DNA of 61,066 nucleotides, the filler included. It is 3 parts of 3 records of this genome, joined end to end, with 100 filler letters (N's around TTAATTAATTAA, not from the genome) between each part and the next. Parts side by side here need not be neighbours in the genome. Positions count along the whole stretch, not along the records: positions 1 to 26,208 come from SRR20825006_1588; 2 more parts are not named here. One strand, given 5' to 3'. The notes beneath the pieces are model-generated. The model was not told the origin of the DNA and did not search any database. It worked only from the letters and a program-made list of their open reading frames with translations. The position numbers were made by a program, and so were the translations under genes. The first letter of the stretch is position 1; each line of letters opens with the position of its first letter. Shown here piece by piece: positions 1 to 61,066 of this stretch.

Positions 1-138
1 GCCGAGCGTCAGCGAGGCGCGGGGGGCGTGCCCTCGAACTCTGCAAAACTGTTGCTGAAACTCCCTTTCGCATTCTGCAAAACCAACGCAAAGAGCAAAG
101 CACCAACCTCTTCTTAGCCCCCGACGCTGTCTGCCTGA

Positions 139-218
139 GCGAAAAAACCCGGCGCCCTGTTTTCAGAAGCGATCCAGAGTTTAAACGGATCTGAAAACAG
201 GGCGCCGGGTTTTTTCGC
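139..218. terminator. 29-bp perfect inverted repeat (bidirectional intrinsic terminator-like hairpin)
   Basis: GCGAAAAAACCCGGCGCCCTGTTTTCAGA (139-167) and its exact reverse complement (190-218) with a 22-nt loop; A6/T6 tracts near the outer ends; about 20 nt downstream of the stop of the minus-strand operon. Confidence 0.75.
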
Positions 219-237
219 GCGCCGCATACGGGCAAAC

Positions 238-816
238 TCAGTCGTCGCCCGAGGTGATGGCGTGTTGCTCCACCATGCTCTCCTCACAGGTATCCGCGCT
301 CGTCCACAGGTTCTCGGCGAACTCGTCCTGGCCAGTGCGTGGCGCATACCGGTTGTAGTGAACCTCCTCGATGAACTCGCCCTCGACCTCGCGCGTGAAG
401 ATGTAGACGTAGGTTCCGTTGTATTCAGGAACCACGCAGCTATCGACGCTCCAGACGCCATCGGCAAACGTCATCTCGATCCCCTCGTTTAGAGGATAGG
501 AATCCCCCACGAGTCGCACTGAGACCTCGTCCTCCATCCCGTCCGGGTCCGCGATGGCAAAGGTCACCTCGCAGCAAAACTCCATATCCGTCTCACTGCC
601 ACCGTTCCCGAGGTCCTCCTCCTCGTAGGGATACTCGCTGATGGTCGTCTGGTTCCCCCCATCCTCGGGGACGCCATACACCATCACAGGACGCTCGCCG
701 AGCACCGGCGGCGCGGGCGTAGTTTCCGTGGTGCTGTTGTTCTCATCCTCTCCGTTCCGACCGCACGCAGTGAGCGCGAGCAAGAGAAGCAACGTGACTG
801 GTTTCACATATCTCAT
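238..816 (-). CDS. Lipoprotein, 192 aa, with possible C-terminal E-set/CBM48-like beta domain
   Basis: Lipobox LLALTA-C; acidic linker; C-terminal VRLVGD...MTFADGVWSV...YVYIF pattern; ATG overlaps the upstream stop (ATGA, 813-816). Confidence 0.75.
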   Translation of the reverse strand: MRYVKPVTLLLLLALTACGRNGEDENNSTTETTPAPPVLGERPVMVYGVPEDGGNQTTISEYPYEEEDLGNGGSETDMEFCCEVTFAIADPDGMEDEVSVRLVGDSYPLNEGIEMTFADGVWSVDSCVVPEYNGTYVYIFTREVEGEFIEEVHYNRYAPRTGQDEFAENLWTSADTCEESMVEQHAITSGDD

Positions 817-2945
817 TCTGCGCTCCTGATGCTGTCCGAGGTGGCCTTCACGATGCTCGGTGGTTGCTCGCCGACAGGTTGTTGAACCCCTCCGCCATCG
901 CCGCCGCCTTGAGCGTTGTCGCCTGTGAGCTTTCCAACGAGCGCCAGACGAAGCGTCGCAGGATCGAGGTGAGGCGCGATGGTTCGGTACAAACCTGTGC
1001 GGTTCTCGACCTCGAAGGGAATCATCGCTGCGAACTCCGCCTGCACGCGCTGTCGCAAGGGATCATCCTCGGGCATCTCCTCGATGGCGCGCCCGAGCAG
1101 ACGCACGAGCGCCTTCCTCGTGATCGCGCCTGGGCGCTGCTCCAGATCTGCAGCGGCGAGCTCGAGCACCTCGCGCGAGGTCATCTCGCGCGCGGCGAAC
1201 GTCTGCATCTCTAGCGAGTGATACAACGTGATCTTGACCCTCCAGTCCTTCTCCTTCTCGAGCCAGCGTCGCGTGAACTCGGCCGTCTCCGAAGGCGGCA
1301 TCCTGCGCATCACGATCGCGGCGACCTCGCGCGTGGAGTAATCGGGGTGGTCTGGGATGTCCTCGATCATCGAGAGCAGCCCGGGATCTCCGATGTTCAT
1401 CAGCGCGCCGTATGCAGGGCTCGCGATGATCGAGTTTGGCGCCTCGGAGAGCGCGAGTTGGATCGCGTCGACGGCGATCTTCTTGATGTCGTCCCGGTTC
1501 GGGTTCCTGCCAGACATCATCCCCAGCGCGAGCAAGGCGTGCCGCGCGGTCAGGTGCTCTGCTTTGTTTTTGCTGCTGGCGAGCGGCCTCGCGAGCGCCG
1601 CCAACTCGAGCGCGAACGCATCCCCCACATCAGGTCTGTCGACCAGTGAGAACATCGCGCGCACTCTGTCAAAGGATGCGATCGAGCGATCCTGTACGAT
1701 CTCTTCGAGCGCCTGCTTTGCCTCGAGGTTTCGCGTGTTCCCGAGCGCGATAAACACGCCCATGGTCGCACGAGATGGGATCTCGTCCTTGACCAGCTTG
1801 CTCGCGATAACGGGCACCATATCTGGCCTCGCTTCGAGGTAGAGTCGCATCTCTGGCCAGGTGTCCTGAATGCCGACATCCTCCGCGTCAATGCGCGTGA
1901 GCATCCTGTCGAGCATCTCATCGAGCGGCTCTCCTCGCAGCGCGTCACGCGCGCGAAGCTCCTTGCCAGAGATCGCCCCGCCCTCGTCCAACGGGATCGT
2001 CATCGGCAAGAGATCCGCCCAGACGTAGTCTCCCTGCGAGCGCGACGCGCTGCCAAAGACCTCAGCGTCTTGCTCGGGCAGAAGATCGGCGCGGAGCGTG
2101 CGCCTGGAGGTGATGCCTGTGCCGCTGTAGGTCGCATCGAGTGATACAGACGCGAACCACCCGCGCTCACCCTGCGCCACGTTGGCGACGTAACCATCGA
2201 CCTCACTCAGGCTCCCCATCCCCGTGTACCAGGGCTCGAGCACTGTGACGCGTTTTCGCAACGCGCCGTTCTCAAGCCGACGAACCTCCCCCTTGATCTC
2301 ACCGAGCGAATCGCGCCCCTCGTACAGCGCGCCAACATTCGCATCGGGCAAGGCAAACGAGAGGTCATGCAAGAGCGCCTGCTGGATCCTCGCGTACCCG
2401 ATGGGCAACGACTCGAGGTGTGCGAACCCTCCGATGCTGCAATCAGGGCTGACCCTGAACAGGAACGGTTCAGCGAGCATCGCGTCCTTTCGCACCGCCG
2501 TGGTGCGAAAACGCGAGAGCTTGCCGAGCATCAACGAGCCCTCCGGCGAGCTCTCCAGGACCTCGGTGTTCAGCGTCCCGGAGTAGGAACTCTGAACCTC
2601 GGTCGGTTGCCCCTTGCCGCCAAAACCGAACCCGAGCGGCTCGATCTCGGCCTCGTCCTTGCCATCGATGGCATAAGACGCGCGGTCGCCAACTTCGAAA
2701 GCGCAGGACTCTCGAACGATGCCACTTTTGACATCATCGCCTGGCGCTTCGACATCATCTGCCTCTGGCGCCGTCCTCGCGACCCCCGGTCGCATCCTGG
2801 TGTCGCGTTCATATGTGGATTGCGCGGGTTCTTCTATGCGTGGTTGCTCCTCTCCCTTCGAGGACGAGAGGATAACACCCGCAGCGAGTATAGCCCCGGA
2901 GCCGAGCAGAAGCGTCGCGCCCTTTTGTGCGGTAATACCTTTCAT
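813..2945 (-). CDS. Membrane-anchored/exported protein (~710 aa) with N-terminal beta region and HEAT-like helical solenoid
   Basis: Start reassigned to ATG 2945 (MKGITAQK), which has GGAGG upstream and overlaps the previous stop (TGATG); hydrophobic N-terminal segment; repeated ALG-type helical hairpins (FIALGNT, LLALGMM, YGALMNIGD). Confidence 0.75.
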   Translation of the reverse strand: MKGITAQKGATLLLGSGAILAAGVILSSSKGEEQPRIEEPAQSTYERDTRMRPGVARTAPEADDVEAPGDDVKSGIVRESCAFEVGDRASYAIDGKDEAEIEPLGFGFGGKGQPTEVQSSYSGTLNTEVLESSPEGSLMLGKLSRFRTTAVRKDAMLAEPFLFRVSPDCSIGGFAHLESLPIGYARIQQALLHDLSFALPDANVGALYEGRDSLGEIKGEVRRLENGALRKRVTVLEPWYTGMGSLSEVDGYVANVAQGERGWFASVSLDATYSGTGITSRRTLRADLLPEQDAEVFGSASRSQGDYVWADLLPMTIPLDEGGAISGKELRARDALRGEPLDEMLDRMLTRIDAEDVGIQDTWPEMRLYLEARPDMVPVIASKLVKDEIPSRATMGVFIALGNTRNLEAKQALEEIVQDRSIASFDRVRAMFSLVDRPDVGDAFALELAALARPLASSKNKAEHLTARHALLALGMMSGRNPNRDDIKKIAVDAIQLALSEAPNSIIASPAYGALMNIGDPGLLSMIEDIPDHPDYSTREVAAIVMRRMPPSETAEFTRRWLEKEKDWRVKITLYHSLEMQTFAAREMTSREVLELAAADLEQRPGAITRKALVRLLGRAIEEMPEDDPLRQRVQAEFAAMIPFEVENRTGLYRTIAPHLDPATLRLALVGKLTGDNAQGGGDGGGVQQPVGEQPPSIVKATSDSIRSAE

Positions 2946-5900
2946 CAGTAATCCTCCAGAACAGGGAGTTCCAACTTGTAGAGGTCGACTTCGAAGACCT
3001 TGATTCCATCGAACTCGTGGATGAGCCACTCGAGCGTGAGCTCGGCGAACAACAACGTGACCTTGAGCGCGGCCTTCACATCACCGCTAAACAGCGAGAG
3101 CGTGAAGGGGATGCTGAACTCGAGGACGCCGTTTCGCGCGAACGCGTCGCCATCTCGGAACAACCAACGGAAGGTCTGCCCCACGGTCGGTTTGACCTCG
3201 GCGGCGATGATGTTCAAGCTCGCGCTCAGGCAGAACCCGACAAAGGGAGAAGGCGTGCAGCCCTCGAGCCCCACACCAGCACCGAGCCCCAGCGCGAGCC
3301 CCGTCGCCCAGGAGAAGTAAACCTCGTCATCAGCATACGGGAGCCTGCATACGTAAGGATGCGCGCCCGCGTTGTTCCCTTCGACCACAGAGACGCCAAG
3401 GTTCTTGTCGCGCGCGTTGTAGAACACCGCCGCGCCCGTCTCGCCATGAGTCGGCAGGCCGCGTTGGTTGTCGATGATGATATCGCTCGAGTAACGCACG
3501 GTGCCGGTAGCGTCGGACGCGAACGGCGCGCTGTCCGAGAGCCAGCGATACTCGGTGACTCTGCTATCCTTCTCGTAGGCGAGCTGTGCGCCGATCCAGG
3601 CGGTGTCGATCCCTTCAGCGAGCATCTCGTCGGCAAGTCCTCCCGCCTCGTTCATCTCGCGCAGCTCGACCAGTCGTCCGCCTGCATCACTGCACGCGTC
3701 CGCGGCATCTGCGAACGAGGTATTGGTCGTCTCGACGATGTAGCAATCCTCGCTCTCGCCGAGGCACTCGTAGGCGTCATCATCCTCTGGCGCGACGGCG
3801 ACCTCGATCGAGAGCCCCACGGAGGCGCCGACGGTGAACTTGAAGGTCACGAACACGGGCACAGGTCCGATGTTGAACATCAGGTTGTAGCCGATCGAAT
3901 AACCCAACCCATCGCGCTCGCCGATCCTGCCCTCGTCCCACTCGGTGTTCGGGCTCGGGTCTCCGCCATTGAGAAGCTCTGCGATGTTGTCCCAATCGGG
4001 GCTGATGTTAAACGTGAGCTTGCGCGAGCTGCCGACATCATCGGTGCTGCCAAAGGCACCACCCAGCGAGCTCATATCGAGCGCCATGAAGTCCGCGAGC
4101 TGCCCTCTGAACTTGAGCGCCACGGTGTCATACATCTGGTCTGCTTCTTTCGGCTCGCGCTCGAGCGTCGTCGTCATATCGAGCGCCGGGCGCCCGCCCT
4201 CACCGCTCGAGCGACCGCCCGAGTTGGCGGTGTTCGAGCAGTAGACATCCGAGGAGTCATTGTTCGGGCATGTCTCCTCGAGATCCGTGTCGTTGCTGCC
4301 GGACATGCTCGTATCACCGGAGTCCTGCTGGTCCGCGAAGTCGGTGTGAATCCTTGCCGAAGCAGGGACATCCGCAGAGACGCGCTCGGCGCCCTCGATC
4401 GGCGTCCTGAAGCGATCGACATAGACCACCACGGGGACCTTGGCGGTGCGACATCCTCGGTACTTGAAGGGGGTCGCATACGGGTTATGCATCCTGGAGT
4501 TCTCGAGCTCGAGGCTCCAGACCCTGTCGAACGGACCGGTCCAGTAATGCTCGCGCCTTGGCTGCCCTTCGTTGATCCTGCGCACGTCATGCGCCAGATC
4601 GTAGGTGTCGACGAGGTTGTAGGTGCCCTGCCCGTTGGTGTTCGGGTAGCGCTGGCTCAGGAGGCGAGTTTCGTTTCGGTAGTAGTTGTAGCCTTCGGTC
4701 CAACCTGTGGTGAACGCGTCGCGCTTGAGCAAGCCATCCCACGCGTTGATGCAATAGAAGAGGTCGAACGCTCTCGACTCTCCGGGGATGTAGTGTGGGC
4801 TGGTGGCATCGCGCACCATCTTTTGCTTGGCGACGGCCGGGAAGACCAGGCTCGCGCTCTGGGTGATGCCATCGTCGGCGCCCTCGATCTTGCCATTGTT
4901 CTTGCCATCGGAGAGGTCGACCTTTCCGAGGTAAAGCGGCGTGATCGCCTCGCGCTCGCTCGCGGAGAGCCCCGCCGGGACGAGGTAAACATCGGCTCGC
5001 GGCGAGTTGATGTACTTGCGGTTCTCGCCGTAGATCTGGCGCGTGCTCGGCTGCTCGAGGTTGAACACATGGCTTCGATCCATGTTGTTGACATACCAGG
5101 AGAGGTCGAACGTCAGGAGCGTGCGCCGGTTCGAGAAGACGCGAATCACGGGCTCGTTCCTGGCGACGATATCCTTGGTGCCGATCTCGGAGCGGTCCGC
5201 GTAAAGATAGGAGAAGTAGAGCTCCTGATCGCCAGGCGGGTCGTAGGTCGTGATCTTGCGCTGAGAGAAGTAAGCCGTCTGATTGTACGACTTGCTGTTG
5301 ATCTCGTAGAACATCCCGACAGGATTGGGCGTGCACTCGGGCTCGGAGTCGCCGAGCTGTGACGCGGTCTGGAGCGTGAGCCCCTTGTGCCACACGCTGT
5401 GCCCATCCATATCGTAGGAGAGGTGGAGCTTCTGGACGATGCTCTCTCGATCCACGTAAAGGTATGGCAAGGAGCCCGGGCTCCCTGGGTAGAGCTGTTT
5501 GACGTGATCTTGCATCTCCTTGACAGGATCGATGTCGATGCAGTCCTGCGCGAACTTGGTCTCGATCACCTTCTGGTAGACCTTGGTGCCGTCGCTCTTT
5601 GTCGTGTGAGGATCATCGGCACGCAGCGTGACCGCGAACGGCACGCAACGGAAGCGATTGGCGGTGACGAGCCCGCGGTGCACGTCCTCGATCCAGGCGG
5701 TCAACTTGACCTCTTCCGGGACCAGGCCGTTGGCAAAGGAGACCGTCAGCGGGATCTTGTAGGTCGCGTTGATCGGGAACGGCTTGGCGGGCAACTTGTT
5801 GGCGTCTAGCTGGCGCTTGATGATCGCCTCGGTGTACACATCCGTGGTCTGCGTCGTCGGCTCGATCGTGCCGAACTTGGCGTCGACGACGACCTCGACC

Positions 5901-6583
5901 TTGGAGTCATCGACCACGCACTGCATATCCGCGTTGCGTCGCGCTCGCCCATGGCACTCCAGCGGCACACAGGCGACCGTGCCATCGCGTTGGTCCTTTT
6001 GCAGGAGCTGCTCCCCGACGCCTCGACAGCTGATCTCGTTGCGCGTGTTGTACGTCCCCGCCGTCTCCTGCGTCACCGTGGACATGTAGATCCGGGGCTC
6101 TCCGTTGTCGTCGAGATCCCTGTCTCCGCATGTGTACTTGATCGTCGCGTCCGAGAACTTGCACCCTTCGTTGGTGCCATCGCCCGAACACGCACGGTTA
6201 TCCCGACAGACGCCGATAGCGGCGCACTCGCGCAGGTTGCCGCAATACCCTCTGGCGACCCGGAGCGCGAATGCCTCGTCGAGCCCTTCGGCACAAGAGA
6301 CCTCCTCGATCTTGATGCGCGCGTAGTTGGCGAGCATCCCTTCTGTCTCGCCTGACATCTCGGCCGAGGATGTGTACTCCTCGGAGTTGAGCGCGGTCCC
6401 CGACGAGGGGAATCGCCACGGGATCTCGCCGTCAGGGCAAACAATATCACTGTAGACCTTGTCCCGGCTCAGGCCCGTGGGCGCATCCGGTTCGGTCGGC
6501 TCTTCTTGAACGCAACCGGCGGCCACCATGATCAGGATCATGGCGAGACCAATCGGAAGCTTCTGTTTCACGTTTGTCTTCAT
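2945..6583 (-). CDS. Large lipoprotein (~1212 aa) with C-type lectin-like domain
   Basis: Start reassigned to ATG 6583 (MKTNVKQK; GAGGAGG RBS); lipobox MVAAG-C; CTLD signature CY...SFADAADAC...GGRLVE...AWIG...YRW...YVC at ~3340-3765. Confidence 0.8.
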   Translation of the reverse strand: MKTNVKQKLPIGLAMILIMVAAGCVQEEPTEPDAPTGLSRDKVYSDIVCPDGEIPWRFPSSGTALNSEEYTSSAEMSGETEGMLANYARIKIEEVSCAEGLDEAFALRVARGYCGNLRECAAIGVCRDNRACSGDGTNEGCKFSDATIKYTCGDRDLDDNGEPRIYMSTVTQETAGTYNTRNEISCRGVGEQLLQKDQRDGTVACVPLECHGRARRNADMQCVVDDSKVEVVVDAKFGTIEPTTQTTDVYTEAIIKRQLDANKLPAKPFPINATYKIPLTVSFANGLVPEEVKLTAWIEDVHRGLVTANRFRCVPFAVTLRADDPHTTKSDGTKVYQKVIETKFAQDCIDIDPVKEMQDHVKQLYPGSPGSLPYLYVDRESIVQKLHLSYDMDGHSVWHKGLTLQTASQLGDSEPECTPNPVGMFYEINSKSYNQTAYFSQRKITTYDPPGDQELYFSYLYADRSEIGTKDIVARNEPVIRVFSNRRTLLTFDLSWYVNNMDRSHVFNLEQPSTRQIYGENRKYINSPRADVYLVPAGLSASEREAITPLYLGKVDLSDGKNNGKIEGADDGITQSASLVFPAVAKQKMVRDATSPHYIPGESRAFDLFYCINAWDGLLKRDAFTTGWTEGYNYYRNETRLLSQRYPNTNGQGTYNLVDTYDLAHDVRRINEGQPRREHYWTGPFDRVWSLELENSRMHNPYATPFKYRGCRTAKVPVVVYVDRFRTPIEGAERVSADVPASARIHTDFADQQDSGDTSMSGSNDTDLEETCPNNDSSDVYCSNTANSGGRSSGEGGRPALDMTTTLEREPKEADQMYDTVALKFRGQLADFMALDMSSLGGAFGSTDDVGSSRKLTFNISPDWDNIAELLNGGDPSPNTEWDEGRIGERDGLGYSIGYNLMFNIGPVPVFVTFKFTVGASVGLSIEVAVAPEDDDAYECLGESEDCYIVETTNTSFADAADACSDAGGRLVELREMNEAGGLADEMLAEGIDTAWIGAQLAYEKDSRVTEYRWLSDSAPFASDATGTVRYSSDIIIDNQRGLPTHGETGAAVFYNARDKNLGVSVVEGNNAGAHPYVCRLPYADDEVYFSWATGLALGLGAGVGLEGCTPSPFVGFCLSASLNIIAAEVKPTVGQTFRWLFRDGDAFARNGVLEFSIPFTLSLFSGDVKAALKVTLLFAELTLEWLIHEFDGIKVFEVDLYKLELPVLEDY

Positions 6584-6597
6584 TCCAATCCTCCTCA

Positions 6598-9500
6598 TCA
6601 AGGCGCCACGCAGCGCAACACGACACATCCATCACCACCCACGCCCAGGAAGTCACTGCCAGCGCCAGCGTCGATGCTGTTGGCGCCCTGACAACGGCTG
6701 TAGTCGGCGTTCGAGGTCCCTCCCGGAACCCAGTTGAAGGTGTTGGGGTCTTCGATCGAGTCATACGGCGTGAGCCCTGCGGGGAGCGTCCCGTAGGCGC
6801 CGGGGTTTTCACCCGCGCCGCCCGGATCACCTGCGCCACCGCCGCCCTGGTTGCCGCTCCCGACCGCACCTGCGTAGCCGGCCGTGGTTGTGCCTGCGGT
6901 CGTCATCACGCTCATGCTCATCCCATCGGCAAACTCGGAGGCGCCAGCGCCAGCAGGGACAACAAACGACTGCGTCGCGCTGCCAGTGATTTGAACGCTC
7001 GTCAAACCGCCGCCGCCACCTGGATCAGACCCCATCGAGTTGAAGCCACCTTCGCCACCGTTGGCGGCAGTGCCCAGGTAGGAACCTGCCCCCTGCGTGG
7101 TAAACCCGGAGCTTCCACCCTGACCGAGCCAGACCGTGACGACATCTCCAGGAGCGACCGTCAGCGTGCCCTCGACATAGCCGCCCGCGCCGCCGAGGTT
7201 GCTCGCGAAGCCCATAAAGTCATCGCCGCCACCAGCAGCACCCCACGCCTGGACGTAGAGGCTCGTACAGCCAGCCGGGATCGTGTAGGTCCCCGAAGCG
7301 GTCGTGCCATCGGTGACAGGTTGGTCGATAAAGTACTGACCTGCGCCGCACGTGCCCGAAGCGTTCGAGCAGTTGCCGGAGTTCGCGCCGCACACGCAGT
7401 CATTGCCCGCACAATCCGAATCGAGCGTGCAGCTCTGCCCGGCCATGCACGCACCACATGTCATGCCTCCGCAATCGACGTCGGTCTCGTCCTGGTTCTT
7501 CGTGCCATCGCCGCAGAGGTTCATGGAGCATGTCCCGTTGTCACAGGCCGCGCCCATGGCGCAATCAGCGGACTGATTGCAAGACTGCCCGATCATGCAC
7601 TTCGTCGCGCACGAGCCGCCGCAGTCGACATCACCCTCGGAGGGGTCCTTCATGTTGTTGGAGCAAGAGGCGTCCTTGCAGGTGCCATTGTCACAGGTCA
7701 AACCCGCCTGACAGTCCGCGTCTCCGCCGCACATCTTGTCCTCACCGCACTTGTTCACGCAGACCGCGCCGCAGTCGACGTCCGCTTCGCCAGGATCTTG
7801 CGTGCCGTTGTTGCAGTCAGGGCTCGCGCACTGGCTGTTCACGCACAGGTTGCCCATGACGCAATCGCCATCCATCGTGCAGCTCTGCCCACCGACGCAT
7901 CGGTCGCAGCTCGAGCTGCCGCCGCAGTCGATATCCGACTCGTCCGCATCCTTCATGTTGTTGCCACAAGATGCTGGAACGCAGACATTGCCCGAGCAAA
8001 CCGCCCCGGAGGTGCAATCCGCGGTCTCGTTGCAGTTCTTGCCAAGCTGGCATGCGAAGGCGCAGGAGGTCCCGCAATCGACGTCGACCTCATCTGGGTC
8101 CTTCATATTGTTGCCGCAGGTCTCGGGGTAGCACCCGTTGTTCACGCAGAAGAGACCTGTGCCGCAGTCAGACGTGTTCAGACAGAACTGAGCGCGCGCG
8201 CAACGGGGGCACGAGCTCGTGCCACCACAGTCGACATCGGTCTCACCAGCGTCCTTGGTGTCATTGCCACAGGTCGCGGGAAGGCAGGTGTTGTCGATGC
8301 AGGTCGACGAGGCGCAGTCGGTGCCCGCGGTGCACGCCTTGCCATCTCCGCAAGCGCCGCACACCGAGCTACCGCCGCAGTCGACGTCGGACTCGTTCAT
8401 ATCCTTGGTGTTGTTGTTGCAGACCTCGATCTTGCAGGTCGAGCCGACGCATGCGTAGCCCGAGGCCGTGTCGCAATCACTGCTGGCCTGGCAGGACTCT
8501 CCAGCATCGCACCTCGCGGTGCACGAGGATCCACCGCAATCGACGTCGGTCTCGTCCTGGTTTTTGGTCATATCCGAGCACGTCCCCGACTCGCGGCAGA
8601 CGTACCCAGTGCAGGTCAACCCGCTCGCGCAATCCGAGGTTGTCAGGCAGGTGTTATTCGCCCTGCAGCCACCGCAGGTCCCCCCGCAATCGTGCCCGGT
8701 TTCGTCCTGGTTTTGGCGATTGTCTGAACAGGTCGCCACGCCATTGCGATAGTCCGCCTTACTCACACTGAAGAAGACCTCCTTCAGGTCAGGCCTGGCG
8801 ACAAACAGATACCCTGCGTCGGTGAACTCGTTGTCTCGGAAACGATAGCGTCCGATATCGAGCTCTGCGCGAATCGGTTTGGTTTCGCCCAGTGTGTAGC
8901 CGACCTTGTAGTCCGTCCTCTTCGGGTTTTGAATCACCCTGATCGCCCAGTAGTTCTGGTAAACCCCCAGATCTGTGTGCTGCTTTTTGATATCGATGAG
9001 CTGGATCGGGCCACCATCGACGCTGAGCGCCATCTTGATCGGATCGCCTTCGAGTTTTTGTTTGTTTTCCTCGAGGTGCAAGGAGTTCAGATAGAAGTTC
9101 AGCTTGACGATCATCCGGTTTTCGTTTGGCTCCGGGCAATCGATCTTGAGCGTTCCATCCGCGCGCATCGGCGATTCGGCGGTTGGCCCTGCGTATTGAC
9201 TCGTCGAAACCACCGGCGAGCAAGCCTCGGCGCTGACAAACTCGTAGGAGTACGCCTCCCCGATCTTGTAGCGCAGCGTGCCATCGACAGGTTCGATCGA
9301 GACCGTCTTGTTGCGGCCGTCGAGGTTCACGACGAGCCAATAGCTCGAACCTGCGTCAGGCAAGCGATCGAACTCGGCATAGATCGGAAACTTCACGCGG
9401 CACTTGTTCTCGACACAAATGGCCGTGTCACAATCTGCTGCGGTGTTGCATCCGGGCGTATCGAGCCCCGACGTCGCCACGCACGCATCACAAATACTGC

Positions 9501-11277
9501 CGCCGCAATCGACGCCGGTTTCGCCAGGACTCTGAGAGCCGCTGTCACAATCAGGGTCGAGGTCTGCGCACAGGTTGCCCTCGCAGAAACCCGCCGCGCA
9601 GTCGCCGTCATTCAAGCAGGCCTTGCCCAGACCACAGGTCGCGCCGCAAGAGCCGCCGCAATCCTGATCCGTCTCGGAGCTGTCCTTCATCCCGTTGCTA
9701 CAAATCGCAGCGTCAGCAGGATCGGTATCGAGCGTGACCCGATTCTCCATGCCGGGGTTCACCGTAGCGCGCGAATCCTCGCCATTGGAGGTGTAGTCGA
9801 ACGAGTTCGTCTTCGAGTTGCCCTCGCCATCCTGAGTCGTCGAGGTGACGTTCACATCTGAGCCTTCGGGCAACCCGGAGACAGACACGCTGGTGGTGCC
9901 ATCCTCGTTGTTGACAAGATCGACCGAGACGTCGCCGTTGGAGCCCTCGACCGTGACTGTCACAGTGGTGCGCGTTCCATCTCCATTGATACGCGTCGAC
10001 GAGATGGTCACGCCCCCTTCATTGTTCTTGGAGGAGTATGAGACGTCGCCGTTCTCTCCAAACGTCGCGGCGTCACCGACCTTGGGGTTGTCCGCCTCGA
10101 GGTTGCTCGAGAAGCCCAACCCGTAGTTTTGCACCGAGGCCTTGTTGGTGTCACCCGAAGCGGTCGACCTTACGCCATCTGCAGCGGTCACGGCGATATT
10201 GCGCTTTGGCTTGAAGCCCTTGGCGAGCGTGGCCTGGTTGACGATCGCGACCGCCGTGCCGCAACGAGGACACCTCGAGAACGCCGGGCGAACCCAATCA
10301 CCCTCGGCCTCGATCACCTCGCCGTCACGAATACCAGTCTCCTCGCCGTCCTCGTTCGAGGCCACGATGGAGACGCCTGAATAGGTCTGCGCCAGATACT
10401 CCGAGTCCTCGTCGAATGGCGCGGGCAAGGCGCCGAGACGATCCTCGATGGCGGCGAAGTAGAGGTAGTTCGGCTTCTCTTCGGTGCTCTCGTAGACGAT
10501 CGGGGTCCCGTCGATTCCGGGGACCTCGTAGCGCCATGTGTTGGCCTTCGGGTGAACCTCGAGGACCTGCTCGCGCGAGGGGAAGTTGTTGTCATAGACA
10601 CGCAGCCAGTAGGTATCCTCGCGCTCGTTATCCTTGAAATAACCGATAGGCGTGAGCGCGTGACCTCTGGCAAAGCCAACCTCTGTGCGTTGTGCGATGG
10701 CGAGGCGATAGTGCTTCTCGCTCTCCTCGGCGAGCGCCTCGGCGAGGAATGGCATCACATCCGCGGCGAGGTAGCGCACATCCGCCTTGGCGGCATCGGG
10801 CACCGCCTGAGTCGCCGCCCAGTAGGCGAACTCCTCCTGGAGCGCGATGTTCCCATCGAGCGTCAGGTCGGCGACGTTCTCGGCGCCGTAATCCTTTGGA
10901 TCGAGCTGTCCTGAATGAAACATCAACGAGAGGACCGCGAAGCCCTCGCTTCGCCCCTGATCCAGGGTCTTATTCGTCCCACGCATCCAGAGGTTGGCGC
11001 GAGGTGTCAGGACGCAAGGATCTGAGCCCTCGACGCACACGGCCTCGGCGCCAAACATGCGCTGCATCACCTGTGGGTTGATTTGTGTGGCGACCCCGGC
11101 GCCTCCGAAGTTCTCGAAGGTGAAGGCTTCGGTGACAAAGTCAAAGCCGGAGTACACCTGAGGAGGAACCGCCTTTTGACCTGGAGGCGGGTCTGGGTCT
11201 GACCCACACGAAGAACATGAGGTCAGCAGTGACAGCGTCAACGCCATCAACGCTGGAGCGATACGCGCTCTGAGCAT
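6598..11277 (-). CDS. Giant lipoprotein (~1559 aa): papain-like N-terminal domain, 11 Cys-rich ETDxDCGG repeats, C-terminal glycine-rich domain
   Basis: Start reassigned to ATG 11277 (AAGGAG RBS), lipobox LLTS-C; repeats C-x2-G/N-x-KD-x2-E-x-D-x-DCGG-x-C; C-terminal VQAWGAAGGG...GGAGGYVEGTL glycine-rich fold. Confidence 0.8.
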   Translation of the reverse strand: MLRARIAPALMALTLSLLTSCSSCGSDPDPPPGQKAVPPQVYSGFDFVTEAFTFENFGGAGVATQINPQVMQRMFGAEAVCVEGSDPCVLTPRANLWMRGTNKTLDQGRSEGFAVLSLMFHSGQLDPKDYGAENVADLTLDGNIALQEEFAYWAATQAVPDAAKADVRYLAADVMPFLAEALAEESEKHYRLAIAQRTEVGFARGHALTPIGYFKDNEREDTYWLRVYDNNFPSREQVLEVHPKANTWRYEVPGIDGTPIVYESTEEKPNYLYFAAIEDRLGALPAPFDEDSEYLAQTYSGVSIVASNEDGEETGIRDGEVIEAEGDWVRPAFSRCPRCGTAVAIVNQATLAKGFKPKRNIAVTAADGVRSTASGDTNKASVQNYGLGFSSNLEADNPKVGDAATFGENGDVSYSSKNNEGGVTISSTRINGDGTRTTVTVTVEGSNGDVSVDLVNNEDGTTSVSVSGLPEGSDVNVTSTTQDGEGNSKTNSFDYTSNGEDSRATVNPGMENRVTLDTDPADAAICSNGMKDSSETDQDCGGSCGATCGLGKACLNDGDCAAGFCEGNLCADLDPDCDSGSQSPGETGVDCGGSICDACVATSGLDTPGCNTAADCDTAICVENKCRVKFPIYAEFDRLPDAGSSYWLVVNLDGRNKTVSIEPVDGTLRYKIGEAYSYEFVSAEACSPVVSTSQYAGPTAESPMRADGTLKIDCPEPNENRMIVKLNFYLNSLHLEENKQKLEGDPIKMALSVDGGPIQLIDIKKQHTDLGVYQNYWAIRVIQNPKRTDYKVGYTLGETKPIRAELDIGRYRFRDNEFTDAGYLFVARPDLKEVFFSVSKADYRNGVATCSDNRQNQDETGHDCGGTCGGCRANNTCLTTSDCASGLTCTGYVCRESGTCSDMTKNQDETDVDCGGSSCTARCDAGESCQASSDCDTASGYACVGSTCKIEVCNNNTKDMNESDVDCGGSSVCGACGDGKACTAGTDCASSTCIDNTCLPATCGNDTKDAGETDVDCGGTSSCPRCARAQFCLNTSDCGTGLFCVNNGCYPETCGNNMKDPDEVDVDCGTSCAFACQLGKNCNETADCTSGAVCSGNVCVPASCGNNMKDADESDIDCGGSSSCDRCVGGQSCTMDGDCVMGNLCVNSQCASPDCNNGTQDPGEADVDCGAVCVNKCGEDKMCGGDADCQAGLTCDNGTCKDASCSNNMKDPSEGDVDCGGSCATKCMIGQSCNQSADCAMGAACDNGTCSMNLCGDGTKNQDETDVDCGGMTCGACMAGQSCTLDSDCAGNDCVCGANSGNCSNASGTCGAGQYFIDQPVTDGTTASGTYTIPAGCTSLYVQAWGAAGGGDDFMGFASNLGGAGGYVEGTLTVAPGDVVTVWLGQGGSSGFTTQGAGSYLGTAANGGEGGFNSMGSDPGGGGGLTSVQITGSATQSFVVPAGAGASEFADGMSMSVMTTAGTTTAGYAGAVGSGNQGGGGAGDPGGAGENPGAYGTLPAGLTPYDSIEDPNTFNWVPGGTSNADYSRCQGANSIDAGAGSDFLGVGGDGCVVLRCVAP
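7360..8735 (-). repeat. Nine tandem ~48-aa Cys-rich coding repeats (E-x-D-x-DCGG); two more copies at ~9400-9705
   Basis: Seen in the translation, e.g. CSDMTKNQDETDVDCGG, CGNDTKDAGETDVDCGG, CGDGTKNQDETDVDCGG; DNA units recur as GCA(A/G)TCGAC. Confidence 0.85.
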
Positions 11278-11652
11278 GAAAGCACTCCTTGGCTCCGCTT
11301 CTTGGTCGTGCCAACGAGTCATCCACAGACAAGCCCCCCCGTGCCTCTCTTGTGAGCGATTCGCGGGCCTGGCCAAGTCAGAGGATCACACCACACACAC
11401 CGCTCGTGCTTCACGCACGGAAGTCTGCGGAGAAGATCATCTGAAACATTGTTTCGAACAGGAATTTTCTACCGACGATCCTACCTAACGAAACAGAATA
11501 ACTCAAGACAATATACTCACGAGTGATACTCGATAACTCCGTGTTCCGAGTGTCGGCGCTCTGTTCGTAAGGTGTTCAAAGGTCGCATCGACACGGAATG
11601 GCTGCTATTATAGCCCTAAATGCTCCAACACGAGTTCCCCCGAGGTGCCCCC

Positions 11653-12615
11653 ATGAAACCATCGCGCCAGCTCCTCTTGTTGATCCTGGTCACGTTCATC
11701 CTCCCCGCTTGCCTCACTGGCCCTGCCGGGAGCATCTTCGGGCGAGGAGGAGATGATGAGGATCAAGAGGAGCAGATCGGTGGGATGCAGGTCGCGCCTG
11801 ATATGCCCGAAGCGCCAGACGCGAATCACATGTCTGGAGCCGATATGCCCGAGGATATGCCTGGCCCTACAGACATGCCTGCTCCTGTAGACATGCCCTC
11901 CCCCCCAGAGGATATGAAAACCTGCCAGGATCAATGCACGGCAGGCACCTTCGACTGCCAGGGACCACGACTTTACACCTGCGAGAACGATCCAGGGACG
12001 GGATGCCTCGGCTTTGTCGAGGTGGCGCAATGCGGGCAGGATCAGTTCTGTGACAGCAACGCCGGAGAATGCGCCTGTCAGGTGGACGAGATGTGCACGC
12101 CGAACGAGCGACGTTGCATGGGGAGGGACGCGGTCGAGGTCTGCACCAGGAGTGAATCAGGTTGCACGACCTGGGAGATCGAGCGCACCTGTGATGGCCG
12201 CAGCTATTGCGACAACAACCTGCAGAACTGCCGCTGCCCTGCGAGTGATTGCACGAGCGCGGGCAGCACGAGCTGCAACGGCCCATCGGTCGTCGTCTGC
12301 GCACAGGACCCGGCCTCGGGATGCATTTACCCGGACACCACGCAGTCGACGCGTTGCGGCGACACTGAATATTGTGAAAATGGAGCCTGCCAGACGTGCG
12401 AAGAGCAGTGCACACCTGGAACAACGGTGTGTGTAGCTCCCGGCGAGATCCGAAACTGCATCAAGACCTCGAGTGACAAATGCCCGAGGCTCTCCTCGCC
12501 GCTCTCTTGCGGCACCACCAACCAGTGCCTCGGCAGGCCGAGCTGCTCGCAGGATGGCGACTGCGCGACCTGCGGCACGAGGAACGGGCAGACCTGTTAC
12601 TACTGCCCGCAGTGA
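11653..12615 (+). CDS. Cysteine-rich lipoprotein (~320 aa) with DM-repeat linker
   Basis: ATG 11653 preceded by GAGGTG; lipobox FILPA-C; PDMP/EDMP/VDMP linker; about four Cys-rich repeats (C-x2-G/N-x3-C-x-G). Confidence 0.8.
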   Translation: MKPSRQLLLLILVTFILPACLTGPAGSIFGRGGDDEDQEEQIGGMQVAPDMPEAPDANHMSGADMPEDMPGPTDMPAPVDMPSPPEDMKTCQDQCTAGTFDCQGPRLYTCENDPGTGCLGFVEVAQCGQDQFCDSNAGECACQVDEMCTPNERRCMGRDAVEVCTRSESGCTTWEIERTCDGRSYCDNNLQNCRCPASDCTSAGSTSCNGPSVVVCAQDPASGCIYPDTTQSTRCGDTEYCENGACQTCEEQCTPGTTVCVAPGEIRNCIKTSSDKCPRLSSPLSCGTTNQCLGRPSCSQDGDCATCGTRNGQTCYYCPQ

Positions 12616-12618
12616 TGT

Positions 12619-13068
12619 TCAGATTTGATAATTGGGCGTGAAGTCTTCGCCGGCGAGCTCGGGCACCGCGTCCGCGATCTGCTGGATCGAATAACGCCCC
12701 AGGATGCGAATCGTCGCCTCGCGGATCTCGCCCCACACCGGGATAAACGCGGCCTGACGCTCGGTCTGGTCACCATCCGAGGTGCGGTCGGCATACGTCT
12801 GCGGCGCGATCGGGCCATCCAGGTGCCGGATGACATCGAGCAACATGATCTCGCTGGCTGGACGGCTTAAAAAGTAACCGCCGTTCGCGCCGCGCTTGCT
12901 GCGAACAAACCCACCACGCTTGAGATCGCCCATGATCCCCTCGAGGAACTTGTTGGGGAGACTCTCCTCGTCCGCGATCGCCTGAATACTCATCGGATCG
13001 CTGGTGCGCGCTCCGGCGAGCGTCACCAAAGCCCGCAGTCCATACATGGTGCGTGCGCTGATATCCAT
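12619..13068 (-). CDS. Rrf2-family transcriptional regulator (Cys-free, CymR-like)
   Basis: YGLRALVTLA, wHTH, VRSKRGANGGYFLSRPASEI wing motif; no cysteines; C-terminus NYQI. Confidence 0.9.
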   Translation of the reverse strand: MDISARTMYGLRALVTLAGARTSDPMSIQAIADEESLPNKFLEGIMGDLKRGGFVRSKRGANGGYFLSRPASEIMLLDVIRHLDGPIAPQTYADRTSDGDQTERQAAFIPVWGEIREATIRILGRYSIQQIADAVPELAGEDFTPNYQI

Positions 13069-13345
13069 TTCGGTTCCTTTCCACTCACGTCGAAAACCCC
13101 AACACCTTCACACGAAGTCGCCTCGCGAGCAACCAGCACGCCCCCCAAAACGCGCCTGCCTTCGCGCGGCGATGAGGACACCTTCGACCACCGTGCGTCA
13201 GCCAAGGAGTGACGGCGCGTTTTTGTCCCCCCGGCTGCGCCAAGGGGAAGACTCGCGCTTCGAAGCGAGGTTGGAGCTTCGCGTCAAGCACGCTCGTGCA
13301 ACGCGCTGTATGTCTTAAAGCGACAGCGAGGACTACCGTGGCAAC

Positions 13346-14743
13346 TCAATCCTGGTCGCACAGGTCTCCGACCCCGTCCTTATCCTCGTCGGCCTGACCG
13401 GGGTTGAAGAAGTTGGGGCAGTTGTCGCAACGGTTGGCGATGCCATCGACGTCCGAGTCTGGCCCGGTGCAAGAGGTCGAGCAGGCGTCACCGATGCCGT
13501 CGCCATCCGCGTCTGCCTGGTCAGTGTTGGCGATGGTCGGGCAGTTATCGCACGAGTTGCCGATGCCATCGTTGTCGTTGTCCTCTTGCTGGTCATTGGG
13601 GCGCTGCGCGCAGTTGTCACACGCGTTGCCGATGCCGTCGCCATCCTGGTCGGTCTGGTCCTCGTTGGCGAGCCCGGGGCAGTTATCACACTGGTCCCCT
13701 ACCCCGTCGCCGTCGCCATCCGTTTGTTCGCGATTGGGGATGTCAGGGCACACATCGCAGGCATCGCCGATGGTGTCACCGTCGGCGTCACGCTGTGCTG
13801 GATCGGCATCCTCGGGGCAGATATCACACACATCACCGACACCATCTTCGTCGGTGTCGAGTTGATCCTCGTTGGCGGTGCCGAGGCAGTTATCACAGAC
13901 ATCACCCGCGCCATCACCATCCCCATCACGTTGCTCGATATTTGGCACCAACGGGCAGTTATCGACGCTGTTGTCCTTGGAGTCGCCGTCGATATCCTGG
14001 TCACAGGCATCGCCGAAGTCGTCATCGTCGAGGTTGGACTGATCGGTGTTGCGCACGTCGGGGCAGTTGTCGCACACGTCCCCCACGTCATCGAGGTCGA
14101 CGTCTTCCTGATCGGGGTTTGGCGAGAAGAAGCAGTTGTCACACGCGTCGCCGAAGCCATCCTCGTCGATGTCCTCTTGCAGTGGATCGAGCGCGGTGGG
14201 ACAGATATCACACACATCGCCGATGCGGTCGCCGTCGCCATCTGCCTGATCCGCGTTGGAGATCATCGCGCAGTTATCACACGCGTCACCGACGGTGTCT
14301 CCGTCGCCGTCCGCCTGATCCGGGTTATTGGCCAGCGGGCAGTTGTCATCGACATCCTCGACGCCGTCATCATCCGAGTCAGGATCGCAGGCGTCGCCCA
14401 GGCCGTCGCCGTCAACATCGGACTGGCCAGGGTTCGAGAGCCCGAGGCAGTTGTCACAGACATCGCCCGCGTTGTCGCCATCCTCGTCCGCCTGGTCGAG
14501 GTTGACGATCATGGGGCAGTTGTCGCAAGCGTCCCCCAAACCATCGAGGTCGGAGTCCACCTGATCCTTGTTGGAGACGGTGGGGCAATTGTCACGCGCG
14601 TCGCCGATCTCGTCGCCGTCAAAGTCAGCGCCCTTGCAACCAGTGGCGCCGAGCGTGGCCACCAGCGCAGAAATGACCAGCGCCCCCACGGTCCATCTCA
14701 GGGGCAATTGGCGCGTGATTCTGTTCCACATCCTGTGTTTCAT
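13346..14743 (-). CDS. Thrombospondin type-3 repeat lipoprotein (~465 aa)
   Basis: Start reassigned to ATG 14743 (MKHRMW); lipobox GATG-C; about 20 D-x-D-x-D-G-x-G-D-x-C-D-N-C-P units fill the mature protein. Confidence 0.88.
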   Translation of the reverse strand: MKHRMWNRITRQLPLRWTVGALVISALVATLGATGCKGADFDGDEIGDARDNCPTVSNKDQVDSDLDGLGDACDNCPMIVNLDQADEDGDNAGDVCDNCLGLSNPGQSDVDGDGLGDACDPDSDDDGVEDVDDNCPLANNPDQADGDGDTVGDACDNCAMISNADQADGDGDRIGDVCDICPTALDPLQEDIDEDGFGDACDNCFFSPNPDQEDVDLDDVGDVCDNCPDVRNTDQSNLDDDDFGDACDQDIDGDSKDNSVDNCPLVPNIEQRDGDGDGAGDVCDNCLGTANEDQLDTDEDGVGDVCDICPEDADPAQRDADGDTIGDACDVCPDIPNREQTDGDGDGVGDQCDNCPGLANEDQTDQDGDGIGNACDNCAQRPNDQQEDNDNDGIGNSCDNCPTIANTDQADADGDGIGDACSTSCTGPDSDVDGIANRCDNCPNFFNPGQADEDKDGVGDLCDQD

Positions 14744-14786
14744 CGCATCCTCGCCAGCGCCCAATCCATCGAGCGCTGCTTGCGCT

Positions 14787-15530
14787 TCAGATCTCGAAGA
14801 GGGGCTGAAGCAGGTGAAAAATACCTGGTTTATCGATCTGACCGCCGTTGGCGTAGCGCGCTTTCTCGATCTCGATCTCGATGGAGCCTTCGCGCTCGTC
14901 GAAGTCATTGCGGTAGCGCTGGATCACGCTCGGCTTGAACGGATCGAGCGCGACCCAGAGCAGGATCTCATCCTCCTGCTCATCGAACGCGATCTCAAGC
15001 GAGCGCTTGTGCGCCTTGATGGATGCGCCCGGCGTGAAGGTCATCCAAATGCCGTCCTCGTCCGCGCCAGCCTCGCGGTAGGTGAACCCGAACTGTGTCT
15101 GGATCGCCTCGACAACCGTCGAGATGATCGGGGACATCTTGATCTGGAGGACCTGCTCCTTGGTGATCGGGTTGGAGCCTTGCAAGGTCGCCACGGCGCG
15201 GAGTTTCCAGCCGAAGTTCCCGAGGCTCGGCGCGACCTGCGGAGGAATCTCCATATAAAAAGGCCACTCGTGCTTCTCGCCAGCCTGCAAGGAGATGCGC
15301 TCGGCGAGCACGAGGCCGTCGAAGACCTCCTGCATCTTCACGCCGTAATCATCGGGGAAGGTGTGGAGGAGCTCGAGGTTGACGGAGAAGACGTTGAGCG
15401 CCTTCTGCGCGTGCAACACGAGCTGCCCCTGGACCGTACCGCCCACGTGGCATCCTTCAGGTTGAACGCGGAGTTCGAACTCTCCCGTCGCCATCCCCAA
15501 CGTCTTCTTGATCGAATCGAGCAGCCCCAT
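14787..15530 (-). CDS. Spo0M-family (arrestin-like) protein
   Basis: ATG 15530 (MGLLDSIKKTLG) with GAGG; GGTVQGQLVL...ERISLQAGEKHEWPF..EIP..W.L pattern typical of Spo0M. Confidence 0.65.
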   Translation of the reverse strand: MGLLDSIKKTLGMATGEFELRVQPEGCHVGGTVQGQLVLHAQKALNVFSVNLELLHTFPDDYGVKMQEVFDGLVLAERISLQAGEKHEWPFYMEIPPQVAPSLGNFGWKLRAVATLQGSNPITKEQVLQIKMSPIISTVVEAIQTQFGFTYREAGADEDGIWMTFTPGASIKAHKRSLEIAFDEQEDEILLWVALDPFKPSVIQRYRNDFDEREGSIEIEIEKARYANGGQIDKPGIFHLLQPLFEI

Positions 15531-15606
15531 CGCCTCGTACCTCCATATCACAAAGGCTCGTGTCGCATCTTACCGAGACAGACTTATAGCCCAAGTCACG
15601 CACAGT

Positions 15607-16866
15607 TCAAGCAGACTCGACCTCTGGCTCATCTTCAAAGCGCGCTCCGACAAAGCTCAGGGCGACCACCAGGACAAAGCCGACCACCGCAGCGATGGCA
15701 GCGCCTGTCACGCCAGCACCCCCTGCCGGGAGGACGTTCACCAGCGCGCCGTCAACGACCTGTTGGAATGGCCAGATCCCGCGCAGACAGCCGAGCATCA
15801 GCCCGACCAACACCCCCAACGTAGGCGCCGCGTAGCGATCGAGCAAAAAACTCAACACCCGCGCGAAGCTCAAAATCCCCGCCACGAGCGCCACGCCAAA
15901 CACCCCGAGGTAGAGGATGTGGTTGAACGGCACGGTGCCAGAAGCGAGCAGCGAGAGCATCCCCTTGAGCGCGTTCAGGATAAAGAAGTACACCCCGAAG
16001 ATAAGCAGAATATAAGAGCCCGAGATCCCAGGCAAAATCATCGCACAAATCGCCACCGCGCCCGCGATCCCGATAAACCAGAGCGCGGGTCTTGGCAGGT
16101 TGACGCTCGTCCCTTTCGGCACCATCACCGCCTCGTAGGGGACGCTCCTTGCCTTGAGCGCCTTCTTGTCGAGCTGCTCCTTGCCGGCGGCTTCGCGCAG
16201 CGCGGCGAGCTCGCTGGCGACCTCGGGCGTCTCCCTGGCGACCGCTTCGCGCAGCGCCGCGTTATCACTGGCCCAATAGATCTGCTCGAGCGTCGCGGAG
16301 GTTGGCCCTCGCCGCGCGATATCCTTGATCGTCTCACCTGTCGAGGTCAGCGCCACGGTGTCTCTGGCGCCAGAGTAACCATTGGCGGGGTTGGTCACCC
16401 AGAAGCCAAAGGCGGCGCCGACGACCGCGAGCAATGCGGCCACGCCGATCATCGCGCCAGAATTGCTCGCGCGCTGGATCATCTTCGAGGGGACGTACAC
16501 GCTGGCGAGGATCAACCCGAAGAAGAACGCCCGCGTGGGCACGGGGTGATTCTCGATCAGGAACGGGATAAAGGTCGAGCCGATGAGCACGGCGGTGAAG
16601 ATGCCGCCGACGAGCGTGATGAGGAAGACGAGGTTGAGGTCGAGGAGCTCCTGTTTGAGCTGCTCGAGATCCTCGGGCTTTCTCCCGCCGGAGAGCCAGC
16701 GCCAGGCCGTGAGCAGCACGCGCGGGTGGAGCCCGCGCAGTGTGTCGACGAACTCTTTATAGACGCCCAGCACGAGCGCCAGCGTGCCGCCGCTCACCCC
16801 CGGGATCACATCCGCGATCCCCATACACATCCCCTTGAGGAAGAGGAGGATTCTCTCTCGCATCAC
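15607..16866 (-). CDS. DUF368-family membrane protein (putative undecaprenyl-phosphate translocase) with soluble insert
   Basis: Two hallmark motifs KGMCMGIADVIPGVSGGT and AICAMILPGISGS; FFFGLILAS; LVGLMLG.L..IWPF. Confidence 0.9.
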   Translation of the reverse strand: MMRERILLFLKGMCMGIADVIPGVSGGTLALVLGVYKEFVDTLRGLHPRVLLTAWRWLSGGRKPEDLEQLKQELLDLNLVFLITLVGGIFTAVLIGSTFIPFLIENHPVPTRAFFFGLILASVYVPSKMIQRASNSGAMIGVAALLAVVGAAFGFWVTNPANGYSGARDTVALTSTGETIKDIARRGPTSATLEQIYWASDNAALREAVARETPEVASELAALREAAGKEQLDKKALKARSVPYEAVMVPKGTSVNLPRPALWFIGIAGAVAICAMILPGISGSYILLIFGVYFFILNALKGMLSLLASGTVPFNHILYLGVFGVALVAGILSFARVLSFLLDRYAAPTLGVLVGLMLGCLRGIWPFQQVVDGALVNVLPAGGAGVTGAAIAAVVGFVLVVALSFVGARFEDEPEVESA

Positions 16867-17086
16867 CGCTCCATGGTCTTTTAATCAGTGCACGATGGCG
16901 ACGCAAACCGCGCTCGCCACCAGCGATCGGTCGGGAGTCTAGCAGCAGCCCGGCGATGGTTCATGATAAATCTGGTCAGAGCTCTCGGCGCGCTTTTATC
17001 TGTTGACTTGTCAGCAAGATGCGAGCGAGGTTGGCGCCGCACGAGTTCAGCCTGTTCGCAAGGAAAAGCAAGGAGCCACGCCTTAA

Positions 17087-17971
17087 ATGACTTCCAACAG
17101 CAACGACCCCAAACACACAGGGCCGATCAAGGCCACGCCGTTGCTCGAGTCCCTCTTCGGGCTCGATGGCGGCGCCATGTTCGGCATCATCCCCAGGCCC
17201 CTGTGGGAGAAGACCAATCCCCCCGATGAGAATAACCGCATCGCGATGGCGGCGCGCTGCCTCTTGCTCGAATGGGCCGACGGCACGCGCGCGCTGGTGG
17301 ATGTGGGGATGGGCGAGCGCTGGAGCGAGAAGGAGCGCGGCATTTACGCGATCCGGGAGCAGGATGGAGGATTGCGCGAGGCGCTAAAAGAGCGCGCCAT
17401 CGATCCGACCTCGATCGATCACGTGATCCTGACGCACCTGCACTTCGACCACGCGGGCGGCCTGAAGAAGACCGACGGGAGCGCCGCCTTCGCGGGCGCG
17501 ACGCACTGGGTTCAGCAGCGCAACTGGGCGTGGGCGCATGGCCCCTCGGCCAGAGATGGTGGGAGCTATCGCCCGGAGGACTGGGCGTTTCTGGGCGAGG
17601 ATGGAGCGCCGACGCTCGAGCTTGTCGATGGCATCAGCGAGATTTTGCCTGGCGTCGAGGTCTTGCCACAGCATGGGCACACCTTCGGGATGCAGGTCGT
17701 CAAGGTTCGCCTGCCACATGCGACGCTGGCGTTTGTCGCTGATCTTATCCCGACCTCTTCTCACCTTCGCGACCCGTACGTGATGGGTTATGATTTGCAA
17801 CCACTGGTGACGGTGCAGGAGAAGCGCGCGTTGCTTTACGAAGCCGCGCGTCATGATTGGGTGCTCTGTTTCGAGCACGATCCTGTATGTGATCTGGCGC
17901 GCGTCGAACTCGACAAACGAGGAAGACCGCGTCCCGTCCCAGTCACCCTCGAACAACTCCACGGAGCTTGA
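17087..17971 (+). CDS. MBL-fold metallo-hydrolase (YtnP-like)
   Basis: LDGGAMFGIIPRPLWEK, THLHFDHAGG, GHT, ADLIPT, MGYD, FEHDP motifs. Confidence 0.9.
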   Translation: MTSNSNDPKHTGPIKATPLLESLFGLDGGAMFGIIPRPLWEKTNPPDENNRIAMAARCLLLEWADGTRALVDVGMGERWSEKERGIYAIREQDGGLREALKERAIDPTSIDHVILTHLHFDHAGGLKKTDGSAAFAGATHWVQQRNWAWAHGPSARDGGSYRPEDWAFLGEDGAPTLELVDGISEILPGVEVLPQHGHTFGMQVVKVRLPHATLAFVADLIPTSSHLRDPYVMGYDLQPLVTVQEKRALLYEAARHDWVLCFEHDPVCDLARVELDKRGRPRPVPVTLEQLHGA

Positions 17972-17975
17972 AGAC

Positions 17976-19037
17976 GTGTCACCGGTCGCGCTGCTTATTT
18001 TTTATGTGTTGTTGGCCCTGGGGGTCTCCTTCCTCTGCTCGGTCCTGGAGGCCGTGCTGCTTTCGATCACGCCTTCCTATATCGCCACGCTGGAGGGCTC
18101 GGGCAATCCGGCAGGCGCCAAGCTGCGAGGGTTCAAGGATGATATCGATCGCCCGCTGGCCGCCATCCTGAGCCTGAACACTGTCGCGCACACGGTGGGC
18201 GCATCGGGCGCTGGCGCCAAGGCGCTCGAGGTCTTTGGAGACGCGTATGTCGCGGCGGCATCTGCCGTCTTGACGCTGCTCATTTTGATCTTCTCCGAGA
18301 TCATCCCCAAGACGCTCGGCGCGCGATACTGGAAGGTGCTCGCGCCTTACGCCGCGCGCGTGCTCAAGTGGCTCATCTACGTCACGCTCCCGCTGGTGTG
18401 GCTCTCGCAAGGAATCACTCGCCTCATGGGCGGAAGCCCCCACGGTGAGCCCGCGATCTCGCGCGAGGAGTTCGAGATCCTGGCCGATATCGGCTCCAAG
18501 GATGGCATCCTCGATGAAGAGGAGTCGAGAATCCTGGCGAACCTGTTTCGCCTCAACGCTCTGAGAGCGCGCGATGTGATGACACCGCGCACGGTGATTC
18601 TGGCGTTCGACGAGGATATGACCGTCGCCGAGGCGATGGACGACGAGCAGACGATGCGCTTCTCGCGTATCCCGATCTACAACAAGAATGTCGATGGCAT
18701 CACGGGCTACGTGCTCAAGCAGGAGATCCTGCTCTCCTCGGCGAGGGATATGCATGACAAGAGGCTCGACGATCTTCGCCGAGACCTGTTGATTATCCCC
18801 GTGCACACCAAGTTGCATCGCGCGCTCGACATGATGCTCGAGCGTCAGGAGCATATCGCGCTCCTGATCGACGAATACGGCGGCACCGTGGGCATCCTCA
18901 CCATGGAGGATCTCGTCGAGACGCTGCTCGGGCTCGAGATCGTCGACGAGTTGGACGCCACCGTCGATATGCAAGGGCTCGCCAGAAAGGAGTGGGAGAA
19001 GCGCGCAGCACGCCTCGGACTCACCGGCAAGGAGTGA
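17976..19037 (+). CDS. CNNM/hemolysin-family (DUF21 + CBS pair) membrane protein
   Basis: GTG 17976 after GGAG; SFLCSVLEAVLLS, FSEIIPKT, VMTPR, FSRIPIY, DEYGG..GILTMEDLVE. Confidence 0.9.
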   Translation: MSPVALLIFYVLLALGVSFLCSVLEAVLLSITPSYIATLEGSGNPAGAKLRGFKDDIDRPLAAILSLNTVAHTVGASGAGAKALEVFGDAYVAAASAVLTLLILIFSEIIPKTLGARYWKVLAPYAARVLKWLIYVTLPLVWLSQGITRLMGGSPHGEPAISREEFEILADIGSKDGILDEEESRILANLFRLNALRARDVMTPRTVILAFDEDMTVAEAMDDEQTMRFSRIPIYNKNVDGITGYVLKQEILLSSARDMHDKRLDDLRRDLLIIPVHTKLHRALDMMLERQEHIALLIDEYGGTVGILTMEDLVETLLGLEIVDELDATVDMQGLARKEWEKRAARLGLTGKE

Positions 19038-19043
19038 GCGCTC

Positions 19044-19067
19044 GCGCCCACCCTCGAAGGTGGGCGC
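19044..19067. terminator. GC-rich hairpin after the CNNM gene
   Basis: GCGCCCACC-6nt-GGTGGGCGC 9-bp stem; no U-tract. Confidence 0.4.
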
Positions 19068-19109
19068 ACCTACCTGAAGTGACGATTCTGTGCCATCGAG
19101 GGGATTGCG

Positions 19110-19198
19110 GTTGACTCCCGAGTCAACTTGCTCATATTGGATTGTCGAGTGATTCGGTAAGGATTAAGCATGCAATCCTGACCAAAACAATCAAGAAT
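19110..19198 (+). promoter_or_regulatory. Promoter/operator of the rrf2-cysteine operon: palindrome over a -35 box plus two Rrf2 (IscR type-1-like) sites
   Basis: GTTGACTC-CC-GAGTCAAC (19110-19127) contains TTGACT; AATCCTGACCAAAACAATCAAGAAT (19174-19198) matches ATASYYGACTRWWWYAGTCRRSTAT at 20/25; inverted copy at 19141-19165 matches at 19/25. Confidence 0.65.
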
Positions 19199-19202
19199 AA
19201 GA

Positions 19203-19685
19203 ATGAAACTCTCCAACCGCGCCATATACGGTATCCGCGCGCTCTTTGACCTCGCCTACCACGGCGGACAGGGGCCGGTGCAGATCCGAGAAATCGCCGA
19301 GCGCGAGGACATCCCGCTGCGCTTCCTCGAGCAGATCTTCCAGGATCTTCGGCGCGCGGAGTTGGTCGAGAGCAAGCGCGGCCCCAAGGGGGGCTTCCTG
19401 CTCTCGCGCGAACCCAAGGACATCACGCTGGCGCAGGCGCTCGAAGCGCTCGAAGACGCGCCGCAGTTCTACTCTCCGGGTGAAGAGGCGGTATCGCCTT
19501 CATCCGCCGCCCAGAGTGACAGGGGCGCGCCAGCGTCCTGGCTTGTCCCCGACGCGGTTTGCGCGCAAGCCTTCGCCGAGATCTCACGCATGTTCAAGGG
19601 GATCACGCTCGCTGATATCATGGAACGTGGGGAGGAACTTGGCCTCCAGCGCGATTGCTACGAGAGCTTTACTTATGTCATCTGA
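19203..19685 (+). CDS. Rrf2-family transcriptional regulator (CymR-like)
   Basis: MKLSNRAIYGIRALFDLA, IAEREDIPLRFLEQIF, VESKRGPKGGF; lacks the IscR three-Cys cluster motif; ends FTYVI. Confidence 0.92.
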   Translation: MKLSNRAIYGIRALFDLAYHGGQGPVQIREIAEREDIPLRFLEQIFQDLRRAELVESKRGPKGGFLLSREPKDITLAQALEALEDAPQFYSPGEEAVSPSSAAQSDRGAPASWLVPDAVCAQAFAEISRMFKGITLADIMERGEELGLQRDCYESFTYVI

Positions 19686-20628
19686 GCAGACACGTAGCCA
19701 ACCCGCGCCCTCGACCACGCTGGCGAGCGGACCTCGCGTCAGCCGCGTCAGCGAGTTGATCGGAAACACACCGCTTATCAAGCTGCGAAAGCTTGGCAAG
19801 GAGGGGGGCGCCCCGATTTACGTCAAGCTCGAGAACCTCAACCCCTCGGGCTCCATCCGCGACCGCTACATCGCCGAGATCCTGCAACGCAGCGTCGAGG
19901 CGGGGCAGACGATGTCGGGCGACTCGATCGCGCTGGCGGGGATGAACGACTCGGCGGTCTCGGCATCCCTGATCGGGCATCAACTCGGGCTCATCGTGCA
20001 CGTCTTCGCGCCAAAGGACGCATCGCGAAGGCTCGCTCACCTGGTCCTCAAGCTCGGCGCCAAGATCACCTGGACGGACGCAGAAGGTGGCCTCGATGGC
20101 GCCATCGAGGCGGCCGCATCCTGGGCGAGGGAAGCGCCTGACAGGTTGTACGTGGACGCGTTTCGCCGCCAGGCGATCAAGGATGCCTACCAGGGAATCT
20201 CCGATGAGATGTTGCTCGCGTTGCGAGGACAACAGCTCGGCGCGTTCGTCACCTCCATCTCGACCGGGGGCACGTTCCGAGAGGTCGCGCCCTACCTGCG
20301 GCGCTCCTTCCCGATGCTTCGCATGGGAGGCGCCGTGCTCATCGATGTCGAAACAAAGGCGCTCGCGGCGAACCCCAACAACATCATCGAGCATATCTCT
20401 CTGGAGCGAGCATGGGAGGTGCGCGACCAGGTCGCGCGAACTCAGGGGCTCCTGCTTGGCCCGAAGGGCTCGGCATGCGTCGCGCTCGCCATGGACATCC
20501 AGGAGCAAATCCCTGGAGATCAGGTCATCGTCGCGCTCAACCCGGACGCCGGGCAGCGCTACCTCGGATGGGAAGACAAGCCGCTTTTCAAAGACACCTA
20601 CATCGAGGGTTGTCCCTCCAAACAATAA
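19675..20628 (+). CDS. Cysteine synthase-like fold-type II protein lacking the PLP-binding lysine (probable pseudoenzyme)
   Basis: ATG 19675 overlaps rrf2; IGNTPLIKL, KLENLNPSGSIRDR (canonical SVKDR), PDAGQRYL; TSGNTG loop replaced by GMNDSA. Confidence 0.85.
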   Translation: MSSEQTRSQPAPSTTLASGPRVSRVSELIGNTPLIKLRKLGKEGGAPIYVKLENLNPSGSIRDRYIAEILQRSVEAGQTMSGDSIALAGMNDSAVSASLIGHQLGLIVHVFAPKDASRRLAHLVLKLGAKITWTDAEGGLDGAIEAAASWAREAPDRLYVDAFRRQAIKDAYQGISDEMLLALRGQQLGAFVTSISTGGTFREVAPYLRRSFPMLRMGGAVLIDVETKALAANPNNIIEHISLERAWEVRDQVARTQGLLLGPKGSACVALAMDIQEQIPGDQVIVALNPDAGQRYLGWEDKPLFKDTYIEGCPSKQ

Positions 20629-20761
20629 GACAGTTCCTCACGAGTGACCTCGCGTCCACGAGGACAAAGGTCGCTCGAAACACTGGAAAAACCACGCCCG
20701 CACCTGCACACTTACAGGAACCGCAGGTCGGCGTTTTGCCTTTAATGAGAAAGGAGCCATC

Positions 20762-21043
20762 ATGTCAGTCCAAGTTCGCATCCCGACGCCGTTGCGCAAG
20801 TTCACAAACAGCCTCGAATCCGTCGCCGTCGAAGGCACCACCGTCGGAGAGGCGCTCCAGAACCTCGCCGAGAATCACCCCGGCATCAAACAGCGCCTGT
20901 TCACTGACGAGGGCAAGGTTCGCCGCTTCGTCAACATCTTCGCCAATGAAGAGGACATCCGCTTCCTCGAGCAGCTCGACACGACGCTCGAAGATGGCGA
21001 CGAGCTCTCGATCGTGCCAGCGATCGCGGGAGGCGCGGCGTGA
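20762..21043 (+). CDS. MoaD/ThiS-family sulfur-carrier protein (CysO-like) with C-terminal GG-AA
   Basis: VRIPTPLRKFT, RRFVNIFANEEDIRFL..LDT.L.DGDELSIVPAIAGG then AA; AAGGAG RBS. Confidence 0.9.
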   Translation: MSVQVRIPTPLRKFTNSLESVAVEGTTVGEALQNLAENHPGIKQRLFTDEGKVRRFVNIFANEEDIRFLEQLDTTLEDGDELSIVPAIAGGAA

Positions 21044-21981
21044 CCCCACACCGCTCCTGGACAAGTCGCAACTCGGGCGTCCACCCGCCCAAGCGCTACA
21101 ACAACCTCATCGAGATGATCGGCAACACGCCGCTGGTCAAGCTCCAGGGGGTCACGCGCGACCTCCCGAAGGAGGTCGAGGTCTGGGCCAAGCTCGAGTT
21201 CATGAACCCGGGCGGCTCCGTCAAGGACCGCCCCGCACGCCAGATCATCCTCGACGCCATCGCCGACGGAAAGCTCGGCTCCGGGCAGCGGTTGATCGAC
21301 GCCACGAGCGGAAACACCGGCATCGCCTACGCCATGCTCGGCGCGGCGCTCGATGTGCCGATCACGCTCGTGATGCCAGGCAATGTCTCTGAACAACGCC
21401 GCCACATCGTCACGACCTTTGGCGCAGAGATCATCCTCTCCGACCCCATGGCGGGGAGCGATGGCGCCATCACGCTCGTGCGAGAGTTGATGGAGCAGGA
21501 CACCGAGGGGAAGTACTTCTATGCAGACCAGTACTCGAACCCCTCCAATCCTCTGGCGCATACGCTGACCACCGCGCCAGAGATCTGGAAGCAAACCGAC
21601 GGGCGCGTCACCCACTTTGTCGCGTGCACTGGCACCAGCGGCACCGTCATGGGCACAGGGCGCGGACTCAAAGGATACTCCGAAGAGATCAAGGTCATCG
21701 GCGCGCAACCCGCCGACGCCTTCCACGGGCTCGAAGGGTTAAAGCATATGCCATCGAGCATCGTCCCCAGGATCTACCACGAAGACCTCCTCGATGATGT
21801 CCTGTGGATCGAGACCGAGGAGGGGTGGGATATGGCAGAGCAGCTCGCCATCGACGAGGGGCTCGCTGCCGGAAACTCTGGCGGCGCCAACGTCGTCGCG
21901 GCCCTGAGGATCGCGAGCGAGCTCGAGAAAGGGGTCGTCGTCACCGTCATCTGCGATCACGCCGATCGCTACATGGATTGA
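21040..21981 (+). CDS. cysM: PLP-dependent cysteine synthase (CysM-like)
   Basis: Intact NPGGSVKDR, ATSGNTG, GTSGT, GNSGGA motifs; lies between sulfur-carrier and JAMM genes; GTG overlaps the upstream stop. Confidence 0.8.
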   Translation: MTPHRSWTSRNSGVHPPKRYNNLIEMIGNTPLVKLQGVTRDLPKEVEVWAKLEFMNPGGSVKDRPARQIILDAIADGKLGSGQRLIDATSGNTGIAYAMLGAALDVPITLVMPGNVSEQRRHIVTTFGAEIILSDPMAGSDGAITLVRELMEQDTEGKYFYADQYSNPSNPLAHTLTTAPEIWKQTDGRVTHFVACTGTSGTVMGTGRGLKGYSEEIKVIGAQPADAFHGLEGLKHMPSSIVPRIYHEDLLDDVLWIETEEGWDMAEQLAIDEGLAAGNSGGANVVAALRIASELEKGVVVTVICDHADRYMD

Positions 21982-21993
21982 GCGAGGCTGGAT

Positions 21994-22497
21994 GTGAGCA
22001 TTTGGAGCGATGAGAACCTCGAAGACATCATCGAGTGGGTCGAGGCTGCCTACCCCGAGGAGGGGTGTGGATTGATCCTCGAGAAGCCTGACGGCGCCAT
22101 CGAGGTCATGCGTTGTGAGAACCTCGCCAACAAGTACCACGCGCTCGATCCCGAGACCTACCCGCGCACCGCAGAGACCTTCTACATGATCAACCCCATG
22201 GAGTTTGTCAAAGCGGAGCGACGAGAGGATCGGGTGGCCGTGGTCTTTCACAGCCACGCCGACGTGGGCGATTACTTTAGCGAGGAAGATGTCGCTGGCG
22301 CCACGATGCCCCGCTTTGATCCCGAGGATCCGATCGAACCCGCGCACCCCGGCGTCGACTACCTCGTCGTATCGGTGCGCGAAGGAAAGGCAGACCACGC
22401 CACCCTCTTTCGCTTCGACGACGCGACGCAAACGTTCGCTGGCGTCACCAAAATCTCCATCGACGGCGACAACTACAGCATCAGCGAGAGCGCCTGA
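21994..22497 (+). CDS. JAMM/MPN+ metallopeptidase (Mec-like CysO-cysteine peptidase)
   Basis: YPEEGCG and FHSH-x7-S-x2-D JAMM motif (FHSHADVGDYFSEED). Confidence 0.88.
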   Translation: MSIWSDENLEDIIEWVEAAYPEEGCGLILEKPDGAIEVMRCENLANKYHALDPETYPRTAETFYMINPMEFVKAERREDRVAVVFHSHADVGDYFSEEDVAGATMPRFDPEDPIEPAHPGVDYLVVSVREGKADHATLFRFDDATQTFAGVTKISIDGDNYSISESA

Positions 22498-24052
22498 AGA
22501 GCTCGAAGGCGAACTCCTCGTCGACCTTTTCCCAATCCGAAGACTCCAGGAGAGCCCGGCTCAAGGCCGGGCTCTCCTGTTTGTCGATCAGGATCGTCCC
22601 CACCTCGTGCGCCTCGAGCTTCGCGCCCCACCCCTCCTTCGCCGCCATGATCGCGAAGTAATCCTCCCACACATCCTCGGGGATGATGCCAAAGCGCTGG
22701 TCGACAAATGCAACCTGCGCGGGCGCCTCTCTCGCGAGCGAGAACTCGAGCGCGCCGCCGAGCGCCTGCGCGTGGAAGAGGCGCCCCTTATAGCCCTTGT
22801 TGGAGAGGTCCCCGATGATCCTCAGCGGGTGCTGGCGATCCATCGTCTCGTAGCCCTTGTAGGGCAAGAACCCTTCGCTCGCGCTCGGGTCCCCTCCAGC
22901 GGTCAAGAGCGCATGACCGGGTAATCCAGGCAACAGCACCAGAAACGCGAGCATGAGGACACACGACAGGACGAGGTTGATCGATCCTTCGGTCCTCGTC
23001 ACCTCGGCGTCTTCTTCGCCCGCGGAGCCAGCGAGAAGAGGCACGCGCGTGGTCAGTGGGGCGAGGCAAACGACCAGCGAGAGCCCCCACCAGATGGCGC
23101 TCCGAGAGCTCGTCGCCGCGAGGACAGCGAGCCCCAACAGCGGCACGAGCGCGCGCCAACCGACATCCCTGTGGCGCCAGCATCCGAACAGCGTGGACGC
23201 CACGAGTGACACGTAGAAGAAGATGCCCACGGCATCGAGCGCGAATGGCTCCCACTCGGTCACGCTCCCACCCGACATCTTCGATGAGAGCGAGAACGCA
23301 TAGGTCCATACATGCACGCCATATGGATTGAGCAAGGTCGCCAACACGATCACAGTCACCGCCCCGCCCCATCGCAGTAACCTCCCCCGGTCGACCTCGC
23401 GGCTTTCGATAAAGCGATCGAGCGCTTCGCCAAAGCCAACCGCGCCGACGAGCAAGGGCGCGAGCAGGAATGACCCGTGTACGTTTGCCCAGACCACCGC
23501 GGCGGCGCACGCGAGCCCCATCCAGCGCCAGCGCAGCTTTCGCTCGGAGACGAGCAGGCTGACGCCGAGCACACAAATCATCAGCGGGTAGGCGAACATT
23601 CTGGTGCGAATGGAGATCCCAGAGGATGCGAGGATAACCCCCAGGCCAGCGAGCGCGCCGAGCGCGCGCGGCGCGTGCTTTCGACGCGTGGCGAACTCGA
23701 GCGCGATAAGCACCGCGCCAGAGATCAGGAGCGCGTGCAGCCACACCATCGCGCCGTGCCCGAGGTGTTCGACGACCTCCCACATCGACCTCTGCGCCAG
23801 CCATGGTTGATTCATGAACGGCGCGTCCGCCGGGATCGTGTAGAGGAAGAGGTTCGAGGCTGGGATATGGCCGAGCTGCTCCATCGCCCTCCCCTGCACG
23901 ATCGGCCACCAGTAATCATTGGGAGGGTTTGGCACGAGCGCCACGCGCGCCACGACGCACATCGGGATCAACAACCAGAGCGCATCGAGTGAGAGCGGCC
24001 AGCGAAACCAGCGCCTGAGTCCTGTCGGTGATGTCTGCTCTTCTGAAGTCAC
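22481..24052 (-). CDS. Polytopic membrane protein, possible GT-C glycosyltransferase
   Basis: About 11-12 hydrophobic segments; early-loop NDYWW, QPWL, WANVHGSF motifs; soluble C-terminal domain. Confidence 0.6.
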   Translation of the reverse strand: MTSEEQTSPTGLRRWFRWPLSLDALWLLIPMCVVARVALVPNPPNDYWWPIVQGRAMEQLGHIPASNLFLYTIPADAPFMNQPWLAQRSMWEVVEHLGHGAMVWLHALLISGAVLIALEFATRRKHAPRALGALAGLGVILASSGISIRTRMFAYPLMICVLGVSLLVSERKLRWRWMGLACAAAVVWANVHGSFLLAPLLVGAVGFGEALDRFIESREVDRGRLLRWGGAVTVIVLATLLNPYGVHVWTYAFSLSSKMSGGSVTEWEPFALDAVGIFFYVSLVASTLFGCWRHRDVGWRALVPLLGLAVLAATSSRSAIWWGLSLVVCLAPLTTRVPLLAGSAGEEDAEVTRTEGSINLVLSCVLMLAFLVLLPGLPGHALLTAGGDPSASEGFLPYKGYETMDRQHPLRIIGDLSNKGYKGRLFHAQALGGALEFSLAREAPAQVAFVDQRFGIIPEDVWEDYFAIMAAKEGWGAKLEAHEVGTILIDKQESPALSRALLESSDWEKVDEEFAFELFRRSR

Positions 24053-26208
24053 TTACCACACACGAAGGGGCGCCATTTCGCGCTCTCTGCCTCGGTCATT
24101 TTGGGGATCGCCACGAGCTCGCCCCCGAGGAACGCGTTCGCCACGACCGCGCCACAACGCAGCGGCGCGACGGTCTCATCACACCCAGGAGCGGTGAACT
24201 TCTCACCGCTCGCCATCCCCATCGGATCGAGCGGGTCGATGGCATCCTCGGAGGACGAGGTGGTCTCTTTGTACTCGGGCAGGATGCAGCTTGCCAACTC
24301 GGGAAGCTTCTTGGCGGCGCGTTTGGCGCAGAGAGCGCGGCCGATGGTGCGCGTATCCTTGCCTGCCATGCACAGCGTGTGCTCGAAGCCTCCCGAAGAC
24401 GAGAGCGCGCTCATCCACAGCGAGAGCTGCCGCGACGCCATCGTCGTCAGCGCGAGCATGATCGCGCCCTGGTCGATAGGTGCCTTGCTCGCGGGGGCGG
24501 TCGAGATGTTAAAGAGCCCTTGCCAGCTGCCACCGTGGAGCTGGTTTGTCACCGGATCGACCTCCCACCAGGAGGTCCGCTCCTGTGTACCAAGGCTGAC
24601 GGGGCGACTCGGGACGAGGATAATCACGCCGCTCTTCTTCACCTTTTTGGAGAGGTGCTCGCTGACGCCTTCGGGCTTCTCGATCTTCCTCGCCGCAGCG
24701 AGGTCGCCTCGGTGCAATGTGTGCACAGGGACCTTGCCCGAGATGGCTTTCTCGAAGACGGCGGTCGTGGTCATCGGCTTCGCGCCGACGAGTGATTCTA
24801 TCAATGCCCCGCGCACCTCGTCCGAGAAGCGACCGTAGAGGACGCCAAACGCCGTGGCGTTCACCTGCGGCACCCCCAACCCGGCGAGCGCTTCGATGCG
24901 TTCGCCTTGAATCCCGCTCTGCAAACGGATGGTGTCGCGATCGCGCACCACCGAGGTCACGAAGATACGAGGCCGGTACATCACCGGCTTGACCCCGAGC
25001 GCGCCCGCGAGCTTGATGCTCAGGCGATCGAGGTGGCGCGCGTACACATAAGGGAAGACGCGCACGGATTGCTCGATGAGCGCGGTGGTGGTGTTCTCGA
25101 AGGCGGAGTCTATTTGCGGCCCCTTCGCCTTTCGTTGGGACTTACTCCACGCCATCGCGCTGCTCATCGTATCGCCGAGCGCCTGACCGCCGACGTTTGC
25201 GAGCTGCGCGTCCGAGGTCCAGCCCGCGATGACCGCCATCGAGAGGTGAAGTTGCTCGTAGTCGAAAGGATTCTGTCCCTTCTCGATCTGGTATAGCGGC
25301 TGCGACCAGAGGTGGCGCCTGGCGCTCACCTGGAGATCGAAAGCAAGCTCGAGCGAAGCGAGATCCGATGCGCTGAAGTACTCGGATGCACGCTGCGCTT
25401 TTTTGCCGACCTGGAGCACGGGCCGGTAGCCATCCGAGACGCGCGCGTCTCGCGTGAAGGTGATCGAGAGCGGCCGTGAGGTGAACTCGTCCACGGTCCC
25501 CGAGCGCTTGATGAGGTCAAACTCTCGGCCATCTTTCTGGTGCGCGACGAGGCGCAGCTCGAGCCGCGCCTCGAAGGTTGCAGGCAACGTGTCACCGAAC
25601 CCCTCGCGCTTGCCTCGCGTGGTCTCGAACTCGAGCCCGGTCAAAGGATCTGCGTCCTTGTAGCGCCCCTCATCCTCGACCTCGACCCACGCGTGCGCGC
25701 TCGCTTGAGCGAGGACAAGCGGCGGGTAAACATCGAAGGAGTCATCGTGCACGGGCGCGCCATTACGCTCGATGATCACCTCACCGGTGAAGCGCTTTAG
25801 CAGCGTCGAAGCGTTCTCCTCATCGAGCGAGCCCCAGACGTACCGCACCTTCATCCCCGCGCCCGAGTAGAGCGCGTGGAGCAACCTCGCGATGTCTGCC
25901 GCGTTGCCGCTGCGCGCGGCGAGGACGGTCTCGGGGTCGCGCAACGATCCCGCGTAAGGCTCGAACGTGATCTCGTCGCGAACCCACTCGAAGATCCTCG
26001 CGGGCTTCTTCTTGCCGGTCTTTGACAGGACCTCCTCGACGGTCAGCGGCGGCGCCTTTCTGGCTCGATCGCGCGCCTCGCTGCGAGCCACATCTCGCAT
26101 ATCTCTGGCGGTGCGCTCGATCTCATCGAGCGCGGAGTTCGACGCCTGGACCCTCGGTATGGCGCCATCCTTTTTTGGCGCCTTCTCCGGCTGCTGCGCA
26201 GAGAGGTC
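24049..26208 (-). CDS. Transglutaminase-like domain protein, 5'-truncated by the contig end
   Basis: Frame is open from 26208; FEWVRDEITFEPYAGSLR, SGNAADIARLL, HAWVEV, DADP motifs; stop overlaps the next GTG. Confidence 0.7.
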   Translation of the reverse strand, partial: DLSAQQPEKAPKKDGAIPRVQASNSALDEIERTARDMRDVARSEARDRARKAPPLTVEEVLSKTGKKKPARIFEWVRDEITFEPYAGSLRDPETVLAARSGNAADIARLLHALYSGAGMKVRYVWGSLDEENASTLLKRFTGEVIIERNGAPVHDDSFDVYPPLVLAQASAHAWVEVEDEGRYKDADPLTGLEFETTRGKREGFGDTLPATFEARLELRLVAHQKDGREFDLIKRSGTVDEFTSRPLSITFTRDARVSDGYRPVLQVGKKAQRASEYFSASDLASLELAFDLQVSARRHLWSQPLYQIEKGQNPFDYEQLHLSMAVIAGWTSDAQLANVGGQALGDTMSSAMAWSKSQRKAKGPQIDSAFENTTTALIEQSVRVFPYVYARHLDRLSIKLAGALGVKPVMYRPRIFVTSVVRDRDTIRLQSGIQGERIEALAGLGVPQVNATAFGVLYGRFSDEVRGALIESLVGAKPMTTTAVFEKAISGKVPVHTLHRGDLAAARKIEKPEGVSEHLSKKVKKSGVIILVPSRPVSLGTQERTSWWEVDPVTNQLHGGSWQGLFNISTAPASKAPIDQGAIMLALTTMASRQLSLWMSALSSSGGFEHTLCMAGKDTRTIGRALCAKRAAKKLPELASCILPEYKETTSSSEDAIDPLDPMGMASGEKFTAPGCDETVAPLRCGAVVANAFLGGELVAIPKMTEAESAKWRPFVCGK

Positions 26209-26308
26209 NNNNNNNNNNNNNNNNNNNNNNNNNNNNNNNNNNNNNNNNNNNNTTAATTAATTAANNNNNNNNNNNNNNNNNNNNNNNNNNNNNNNNNNNN
26301 NNNNNNNN
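26209..26308. other. Artificial contig-joining linker
   Basis: 44 N + TTAATTAATTAA (stops in all six frames) + 44 N; genes on both sides are truncated. Confidence 0.97.
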
Positions 26309-26916
26309 AGCATGGTCGCCATGTTGGGCGCGATCATGCCCGAGCCCTTGGCGATACCGGCCAGATTGACGTCCGCGCCGTCGATCTTGGTCGCAAGCCC
26401 TGCGCCCTTGGGAAAAGTATCAGTCGTCATGAAGGCGCGTGCCGCAGCTTCCCAGTCAGGAGCCGAAAGCTTGCCCGCAAGATCGGGCACGAACGCGCCG
26501 ACATAGTTCGGGTCTGGCAAGGGTTCGCCAATCACGCCAGTCGCCGCGAGGAAACATTCCTGTTTTTCCACGCCGAGCGTTTCGGTCAGCGCCTTCAGGG
26601 TGGCCTCGTTCTTGAGCACACCCTTGGCACCGGTGAAGGCATTCGAGTTGCCCGAATTGGCGATCAGGGCCCGGGCCTTGCTGGCACCTGACTTCAAGGC
26701 CTCCCGGCACCAGATGACATCTGCCGACGCGGTATGAGACAGCGTGTACACGCCGGCGCAATGGGTGCCTTCCTCAAAGCTGAACAGGAACACGTCATCG
26801 CGCGTCATGCCACGTGCCGCGTAGAAGCCGCGCGAACCGGTGGCCGCGCGCACGCCCTTGACGACCGGCAGGTCTGGAAAGCGAGCCGGGGCGAAGGGAG
26901 ATGGGGTCAGTTTCAA
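26309..26916 (-). CDS. argJ: Ornithine acetyltransferase/N-acetylglutamate synthase ArgJ, 3'-truncated
   Basis: NSGNSNAFTG, TGVIG, MTTDTFPK, GIAKGSGMIAPNMATM. Confidence 0.95.
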
Positions 26917-27854
26917 AGTTCACGTCCTTGTTCATCAGATGCGGGCTGCTCTTTGAGGAGATCGCCCTCACTTTCAAGCGAAAGTGCAGCATCGGGGACA
27001 ATGTTTGTCGATTTCTCGCCCTTTTCGATCTGCGCTTCGGTGCGCAGGCGTCGCAGGATCTTGCTGACCTGGTTGAGCGTCAGGAAGGTCACGATCTCCG
27101 GCCGCATCTCGGCGCGGGTCTTGGGTGGGCTGGTTCGGCGATCCTTCACCTTCAACAGGTGCCAGCCATCGGCAGACAGGAAGGGTTCAGAGATTTCGCC
27201 GACCTTTGTGTTGGCGATCACGACCGGGAACGGATCTGCCATATTATTTGGCGCGACATAGCCCAGGTCACCATTTTCCATGCGCGTGGTGGTATCAAGC
27301 GAGTTGGAGACGACGAGGCTTTCAAACGAGGCGCCGTCCTGAATTTGCTGATGAAGTGCCCGGGCCTCTTCCTCGGTTTCAACCAAGATATGCGCGATCG
27401 AGACTTCGTCGTCCTCCTGCTGGAGGGCGACCTGCTCCTTGTACATGGCCTCGATACTGTCCTCGTTCACTTCAGACGCAACCAGGCTCTCCACGAGCAG
27501 ATTTCCGAGAATACGCTCGCGGGCAACTTCAAGCCGGCGCTCTGCTGCGGCGCCCTTGTCGAGCCGGCGGTTCAGCGCCTCTTGTGCCATCAATTTCTGG
27601 TCGATCAACTGGTCGAGGACGAGATCATAGTTTTCATCGCCGGGGCCGAACGCGTCGCCCGGTGAAATCAGGCCGCGCGCAACGGCCTCCAGCTCAACTT
27701 CGCTGACATAAATCGGATCGCCATTCACCGTGACGGCGGCTGCGGCCTCGACCTGAATGACGGGTTCTTCTTCAACTGGCCGGTTACAGGCGGGGACCAA
27801 TAAAAGCGCGGAAGCGGCAAGCAGTGCAGGCAAAGCGCGGGAAAAGGGCTTCAT
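26913..27854 (-). CDS. Parvulin/PpiC-type peptidyl-prolyl isomerase lipoprotein
   Basis: Lipobox LVPA-C; HILVETEEEA, GASFE, NGDLGY, GEISEP, GWHLLKV; start taken at ATG 27854. Confidence 0.88.
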   Translation of the reverse strand: MKPFSRALPALLAASALLLVPACNRPVEEEPVIQVEAAAAVTVNGDPIYVSEVELEAVARGLISPGDAFGPGDENYDLVLDQLIDQKLMAQEALNRRLDKGAAAERRLEVARERILGNLLVESLVASEVNEDSIEAMYKEQVALQQEDDEVSIAHILVETEEEARALHQQIQDGASFESLVVSNSLDTTTRMENGDLGYVAPNNMADPFPVVIANTKVGEISEPFLSADGWHLLKVKDRRTSPPKTRAEMRPEIVTFLTLNQVSKILRRLRTEAQIEKGEKSTNIVPDAALSLESEGDLLKEQPASDEQGREL

Positions 27855-28049
27855 AAGCAGCACGGTAAAGTCTCCTTTAGGCTGAGGGCGCTGCATTGAC
27901 ACCCCAATGCGGCGTTCTTAAGTCTGACCCGAACGCTGGTCGAGGGGTTTCAGCCAGCGAGTGTGCTGTGGGAGAACCCACAAATATTCTGCCGGTTCCG
28001 CTGTCAGGATTAGAGTTTTGTCGCCCCAGATCAATTGGTGCTACCTGAT

Positions 28050-30797
<2,748 letters not shown>

Positions 30798-30801
30798 TCC
30801 T

Positions 30802-31305
30802 TTGGCCCGGCTCATCGTGCTGTCGGGCTTGCCGGGCTCCGGAAAATCTACGCTTGCGAAAGGCCTGAGTGACCTCTCAGGCGCTATCCTTCTCAGGGTC
30901 GACGTATTCGAGCAGGATTTGCGCAACGTCAATAGCAGCGATTTTGATGTCGGCGCGCAAGGATACCAAATTGGCTACGACCATGCCCGGCGCCATCTTC
31001 TGGAAGGCAAAGACGTAATCGCCGACGCCGTTAATGCGGTGGAACCGGCACGCGAGGGCTGGAGAGCCATCGCTCAGGAAACAGGCACGCGCGTCATCGA
31101 GATCGAAATTGTGTGTACGAATGAAGACGAAGCCGCCATGAGGCTGCGCACTCGTGAGACGGGCATCGACGGCTTGCTGCCTATCAGTCTTCAAGAACGC
31201 CGCGAGCGTATCTGGGAGCCGAACCCCCAGATTTCAGGAACAGTCGATACGGCTGGCCGACCGATTGCAGACTGTGTGGATGATCTTTTCCACCTCGTAA
31301 AATAG
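30802..31305 (+). CDS. AAA_33-like P-loop kinase
   Basis: LSGLPGSGKSTLA Walker A; VIADAVN; IEIVC. Confidence 0.8.
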   Translation: MARLIVLSGLPGSGKSTLAKGLSDLSGAILLRVDVFEQDLRNVNSSDFDVGAQGYQIGYDHARRHLLEGKDVIADAVNAVEPAREGWRAIAQETGTRVIEIEIVCTNEDEAAMRLRTRETGIDGLLPISLQERRERIWEPNPQISGTVDTAGRPIADCVDDLFHLVK

Positions 31306-31325
31306 ATCGGGTAAAGCGCTAAATC

Positions 31326-31350
31326 GGAACCTCGTAGTAAACGCCGCGTT
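31326..31350 (+). promoter_or_regulatory. EcfG/SigT general-stress-response promoter
   Basis: GGAAC-N16-CGTT (GGAAC CTCGTAGTAAACGCCG CGTT), 32 nt before the small ORF. Confidence 0.7.
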
Positions 31351-31382
31351 CACCCTGATGAATACTCTCAAGGAGACTCATC

Positions 31383-31607
31383 ATGGGCCGCACGCTCACC
31401 GCCATCATCGCTTTCCTCTGCGTCGCATTCGTGATCGCACTCGGCTGGTTCTATCTGCAGGAAGGCTCATTCGAAGGCGCTGGCGCGCGCATGGACGCAA
31501 CGCTGGAAGATCTGCCCGAGGAAACATCCGAATTTGCGAATGAAGTGTCTGATGCGGCCGACGAGATTTCCGACGAGCTGGATCAGGATGGATCGCCCAA
31601 CCGGTAA
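31383..31607 (+). CDS. Small single-pass membrane protein (74 aa), acidic C-terminus
   Basis: AAGGAG RBS; N-terminal hydrophobic helix; EGSFEGAGARMD. Confidence 0.7.
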   Translation: MGRTLTAIIAFLCVAFVIALGWFYLQEGSFEGAGARMDATLEDLPEETSEFANEVSDAADEISDELDQDGSPNR

Positions 31608-31722
31608 CCACGTCACAAGATGACCGCAATGTAACCTTGGACTGGCCCCGGCTGCGCCCCACCTCCGCCGCGACCAGCGGGTCATAAACCGTGTCTCCAA
31701 TCTTTTTTTGGGGACCCCAAAC

Positions 31723-33114
31723 ATGACCGATACGTCTCAACCTCCATCGCCGTTCGCGAGCCTTGTGCCGCAACGGTCCGTCGGCCTGAAATTGTTGCTC
31801 GTCTGCGGACTTGCCCTCCTGATGGCCATTCCCGCCCTCTTCATACATTCCGTGGTCCAGGATCGCCGCATGGGCGCGGATCGCGCGCTTGCCGACGTCA
31901 GTGAAATGGTCGGAGGCCAACAATCCGTGCTGGGACCGGTCTTGTCCGTACCCTATTCACGCACCCTCGGCCCAAGGCACAATGAACTGGTTTACGGCTA
32001 TGTGGTCGCTTATGCCGATACCGGCACCGCCTCGGCCGATGTGGATGTTCAGATGCGTACCCGCGGCATTCACGCCATCCCTGTCTTCGATGCCACGATC
32101 AGCATGGACGCTGTATTCGATCCGGCGGCCTTGCGCGCCGCCTTGCCCGACGACGCCACCCCGATCTGGTCGGATGCCAGGGTCTATCTCGGGGTCTCGG
32201 ACACGCGCGGCATCCGGGATGCGATCACCGTCACAGCGAATGGCACGGACTTGGCCATCGAACCAACGCCCTATTACGCGTCCAATGCCGGCAAGTACCA
32301 ACCTGTGCCGCCCTCCGGTGTGACCCTTGCGGGCGGCCATATTGCTGGTCTCGAAACTGCCACATCACCGATCGCCTTGACCTCCAACATGCGCCTGTCC
32401 GGGGCCGAACGCCTATCCATTGCGCCATTTGCAAAGGATACGCGGGTCGACCTTGTGAGCAATTGGAATGATCCCAGCTTCCAGGGCGGCGTACTGCCCG
32501 AGCGCCATACGGCAGGCGACGGCCAGTCGGAAGGCTTCGAGGCGCATTGGCGCGTGCCCTATCTGGCCCGCGGCATTGCCGGCGCAGGGGCCAATCTCGA
32601 CCTTGGCGAACTGACCGAATGGAACCGTCGCGACATGGCTGTCCGGTTCATGAAGGAAGGCAATCCCTATCAGAGCGTCGAGCGCGCGTTGAAATATGCC
32701 GTCATGTTTGTCGGCTTCGTTTTCCTTGCCTACTTCCTGTTCGAAGTGACCAGCGCCGCACGCGCCCACCCCGCGCAATATGTCCTGGTCGGACTGGCAC
32801 AGACGATCTTCTACATCCTGCTGCTCGCCATGTCGGAGCGTATCGGCTTTGACGGAGCCTTCCTGATCGCCGCAAGCATGACCGTGCTGCTGACCGCCGC
32901 CTATGCGGCCAGCGTATTCCGCTCACGGCTCTATGGCCTGCGCGCGCTGGCCATCCTGTCCGGCATCTACACGCTGATCTATGTGCTGATGCGGGCCGAG
33001 AGCCATGCCTTGCTGGCGGGCGCTCTGGCAAGTTTCGCGGCCATCGCACTGACCATGTACATGACCCGCAACATTGACTGGTATGGTGAGCGGACCTCCG
33101 CCCCCGCTGCTTGA
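31723..33114 (+). CDS. creD: Inner membrane protein CreD
   Basis: [68 protein letters not shown]. Confidence 0.92.
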
Positions 33115-33148
33115 CATGGAGGGGGAAGTGCCCGAACGCCTAGGCCCT

Positions 33149-34099
33149 ATGATGACGACACTTCCCCCTGTTCGCGGCAAGCTGCTGAAGGACGCGAACC
33201 TCGCGCCCTATACCTGGTTCCGGGTGGGCGGGCCGGCCGACTGGCTGTTCCTGCCCGAAGACGAAGCCGACCTTGCCGGCTTCCTGAAGACGCTCGACCC
33301 GGCCATTCCGGTGACCGTACTCGGCGTTGGCTCGAATGTGATCGTGCGCGATGGCGGCATCGAGGGCGTGGTCATCCGCCTGATGGGAAAATACTGGGGG
33401 AGTGTGGAAGCCGGGGACGATTTGACCCTGACGGCGCGGCCGGGTGCACTGGACCTGTCGGTCGCCAAGACTGCCGCCCGGCACGGCATCAGGGGGCTGG
33501 AATTCCTGTCCGGCATTCCGGGATCGCTCGGCGGGGCGACCCGCACCAATGCCGGGTGCTATGGTCAGGAATTGCGGGACGTGCTGGTCGGCCTTGAAGC
33601 CTACCTGCGCGATGGCACCCATGTCGCCTATCGCGGGCCGGGCCGGGCCAGCAATCTGCCGGAAGCGCAGTTTTCCTATCGACACAGCGACCTGCCCACT
33701 GACCTGATCGTCACCAAGCTGACCCTGGAAGGCAGCGGCACAGGCGCACCAGACGCGATCCTTGCAGAAATCGAAGCCCTACAGGCCCGCCGGGCCGAGA
33801 CGCAGCCGATCAAGGACAAGACATCCGGATCCACGTTTGCGAACCCCGACCCGCCCGGCACGCCAAACCAGCGGTCCGCATGGAAACTGATTGACGCTGC
33901 GGGCTGCCGCGGCCTGAAGGTCGGCGGCGCACAGGTTTCGCCAAAGCACTGCAACTTCCTGATCAATACCGGCGATGCCACAGCCGCAGACCTCGAAGCG
34001 CTGGGCGAGCTTGTTCGCGCGCAAGTATGGGACTCTCAGGGCGTAAAGCTGCGCTGGGAAGTGCGCCGCATCGGCCGCATCAAGCCTCCCCTCCCCTGA
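33149..34099 (+). CDS. murB: UDP-N-acetylenolpyruvoylglucosamine reductase
   Basis: [51 protein letters not shown]. Confidence 0.96.
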
Positions 34100-34114
34100 T
34101 CAGGCACCGCGAAC

Positions 34115-36178
34115 CTAGAACTTGCCTTCCAGCTGGACTGTGACGATCGGGCCGAAATCCCGCGCGCGGTCTTCAACGCGCACGACATTGCCAAGGCGAT
34201 TTGTGTCGTACAATTGCCGGCGGAACGTATCATTCTGGTTCGCGACGTTCCCGATCATGGCCTGACCGGTCATGCCCCAAAGATCCTTGTGCTCGACATA
34301 GGCGAACCCAAATCCTGGGCGCGCCCCTTCCTGCCCTGTCTCGGACAGGCGGTAATACGGATTGCGTTCCCAGCGCTCGAACCCGACACCCCAGGCCCAA
34401 TCCGTTCTCGGAACATCCTGGCGCATCTCGGCGAGCATCCAGTATTTCGAACTGTCATTGATCGGCCTCACCTCTCCGGTGAGCGGGTCGCTCACTTCCG
34501 ACTCGAAATACTCGCCTTCAAAGGACAATTCCGCGCCGGCAAAACCGACTTTGTCGAATTTCAACGTGGCGTCCCACTCCGCTCCGACCCGCCAGGCCGA
34601 GTCGAGATTTCCGGGACCGTCGCCCGTCCCGATGGGTACACGGTCAACAATGTCCTCGATATCGGAATAGAAGACTTCGAGCGTCGCGGCGCCCCAGCCG
34701 CCATAATTCTTCTCGGCCTGGGCGCTCAGTCGCCAGCTCTGCTCAGGAACGATTTCAGGATTGCCATTCTCGCCGTTCCCGGCACTCAGATTGACCGATG
34801 AGACAAAATCGAAAAAGTCCAGCTGCCCCACTTCCCGCTCAAGGCGTGTGACCAGTTTCAATGACGGATCCACCTGCCAGGACAGGCTGGCGAAGCCTTT
34901 GGGTCGGGTGAAGGTCCGCACATTGGACGCATCGCCGGACTGGGAAAGTTCCGATATTTCAGCGCCCATGGAAACTTGCCCGGTCACTGAGGGGGAAAGC
35001 CGACGACCATGCGTCACGGAGACTTCTCCGCGCTGTTCCTCAACTCGTGAATTTGCGTTCGGCAGAGTCTGCAGCTCCAGCGGACTTCCACCATCGGAAC
35101 TGGCAAGAGAAGATTGCTGGTCCAGATAGTTGAAGGCTCCCTCCAGCGCGAATTGCCAGTCGTTTCCATTCTCAAATGCAAGACCATACTCCGTCCGGAG
35201 AATATATTCGCCCTCTTCAATATCGCGCGTGAACAGGCTTTCGGAAATATCCGTCCCATCAACATTACCGCGGAATACGCGGTCAATGATGGGGCTGTCC
35301 TCTCGGCGAACCAGGCCGATTGCCTTTAGCCGGCCCGGCCCAAAGCCAAATTCATAATCGCCACCGACTTCCACGAACACTTCATCCTCAGCGCCCTCAT
35401 ACAGGCGCCGCCCCTCTGGCCCGTTAACCGGAAAGAGTTTCGAGGTTTCTTTCCTGTCTGGCTGGAACAGTGTGGTCTTTGCGTTGAGATTTCCGATAGC
35501 CCCCGAGGCTGGCGTCCAGCCAACCGATCCGGATACGGAGACATATTCGGCGGCATAGGTGAAGTCTTCCTCACGGCGCTGTATCAGGTCGCCGATGCCG
35601 TCGGTGACAAATTCAGGACCGTTGGAGGCGCCGCGCTCCGGGCTGCTCTCAGCCTCGAATGACCAGCTGATATCCCCCTGCCCGCCGGATAGTGTGAGAT
35701 TGAGGCCGTTGTAGAACGGCGGGAGGTTGTCGCGGAACCGGGCACGCCAGCGCCAAGTGCCTGAGACCGCCCCATCTCCATTGGTGATGACATTCACGAC
35801 ATGCCCGGACAGGCCGGCAATTTCAAAGGCTGACGCATCGACCAGTTCGAGCCGCACAACGCTGGAGGCGGATATCCGGTCCAGCGACTCGGTCGCCCCA
35901 TTGGACTTTCCAGATACGCGCTGACCATTGATCAGCACATTCCCACTGGCCTGACCAAATCCGCGAGAGCCGTCATCATCGCCCTGGATCGAAAATCCCG
36001 GAATGCGCGAAACCATTTCGAGCGCCGTGCGCGGTGCATACTGACTGAAATCGTCCATCGTGTAGATGGTTGCACCGGGTGTGGTTTCCGGTGCCATATC
36101 CGCCACAGCCGACAGGGCGATGAATGATGTGGCCAAGCTGAAGCATGCACTGGCGGCAAGCCGTGTGAAAGGGATCAC
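34115..36178 (-). CDS. TonB-dependent receptor
   Basis: Signal peptide; plug APRTALEMVSRIPGF...NVLINGQR; GNPEIVPE; beta-strand C-terminus ending in F. Confidence 0.88.
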   Translation of the reverse strand: MIPFTRLAASACFSLATSFIALSAVADMAPETTPGATIYTMDDFSQYAPRTALEMVSRIPGFSIQGDDDGSRGFGQASGNVLINGQRVSGKSNGATESLDRISASSVVRLELVDASAFEIAGLSGHVVNVITNGDGAVSGTWRWRARFRDNLPPFYNGLNLTLSGGQGDISWSFEAESSPERGASNGPEFVTDGIGDLIQRREEDFTYAAEYVSVSGSVGWTPASGAIGNLNAKTTLFQPDRKETSKLFPVNGPEGRRLYEGAEDEVFVEVGGDYEFGFGPGRLKAIGLVRREDSPIIDRVFRGNVDGTDISESLFTRDIEEGEYILRTEYGLAFENGNDWQFALEGAFNYLDQQSSLASSDGGSPLELQTLPNANSRVEEQRGEVSVTHGRRLSPSVTGQVSMGAEISELSQSGDASNVRTFTRPKGFASLSWQVDPSLKLVTRLEREVGQLDFFDFVSSVNLSAGNGENGNPEIVPEQSWRLSAQAEKNYGGWGAATLEVFYSDIEDIVDRVPIGTGDGPGNLDSAWRVGAEWDATLKFDKVGFAGAELSFEGEYFESEVSDPLTGEVRPINDSSKYWMLAEMRQDVPRTDWAWGVGFERWERNPYYRLSETGQEGARPGFGFAYVEHKDLWGMTGQAMIGNVANQNDTFRRQLYDTNRLGNVVRVEDRARDFGPIVTVQLEGKF

Positions 36179-36253
36179 GCTGCGTATCCTCCCCGCAGAT
36201 GTCTGGAAAAAATCCGGTGTCTCACCACCGCGTCTATGTCGAATATCGATATT

Positions 36254-36269
36254 GACTACATACGTAGTC
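36254..36269. promoter_or_regulatory. Palindromic operator upstream of the TonB-dependent receptor
   Basis: GACTAC-ATAC-GTAGTC in the TBDR/ddl divergent intergenic region. Confidence 0.5.
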
Positions 36270-36339
36270 TAAATATGGCAACAGGCCCAAACCTATATTT
36301 TTTGTCATCCTGCCGAGAAAAGGTTTTGTAGCTGCCACG

Positions 36340-36355
36340 CTAAGGCCGCTTTAAC
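36340..36355 (+). promoter_or_regulatory. CtrA-like box upstream of ddl-ftsQ-ftsA
   Basis: CTAA-GGCCGCT-TTAAC, one mismatch to TTAA-N7-TTAAC. Confidence 0.6.
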
Positions 36356-36403
36356 CCTGCAGACGCGATGTATAGTCAGAACGCCAGCTTGCAGGAAAAT
36401 CTC

Positions 36404-37312
36404 ATGAAACGTGTTGCCGTGATCTATGGAGGCTGGTCGTCCGAGCGGGACGTGTCGCTCACCTCGGGCAAGCAGATGGCGAGTGCGGCGCGCACGGCCG
36501 GGTATGATGTTGTTGAAATTGATGCCGGTCGTGACCTCGCTGCGCAACTGACCGATGCGAAACCGGACGCGGTGCTGAATGGCCTGCACGGACCTTGGGG
36601 CGAGGATGGGTGTGTGCAGGGCGTACTGGAAGTGCTGGGCCTGCCCTATTCCCATTCAGGCGTATTGTCCTCGGCGCTCGCCATGGACAAGCTGAAGTCG
36701 AAAGCGGTCTTCCGGCAGGCGGGCATTCCGATTGCGGAAGACAAGCAGGTCACCCGCGCAGAAGCGGCTGCCGCGCATCCTCTCAAGCCCCCTTATGTGA
36801 TCAAGCCGGTCGCGGAAGGATCGAGTTTTGGCGTGCTGATCGTGCGCGAGGGTGCCAATGGGCCGGCCAAGGAGCTGACCGGGCCGAACTGGCATTATGG
36901 CGACCATCTGATGGCCGAGGAATTCATCCCCGGCCGTGAGTTGACCGTGGCCGTGCTGGGCGACCGAGCACTGGCTGTCACAGAGATCACGACCTTAAGA
37001 GACTATTACGATTTTGATGCAAAATATGAAGCTGGTGGATCGCAGCATGTGATCCCGGCAGACCTGCCTGCCCCTGTGACCCAAGCCGCAATGGAATTTG
37101 CGCTGAAGGCACACCAGGCGCTCGGTTGCCGGGGCGCGACGCGGTCCGACTTTCGCTATGACGACAAGAGAGACCGGCTCGTGATCCTGGAAACAAATAC
37201 ACAACCCGGCATGACGCCCACCTCGCTTGTCCCCGAACAGGCCGCTTTCGTTGGTATGTCCTTCGAACAGCTGGTCGCCTGGATGATCGAGGATGCTTCA
37301 TGCCAAAGGTAA
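36404..37312 (+). CDS. ddl: D-alanine--D-alanine ligase
   Basis: [45 protein letters not shown]. Confidence 0.97.
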
Positions 37313-38178
37313 CCCGCAATCAGACTGTGCCAAAGTCCAAGAAGAAGGCGAGCCGCCGCCCTGCTGTCATCGTAGATGAAGTGACGGGTGAAGAGGTTCG
37401 CGTTTCGTCCGTCGTCTTTGGTTTTGTCATGCTTGTGGCGATTGTCGTGGCAACCGCTGCCTGGATGGGCGGCTCGATATCCCAGGTCGAGAACCGCTTT
37501 GCCAGCTTCATGGACGACACGGCGCGAACGGTCGGCATTTCCGTCAATGACGTGTCCATCATCGGGCTGGAACAGGATCCGGCCCTCGCACAGGATATTC
37601 GCGCCGCCGCCATGATCGAGCCCGGCGAGAACATGTTTCGCGCAGACCCGCATGTCATCCGTCGCCGGGTCGAAGGCACCCACAAGGTGCTGAATGTGCG
37701 CGTCCATCGACTCTGGCCGGACCAGGTCGTAATCATCGCGGACGCCGCCGAGCCGGTTGCGCTGTGGCATGACGGCAAGGCATGGACCGTCGTTGACGGT
37801 CTGGGTCGCGTCATTCCGGACGCCCGCGCCGATGACCACAAGGACCTCATCCGTCTGGCGGGTCGCGGCGCCGCCAAGGCCGCCCCGGCCCTCGTAACTG
37901 CCCTCAAAGCTGAGCCGGACGTCGCGCCGCGCATCGCGATCGCTACCCGCATCAATGATCGCCGCTGGGACATGCGTCTTGTCTCCGGCGCAACGGTCCG
38001 CATGCCGGAAGATCACCAGATGGTGGCTGCGCTGGACAGCCTGTCGACCCTGCAGGTGCGCACAGCGCTGATGCAGCGCCCGCTAGAGACCATCGACCTG
38101 CGCAATAAAGGCCGGGTCTATCTGGACCCGGTGAACGATCCTGACTTCACAGCACGCAAAGAGGCGGCCCGGAGCTGA
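37300..38178 (+). CDS. ftsQ: Cell division protein FtsQ
   Basis: Single TM, POTRA-like region, RRWD, IDLR; located between ddl and ftsA. Confidence 0.9.
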
Positions 38179-39473
38179 TGGCAAACGTTCAGGCCCGGCG
38201 TAAGCCTCTTGTGGGGTCGCGCACGTCCAGCCCCGTTGCGGCGCTGGACATCGGTTGTTCGAAAATCACGTGCCTGATAGGCCGAAATGACGGCACCGGC
38301 CCCCGCAATTTCCAGATCCTTGGCGCAGGGCGCCAACAATCTCGCGGTTTCAGTGGCGGCACGATCACCGACATGCAGGGTCTCGAACGCTCGATCCGTC
38401 TGGCCGTCGAAGATGCCGAGCGCGAAGCGGGCGAGCAGATCAATCAGGTCATGCTGGGCATAACTGGGCCGAAACTGAATTGCCAACTGGTCACCGCGAC
38501 CACCGAGATCGGCGCCCGCGAGGTGACCCCCAAGGACATCCGCCGGGTTCAGGCTCAGGCCATGGCGCAGATCTCAACCAAGGGCTCCGATGTGCTTGCT
38601 GCCTGGCCGGTTGCCTACCGCGTGGATGCGCAGGAAGGCGTGCGTGAGCCCGCCGGAATGTACGCAGACACACTCGGCCTGATGCTGTCTGTGGTCACCG
38701 CGCCCAAGTCCATCGTCCGGAATCTGGTCGAATGCGTCGGCCGCGCGCATCTCAGCGTCGATGCCCTGATCCCCTCCTCCATTGCCAGCGGTGCAGGCAC
38801 GCTGATCGACGACGAAATCGAGAATGGTGCCATCTGTATCGACATGGGCGCCGGCGTTACGGCGGTCTCAGTCTATCTGAACGGCTCGCCCGCATGGCTT
38901 GGCCTTATCCCGGCTGGTGGCACACATGTGACCTCCGATATCGCGCAGGGCATCGGCACGACATTCGCCGCCGCCGAGCGCCTCAAAAGTGTCTATGGCA
39001 CCGCCAACCTCGAAGGCCCGGGCCTGGCAGAACGGATTGAGGCCCCTCGCCTGGGTGATGATGGCCGTCTGCAAGCCACCCGGATGGAACGGGGCAAGCT
39101 CGCTGAAATCATCGCGCCGCGCGTCGAGGAAATCTTCGAATATGTTCAGCAAACCCTGCAAGGCAGTGGTGTACGCAAAGTACTGCCACGCCGCGTGGTG
39201 CTGACCGGCGGCGCGAGCCAGTTGCCGGGCGTTCGCGACGTCGCCACGCGCATCCTTGAAGCGCAGGTGCGGCTCGGCCGTCCGACAAATGCTGAGTTCC
39301 TTGGCGAAACACTGGGAACACCAGCTTTTTCTACAGCTTCAGGTCTGCTACTGTATCCCGAGTTGGGGTTCGCAGACGCAGTACGGGCTGGCATTGCGTC
39401 AAAGGAATACGGAGCAGAAGCCCGAAGCGGAGCCGTGAACAAGGCGTTCCATTGGTTGAAAGAAAATTTCTGA
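38178..39473 (+). CDS. ftsA: Cell division protein FtsA
   Basis: ALDIGCSKI, IDMGAGVT, GGTHVTSDIA, VLTGGASQL, C-terminal WLKENF. Confidence 0.97.
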   Translation: MANVQARRKPLVGSRTSSPVAALDIGCSKITCLIGRNDGTGPRNFQILGAGRQQSRGFSGGTITDMQGLERSIRLAVEDAEREAGEQINQVMLGITGPKLNCQLVTATTEIGAREVTPKDIRRVQAQAMAQISTKGSDVLAAWPVAYRVDAQEGVREPAGMYADTLGLMLSVVTAPKSIVRNLVECVGRAHLSVDALIPSSIASGAGTLIDDEIENGAICIDMGAGVTAVSVYLNGSPAWLGLIPAGGTHVTSDIAQGIGTTFAAAERLKSVYGTANLEGPGLAERIEAPRLGDDGRLQATRMERGKLAEIIAPRVEEIFEYVQQTLQGSGVRKVLPRRVVLTGGASQLPGVRDVATRILEAQVRLGRPTNAEFLGETLGTPAFSTASGLLLYPELGFADAVRAGIASKEYGAEARSGAVNKAFHWLKENF

Positions 39474-39483
39474 TGCCAATCGC

Positions 39484-39506
39484 GAGTCACTTAACCGCTT
39501 CTTAGC
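39484..39506 (+). promoter_or_regulatory. ftsZ promoter: GANTC site next to a CtrA-like box
   Basis: GAGTC (39484-39488), then TTAA-CCGCTTC-TTAGC (39491-39506). Confidence 0.6.
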
Positions 39507-39564
39507 TGCAACGCGTCATTTTAGCGCTTCAGCATGGCTTATGGCGGTAAGGTGAGGACGACGA

Positions 39565-41019
39565 ATGACACATGAACTCAAGCCCAGGATCCTGGTCTTT
39601 GGTGTTGGCGGTGCCGGAGGCAATGCCGTCGACAACATGATCGAGGCAAACCTGCAAGGTGTCGAGTTTATCGTTGCCAACACTGACGCTCAGGCCCTTT
39701 CCCGTTCCAAAACGGAAAACCGCATCCAGCTCGGCCCGGAAACGACCTCTGGCCTTGGCGCAGGCGCCCGCCCGGACATTGGCGCGAAAGCCGCCGAAGA
39801 ATCCATGGATGAGATCCGCGAGCGCCTCGAAGGCGCCCACATGGTCTTCATCGCCGCGGGCATGGGCGGCGGAACCGGAACCGGCGCAGCCCCGGTGATT
39901 GCGCGGGCCGCGCAGGAAATGAACATTCTGACCGTCGCCGTGGTCACCAAGCCGTTCAGTTTTGAAGGCACGCGCCGCATGACCTTTGCGGAAGAAGGCC
40001 TCGCTGGCATCCAGAAATACGTCGACACGATGATCGTCGTGCCGAACCAGAACCTTTTTCGCATCGCGAATGACCGTACGACCTTCGCCGAAGCCTTCCG
40101 CATGGCAGATGATGTGCTGTATTCCGGTGTCCGAGGCATTACCGATCTGATGGTCATGCCCGGCCTGATCAATCTCGATTTCGCCGACGTCAGCTCGATC
40201 ATGCGCGGCATGGGCGCAGCCATGATGGGCATGGGCGAAGCCGAAGGCGAAAACCGCGCTCTCGAAGCTGCCAAGCTGGCCATCGACAACCCGCTGCTCG
40301 ACGATATCTCGATGCGCGGCGCCAAGGGCGTGCTGATCAACATTACCGGCGGCTATGACATGACGCTGTTTGAACTCGACGAGGCCGCCAATGAGGTGCG
40401 CCGCGAGGTCGACCCGGATGCAAATATCATTCTGGGGTCTGCCTTCGATACCGAACTCGAAGGCAAGATCCGCGTCTCCGTCGTCGCCGCAGGCGTCGAT
40501 GCCGTGATGCCATCTCTGAAGCAGGATGCACCGGTCGCAGAGACTGTGCGCCAGCCCATCGCAGAGCCGATTGAGGAAGAGCATGTGGAGCCCGTCGCCG
40601 AAGTTGAATCGGAGACCGAAGTGGAAGTGGCTGCAGAAGAAGACGATCGCCCGAAAGTGATCCTGCATCATGCCTCCCCGCTCCGTTCAGGCGATGTCGA
40701 TCCGCGGGACGACTTCACGGGACAGTCCCTGCCCGCAGAACATTTTGAAGGCAGTGAAGGCGAAGACCAGATCCAGGCCGACGCCGTTTTCAGCAAGCAG
40801 ACCGAAGCTCCGGCCGAGGAAGACGGCCGCCCGAGTCCGTCCGGCTTCTCGAACCTTTTCGGCTGGCGCCGCGGCGCTCAGGGCGAGAATGATCACGCTC
40901 CGTCTGCCGAATCCGGCTCACAAATCGTGTCCTCTCCGGACGATCACCCCGAACCCGCCCCGTTCGATGATGCAGACCTCGAAATACCGGCCTTCCTGCG
41001 CCGGTCGGCCAATCACTGA
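39565..41019 (+). CDS. ftsZ: Cell division protein FtsZ
   Basis: [27 protein letters not shown]-terminal [10 protein letters not shown]. Confidence 0.99.
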
Positions 41020-41187
41020 TTTCGCATTCGATTGCAGTCTCAGCGACCGCGAATTGTTACAATAAATCACCAATGATTACAGGGCGGAGGCGGGTGTCTT
41101 CGCCCGCTTTGTAATACGCCGAAACAACCCGTGTTTTGTATCCTGGAGACATACACCCCAAACTAAGCTCCGAAACTGGAGGTTGGT

Positions 41188-42114
41188 GTGTTGTCCGGTA
41201 GTGTAGAATTTCAACAAACGATCGCGCGGCCTGCAGTATGTGCAGGTGTCGGTGTGCATAGCGGCAAGAAGGCAAAGCTCGTCCTGAAGCCTGCCCCTGC
41301 TGGCACAGGTGTCGTTTTCCGCCGGACCGACGTGAAAAGCGGCGATACCGCCATTCAGGCCGATGCCGAATACGTCTCCGACACCCAACTCGGCACCACG
41401 CTGACCAATGATGATGGCGTCTCTGTGGCAGTGGTCGAGCATTTGATGGCCGCACTCGCGGGCATGGGCATCGACAATCTCCTCATCGAAATCGACGGGC
41501 CGGAAGTGCCGATCATGGACGGCTCCTCGGCAGTTTATTGCGAACTGTTGATGCAGGCTGGCCTGCAACGCCAGTCCGCGCCGCGACGCCGCATTCGCAT
41601 CCTGGAAGCGATCGAGATTGAAGACGGCCCGAAGCGGGCACGCCTGTCGCCTTCCGACGACAAGTTTCTGACGCTCAATGCGCGCATTGAATATGACGAC
41701 TCGTTGATCGGCGTGCAGGAGATGGCGCTTAAACTCGCGCCAGGCATGTTTGCCCGCGACCTGGCCTTTGCCCGCACCTACGGGTTTGCGCGCGATGTGG
41801 ATATGCTGCGCTCGATGGGCCTTGCCCGGGGCGGGTCGCTGGAAAATGCGGTTGTTGTGGACAATGGTGAAGTCATAAATCCTGAGGGCTTGCGCTCAGA
41901 GGACGAATTCGTGCGTCACAAGATGCTTGATGCCGTTGGCGACATGATGCTGGCGGGTGCACCGATTGCCGGGATTTATGAAGCGGTTCAGCCCGGTCAC
42001 TCGATCAACAATCTGCTGGTCCGCAAGCTGCTCGATACGCCTTCAGCCTGGTGCTGGGAAACCGATACGGCAGACGCAACCCGCATAGACACGCGCCGGT
42101 CGGCCGCCGTCTGA
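41188..42114 (+). CDS. lpxC: UDP-3-O-acyl-GlcNAc deacetylase
   Basis: GVGVHSG, VEHLMAAL, EVPIMDGS, RHKMLDAVGD. Confidence 0.97.
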   Translation: MLSGSVEFQQTIARPAVCAGVGVHSGKKAKLVLKPAPAGTGVVFRRTDVKSGDTAIQADAEYVSDTQLGTTLTNDDGVSVAVVEHLMAALAGMGIDNLLIEIDGPEVPIMDGSSAVYCELLMQAGLQRQSAPRRRIRILEAIEIEDGPKRARLSPSDDKFLTLNARIEYDDSLIGVQEMALKLAPGMFARDLAFARTYGFARDVDMLRSMGLARGGSLENAVVVDNGEVINPEGLRSEDEFVRHKMLDAVGDMMLAGAPIAGIYEAVQPGHSINNLLVRKLLDTPSAWCWETDTADATRIDTRRSAAV

Positions 42115-42215
42115 GGCGTTGCCCCGCCGATCCCTGAGAAACCTGCTTGGAAAACCCCGCTGGTTCGCGCTAAGCAGGTAGCCAGATCATCACAGCAGAA
42201 AGCGCCTGCCCTGCC

Positions 42216-43055
42216 ATGCGACTGTCCTCCAAGTTCCCGATCCTCCTCATTGCCACTGCAGCCCTCACGCTGACGGCGTGCCAGTCGCGCGACAAGCGCC
42301 GTCAAGAACTGGCCTATGTCGAACGCCCCGTGGAGGCGCTCTACAATCAGGCGGCTAGCGAACTCGACAAACGCGACTTTGATCAGGCGGTCCTGCTGTT
42401 CAACGAAGTCGAGCGCCAGCACCCTTATTCTGAATGGGCCCGCCGCTCGATGGTCATGACGGCTTTCGCCCATTATCAATCCCGCAATTATGACGAAGCG
42501 ATCAGTGGCGCCCAGCGCTATCTTGCGCTTCATCCTGGCGGCTCCGAGGCCGAGTATGCGTATTACCTGATTGCGGCGAGCTACTTCGACCAGATCACGG
42601 ATGTCGGTCGAGATCAGGCAACAACGGAACGCGCGCGTGATGCCTTGGTGGACGTGGTCCGCCGATTCCCAGACAGCCAGTATGCCCGTGATGCCAGCGT
42701 GAAGCTCGACATGGTTCGCGACCAGCTGGCTGGCAAGGAAATGACGGTTGGCCGCTGGTATTTGCGTAACAATCAGACCCTGTCTGCGGTCAATCGCTTC
42801 CGCACGGTTGTGAAGACCTATGACACGACCTCTCACGCCCCCGAGGCATTGCACCGTCTGGTCGAAGCCTATCTGACGCTTGGCCTGCGGGATCAGGCGC
42901 TCGCGGTCGGATCGACGCTTGGCTACAATTATCCCAATAGCGATTGGTACAAGATGAGCTATCGCTTGCTGACCAATGAAGGGCTGGACCCTGAAGCGCT
43001 GGACGCCGAGACCCGCCGCACGCTGTTGCAGCGGATTATTCCCGGCGGCAAATAA
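42216..43055 (+). CDS. bamD: Outer membrane assembly lipoprotein BamD
   Basis: Lipobox LTA-C; TPR pattern ERQHPYSEWA, RDQATT, LAGKEMTVGRWY. Confidence 0.95.
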   Translation: MRLSSKFPILLIATAALTLTACQSRDKRRQELAYVERPVEALYNQAASELDKRDFDQAVLLFNEVERQHPYSEWARRSMVMTAFAHYQSRNYDEAISGAQRYLALHPGGSEAEYAYYLIAASYFDQITDVGRDQATTERARDALVDVVRRFPDSQYARDASVKLDMVRDQLAGKEMTVGRWYLRNNQTLSAVNRFRTVVKTYDTTSHAPEALHRLVEAYLTLGLRDQALAVGSTLGYNYPNSDWYKMSYRLLTNEGLDPEALDAETRRTLLQRIIPGGK

Positions 43056-43067
43056 CCGCCCGGCGGA

Positions 43068-46858
<3,791 letters not shown>

Positions 46859-46899
46859 GGCCAGTCTCCAAAGAGTCTACTGGCCATGATTTATCATTA

Positions 46900-46914
46900 G
46901 AACAAAACCGGAAC
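46900..46914 (-). promoter_or_regulatory. Alphaproteobacterial LexA (SOS) box upstream of recN
   Basis: GAAC-AAAACCG-GAAC, i.e. GTTC-N7-GTTC on the recN strand, about 42 nt before the ATG. Confidence 0.8.
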
Positions 46915-46936
46915 AAGCCCGATTTTCACAGACTGC

Positions 46937-48748
46937 CTAAAGCGGCATGCAGGCCGCGCGCAACCAGTCCTTCACCGGCCCGTCCAGACGGTCGGCCAAC
47001 AATTCGTAGACTTGCGCGTGATAGGCATCGACCCAGTCCCGCTCATCCTTGGTCAGATGAGCCAGATCGATCAGGTCCCGCGCGAGGGGCGCGAAGGTCA
47101 GGCATTCAAAGCCATACATGTCGAGTTCGCCACCTTCGATGGCCGCCGGTGGCGTGACATATTGAAGGTTCTCGATCCGGATGCCGTACTGTCCGGCGCG
47201 GTAGTAGCCCGGCTCATTCGAGACGATCATGCCGGTTTCCAGCGGCACGGAATTCCACGCCTTGGCAATGCGCTGCGGGCCTTCATGGACGCCGAGATAG
47301 ACGCCGACCCCATGGCCGGTGCCGTGCTGGTAGTCGAGCCCGGCCTGCCAGAGCGCATGGCGCGCGAGAATGTCGAGATGGGTTCCGGTCGTGCCTTTCG
47401 GAAAGCGCACCATGGCCAGCGAGATATGCCCCTTCAGGACCAGCGTGTAGTGACGCCGCATGTCCGCGCTCGGATCACCGATGGGAACCGTACGCGTCAC
47501 GTCTGTCGTGCCGTCCAGATACTGGCCGCCACTGTCGACAAGATAGAGGCTGCCACGTTCCAGCTTTCGGTTCGAGGCTGTCGAAACGCGGTAATGCGGC
47601 AGCGCGCCATTCGGGCCGGCACCGGAAATTGTCGGGAAGGACAAATCGTTCAGGCCGCCAAGGTTTTCGCGGAATTCCTCCAGCTTGATGGCGGCGTCGA
47701 TCTCGGTGATCTCGCCGCTCTGCGCGTCCGTATCAAGCCAGTGCAGGAAGCGGGTCAGGGCCACGCCATCACGAAGATGGGCGGCGGCCGAGCCTGCGAG
47801 TTCCGCGTCATTCTTGCAAGCCTTGGGCAGAGCGACCGGGTCGCGTTGGCGTACAGGCGTTGCACCAGCCTGTTCGAGCTGGTCAAAGAACCAGGCTGAG
47901 GCCACATCCGGATCAACGCTGACCGTCTTGCCTTTCAGTTCTGAAAGGCCCTTTTCGAGATCGGCCAACGGGCGCAACGTGACACTGTTGCCGAGATGCT
48001 GTCGGAGCGCGTCGGACACTTTCACTTCATCAAGGAAGAGGTCAGCTGACCCGTCTGCGAACAGAATGGCGCGGCCGAGCGGCAGCGGCGTGCAGCTGAC
48101 ATCACCGCCGCGAATGTTGAAAGCCCAGGCGATGGACGCCGGCGACGTGATCACAGCCGCGTCGAGCTTTTCGGCTTTGAGATCGTGGCCAATCTGCACA
48201 CGCTTTTCGTCATGCGCGACGCCTGCAAATTTTACCTCATGCGGCACGACGAGCGCGGCGGGCTGGTCTGGCCGGTCGGCCCAGGCGAGGTCGATAGGAT
48301 TGTTCGCGACGCTGACCAGTTCAGCGCCAGCCGCCTTGGCGGCCGTGCCCATGGCCGCGACATCGTTCGGGCTCATCAGTTTCGGGTCATAGCCGATGCG
48401 CTTGCCGGTCATGTCCTGCGATTTGAGCCAGCCGAACGGGCCGGGCTCCGGCACAGCCTGAACTTCCCAGAGATCCGGATCGGTCTGGTCGGCGACCTGC
48501 AGCGTGTAGCGGCCATCGGCGAAGATCACCGCGCGGTCTGTGAAGACGAATGCAGAACCGAACGAACCGGTAAACCCGCTCACCCAAGCCAGGCGCTCAT
48601 TGGCGTCAGGCAGGTATTCGTTCTGGTATTCATCATCATGCGGAACATAAAGGCCGTCGAGGCCCTGCGCGGAAAGCTGTTCGCGAACGAGGGGCAGATG
48701 CGCCCGGCCGTCCTGCGGACCGCCCTTGATATCAAATGTCTGTCTCAT
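46937..48748 (-). CDS. Aminopeptidase P family (M24B) peptidase
   Basis: DSGGQYLDGTTDVTRT, HGTGHGVG, VHEGP, SNEPGYY, GIRIENL. Confidence 0.95.
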   Translation of the reverse strand: MRQTFDIKGGPQDGRAHLPLVREQLSAQGLDGLYVPHDDEYQNEYLPDANERLAWVSGFTGSFGSAFVFTDRAVIFADGRYTLQVADQTDPDLWEVQAVPEPGPFGWLKSQDMTGKRIGYDPKLMSPNDVAAMGTAAKAAGAELVSVANNPIDLAWADRPDQPAALVVPHEVKFAGVAHDEKRVQIGHDLKAEKLDAAVITSPASIAWAFNIRGGDVSCTPLPLGRAILFADGSADLFLDEVKVSDALRQHLGNSVTLRPLADLEKGLSELKGKTVSVDPDVASAWFFDQLEQAGATPVRQRDPVALPKACKNDAELAGSAAAHLRDGVALTRFLHWLDTDAQSGEITEIDAAIKLEEFRENLGGLNDLSFPTISGAGPNGALPHYRVSTASNRKLERGSLYLVDSGGQYLDGTTDVTRTVPIGDPSADMRRHYTLVLKGHISLAMVRFPKGTTGTHLDILARHALWQAGLDYQHGTGHGVGVYLGVHEGPQRIAKAWNSVPLETGMIVSNEPGYYRAGQYGIRIENLQYVTPPAAIEGGELDMYGFECLTFAPLARDLIDLAHLTKDERDWVDAYHAQVYELLADRLDGPVKDWLRAACMPL

Positions 48749-48882
48749 GTCCCCTACTTAGTGCGAAAGCGTGGTTTTGACCATAGAAAGCCGCATCGTA
48801 GCTATGCATTTATTCATGCAATTTTCCGCTTTTCTATGCTTTTTTGTTTATGCTTTTACGCTACATAGCGCCCACACAAAAA

Positions 48883-48899
48883 ATTGTGCGCCGCACAAT
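48883..48899. promoter_or_regulatory. Perfect palindrome (PhaR-like TGC-N3-GCA core)
   Basis: ATTGTGCG-C-CGCACAAT in an AT-rich intergenic region, 20 nt before a small ORF. Confidence 0.5.
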
Positions 48900-48918
48900 A
48901 CAAAAAGAGGGACGCACT

Positions 48919-49101
48919 ATGAGACGTCAAAACACAATTACTGCGCCAGAAATGGCAATCCTCAACGGCCAGGGCCGTTCGCTGATGGTCAACGAGATGG
49001 CTGAGCCAGCCTTCGTGAACGCGCTGCAGAGCGCCGAAAGCCAGCGTCCGCAAATCCTGGCACGCCGTTCTGCGCGCTGGGCGCGCCGCGCCGCTTACTG
49101 A
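48919..49101 (+). CDS. Small hypothetical protein (60 aa)
   Basis: ATG 48919 after GAGGGA; fills the gap between pepP and prmA; Arg-rich C-terminus. Confidence 0.5.
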   Translation: MRRQNTITAPEMAILNGQGRSLMVNEMAEPAFVNALQSAESQRPQILARRSARWARRAAY

Positions 49102-49112
49102 TCCTGCAGGGC

Positions 49113-49970
49113 TTAACCCGGCTTCCGGAACACCAGCGTCGACCACCCGTCTTCGCGAATACGTGTCTGGAAGTCGAGCCCACGGGACGCAAAGGCATTT
49201 CGGACTGGCGGCGCTTGGTGGTGCAACAGTCCTGACAGGATAATTGTGCCGCCCGGCGCCGTGAGAGACGCAATATCCGGTGCGAGCCCGATCAGGGGCC
49301 GCATCAGGATGTTCGCAAACACGGTGTCATACGGCCCGCCCTGACGAATGCGCGGCGTGTTCGCACCGGTGACATGCAAGGCGGTGAAGCCGTTGACATG
49401 ATTCTTGCGGGCATTCTCATTCGCCACACGCACGCTATCGAGATCGATATCCGTACCGATCGCCGAGGATGCCCCCGCCTTCAGGGCAGCAATCGCCAGA
49501 ACGCCGGAGCCCGTGCCAAGGTCAAGCACCTTGCCGATGGACCGGCGGCGGCGCACATCATCCAGCGCCAGCAAGCATCCGAGCGTCGTGCCGTGATGGC
49601 CCGTTCCAAACGCAGGGCCGGCCTCGATCAGCACGGAAATCTTTCCCGGTGACTGTCGCGCGAGGGCGTGGCTGCCCGCCACAACGAACGGTCCGGCCTT
49701 GACCGGTGGCAAGCCTTCGAGTGACAGCGTCACCCAGTCTTGCTCGATCACCTGTTCGATCCGCGCGACAAGATCCGGCGCGGCTTCTTCGATAATGACA
49801 ACGCAGGCTTCGGCGTCTTCGAGCGTTTCCGCGAACGCATCGAGCCGCCAACTGGTCCGGCTGTCCTCCTTGGCATCAACCGCGCCCGCTGGCGACGGAT
49901 CGGCCCAGGCCAGCGCGTCCCACGCCGTTTCAACTGGCGCCCGCGCGCCTTTTGCACTTATCTGATACAT
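49113..49970 (-). CDS. prmA: Ribosomal protein L11 methyltransferase
   Basis: AGPAFGTGHHGTT, VLDLGTGSGVLAI, ANIL, ILSGLL. Confidence 0.93.
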   Translation of the reverse strand: MYQISAKGARAPVETAWDALAWADPSPAGAVDAKEDSRTSWRLDAFAETLEDAEACVVIIEEAAPDLVARIEQVIEQDWVTLSLEGLPPVKAGPFVVAGSHALARQSPGKISVLIEAGPAFGTGHHGTTLGCLLALDDVRRRRSIGKVLDLGTGSGVLAIAALKAGASSAIGTDIDLDSVRVANENARKNHVNGFTALHVTGANTPRIRQGGPYDTVFANILMRPLIGLAPDIASLTAPGGTIILSGLLHHQAPPVRNAFASRGLDFQTRIREDGWSTLVFRKPG

Positions 49971-50015
49971 GAGCGGCGCTTAGCAGGCGGATGATTTCTT
50001 GGGAAGGACACAAAG

Positions 50016-50957
50016 ATGGTGCGGATATCTCTCATGGCAGTTGCCATCGGCATCTCCTTATTGGGCGCTTGCGAAACAGCGCCCGATCCGAGCACTGCCC
50101 CCGCCTCCGAGATGGTAGACGCTCCGGCCCCTGTGGCGCCATGGCGTGAGGTGGCTCCTGAAAATCTTGTGGTCGTGAAAACGGTGACAGGGGATGTCAT
50201 GATCGAACTCGCCCCTGAGGCAGCCCCCAAACATGTGGCACAGTTTCGTGAGGCGATCCGGAGCAATCTCTATAATGGCGAATATTTCTATCGCGTGATC
50301 GATGGCCATGTGGCGCAGGCAGGACTCGAATTCGAACACCTTCTGGAAGATTGGGCCGAGCTACCGCTGGAAGCCGAGCGGGCCGTGGACGCAGACGGCT
50401 TCGTGCCCCTGGGCAATGAGGACCTGTTCGCCGGTCAGGTGGGCCACCGGAATGGCTTCGCAGTTGGCCGAGAGAGCGGACAGGAATGGTTACTGCATTG
50501 TCCCGGCGCCCTTGGCATGGCGCGCAATTCCCCGCCGGAGACCGGCTCGACCGAATTCTTTGTTCCCATCGGTCAGCGCCGGTATCTTGATCGGAACTAT
50601 ACGATATTTGGCCGGGTCATTTCGGGCATGGCCCATATCAACCGACTGGAACGCGTGGAGCCTGTGCAGGAGGACAAGATAGAATCCTTCCAGAATCCGG
50701 ACACATCCGAAAAAGCATTTGCGGCGCGCGCGCAGGCCCTCTCCGCCAATGAGATCCTGTCTGTCGGGCTCGCGGCTGACATGCCCGAAAGTTTGCGCCC
50801 ACGCTGGGAAGTCATGGCAACGCCCGGCGCAGAATGGGAAGACCTGAAGACCTCCAAACGCGATTACAGCATCTATGATGCCTTTTTGGTTACACCTCCA
50901 AAGCGCGTGGATATCTGCACACTCCCTGTCCCTGCGAGACAGGTGCTCGTTGATTGA
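50016..50957 (+). CDS. Cyclophilin-type peptidyl-prolyl isomerase lipoprotein
   Basis: Lipobox LLGA-C; APKHV, FYRVIDGHVAQ, HCPGALGMAR, YLDRNYTIFGRV. Confidence 0.88.
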   Translation: MVRISLMAVAIGISLLGACETAPDPSTAPASEMVDAPAPVAPWREVAPENLVVVKTVTGDVMIELAPEAAPKHVAQFREAIRSNLYNGEYFYRVIDGHVAQAGLEFEHLLEDWAELPLEAERAVDADGFVPLGNEDLFAGQVGHRNGFAVGRESGQEWLLHCPGALGMARNSPPETGSTEFFVPIGQRRYLDRNYTIFGRVISGMAHINRLERVEPVQEDKIESFQNPDTSEKAFAARAQALSANEILSVGLAADMPESLRPRWEVMATPGAEWEDLKTSKRDYSIYDAFLVTPPKRVDICTLPVPARQVLVD

Positions 50958-51004
50958 CGAACCGTTCGAGCTTCGTCAGAAATGACGAAAAAACGGGGAG
51001 TGAA

Positions 51005-52291
51005 ATGCTGAAATCAATAAAAGGCGCTGCACGCGCAGGCTTAGTTGTGGCCGCCATCGGGGCACTTGCCCTGCCCGCCCATGCCGATACCGGAGACACA
51101 GCCTGGATCCTGACCGCCACGGCGCTGGTCCTGTTCATGACCCTGCCGGGACTTGCCCTGTTCTATGGCGGCCTCGTTCAAGCGAAGAATTTGCTTTCCA
51201 TCTTCATGCAGTGCTTTGCCATTGCCTGCCTGGTCAGTCTGGTCTGGCTGGTGTGTGGATATTCCATCGCTTTCGGTCCGGGCGCGACGGGCTATCTCGG
51301 CGGGTTCGCGAAGAGCATGCTTGCAAACGTCACCGGCGCGCCACTCGACGGGCAGACCATTCCCGAACCCTTGTTCTTCATGTTCCAGATGACCTTTGCC
51401 ATCATCACCCCGGCGCTGATTGTCGGCGCGTTCGTGGAGCGCGTGAATTTTGCGGCTGTGCTGATCTTTTCCGCGCTCTGGCTCGTGCTCTGCTACGCGC
51501 CTGTTGCCCATTGGGTCTGGGGTGGAGGCTGGCTGGCCCAGCAAGGCGTGATCGATTTCGCAGGGGGTATCGTGGTGCACACGACAGCCGGCATCTCCGC
51601 ACTCGTCTTCGCACTGATGCTGGGACGTCGTAGCCATTTTCCGAAGGATATGCGTCCGCCCCACAGTCCGGGATTCGTGATGCTTGGCGCGGCCATGCTC
51701 TGGGTCGGCTGGTTCGGCTTCAATGCTGGCTCGGCCCTCGGTGCCAATGATGGCGCGGCGCAGGCCATGTTGGTCACACACATCTCGGCCGCCACAGCAT
51801 CACTTGTCTGGATGCTGATCGAATGGGTCAGCTTTCGCAAACCCACACTCGTCGGCATCGCAACCGGCATGGTCGCAGGCCTCGCGACGATCACCCCAGC
51901 GGCGGGATCCGTCGGCCCGGTCGGTGCCATCATTATCGGCATCCTGGCCGCAGGCGTCTGCTACGCAGCCGTTGGCTTGATCCGGCAACGTCTGAAGATC
52001 GATGACAGCCTCGACGTGTTCGCCGTGCATGGCGTTGGCGGTATTCTCGGCAGTTTGTTGATCCCATTCCTCGCAGCCGCAGGTCCGCTGGCGCCGGGAC
52101 TGGAGATGTCCACCGGTGCGCAGTTTGGTGTGCAACTGCTCGGTGTAGCAGTCGTCGCCGTTTATTCGGCCATCATGACCGGAGCGATCCTGTTCGTCAT
52201 CAAGCTGTTCATTCCTTTGCGGGTTTCTACCGAGGATGAGGAGAATGGCCTCGACTCAGCAACTCATGGTGAGTCCGCCTATCACTTCTGA
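51005..52291 (+). CDS. amtB: Ammonium transporter
   Basis: LFMTLPGLALFYGG, FQMTFAIITPAL, DFAGGIVVH, WFGFNAGS, DDSLDVFAVHG. Confidence 0.96.
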   Translation: MLKSIKGAARAGLVVAAIGALALPAHADTGDTAWILTATALVLFMTLPGLALFYGGLVQAKNLLSIFMQCFAIACLVSLVWLVCGYSIAFGPGATGYLGGFAKSMLANVTGAPLDGQTIPEPLFFMFQMTFAIITPALIVGAFVERVNFAAVLIFSALWLVLCYAPVAHWVWGGGWLAQQGVIDFAGGIVVHTTAGISALVFALMLGRRSHFPKDMRPPHSPGFVMLGAAMLWVGWFGFNAGSALGANDGAAQAMLVTHISAATASLVWMLIEWVSFRKPTLVGIATGMVAGLATITPAAGSVGPVGAIIIGILAAGVCYAAVGLIRQRLKIDDSLDVFAVHGVGGILGSLLIPFLAAAGPLAPGLEMSTGAQFGVQLLGVAVVAVYSAIMTGAILFVIKLFIPLRVSTEDEENGLDSATHGESAYHF

Positions 52292-52347
52292 ATGGTATCG
52301 CGGCGGCGCGCTTGACAGGCGCGCCGCAGCAAACCACGGCTAGGGCA

Positions 52348-53118
52348 ATGACCGATACGCCCCCCTTTAAAACGAGTGATAATCTTTCAGGCCTGCCGGA
52401 GATCCGCCATGGATTCTTTGGCCGAAAGGGCGGTGTTTCGGGTGGTCTCTATACCAGTTTGAATGCCGGGGAAGGCTCAGGGGATGTGCCCGGCGCCGTC
52501 GCGACCAATCGCGAGCGAATCCGCACCGCCATGTCCGCGCGCGCGCTGCTCTCCTGCTACCAGATTCATTCAGCCGATGTGGCACATGTCACCGAACCGT
52601 GGAGCGTGCGCCCGGAGGCCGATGCGATGGTGACGAAAATTCCGGGAATCGCCCTGTGCATCCTGACGGCCGACTGCACGCCGGTTCTGTTTGCCGATGC
52701 CAAAGCGGGCGTGATTGGTGCGGCGCATGCGGGCTGGAAAGGCGCCATCGGAGGTGTGCTCGACACCACTGTTGCGGCGATGATTGAACTTGGCGCCGAA
52801 GCTGGCCGGATTCGCGCAGCCATTGGTCCCACGATCCAGCAGGCAAGTTATGAAGTCGGCCCCGAATTCCGAAACACTTTCCTGGACGCCTCCCCCCATA
52901 ACGCGGCCTTGTTCTTGCCTGGCAAGGGAGACCGGTTTCAGTTCGACCTGCCGGGCTATTGTCGACAAAGGCTGGATGGGCTCGGCGTCCACAGCGTTCA
53001 CGACACCGGGCTGGACACATGCGCGCTGAAAGACTCCTATTTTTCCAACCGGCGGCGCAATCAGCGGGGCGAGCCAGACTATGGCCGAAATGCCTCAGTC
53101 ATCATGCTTGCGCTGTAA
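52348..53118 (+). CDS. pgeF: Peptidoglycan editing factor PgeF/YfiH
   Basis: HGFFGRKGGVS, QIHS, LTADCTPVL, AHAGWKG, IGPTI, YEVG. Confidence 0.92.
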   Translation: MTDTPPFKTSDNLSGLPEIRHGFFGRKGGVSGGLYTSLNAGEGSGDVPGAVATNRERIRTAMSARALLSCYQIHSADVAHVTEPWSVRPEADAMVTKIPGIALCILTADCTPVLFADAKAGVIGAAHAGWKGAIGGVLDTTVAAMIELGAEAGRIRAAIGPTIQQASYEVGPEFRNTFLDASPHNAALFLPGKGDRFQFDLPGYCRQRLDGLGVHSVHDTGLDTCALKDSYFSNRRRNQRGEPDYGRNASVIMLAL

Positions 53119-53206
53119 TTTTCTGAAAAAGTCGTAAGAGTCCGGTTGCGACTCGCCGCCCTATGTTACAAAAGCGACACCAATTGGGCAGCACGGGCGC
53201 TCCATC

Positions 53207-53731
53207 ATGAAACTGCTTTCCTGCAACGCAAACCGGCCATTGGCGGAAGCCATCGCCGATTATCTTGACACGCGCCTGACGCGGTCTGAGGTGAAGACCT
53301 TCTCGGATCAGGAAATATTTGTCCGCATCGACGAGAATGTCCGCGGCGAAGATGTCTTCGTGATCCAGTCCACGTCCTACCCCGCCAATGACAATCTGAT
53401 GCAATTGCTGATCTGCATGGACGCGCTGAAGCGCGCCTCGGCCCGTCGCATCACCGCCGTCATCCCCTATTTCGGCTATGCCCGGCAGGATCGTAAAACG
53501 GATGGTCGTACGCCCATCTCCGCCAAGCTGGTCGCAAACCTGATCTGCAGCGCGGGCGCCGACCGCGTATTGACCGTCGATCTGCATGCCGGCCAGATTC
53601 AGGGCTTCTTCGATATTCCAACAGACAACCTGTTCGGCAGTCCCGTCATGGTCGATGACATCAAGGAGCGCTACGGGAACAAGGATCTCATGGTGGTCTC
53701 TCCGGATGTTGGCGGCGTGGTGCGCGCCCGC
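53207..53731 (+). CDS. prs: Ribose-phosphate pyrophosphokinase, 3'-truncated
   Basis: [46 protein letters not shown]. Confidence 0.97.
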
Positions 53732-53831
53732 NNNNNNNNNNNNNNNNNNNNNNNNNNNNNNNNNNNNNNNNNNNNTTAATTAATTAANNNNNNNNNNNNN
53801 NNNNNNNNNNNNNNNNNNNNNNNNNNNNNNN
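53732..53831. other. Artificial contig-joining linker
   Basis: 44 N + TTAATTAATTAA + 44 N, identical to the first linker. Confidence 0.97.
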
Positions 53832-54449
53832 TTGCTGACCCTTTCAACCCTGCGGCTGACGGCAGCGACACGGGCCCTGAAGTCTGCCGGAGAGGCCGTT
53901 CAGCCGCTCGAAAAGCAAATCGAGGGCGCCGTGGAAATCACCCAGGACGCCCTGGCCGAACTCAGGAACATTTCGGCCGGCCTCAGCCTACCGGAAATCA
54001 GCAGTCTCGATCTTGAGCAAACGATTCGCCGGGCGGTTCAAAGGCATGAGGCCTTTACCGGTGACAAGATCGACCTGGTCATCTCGCCATTGCCCGAGGC
54101 TGTCAGCGATGCGCTGAAAACCTGCGTGTTCCGCATCGTGCAGGAAGGGCTGAACAATGCCGCCAAGCATGCGCACGACGCGGAAAAACAGGTGACCGTC
54201 AAACAAGAGGACGGCGAGATCCACATTGACCTCTATGATCAGGGCCCCGGCATGCCCTCGCATGCTCTCACCATCGACGGCGCCAGCAAGCTTGGACTGG
54301 CCGGAATGCGCAATCGTGTGATTTCGTTCAACGGGCGCTTTGAAATCGATTCCGGGCCAGGTCGCGGCACGCATTTGGCCATTCGGCTTCCCATCAACCA
54401 GGAAACCCAGAGTTCCAGTCAGACCGATAGTCCGGTGGATTTGGATTAG
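53832..54449 (+). CDS. Sensor histidine kinase (HisKA_3/NarX-type), 5'-truncated
   Basis: ELRNIS, FRIVQEGLNNAAKHA, DQGPG, LGLAGMRNRV, SGPGRGT. Confidence 0.9.
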   Translation: MLTLSTLRLTAATRALKSAGEAVQPLEKQIEGAVEITQDALAELRNISAGLSLPEISSLDLEQTIRRAVQRHEAFTGDKIDLVISPLPEAVSDALKTCVFRIVQEGLNNAAKHAHDAEKQVTVKQEDGEIHIDLYDQGPGMPSHALTIDGASKLGLAGMRNRVISFNGRFEIDSGPGRGTHLAIRLPINQETQSSSQTDSPVDLD

Positions 54450-55096
54450 CCGTCCAGGCTGCCGTTCTTCTGTGCGGCAAAAACCACTTCGAGCCGGTTG
54501 CGGGCGTTGAGCTTGGTCATCAAGCTGCTCATGTAATATTTGACAGTTTTCTCGCTGATGAGCAGTTCCGACGCGATTTCCCGATTTGTCCGCGCCTGCA
54601 TGAGATGCCCGATGATCTGCTTCTCGCGCACGCTGAGACGGATGGCGCTGCTCAGACGGGCCCGCGCCTCCTTGTTTCTCAATCCGGTGAGCACCTGACC
54701 GGCATATTGTTTGGTGATGTAGAGCTCGCCACGCATCACCGTTTCCACGGCCTCGATGACTTCCTCGACCCGTCCACCCTTGAGGACGAATCCCGTGGCA
54801 CCGGCATCGAGCGCCTTGAGCACGGAGTCCGCGCTGGAAAAGGCAGTGAACACAATGACATGGGTGTCAGGAAAAGTGCGTGACACCTGTGAAATCATGC
54901 CAAAGACATCGCCTGGCATGGACAGGTCGGTGATCAACACATCCGGCTTGTGGGTCTTGACGATCTCGAGGGCCGCATCTGCGGACGCTCCTTCGGCAAC
55001 AACTTCCAAACCTTGTTCACTTGCAAACACCGCCGTCATGCCCTTGAGAAGGACGGGGTGGTCATCGACGAATGCAACCCTGAAAGAGTCAGTCAT
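54446..55096 (-). CDS. NarL/LuxR-family response regulator
   Basis: VDDHP, DLSMPG, GFVLKG, LSVREKQI...TNREIA..L.ISEKTVK. Confidence 0.93.
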   Translation of the reverse strand: MTDSFRVAFVDDHPVLLKGMTAVFASEQGLEVVAEGASADAALEIVKTHKPDVLITDLSMPGDVFGMISQVSRTFPDTHVIVFTAFSSADSVLKALDAGATGFVLKGGRVEEVIEAVETVMRGELYITKQYAGQVLTGLRNKEARARLSSAIRLSVREKQIIGHLMQARTNREIASELLISEKTVKYYMSSLMTKLNARNRLEVVFAAQKNGSLDG

Positions 55097-55579
55097 GATA
55101 TCCCCCATAACACGCTATTGAGTAGGGACGCCGCAAGACAATGGTATCCCTCGACTGGGCGCTTGGCTACAACATAGTTACGAGACCGTTAATCACCATT
55201 ATTTTAGACATTAAGTAACCCGGTCTGCACGCAGAAGGCGAAATAAAGCGCCAAAATTTATTTGGTGATAAGGAGATACAGAGCCTTGCTGTGTTGCCAG
55301 CCGGGACCAGATTCCACAAGGCGCATGACTGTGTATGTAACGCGGTCCATCAGAGTTGCCCTGGGTGTCATCGAATTTCTCGTTCGCATCCGCAGCGCTC
55401 TTTTGAACGCGTGAGGTGAAGCCATCACCCTGATTTGGCGCACAGGAATGGTTAGGCTCCATCGGCGTTGGGTATCAGTTGCGTTGCAGATGCTCGGGCC
55501 GATCGCGCGCAGGCCCGGTCCGCTCAGTGTGCCGGATGGTCCGGCGGGATCAGGCTGGCCCGTTTTCGCGTCGCGACCA

Positions 55580-55621
55580 TTGACACAAGACACAACAAAT
55601 CAAATCTGCTAATGCCATTAG
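55580..55621 (+). promoter_or_regulatory. Promoter and palindromic operator of the first LacI gene
   Basis: TTGACA at 55580-55585; CTAATG-C-CATTAG palindrome at 55609-55621. Confidence 0.5.
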
Positions 55622-55681
55622 TAATTGGATTTATGATTGCTAATGACGGGCACCAAAACCTCATCATCCGTAACCCGCGCC

Positions 55682-56725
55682 ATGCGCCGGCCTGATCGTC
55701 GCGTGCGACGGGTCACAATGACCGACATCGCGCGCGAGGCAGGCTGCTCTCAGGCGACGGTGTCGTTCGTCATCAACAATGCGCCGGGCATTCGATTGTC
55801 CGATGAAACGCGCCGTCGCGTCCTCGATGCTGCCAGGCGCCTGGGCTACAACGTGCCTGCGGGCAATGCCGCGCCCAAACAGCAGGTCGGAAAGCGCAAT
55901 CGGCGGATCGGCTTTATCGTCGACCAGCTTGCCACCAGTCCCGAAGCAGTGCAGGCGATCGAGGGGCTCACCCAGGCCGCGCGAGTGCAGGGCGATCTGG
56001 TGTTTGTCGGGCAGAGCGACAATGATTCCGAGATCGAATCCGCACTCATCGATGCCTTTGTCGATCAGGGCGTTTCAGCATTGGTCTATATGACCATTTT
56101 CACGCGCGAGGTGGACCTGCCGCTTGAGCTGAAAAGCCTCGATATCCCGGTCTATTTGCTCAATTGCTACGCTGCGGGCCTGGCCCGTCCGGCCGTTGTG
56201 CCCAGCGAGATTGCTGGCGGCCAGCGGGCCACGCATTATCTGATCAGCAAGGGGCACCGGCGGGTCGCCACCATCACCGGCGAGATCTGGATGGAAGCGG
56301 CGCAAGACCGGCTCAAGGGCTATCGCCGCGCACTGGCGACCGCCGATATTCCCTTCGACCAGGACCTGGTTTTCAACGGCGATTGGTCGGCCAGCGCCGG
56401 CTACGATGCGACACGAAAAATCCTCGCTTTGCCCGAAAAGCCCACGGCCATCTTCTGCCAGAACGATCGCATGGCCATTGGCTGCTATGAGGCCTTGAAG
56501 GAAGCCGGTCTCGACATTCCCCGCGACATGTCGGTGATTGGCTATGACGACGAGGAAATCGCCCGCCACCTGCATCCGCGCCTGACCACCACCGTTCTGC
56601 CGCACCGCGCCATGGGGCAATGGGTGTTCGAACAGATGCTCGAGGGCGTGGCGGAGGATCGCTATCCATTGACCAAGCTGGAATGTCCGCTGGTCGAGCG
56701 CGACTCCGTCGCTAAGCCCCGCTAG
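55682..56725 (+). CDS. LacI-family transcriptional regulator
   Basis: VTMTDIAREAGCSQATVSFVIN HTH; AIFCQNDRMA, SVIGYDD; alternative start at 55643. Confidence 0.93.
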   Translation: MRRPDRRVRRVTMTDIAREAGCSQATVSFVINNAPGIRLSDETRRRVLDAARRLGYNVPAGNAAPKQQVGKRNRRIGFIVDQLATSPEAVQAIEGLTQAARVQGDLVFVGQSDNDSEIESALIDAFVDQGVSALVYMTIFTREVDLPLELKSLDIPVYLLNCYAAGLARPAVVPSEIAGGQRATHYLISKGHRRVATITGEIWMEAAQDRLKGYRRALATADIPFDQDLVFNGDWSASAGYDATRKILALPEKPTAIFCQNDRMAIGCYEALKEAGLDIPRDMSVIGYDDEEIARHLHPRLTTTVLPHRAMGQWVFEQMLEGVAEDRYPLTKLECPLVERDSVAKPR

Positions 56726-56729
56726 GCGG

Positions 56730-57785
56730 CTAACCCTTTGGCGGTGCGATTGAATCGCGCTCTACCAACTCGCACTCGATCTTGAGTTTTTGCAGCCGCT
56801 CATCGGCGTCGATGCCATCGAAGCCGTCCAGCAACTGGCCCACCGCCCAGCGCGCCATCTCGTCATGCGGCAGCACCATGGTGGACAGTGGCGGATCCAT
56901 GTTTGCGGCGATGTCCTCATCGTCAAAACCGACAATCGACAGATCGCCCGGAACGGACAGTCCCAGGCTGCGCGCCACCTCGTAGCAGCCAATCGCCATG
57001 CGGTCGTTGAAACAGAAGATCGCGCTTGGCGGATTGGGGCGTGAGAGCAGCGCCAATGCGCGCTCGCGCCCGGCCCGTATGGTCCAGCCTCCCAGGGTGA
57101 CCAGACTTTCGTCTACGGGGATGCCCCATTTTTCCATGGCCTGGCGAAAGCCCTGTTCGCGGTCGATGGCCGCCTCGACGATGTGTTCGCCTGCCAGATG
57201 GGCAATGCGGCGGTGCCCGGCGCGGAGCAGGGCGTCCGTGGCGGTGAAGCCGCCAACAATATCGCCCGGCACCACCGAGGGGTGCTGTACCCGCTTTTCG
57301 TAGCAATTGAGCAGCACCAGCGGAAGCTGGGAAAAGGCATCGGGAACAGTCACCTGCCGTGTGATCAGGGTACAATAGATGGCGCCGATAGCGTTCTGGG
57401 CGACGAGCATGTCGAGCCCGGCCTGTTCAAGTGCGGGATCATTGCCGGTGCAGAAGGTGGCGATGGTGACGTCCTGCAGCGCCGCCTCGTCCCGGGCCCC
57501 CTCGATGAACGGCGCGGCAAAGGGCGTGGTCGAGACTTCATCGATGAACAGACCCACCACCCGCGTGCGCCCAGCCGGAACCGGGTGGGTCTTGCCCCGG
57601 CGATAGCCAAGCTGCTCTGCCGCTTCCTGCACACGGCGGCGCGTGGCCTTGGATACACGGGCATTGGGCACGCCATTGAGCACCAGCGAAACGGTGGCCT
57701 GCGACACCCCGGCCAGTTCCGCCACCTCGTGCATGGTTGCGCGCTTTTCCAAATCACCGTCCCGCTCGGTTGTCCCCAGCCCCAT
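56730..57785 (-). CDS. LacI-family transcriptional regulator
   Basis: ATMHEVAELAGVSQATVSLVLN HTH; AIFCFNDRMA, SIVGFDD. Confidence 0.93.
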   Translation of the reverse strand: MGLGTTERDGDLEKRATMHEVAELAGVSQATVSLVLNGVPNARVSKATRRRVQEAAEQLGYRRGKTHPVPAGRTRVVGLFIDEVSTTPFAAPFIEGARDEAALQDVTIATFCTGNDPALEQAGLDMLVAQNAIGAIYCTLITRQVTVPDAFSQLPLVLLNCYEKRVQHPSVVPGDIVGGFTATDALLRAGHRRIAHLAGEHIVEAAIDREQGFRQAMEKWGIPVDESLVTLGGWTIRAGRERALALLSRPNPPSAIFCFNDRMAIGCYEVARSLGLSVPGDLSIVGFDDEDIAANMDPPLSTMVLPHDEMARWAVGQLLDGFDGIDADERLQKLKIECELVERDSIAPPKG

Positions 57786-57916
57786 TTACGGCGATTTGCC
57801 CGGCTTTGACCACCAGCCAGTTCCGTCCTTGCACATCGCGAATTGGCTCTTGCCAAGGCCGATGGTTCGGCCCTATGGTGATAATAATATAACTAATACT
57901 GCTTAGGGTGGAGATT

Positions 57917-60697
57917 ATGAATTTGGGTCGGGCAATGACATCCGAGGCGATCAGCGCGTCGCGCAACAGCCTGTCACTGGATGGCGTCTGGCAGTTCCGG
58001 CATGAGGATGGGCCCTGGCGCCATGCGCATGTTCCCCAGCCCTGGCAGGCCGAGTTTTCTGACCTCGTCGATACCTTCGGCCACGCTACCTACAAGCGCA
58101 GCTTCACCCTGCCGGCCGGCTGGGAAGATCGGGATCTGGCGCTGCACTTCTGCGCCGTCAGCTATGCCTGCGAGGTCTTCCTCAATGGCGAGAAGCTGGG
58201 CAGCCACGAAGGCGCCTTCCTGCCCTTCGAATTTGCCGTCGAAAACGCAAAGCTGCGGCCAACCAATGAAGTCGAGGTGCGGGTCACCATGCCTTCGGCC
58301 GATCAGTCGGCCTTTCCGGAATTTCCCTTTGCGGAAATCCCGCATGGCAAGATCTCCTGGTATGGCCGCATTGGCGGGCTCTGGCAGTCGGTCTCGCTGC
58401 TCGCCCGCGACGCCCGCCGCCTAGACCATGTGGTCATCGAGGCCGGCATGGATGGTGTGCTCAGGGCCGATCTCGCCTTCACCGCCGCGGCCAAAGGCCT
58501 GCCGGCCCAATTGGAGGTCCGCGACAGCGAAGGTGTCGTTGTTGCCTCCACCGATCTGTCGGCGGCCGACGCCGTTGACGTGACGCTCGAAGTGCCGGGC
58601 GTCAGGCTCTGGGATGTCGGCCAGCCCAATCTCTATACCCTGACGGTGACGCTCGATGGCGGCGTCGATGTGGTTGAGCAAACCTTTGGCTTCCGCACTG
58701 TCACCACGGCCAATGGGCAGATCCTGCTCAACGGCAAGCCCGTCTATATGCGCGGCGCGCTGGACCAGGATTATTATCCCGACGGTATCTACACGCCGCC
58801 TTCGCTGGATTTCCTCGAAGACCAGGCCAAAAAGGCCATCGAGCTGGGCCTGAACACGCTGCGTTGCCACATCAAGGTGCCGGATCCGCGCTATTACGAT
58901 GTCGCCGACCGCTTTGGCCTGCTGGTCTGGACCGAAGTCCCCAATGTCCAGAGCTTCACGTCGGACTCGGCGCGGCGGATGCGCGAGACCATGGTGGGCA
59001 TCCTCAAGCGCGACCGCAACCATCCCTCGATCATCGCCTGGACGCTGATCAACGAGGATTGGGGCACCCGTCTGATGGAAAATGCCGAACACCGCCAATG
59101 GCTCAAGGACAGCTATGACTGGCTCAAGGCGGAAGACACCACGCGCCTCGTGGTCGACAATTCGGCCTGTTTCCCGAACTTCCACATGAAAACCGACCTC
59201 AACGACTACCACTATTACCGCTCGGTGCCCGAGCGCCGGCAGGAATGGGATGACATTACCGCCCAGTTTGCGGCGGGGGCCGACTGGACCTTCTCACCTT
59301 TGGGCGATGCCGAGCGCAAGGGCGACGAGCCGCTGATCGTTTCCGAATTCGGCGTCTGGGGCCTGCCCGATCCGAAAAAGCTGCGCAACGAGGACGGCTC
59401 GGAGCCGGACTGGTTCGAGACCGGCGCGCTCTGGGGCGACGGCGTAGCGCTGCCGCACGGCATCGAGCAGCGTTTCGGCGCGCTCGATATGGCCCGCACC
59501 TTCGGCAGCTTCGATGGCTTCATCGAACAGGTGCAGTGGTACCAGTTCATGAACCTGCGCTACCAGATCGAGGAAATGCGCCGCTATCCCTCGATCATGG
59601 GCTACGTCATCACCGAGCTGACGGACGTTCATTGGGAAGCCAACGGCCTTCTCGATATCGAACGCAATCCGCGCGTCTTCCACGATGTGTTTGCCACCAT
59701 CAACGCCGATATCGTCATCGTGCCGCGCCCGGCGCGCTATTCGGCCTGGGCGGGCGAGGCGCTGCCGGTCGAACTCAGGATCGCCACCGGCGGCGGGTCG
59801 ATCCCGGCCGGGGCCAAGTTGAGCTGGACCGGCGGTATCAGCGGATCACTCGACGTGCCCGCGACCGGCCCGGTTTCGGTTGCAGATCTGGGAACCACCA
59901 ACCTCTCAATGCCGGCGGTTTCCGACAATACCACGCTGCGCCTTGACTTCGTTCTCGAAGCCAACGGTGTGGTACTGGCGCGCAATAGCTGCGAAATCGC
60001 GCTTTACTCCCGGCGCAAGACGGCAGGGCTTTCCTCCATTGCAACTGCCGATCCCGATCTCGCCGCTTACGCCAGCGGCCTTGGTTATCCGGTCGTTCCG
60101 GCAGCCGAGGCCGACATTATCCTCTGCCATGCGGTCAATGGCGCCGATGTCGAGGCCATCAAGGCCGGCGCGCGCTATGTGATCCTGGCTGACGGCACGG
60201 TCGAGACCAACAAGAACCTGCGCACCGACATGCCCGATGGGGAATTGCCGCATCGCTCCATCGTGGCCGATGGCAAGCAGTTCCGCCCGAGCCTGGATCA
60301 GCATCTGCCCGGCATCAGCCTGGTCGAACGCGATGGCACCATCTGGCGCGGCGACTGGATCGCCGGTTTCTCCTGGGTGCGCCGCGAAGGCCATTTCGCT
60401 GCCATTCCGGGCGGTCCCCTCTTCGATCTCAGCTTTTCCGATGTGGTGCCGCACCACCTGCTCACCGGCTTCCGGCCCTGGGAATTCGGCAGCAACGTGA
60501 TCGCCGGCATGGTTTGCGGCTGGGTGCACAAACCGGCGGCGATCATCGGTCAGAAGCGCGTCGGGCGCGGCGGCGTGGTCGCCACAACCTTCCGGCTCAC
60601 CCGCGAGGCGCCAGGCGCCGATCCGGTCGCCGCGGCCCTGTTCGACGCCCTGGTGGCAACGGCAGCCGATCTGCCGGTGGACGAGGGGAAGATCTAG
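57917..60697 (+). CDS. Glycoside hydrolase family 2
   Basis: TFGFRTV, LNGKPVYMRGALDQ, DRNHPSIIAWTLINE (acid/base), VSEFG (nucleophile); start uncertain (57908/57917/57935). Confidence 0.92.
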   Translation: MNLGRAMTSEAISASRNSLSLDGVWQFRHEDGPWRHAHVPQPWQAEFSDLVDTFGHATYKRSFTLPAGWEDRDLALHFCAVSYACEVFLNGEKLGSHEGAFLPFEFAVENAKLRPTNEVEVRVTMPSADQSAFPEFPFAEIPHGKISWYGRIGGLWQSVSLLARDARRLDHVVIEAGMDGVLRADLAFTAAAKGLPAQLEVRDSEGVVVASTDLSAADAVDVTLEVPGVRLWDVGQPNLYTLTVTLDGGVDVVEQTFGFRTVTTANGQILLNGKPVYMRGALDQDYYPDGIYTPPSLDFLEDQAKKAIELGLNTLRCHIKVPDPRYYDVADRFGLLVWTEVPNVQSFTSDSARRMRETMVGILKRDRNHPSIIAWTLINEDWGTRLMENAEHRQWLKDSYDWLKAEDTTRLVVDNSACFPNFHMKTDLNDYHYYRSVPERRQEWDDITAQFAAGADWTFSPLGDAERKGDEPLIVSEFGVWGLPDPKKLRNEDGSEPDWFETGALWGDGVALPHGIEQRFGALDMARTFGSFDGFIEQVQWYQFMNLRYQIEEMRRYPSIMGYVITELTDVHWEANGLLDIERNPRVFHDVFATINADIVIVPRPARYSAWAGEALPVELRIATGGGSIPAGAKLSWTGGISGSLDVPATGPVSVADLGTTNLSMPAVSDNTTLRLDFVLEANGVVLARNSCEIALYSRRKTAGLSSIATADPDLAAYASGLGYPVVPAAEADIILCHAVNGADVEAIKAGARYVILADGTVETNKNLRTDMPDGELPHRSIVADGKQFRPSLDQHLPGISLVERDGTIWRGDWIAGFSWVRREGHFAAIPGGPLFDLSFSDVVPHHLLTGFRPWEFGSNVIAGMVCGWVHKPAAIIGQKRVGRGGVVATTFRLTREAPGADPVAAALFDALVATAADLPVDEGKI

Positions 60698-60705
60698 CCG
60701 AAGCG

Positions 60706-60733
60706 CCCACCTCTCTCACGAGGGAGAGGTGGG
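60706..60733. repeat. Intergenic hairpin (REP-like)
   Basis: CCCACCTCTCTC-ACGA-GGGAGAGGTGGG, 12-bp stem with one G-U pair, between GH2 and the ABC ATPase. Confidence 0.55.
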
Positions 60734-60795
60734 GAAGCTGCCGATGATTTGGGTGAGACGCGAAAACGCGCCGCCCAACCAAGGAGGAGAACAAC

Positions 60796-61066
60796 ATGGC
60801 CGATATCGTGCTCAAGGATGTGAGCAAATCCTACGGCGCCGTCGAGGTGCTCGAACGGGTGAACATGCATATCCGCTCGGGCGAGTTCATCGTCTTCCTC
60901 GGTCCCTCGGGCTGCGGGAAGTCGACCCTGCTGCGGATGATTGCCGGGCTTGAGGCAGTCAACGCCGGCGAAATTCATATCGGCGAGCGCCGGGTGGACA
61001 ATCTCCCGCCCAATCAGCGCGGCGTGGCCATGGTGTTCCAGAACTATGCGCTCTATCCGCATATGA
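60796..61066 (+). CDS. Sugar ABC transporter ATP-binding protein (MalK/UgpC family), runs off the window
   Basis: Absent from the ORF track because it has no stop; [24 protein letters not shown]...[18 protein letters not shown]...[13 protein letters not shown]. Confidence 0.93.

Follow-up and report, generated by a model that had tools for sequence, protein, structure and literature searches.

Four coupled genes encode exported proteins

The window, i.e. the whole stretch of 61,066 nucleotides analysed here (filler included), consists of three contigs with linkers of the form N-TTAATTAATTAA-N at 26209-26308 and 53732-53831. Four co-oriented genes lie on the minus strand of the first part, as seen from ORFs and their translations: gene A (11277..6598), coding for a lipoprotein of 1559 aa with lipobox LLTSC; gene B (6583..2945), for a lipoprotein of 1212 aa with lipobox VAAGC; gene C (2945..813), for a protein of 710 aa with an N-terminal membrane helix; and gene D (816..238), for an acidic lipoprotein of 192 aa with lipobox LTAC. 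Direct reading of the sequence places AAGGAG 7 nt upstream of the gene A ATG, a 14-nt gap containing GAGGAGG between A and B, a TGATG overlap between B and C, and an ATGA overlap between C and D; start/stop overlaps between the genes are also retained in homologues. The operon is closed by a terminator-type hairpin with A-run and U-run flanks (about 139..218, minus strand), for which RNA folding gives -65.7 kcal/mol (z = -10.7), a value equalled by 0 of 200 shuffled sequences. An initial reading made from the sequence alone (hereafter the sequence-only reading) had described this layout, including gene sizes, junctions, the long hairpin, three lipoboxes and one N-terminal anchor, and all of it was borne out.

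The lipoprotein calls for A, B, and D were made from signal peptides and lipoboxes read in the sequence and in alignments. The lipobox cysteine is invariant in each of the three family alignments, and export signals are likewise present in homologues. Gene structure, coupling, and export signals are established. The four genes include no ATPase, transporter, or lipid enzyme, which speaks against the lipid-handling reading proposed below.

The cassette is conserved in Bradymonadales and Myxococcota

The order A-B-C-D was found in seven of eight related loci, the eighth ending at a contig edge with C-D only, and gene A was kept in all seven loci that have upstream DNA. Three further loci (two in genome G341, one in G082) match the same order as far as their contigs extend. 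A-B-C-D is thus a conserved cassette of Bradymonadales and Myxococcota, and since its homologues are co-localised in other genomes, the proposal of a conserved unit withstood the comparison on which the sequence-only reading had staked it. Apart from A-D, no flanking gene was common across the loci compared. The unit also appears to be uncharacterised, as had been supposed: no already characterised system was matched in Pfam, NCBIfam, or the literature, where we found no published description of the four-gene cassette.

Further away, the cassette shrinks. Six of seven distant C homologues have a gene for a 750-990-aa lipoprotein immediately upstream, A and D are absent, and the B-like and C genes alone remain. 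The C-terminal lectin and strand module of B (described below) matches the tail of these distant upstream lipoproteins (hhalign probability 95.6%, E 1.1e-8). With a B-like gene kept in front of C even at this distance, B and C form the core of the cassette.

An exhaustive profile search returned 210 representatives of the C family at E <= 1e-30, with named members from Archangium, Hyalangium versicolor, Kofleriaceae, Sandaracinus, Lujinxingiaceae, and Bradymonadales. Matches occur in at least 11 of 301 genomes of the phylum of the Bradymonadales genome, versus none among 301 genomes of the G001 phylum. The contigs of the window come from two organisms: the operon contig encodes a cysteine synthase that is 68% identical to its counterparts in two Bradymonadales genomes, versus 37% to that of the genome matching the other contigs. 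The operon hence sits on a Bradymonadales-like contig, in agreement with the Bradymonadia/Myxococcota-like host initially proposed, and this host group is described as predatory (PMC8460266, excerpt).

Near-identical copies of the operon are present in marine and hydrothermal-vent metagenomes and RNA libraries. Of the 30 bins into which window positions 1-11700 were divided, 27-30 are represented by contigs from four marine metatranscriptome libraries (three studies), and one contig spans the C/D junction, although contigs from RNA libraries may contain DNA and so do not prove transcription of the operon.

Protein C resembles the front half of large lipid transfer proteins (LLTPs)

The C ORF (813..2945, minus strand) is predicted to encode an N-terminal helix, a disordered linker of ~55 aa, and an LLTP-type beta-barrel followed by an alpha-solenoid. 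In the AF2 model (pLDDT 79.8, pTM 0.60), the hydrophobic helix covers residues 4-21, the barrel, with one internal helix (182-195), residues 88-310 (2016..2684, minus strand), and the HEAT-like solenoid residues 327-670 (936..1967, minus strand). The helical solenoid noticed at the outset is borne out both by this model and by Pfam HEAT_2 (E 6.8e-7). LLTPs are defined by an N-terminal barrel plus a helical module, the lipid-binding C-terminal part being the one that diverged (PMC6717300, excerpt), and C as modelled, with its N-terminal beta-barrel and subsequent alpha-helical domain, falls within this structural definition.

Searching the PDB with the C model in Foldseek gave LLTPs as all of the top 11 matches. 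LLTP structures compared with C include the MTP alpha subunit (6I7S/8EOJ), lamprey lipovitellin (1LSH), honey-bee vitellogenin (9ENR/9ENS), and apoB100 (9BD1/9BD8), with Foldseek E-values of 5.1e-13 for MTP 6i7s, 4.6e-9 for lipovitellin 1lsh, ~1e-8 for bee vitellogenin 9ens/9enr, and 2.1e-7 for apoB100 9bd1. A second, independent structure search (VIA; 48,161 chains) agreed. Of the 50 matches listed, only the LLTPs 1lsh (Z 16.4, 532 residues aligned), 9bd1 (Z 16.3, 448), 9enr (Z 14.9, 505), and 8eoj (Z 14.2, 492) begin in the barrel, the remaining 46 being solenoids that span just residues ~323-690. The apoB100 beta-barrel (9bd8) was aligned with residues 78-405 of the model at Z 16.3 (rmsd 6.9 A, 271 residues). 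Thus, among the matches listed, only LLTPs (MTP, lipovitellin, vitellogenin, and apoB) cover both predicted domains of C. The low TM-scores (0.27-0.38) and high rmsd values (10-14 A) against LLTPs in Foldseek result from a different orientation of the two domains. We regard the LLTP-type fold of C as established at the level of the model.

As in LLTPs, a barrel is followed by a solenoid in C, over ~600 residues of which 450-530 align, and C is exported likewise. It differs in being bacterial, in its N-terminal membrane helix, and in its low sequence identity (8-13%); LLTPs are placed in eukaryotes in the excerpted text of PMC6717300. At the sequence level, some C-family members pass the threshold of Pfam Vitellogenin_N (PF01347; gathering score 24 bits), whereas C of the window itself does not, showing no match to this family at E <= 0.1. 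Matches at E <= 0.01 were obtained for 4 of 14 close and 16 of 71 wider members (best 6.1e-8), and 5 of 30 members checked singly reach the gathering score, at 24.9-32.1 bits. As these matches mostly fall on profile positions ~330-530, in the HEAT-like helical part, the sequence link taken alone is soft.

A further difference concerns the cargo-binding part. C ends at residue 710, with ~40 disordered residues past the solenoid, and the model shows no lipid-binding beta-sheet domain at the end of this chain. Stopping right after the solenoid, C lacks the lipid-holding sheets, the binding part of LLTPs, which a separate upstream gene may supply. Nor does C have a PDI partner; it is encoded beside two further lipoproteins. 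The barrel-plus-solenoid is at the same time a protein-docking platform, binding PDI and apoB in the case of MTP (PMC6717300, excerpt), so that the fold of C is in itself no proof of lipid handling. The "lipid or membrane handling" of the sequence-only reading gains real support from the barrel/solenoid module, which it had not named; lipid binding as such is a prediction.

Protein B combines a lectin-like domain with very long strands

In B (2945..6583, minus strand), a disordered linker connects a Cys-rich, multi-beta N-terminal part with a C-terminal part of very long amphipathic strands. Its AF2 model is of moderate quality (pLDDT 64.5, pTM 0.39). DSSP of the model delimits a long-strand module at residues ~880-1212 (2948..3946, minus strand), with strands of 15-32 residues that bear out the long amphipathic beta-strands suspected initially. 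The two faces of one example strand score +3.72 and -0.75 on the Kyte-Doolittle scale, and the tail strands carry small residues (Gly/Ala/Ser-rich) on one face.

Inserted into this module is a C-type lectin-like domain (residues ~938-1084; 3332..3772, minus strand), identified by VIA, Foldseek, profile comparison, and a motif check. It matches 4yli at Z 14.0 and rmsd 2.4 A over 119 residues in VIA, with a Foldseek probability of 1.00 and a PDB profile match at E 7.9e-5, and Pfam Lectin_C is found in 11 of 14 B homologues. Compared with CL-K1 (4YLI), tetranectin (1HTN), LOX-1 (6TL9), and CD93 (8A59), at Z 10-14 and rmsd ~2.4-3 A, the insert shares the fold, the cysteines, which are invariant in the alignment, and the WIG motif (model residue 973). 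It differs in its setting, flanked by long strands within a lipoprotein from a bacterium, and in its motifs: EPN, QPD, EPS, QPN, and WND are all absent from the domain. The C-type lectin domain of the sequence-only reading is hence upheld as a modelled fold, which we consider established at that level, but without EPN/QPD or WND calcium-dependent sugar binding is not expected.

None of the matches listed links B to lipid carriers. No LLTP is present among the best 50 of 122 Foldseek matches of B at E <= 0.001, nor among the VIA matches listed for the whole-B model, where lectin domains fill the list, and a Pfam comparison of B and its distant counterparts, extended to E <= 10, gave no lipid-binding family.

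Proteins A and D are probable accessory parts

A (6598..11277, minus strand) comprises 11 Cys/Asp-rich repeats and a middle beta domain between an N-domain and a glycine-rich domain at the C-terminus. The repeats, each with six cysteines in ~50 aa, occupy residues ~526-1310 (7348..9702, minus strand) in groups of 2 and 9 that are interrupted by a domain of ~215 aa (8743-9387, minus strand). Regex anchors fall at residues 535, 586, 859, 909, 962, 1012, 1063, 1113, 1164, 1214, and 1264, and A holds 102 Cys in total, so the repeat count given earlier was exact. Repeat number differs between homologues in the alignment.

Conservation within A is highest in the glycine-rich domain (residues 1328-1554; 6616..7296, minus strand). 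Pfam Gly_rich_2 matches it over nearly the full profile (positions 3-223 of 226, E 2.3e-4) but at 21.7 bits, below the cut-off of 24.3, and is found in four of eight A homologues at E <= 0.01; the proposed glycine-rich domain is thus supported in extent, not in score. By alignment, the conserved N-terminal domain (residues 25-345; 10243..11205, minus strand) has the invariant residues Ser110 (in GRSEG), His206, and Asp229/Asn231. The papain-like domain of the sequence-only reading finds no support in Pfam, PDB profiles, or the Atlas. For the N-domain, 12 sequences compared at E <= 10 gave no Pfam or PDB profile match and the Atlas gave no assignment, no peptidase family matches A in Pfam or PDB profiles, and the order Ser/His/Asp-Asn has a serine where the papain triad (Cys/His/Asn(Asp)) has a cysteine.

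The core of D (238..816, minus strand) is a predicted CBM48-like beta-sandwich. Its single PDB profile match is to the CBM48-like N-terminal domain of pullulanase 5ot1, aligned over the sandwich core at E 4.5e-5, in line with the CBM48/AMPK-beta glycogen-binding sandwich; Pfam gave no match. D differs from that system in being a small lipoprotein on its own, unattached to a catalytic domain, and in not keeping the aromatic "FNNW"-type sugar-binding stretch at the aligned place. The carbohydrate-binding module suggested initially is weakly supported by this profile match. With the motifs missing in B as well, the wider claim of glycan recognition is weak.

A proposed split lipid-handling complex and its alternatives

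Given that C folds like the front half of the animal fat carriers vitellogenin, MTP, and apoB, the four genes of this marine, predatory-type bacterium may encode a machine for lipid handling. We suggest, with a probability of roughly 0.4, that the cassette encodes an envelope-anchored, split LLTP-like complex of B and C for lipid or other hydrophobic cargo, with A and D as accessory proteins. C would be held in the inner membrane by its one N-terminal helix and would present the LLTP front half on a flexible linker. B, a lipoprotein whose translation immediately precedes that of C on a shared message and is coupled to it, bears a lectin-fold insert in a tail of very long strands that are strongly hydrophobic on one side; this tail could dock on C, replacing the lipid-holding sheets that animal LLTPs have in the same chain. 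B and C might then form a hydrophobic cavity or groove, binding and passing cargo within the envelope, with the own cell or lysed prey as its source. A can be pictured as a long stalk knotted by disulfides, with the glycine-rich domain as its head; its N-domain may be a hydrolase, in view of the invariant Ser/His/Asp set. Together with D, A would probably provide outward-facing parts for binding or processing, added in this clade. In view of translational coupling and conservation, the four proteins may co-assemble, as had been proposed at the outset; a role in prey attachment, also raised there, is speculation.

A comparable job is known from bacterial envelope lipid transport by MCE systems (Mla, Pqi, Let), AsmA-like bridges (TamB, YhdP), and Lpt, which link a part anchored in the inner membrane with lipoproteins of the outer membrane and move hydrophobic cargo through the periplasm between them. 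To our knowledge, their folds are unrelated to those of the cassette proteins. The cassette contains no ABC ATPase or permease, and none of its proteins matches an MCE, AsmA-like, or Lpt family in Pfam or NCBIfam.

The same parts can be read, in line with the sequence-only reading, as a surface recognition or adhesion complex, in which the lectin fold of B, D, and the stalk of A bind prey or substrate surfaces, C is only a scaffold in the membrane to whose barrel and solenoid the lipoproteins dock, and no lipid is moved. The confirmed lectin fold, the CBM48-type resemblance of D, the stalk-like repeats of A with their variable number, the protein-binding record of the LLTP front module (PMC6717300, excerpt), and the predatory host group (PMC8460266, excerpt) all fit. 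Nevertheless, we consider it somewhat unlikely: the lectin domain is devoid of EPN/QPD and WND and D of the aromatic stretch, and A and D are absent from distant cassettes, so that the binding parts do not belong to the conserved core. Further to that, it leaves unexplained why, among the matches listed, the sole two-domain fold match of C is to lipid carriers.

Improbable in our view is a contact-dependent attack device, in which the B hairpins would form a beta-pore in the prey membrane after lectin-fold targeting, the A stalk would reach out, and C would hold or chaperone B until release. The very long amphipathic strands of B with small residues on one face, the export of all partners, the predatory lineage (PMC8460266, excerpt), and, in three of four distant cassettes tested, a gene directly following C that encodes a metzincin-type HExxH site would suit such a device. 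However, no pore-forming toxin occurs among the listed Foldseek and VIA matches of B, the sole toxin-like match (A to Cry23Aa1, E 0.17) is not significant, no immunity-like small gene is conserved among the loci, and lipid anchors speak against release. More improbable still is a periplasmic protease-handling or quality-control complex with an alpha-2-macroglobulin-like chain of beta-sandwiches at the B N-terminus, A as a peptidase, and C as a HEAT-type scaffold. It could draw on a weak similarity in Foldseek between B and CD109, TEP1, or alpha-2-macroglobulins of bacteria (E 6.6e-6 to 1.4e-4, probability 0.13-0.41), on the invariant Ser110/His206/Asp229 of A, and on the metzincin-like neighbour in distant cassettes. 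Against it stand chance-level TM-scores (0.06-0.07) in those matches and no peptidase family match in A, and it ignores a C barrel that matches LLTPs alone among the rows listed.

Returning to the split B-C complex, a bolder version can be formulated, which we hold to be unlikely: B and C would be a true two-chain LLTP spanning the envelope of predatory Myxococcota and Bradymonadales, with C as the anchored front half and the B tail as a lipid cavity gated by the lectin-fold plug, and the family would be the sister or the ancestor of MTP, vitellogenin, and apoB of animals. The fold would then have arisen in bacteria, perhaps for prey-lipid harvest, and have passed to eukaryotes vertically or through gene transfer. 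If true, this would move the origin of the LLTP fold outside animals. The split complex, if confirmed, would be a new kind of candidate lipid-handling machine in the bacterial envelope, found in bacteria-killing lineages. Already at the level of predicted structure, a sizeable bacterial family (the 210 representative clusters above) appears to carry the front module of LLTPs, which are described as eukaryotic (PMC6717300, excerpt). The C family is directly testable, as it has a member in the cultured species Hyalangium versicolor.

Layout and conservation of the operon

Genes A, B, C and D form an exported, translationally coupled and conserved set. They follow one another on the minus strand, with A at 11277..6598 (1559 aa), B at 6583..2945 (1212 aa), C at 2945..813 (710 aa) and D at 816..238 (192 aa). 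Direct reading of the sequence gives an A/B junction made of the TGA of A, 14 nt containing GAGGAGG, and the ATG of B; at the B/C junction (TGATG) one A is common to both genes, and C and D overlap by ATGA. The signal peptides of A, B and D are closed by the lipoboxes LLTSC, VAAGC and LTAC, respectively, and C starts with one hydrophobic helix. Just 3' of D lies a near-perfect hairpin ~80 nt long, with an A-run on one side and a U-run on the other. The terminator scan skipped it, the loop being longer than that scan allows, and the hairpin was therefore folded directly (-65.7 kcal/mol, z-score -10.7, equalled by none of 200 shuffles). Genes, junctions, lipoboxes, the N-terminal anchor in C and the closing hairpin were thus all read as the sequence-only reading had described them. 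A sigma-70 scan of positions 1-12000 returned 0 sites, a result of little weight in this lineage, and Rfam and tRNA scans of the window gave no matches.

A word-based search returned 14 C-like proteins, and a pattern scan using one genome per species yielded 8 cassette loci, from an uncultured Bradymonadales bacterium, Lujinxingiaceae, 'delta proteobacterium' (two), a 'Deltaproteobacteria' MAG, Sandaracinus and Archangium (two). Co-localisation across genomes, on which the proposal of a four-gene machine had been staked, was borne out: tblastn with the window proteins recovered the order A, B, C, D in 7/8 loci, and the eighth shows C-D, beginning at C because the contig ends there. Lipoboxes, the C anchor and the overlapping start/stop junctions are kept in the homologous loci, and three further loci (two in genome G341, one in G082) are consistent as far as their contigs extend. 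An all-against-all comparison of every ORF in the 8 loci revealed no fifth common gene, and the flanks of the cassette are common only to near-identical locus pairs. Some genomes carry multiple copies: G044 in three places, G046 in two and G341 in three. In one of the three cassette copies in G044, a 7.5-Mb 'delta proteobacterium', the C gene is split over two frames near 10504-10527 (locus L007, 10001-11846), owing to a frameshift, to decay of this copy or to an error in sequencing.

In an exhaustive HMMER search, the C profile matched 1537 proteins with E <= 0.001 among representatives at 50% identity, 507 with E <= 1e-10 and 210 with E <= 1e-30, most of them 620-710 aa long and matching the profile end to end. 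All named members belong to Myxococcota or 'Deltaproteobacteria' (Archangium, Hyalangium versicolor WP_224372999.1, Kofleriaceae). We examined seven loci around distant C homologues with 24-27% identity to C, and in 6/7 a lipoprotein of 750-990 aa is encoded directly upstream of C; profile-profile comparison matched the tails of these lipoproteins to the lectin-plus-strand module of B (probability 95.6%, E 1.1e-8). As a B-like gene accompanies distant C, and A and D were undetected in these loci, the conserved core is the pair of B-like protein and C, with A and D as additions in the present clade. The distant pairs have a different accessory set: in 3/4 tested, the gene just after C bears a metzincin-type HExxH zinc site (L026 7832-9148; L029 835-2124, minus strand; L030 1115-2569, minus strand) and encodes an exported protein of 430-485 aa with weak matches to Pfam Peptidase_M10 (E 6e-4 to 4e-3).

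Predicted structures of the encoded proteins

Pfam recognises only HEAT_2 in C. The AlphaFold model, built with 14 sequences (pLDDT 79.8, pTM 0.60), places a helix at residues 4-21, a disordered stretch up to residue 77, a beta-barrel with one inner helix at residues 88-310 and a solenoid at residues 327-670, the last being the helical solenoid that had been proposed from sequence alone. When the model was compared with the PDB by Foldseek, ranks 1-11 were all large lipid transfer proteins (LLTPs), with HEAT and armadillo proteins only below them; E-values were 5.1e-13 for MTP (6i7s), 4.6e-9 for lipovitellin (1lsh), ~1e-8 for bee vitellogenin (9ens/9enr) and 2.1e-7 for apoB100 (9bd1). Further to that, in a structure search of 48,161 chains independent of Foldseek, 46 of the best 50 rows were solenoids aligned to C ~323-690 only, and the 4 that also covered the barrel were all LLTPs: 1lsh (Z 16.4, 532 residues aligned), 9bd1 (Z 16.3, 448), 9enr (Z 14.9, 505) and 8eoj (Z 14.2, 492). 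As outlined in the paper on the MTP structure (PMC6717300), the LLTP superfamily is defined by this N-terminal barrel-plus-helical module, and the lipid-binding C-terminal part is the diverged portion.

The window's own C does not match Pfam Vitellogenin_N. At E <= 0.01 the family is matched by 4/14 close and 16/71 wider members of the C family, and 5/30 members checked singly pass its gathering score of 24 bits (best 32.1 bits); since these matches fall mainly on the helical part, they are soft evidence when taken alone. Taking the two-domain fold match together with the Vitellogenin_N matches, we accept that C, as modelled, is a front module of LLTP type, distantly related and tethered to the membrane.

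The model of B is of moderate quality (pLDDT 64.5, pTM 0.39). The N-terminal part is Cys-rich and made up of several beta domains; a disordered linker follows at residues 702-830, and the tail has strands 15-32 residues long interrupted by a compact domain. This domain is modelled as a C-type lectin fold, in agreement with the initial assignment: it superimposes on CL-K1 (Z 14.0, rmsd 2.4 A over 119 residues), with a Foldseek probability of 1.00 and a PDB profile E-value of 7.9e-5. Pfam gives Lectin_C at E 0.06 for B itself, and the family is found in 11/14 B homologues. The motif check located WIG and none of EPN, QPD or WND in the lectin-fold domain, so classical sugar binding by B is not expected. 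The long amphipathic beta-strands anticipated from sequence are also present in the model, several of them sharply alternating; the faces of strand 885-906 score +3.72 vs -0.75 (Kyte-Doolittle), and Gly, Ala and Ser lie on the milder of the two. An Atlas search with B gave no usable match. A likeness of the rest of B to chains of the alpha-2-macroglobulin type was dropped, as the Foldseek matches listed were at chance level (TM 0.06-0.07, probability 0.13-0.41).

Protein A contains 102 Cys and, as had been counted in the sequence-only reading, 11 Cys/Asp-rich repeats of ~50 residues, arranged 2 + 9; their number differs among homologues. Its C-terminal glycine-rich domain is the best-conserved portion of the protein, and the corresponding Pfam family, Gly_rich_2, stays below threshold. 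The papain-like domain once assigned to A found no support in Pfam, PDB profiles or Atlas, where the N-domain fell in unnamed clusters only. This N-domain has three invariant positions, a Ser within GRSEG, a His and an Asp/Asn. When the N-domain alone was used to look for homologues, the search returned 5 proteins of 197-465 aa, two labelled 'partial' by their source and none with a recorded Pfam family, which we take to be fragments of A-type proteins. Matches of the N-domain to Phage_tail_terminator_5 (4/12, E 0.0054) were taken as spurious, and a likeness of A to Cry23Aa1 was not significant (E 0.17). One 322-aa fragment, P0174, is 87% identical to the N-domain and is listed as a sequence of the kelp Laminaria digitata. 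Most likely it stems from bacterial DNA within a eukaryote assembly, and it hints that the organism lives on seaweed.

The profile of D matched a pullulanase at E 4.5e-5, in the CBM48-like sandwich at the N-terminus of that enzyme. No Pfam family was found, and the sole return from NCBIfam was the lipoprotein-signal match LptM (E 0.004).

Possible function of the cassette

We tentatively suggest, with a probability of roughly 0.4, that the cassette handles lipids or another hydrophobic cargo. The tail of B would stand in for the lipid-holding sheets missing from C, the two proteins might together line a hydrophobic cavity or groove within the cell envelope, and A and D could be outward-facing additions. 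A complex prediction for the B tail and C 78-673, run without controls or family alignments, gave ipSAE 0.29 and 0.29 vs a mark of 0.34, and weighs on neither side of the question of contact. Several points speak against lipid handling: none of the structure matches listed for B, and no Pfam family, links it to LLTP sheets; the cassette holds no energy source; and the LLTP front module doubles as a protein-docking platform, according to PMC6717300. An adhesion or recognition complex, a reading to be weighed beside the lectin fold of B and its lack of classical sugar-binding motifs, is rather doubtful, and it seems improbable that the cassette is an attack pore or, equally so, that it serves protease handling.

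If C is an LLTP-type module, a fold family already known elsewhere would here occur in a domain of life new for it, divided between genes and set within a four-gene envelope cassette. Full-text literature searches, which leave out subscription journals, gave no account of a bacterial LLTP or of the A-B-C-D cassette, in keeping with the earlier expectation that the operon matched no characterised system.

Host, habitat and expression

The assembly mixes two organisms, contig 1 being Bradymonadales-like and contigs 2-3 belonging to another lineage. The three contigs of the window are joined by linkers N44-TTAATTAATTAA-N44 at 26209-26308 and 53732-53831, and the operon lies on contig 1 (1-26208). 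Tetranucleotide correlation of contig 1 with contigs 2 and 3 is only 0.78, compared with 0.955 between contigs 2 and 3. Genome G001 (3.3 Mb) shows 95-97% identity to contigs 2-3, and nothing in it matched window positions 1-20000. A cysteine synthase of contig 1 has 68% identity to its counterparts in two Bradymonadales genomes, G042 and G043 (Lujinxingiaceae), vs 37% in G001. Tetranucleotide profiles, the matches to G001 and the cysteine synthase therefore assign the operon to a Bradymonadales-like organism, the host already proposed from sequence, and the remaining parts of the window to a second one. This also explains why a search of 41 relatives of G001 did not detect C. At E <= 1e-20, C was matched in 0/301 genomes of the G001 phylum, against at least 11/301 in the phylum to which the Bradymonadales genome belongs. 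Bradymonadales are thought to be predators, according to PMC8460266.

Contig 1 also encodes a 520-aa protein (13346-14908, minus strand) in which Pfam TSP_3 (E 4.4e-64) marks 8 thrombospondin type 3 repeats; this is a further extracellular, calcium-binding module of 'eukaryote-style' on the contig. Divergent from the operon is a 331-aa gene (11620-12615, plus strand) whose start resembles a signal peptide; it matches no Pfam family and is not kept beside the cassette in other loci. At the end of the contig, a gene for a 683-aa transglutaminase-core protein (24049-26100, minus strand) overlaps the next ORF, which encodes 523 aa and has no family (22481-24052, minus strand).

Near-identical operon DNA was present in 19 public runs, and in 14/19 half or more of the words sampled were found. 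These runs are marine and hydrothermal-vent metagenomes, and six of them, from five studies, are metatranscriptome libraries. In four of the latter (three studies), contigs covered 30, 29, 29 and 27 of 30 bins of window positions 1-11700 at 95-100% identity, and one RNA-library contig (281-1524) bridges the C/D junction. As contigs show neither the strand nor where a transcript ends, and DNA can be present in RNA libraries, these matches give only a hint that the operon is expressed. Contigs of all four RNA libraries leave the window at 1356 and 3195 with the same foreign continuation, which points to a paralogous copy or a second strain that has only parts of C and B in common with the window.

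Follow-up and report, generated by a model that had tools for sequence, protein, structure and literature searches.

What becomes of a cysteine synthase that has lost its catalytic lysine and yet stays in a bacterial cysteine operon? CysK is a textbook moonlighting enzyme, the active site of which also docks CysE, CymR and a CDI toxin. The locus that raises the question lies in a window of 61,066 nucleotides (the whole stretch of DNA analysed, three contigs joined by filler) from a marine Bradymonadales-like bacterium, in which an rrf2 gene is followed by the gene of a CysK-fold protein with Arg at the Schiff-base site (here called psCysK), and then by cysO, cysM and mec homologues. The psCysK lineage would be a natural separation-of-function experiment, with catalysis lost, strong selection and a CymR-linked position. 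From it one could tell the parts of the cleft needed for binding partners from those needed for chemistry, and the few pseudoenzyme regulators on record would gain one from bacterial metabolism.

The psCysK gene and its operon

Residue 62 of psCysK (317 aa, 19675–20628, plus strand) is Arg (codon CGC, 19858–19860); in the paralogue encoded at 21040–21981 the equivalent residue is the Lys of NPGGSVKDR. Its Asn loop reads AGMNDS where cysteine synthases have TSGNTG; GPKGSA replaces G-x-S-G-G-A, with K264 at the Ser that contacts PLP N1; and VDAFRR is found at the QF-N-P-x-N-P segment, the Gln of which is missing. GNTPL, PDAGQRYL and the PLP phosphate loop STGGT are retained, and T197, G198 and T200 of the loop are invariant in a 30-member alignment. 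The first-pass annotation had described a Lys-to-Arg exchange and altered motifs between intact flanking ones, and rereading of the sequence bears this out. The canonical motifs are intact in 9/9 operon CysK and 2/2 canonical CysK proteins of relatives.

The PALP domain is clearly present (PF00291, 130 bits against a cut-off of 35), and the protein falls below the NCBIfam equivalog cut-offs for cysKM (120.2 vs 344 bits), cysK (119.7 vs 351 bits) and cysM (105.5 vs 394 bits). An AF2 model has the CysK fold (pLDDT 85.7), with Staphylococcus aureus CysK (8t2c and 8srt, TM 0.76) as the top Foldseek matches. None of the libraries searched holds a family of its own for psCysK, and the Protein Atlas matches are generic PALP clusters only. 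Since homologues scoring so far below the cysK and cysM cut-offs are named 'cysteine synthase A' or 'PLP-dependent enzyme' in their sources, the family is currently misannotated. Literature searches outside subscription journals turned up no description of a pseudoenzyme form of CysK, nor of a link between Rrf2, CysO and CysM.

The preceding rrf2 gene (19203–19685, plus strand; 160 aa; PF02082, 102 bits) overlaps psCysK by 11 nt, and at 13 of 15 junctions psCysK starts within the Y-V-I-stop codons of rrf2; the two genes are translationally coupled. The junction is bridged, at ≥99% identity, by contigs of 4/4 marine RNA libraries from three studies, with DNA carry-over as a possible source. The host is common in marine samples (holders in 15 studies). 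Three genes follow on the same strand: a cysO-like ThiS/MoaD sulfur carrier (20762–21043; 93 aa; PF02597, 64 bits) ending in AIAGG-AA, the orthologues of which end in AIAGG or in AIAGG plus two residues; cysM (21040–21981; TIGR01138, 354 bits vs a cut-off of 394), an intact PLP cysteine synthase with NPGGSVKDR and TSGNTG; and a mec-like JAMM/JAB peptidase gene (21994–22497; 167 aa; PF14464, 48 bits). The window has a gap of about 130 nt between psCysK and cysO; in most relatives it measures tens of nucleotides or more. No match to a ThiF-type E1 was found within the window or in 33 psCysK loci, though an E1 gene may lie elsewhere in the genome.

The chemistry of the CysO/CysM/Mec sulfur-carrier pathway would be that described for Mycobacterium tuberculosis. 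Like the mec-cysO-cysM operon of that species, the window combines a ThiS-like Gly-Gly carrier, a Lys-bearing CysM and a JAMM peptidase. Unlike in that operon, an Rrf2 gene and that of an additional, dead CysK paralogue precede the set in the window, the carrier ends in GG-AA, CysM has no C-terminal extension, and there is no ThiF-type E1 in the locus.

Conservation, selection and origin of the family

Loci encoding psCysK were collected by an alignment scan of genome contigs. Arg occupies the Schiff-base site in all 120 listed homologues (48–93% identity to the query), the only Lys being that of the CysM control, and also in five more distant cluster representatives (37–45% identity), a uniformity well outside chance. 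Of 32 homologous genes, 30 use a CGN codon for it and two use AGA, five different codons in all; the codon thus drifts while the residue stays. K264, D92 and R164 are invariant in an alignment of 30 sequences, and conservation in the family peaks at active-site positions. Distant members that bear the Arg have a degenerate phosphate loop (SITSRAVL, SVTSDDAW, PASLEGTF).

The reading frame is intact in 30/32 homologous genes; one stop was found in L013, at the end of its tblastn stretch, one TGA was counted in G379, and L018, whose stretch ran into cysM, was excluded from the stop check. For pairs with dS below about 1.3, dN/dS is 0.05–0.16: 0.050 for L006/L010 (dS 0.31), 0.049 for L028/L030 (dS 0.53) and 0.11–0.16 in most other unsaturated pairs. 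Both dN/dS and the pocket motifs are alike with or without an adjoining rrf2. That psCysK is a decaying pseudogene, or its Arg a sequencing error, has nothing in its favour beyond the loss of the catalytic Lys itself. Against this vanishingly improbable explanation stand the intact frames, the low dN/dS, an Arg present in every member and encoded by five codons, and contigs of many independent runs with ≥99% identical sequence, and we reject it. The first-pass annotation had already judged a sequencing error unlikely from the codon alone, and the purifying selection for which it proposed to test is what these values show. psCysK is a conserved non-canonical CysK paralogue family under strong selection and not in decay; judged by its residues, we regard it as a new conserved pseudoenzyme family.

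In a tree that took in 15 of the 30 psCysK rows, a stem as long as 3.99 substitutions per site leads to the clade, within which branches are short, and owing to this long stem the tree gives no CysK or CysM ancestry for psCysK. The family was found in 0/151 genomes of the class around G001, a genome that matches only the second of the three joined contigs and is therefore the wrong neighbourhood for this locus.

Rrf2 regulators, gene order and promoters

The rrf2 product has a winged helix-turn-helix and, as the first-pass annotation had stated, lacks the Fe-S Cys triad of IscR and ends in FTYVI: in the alignment of 35 family members, Cys is shared by 18 at most in any one column. The CymR model NF047409 gives 70 bits (cut-off 195), the match being limited to residues 1–85. 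A C-terminal Tyr-x-Ile is found in 119/120 homologues, and Y158 and I160 are invariant. The model gives this protein a flexible tail, its last 15 residues being coil with a pLDDT of about 60.

For comparison, ten long-contig loci of the same Rrf2 were picked from Myxococcota lacking psCysK. In nine of them an intact cysK directly follows the Rrf2 gene and is itself followed by cysO-cysM-mec, and all nine retain SVKDR, TSGNTG, GTGGT and GIS[AS]GA; psCysK thus holds the place of a working CysK. The gene order is that of other Myxococcota rrf2-cysK-(ThiF E1)-cysO-cysM-mec operons, with the Ile-tailed Rrf2 first. The second gene of those operons, however, is an intact CysK scoring 376–397 bits, above the cysK cut-off, whereas the window has a pseudoenzyme with Arg at that place and its operon lacks the E1 gene. 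What is new here is the invariant Tyr-x-Ile tail of the Rrf2 family and the occupation by psCysK of the place that a working CysK has in other Myxococcota.

The first-pass annotation had proposed a dedicated co-regulator pair, with catalysis handed over to CysO/CysM/Mec. A conserved CysK paralogue and a CymR-like Rrf2 are indeed present. The dedicated pairing did not stand, since a YVI-type rrf2 adjoins psCysK in only 13/32 loci (10/25 psCysK genomes), and the same regulator is common among Myxococcota without psCysK. Nor has catalysis simply moved to CysO/CysM/Mec, because a canonical cysK is still found in 5/5 related psCysK genomes checked (beside cysE in four; in the two relatives inspected, the neighbouring CysE does not end in Ile). 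Some psCysK operons have a JAB-like gene alone (L027, L028, L031 and L058) or a cysM-like gene alone (L023 and L025), and in G326 and G404 psCysK is present while the sole Rrf2 is IscR-like and does not end in Ile.

Promoters were compared by alignment on the -35 element. In the window a putative -35 (TTGACT, 19111–19116), conserved in 12/12 rrf2-first and 6/6 aligned psCysK-first promoters, is followed after 16 nt by a putative -10 (CATATT, 19133–19138). A perfect 8+2+8 palindrome (GTTGACTC CC GAGTCAAC, 19110–19127) spanning the putative -35 is specific to the window. Over the -10/+1 region lies an operator-like box of about 27 bp (19140–19166), an imperfect inverted repeat of the type ATTGYnnAGT-N6-GGTnGGGATT, at equal spacing from the -35 in rrf2-first and psCysK-first operons. 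Two runs of one study, X7 and X15, gave RNA-library contigs that start at 19146 and 19147, a weak hint of the transcription start. A further inverted repeat, CTGAC-N7-ATCAA (19178–19194), lies 9 nt 5' of the rrf2 start codon; its form in relatives, TTGAC-N7-GTCAA, was seen by eye in most rrf2-first loci, and a search for GAC-N7-GTC gave one match in the 19 loci without an adjoining rrf2. All these elements are on the plus strand. No Rfam family scored above noise in the leader, including the box.

Possible roles of psCysK

Given the lost catalytic Lys, the strong selection and the position of a working cysK beside a CymR-type repressor, psCysK is probably a binding or sensing subunit. The closest parallel is the CymR-CysK pair of Bacillus subtilis and S. 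aureus. There, too, the Rrf2 protein has no Fe-S cluster, its aromatic-rich C-terminal tail ends in Ile, and its gene is linked to that of a CysK-fold protein and to those of cysteine biosynthesis. The partner in that pair is an active PLP enzyme, whereas neither the Lys nor the Asn loop nor the N1 Ser is present in psCysK, and the window Rrf2 stays under the NCBIfam CymR cut-off with a match to the N-terminal half only. O-Acetylserine is reportedly sensed through CysK chemistry in the CymR-CysK system. The cysteine synthase complex, in which the C-terminal Ile of CysE enters CysK, and the activation of CdiA-CT are precedents for the CysK cleft as a receptor of tails ending in x-Ile; in both cases, unlike here, the CysK is catalytically competent.

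A role for psCysK as a tail receptor or co-regulator is our leading reading, held tentatively. psCysK would be an inactive descendant of, or replacement for, a cysteine synthase, retained as a non-enzymatic binding subunit of an rrf2-(cysK)-cysO-cysM-mec cysteine module. Its former active-site cleft would most likely receive a Tyr-x-Ile tail, either of the overlapping YVI-type Rrf2, of a YQI-type Rrf2 encoded 6 kb away, or of both, and as co-repressor or sensor it would control how the operon is repressed via the conserved box (19140–19166). An anionic or amino-acid ligand, O-phosphoserine for instance, may be the signal; the retained phosphate loop would hold it together with R62/K264/R164/R165 and D92. 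We infer the binding of tail to psCysK, its effect on DNA binding and the identity of the small-molecule signal. A narrower version, which we rate as possible, is that psCysK, without PLP, is a dedicated signalling subunit whose re-engineered cleft (R62, K264, R164/R165, D92 and the old phosphate loop) takes Tyr-x-Ile tails from one or two CymR-like repressors and frees them on binding a metabolite such as O-phosphoserine; release on a pathway metabolite would then couple the CysO/CysM route to its own transcription. If this version is true, a separate gene would for the first time have the moonlighting function of CysK as its sole function.

In S. aureus, according to a preprint (bioRxiv 10.1101/2024.09.19.614015), the CymR tail, ...GYMFYI, enters the active site of CysK with a KD of 25 nM; the window Rrf2 ends in ...SFTYVI and those of relatives in ...GFVYVI. 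F163 and T200 of psCysK, the counterparts of the S. aureus CysK residues that pack on the tail Ile, are conserved and are flanked by new invariant Arg residues. S. aureus CysK has four side chains that donate hydrogen bonds to the carboxylate of the tail; two of them are lost in psCysK (T73 to G89 and Q145 to A162), and the Asn loop now has an invariant Asp. A co-fold of psCysK with Rrf2, run without controls or supplied alignments, scored 0.00 and weighs neither for nor against binding. The lost donors, the Asp, the constraint that is the same without rrf2, the operons with only a JAB or cysM gene, and the two genomes without an Ile-tailed Rrf2 all argue against a tail receptor, and the canonical cysK of psCysK genomes could itself be the tail acceptor.

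A serious rival, which we rate as possible, places psCysK in the CysO/CysM/Mec route, as a non-catalytic accessory and not as a partner of the regulator. psCysK might then form a 'prozyme'-like heterodimer with the tail-less CysM, or hold the CysO Gly-Gly tail or the CysO-cysteine adduct for the JAB peptidase. Its most constant neighbours are indeed cysM and/or the JAB gene: a cysM with at least 50% identity follows it in 22/32 loci, a cysM-like gene overlaps it by 4 nt in L023, and a JAB-like gene alone follows it in L027, L028 and L058. Moreover, 21/21 CysM orthologues of psCysK operons end right after DRY-x-x-x, as against an APMKWE... C-terminal extension on 8/8 CysM of other Myxococcota, and psCysK has an invariant RYLGWE at the place of the extension; the link of this loss to the presence of psCysK is, however, a single lineage event. 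Independence of psCysK constraint from rrf2 also fits an accessory. On the other hand, no CysO or CysM was found adjoining psCysK in L027–L031, the conserved 11-nt coupling is with rrf2 and not with cysO, and we know of no such partner for any CysM. Trypanosomatid 'prozymes' are pseudoenzyme partners of active paralogues; psCysK is like them in being dead and kept under selection beside an active paralogue, but it belongs to another phylum and enzyme family, and its heterodimer is a candidate only. It is unlikely that psCysK is still an enzyme or cofactor binder of altered chemistry, binding PLP non-covalently or through K264, or acting on a phosphorylated substrate. The [ST]TGGT loop kept in the core family, an invariant K264 next to the pyridine ring position and the high conservation of active-site positions would suit such a protein, but four of the five canonical active-site motifs are replaced, a Lys at the N1 Ser should clash with the usual PLP pose, distant Arg-bearing members have a degenerate loop, and 120 bits fall far short of the cysK/cysM cut-offs of 344–394.

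For the tail-receptor reading, the second Ile-tailed Rrf2 (12619–13068, minus strand; 149 aa, ending in PNYQI), on the same contig, is a possible alternative partner or regulator of psCysK. Its orthologues (70–81% identity) occur in 24 of 301 Myxococcota genomes. In a co-occurrence that may reflect shared ancestry alone, 22 of the 301 genomes have both genes, three have psCysK only and two have the YQI-type Rrf2 only.

Operon layout and conservation of psCysK

The plus strand of the window carries five consecutive genes in head-to-tail order: rrf2 (19203–19685; 160 aa, C-terminus FTYVI), the CysK homologue psCysK (19675–20628; 317 aa), a ThiS/MoaD-like cysO (20762–21043), cysM, an intact paralogue (21040–21981), and a JAB/Mec peptidase gene (21994–22497). 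The rrf2 and psCysK genes overlap by 11 nt, the ATG of psCysK lying inside the TAT-GTC-ATC-TGA (Y-V-I-stop) of rrf2. Residue 62 of psCysK is Arg (CGC, 19858–19860), while cysM, two genes downstream, carries the Schiff-base Lys at that site. In the Asn loop AGMNDS takes the place of TSGNTG, with an invariant Asp replacing the loop Asn; the Gln-Phe segment is VDAFRR, and Lys264 stands at the place of the Ser contacting PLP N1. psCysK retains the phosphate loop STGGT along with several framework motifs. The sequence statements of the first-pass annotation (Arg62 codon, changed loops, retained motifs, FTYVI end) were all correct. The CysO-like carrier in the window ends in AIAGG-AA; its orthologues terminate at GG or at GG followed by two variable residues, which implies that the JAB peptidase trims the carrier only in certain lineages.

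A search of a clustered protein collection returned 417 psCysK relatives. The best 120 of the 417 share 48–93% identity, their named members being Bradymonas, Lujinxingia, Persicimonas or 'Myxococcota bacterium', and every one of the 120 keeps Lys264 and has the Schiff-base Lys replaced by Arg. An exhaustive search of cluster representatives gave only 8 clusters at E < 1e-30, beyond which the matches fell off steeply to ordinary cysteine synthases. Arg is also present in 5/5 distant full-length members (37–45% identity), and among 32 homologues taken from public genomes its codon is CGC (14), CGG (11), CGA (4), CGT (1) or AGA (2). Nei-Gojobori dN/dS values were 0.050 (dS 0.31) and 0.049 (dS 0.53) for the two closest pairs and 0.11–0.16 in most other unsaturated pairs. 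psCysK is therefore a family under selection in which the Lys-to-Arg change is conserved; a decaying gene is ruled out by the invariant Arg together with these ratios. A tree was built from 15 of the 30 psCysK sequences in the alignment, 9 operon CysK (encoded directly after the same Rrf2 in Myxococcota lacking psCysK), 2 canonical CysK and 9 CysM. In it psCysK forms a single clade whose stem measures 3.99 substitutions per site and whose inner branches are short, indicating rapid change that later gave way to constraint; because of this long branch, the tree fits a CysK-like and a CysM-like ancestor alike. The AlphaFold model is confident (pLDDT 85.7), and the structures that match it best are those of Staphylococcus aureus CysK, a peptide complex among them (TM 0.76).

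The Ile-tailed Rrf2 proteins

The Rrf2 protein at 19203–19685 is CymR-like. It contains an Rrf2 domain (102 bits) and scores 70 bits against the NCBIfam CymR model (cut-off 195), the match covering the N-terminal half only; a search for a conserved Cys triad found none, in agreement with the earlier annotation. A Tyr-x-Ile C-terminus, most commonly YVI, occurs in 119 of the 120 listed homologues, which come from Bradymonadales and from Polyangium, Chondromyces and Byssovorax, and Y158 and I160 are invariant across a 35-sequence alignment. The last 15 residues are modelled as a low-confidence coil beyond the dimerisation helices.

According to a crystallographic preprint of 2024, the S. aureus CymR tail ...DGYMFYI enters the CysK active site (KD 25 nM), where T73, Q145 and the main chain of N76 and T77 bind the Ile carboxylate, and the Ile side chain packs against PLP, F146 and T181 (10.1101/2024.09.19.614015). 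Compared with the features described there, the window tail E-S-F-T-Y-V-I (G-F-V-Y-V-I in relatives) follows the same aromatic-x-aromatic-x-Ile pattern. psCysK keeps F163 and T200 at the positions of F146 and T181, with invariant Arg164 and Arg165 newly beside them. Of the four ligands that hold the carboxylate it lacks two, having G89 in place of T73 and A162 in place of Q145, which counts against a dedicated pairing.

Synteny supplies the strongest new argument. Ten Rrf2 loci on long contigs were chosen, as a non-random sample, from the match list of Myxococcota lacking psCysK. In 9/10, rrf2 is followed directly by cysK and then by cysO, cysM and mec, so psCysK sits exactly at the place of a working CysK that in relatives is coupled to the Ile-tailed regulator. 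Catalytic motifs are complete in all nine operon cysK genes, and the operon copies of five such genomes exceed the cysK equivalog cut-off (376–397 bits). These relatives carry two to four CysK paralogues each, and thus the operon CysK may have been specialised before catalysis was lost. Between cysK and cysO, Pfam confirmed a ThiF-type E1 in a single one of the nine loci (L047, 6319–7080, PF00899), and six more show ORFs of similar size, ~250 aa, by eye (loci in the range L045–L051). A further ORF of ~97–137 aa between cysO and cysM (7378–7671 in L047) is found in 6/10 loci, with a ThiF-like N-terminus and no Pfam match.

A second Rrf2 (12619–13068, minus strand; 149 aa, C-terminus PNYQI) on the same contig is a second candidate partner. 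Its orthologues are 70–81% identical, and five relatives and the window copy end in P-[IN]-Y-Q-I. They occur in 24 of 301 Myxococcota genomes, 22 of which are among the 25 psCysK genomes; in one more, G199, a contig breaks off within a fragment of psCysK. Where a contig is shared in genomes without an adjacent YVI-type gene, the YQI-type gene lies 5–22 kb from psCysK. Since both families are lineage-specific, this co-occurrence may reflect ancestry alone. On either side of the gene (6598–11376, minus; 11620–12615, plus; 13346–14908, minus) are encoded large repeat proteins rich in Cys and one protein with many Asp-containing repeats; a predatory bacterium probably secretes these proteins or displays them on its surface. 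In appearance, the Asp-containing repeats recall thrombospondin type 3 repeats.

Genomic contexts and competing explanations

Several observations count against a dedicated regulator pair. The rrf2 gene lies directly upstream of psCysK in only 13/32 public-genome loci (with a Y-[VI]-I end in 13/13) and in 10 of the 25 psCysK genomes among 301 sampled Myxococcota. In two psCysK genomes (G326 and G404) the sole Rrf2 shown is IscR-like and its C-terminus is not Ile. A cysM gene at ≥50% identity is found downstream in 22/32 loci. Contigs end after cysO in L024 and right after psCysK in L011 and L014; some other loci have only a JAB-like gene after psCysK (passing Pfam in L027, weak in L058, seen by tblastn only in L028, and with no Pfam family found in L031), and in L023 and L025 a divergent cysM-like gene follows. 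Pocket motifs and dN/dS are equal in every context. A canonical cysK scores above the model cut-off in 5/5 psCysK genomes checked, beside cysE in four; it offers another possible receptor for the Rrf2 tail, and it argues against the earlier claim that catalysis was handed to the CysO/CysM/Mec route. In L055 (G154) and L060 (G162), canonical cysK-cysE follows a homocysteine-methyltransferase/MTHFR-like gene. The L060 CysE has a long C-terminal extension not ending in Ile, and the L055 end is uncertain owing to a break in the match and a possibly over-extended frame; judging from these ends, the classical CysE-CysK complex may not form in these genomes.

We tentatively favour a reading in which psCysK is a CysK-fold subunit without catalysis, preserved because it binds a partner as the CymR-linked CysK before it did. 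It would most likely receive a Tyr-x-Ile tail, from either Rrf2 protein or from both, and in this way take part in control of the cysO-cysM-mec operon. The main rival, somewhat unlikely in our estimate, makes psCysK an accessory of the carrier pathway itself. The synteny with operon cysK speaks for the regulator, and the constant neighbours of psCysK, cysM and JAB, speak for the accessory role. So does the CysM C-terminus: in psCysK operons (window 21040–21981; loci L002–L034) CysM stops right after ...DHADRY-x-x-x (21/21), in other Myxococcota (L045–L054) it carries an ...APMKWE-x-x-Y-x-W extension (8/8), and psCysK has an invariant RYLGWE at the site of this extension, whose loss coincides with psCysK presence. 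Residual enzymatic activity or cofactor binding by psCysK appears improbable. The CymR-CysK pair and the mec-cysO-cysM pathway are known, and to these the locus adds a conserved dead CysK paralogue; a literature search outside subscription journals found neither a description of a cysteine-synthase pseudoenzyme nor one that ties an Rrf2 to CysO/CysM.

Regulatory DNA, expression and make-up of the window

Upstream of rrf2 are a conserved −35 element TTGACT (19111–19116), a −10-like CATATT (19133–19138), a conserved box of ~27 bp over the expected start (19140–19166) and, just before the rrf2 start, a TTGAC-N7-GTCAA-type repeat (19178–19194) found in most rrf2-first loci. The promoter and box also precede psCysK-first operons without rrf2, a pattern that points to a trans-acting regulator shared by all of the genomes concerned. 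An Rfam search of the leader gave no family match.

At least 80% of sampled words from the 3.4-kb operon stretch were present in runs from numerous samples of marine, estuary and vent origin, and at least 29% in six RNA libraries. Four metatranscriptome runs, which come from 3 studies, have contigs that cover the operon at ≥99% identity, and one bridges the rrf2/psCysK junction in each run; contigs are no proof of a transcript or of where it ends, and DNA carry-over is possible. A single 3.9-kb contig extends from 19146 through mec, and contigs in two runs of one study start at 19146 and 19147, ~8 nt past the −10. A contig from run X7 skips 39 nt just past the mec stop (22532–22572); strains probably differ in this intergenic stretch.

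The window joins three contigs through artificial linkers (26209–26308 and 53732–53831; 44 N, TTAATTAATTAA, 44 N). Contig 1–26208 is Bradymonadales-like; contig 26309–53731 (SecA, FtsA, LigA, RecN, AmtB and others) is 96–98% identical to G001, a genome of another class without psCysK. Either the assembly is mixed or it is a concatenated bin.
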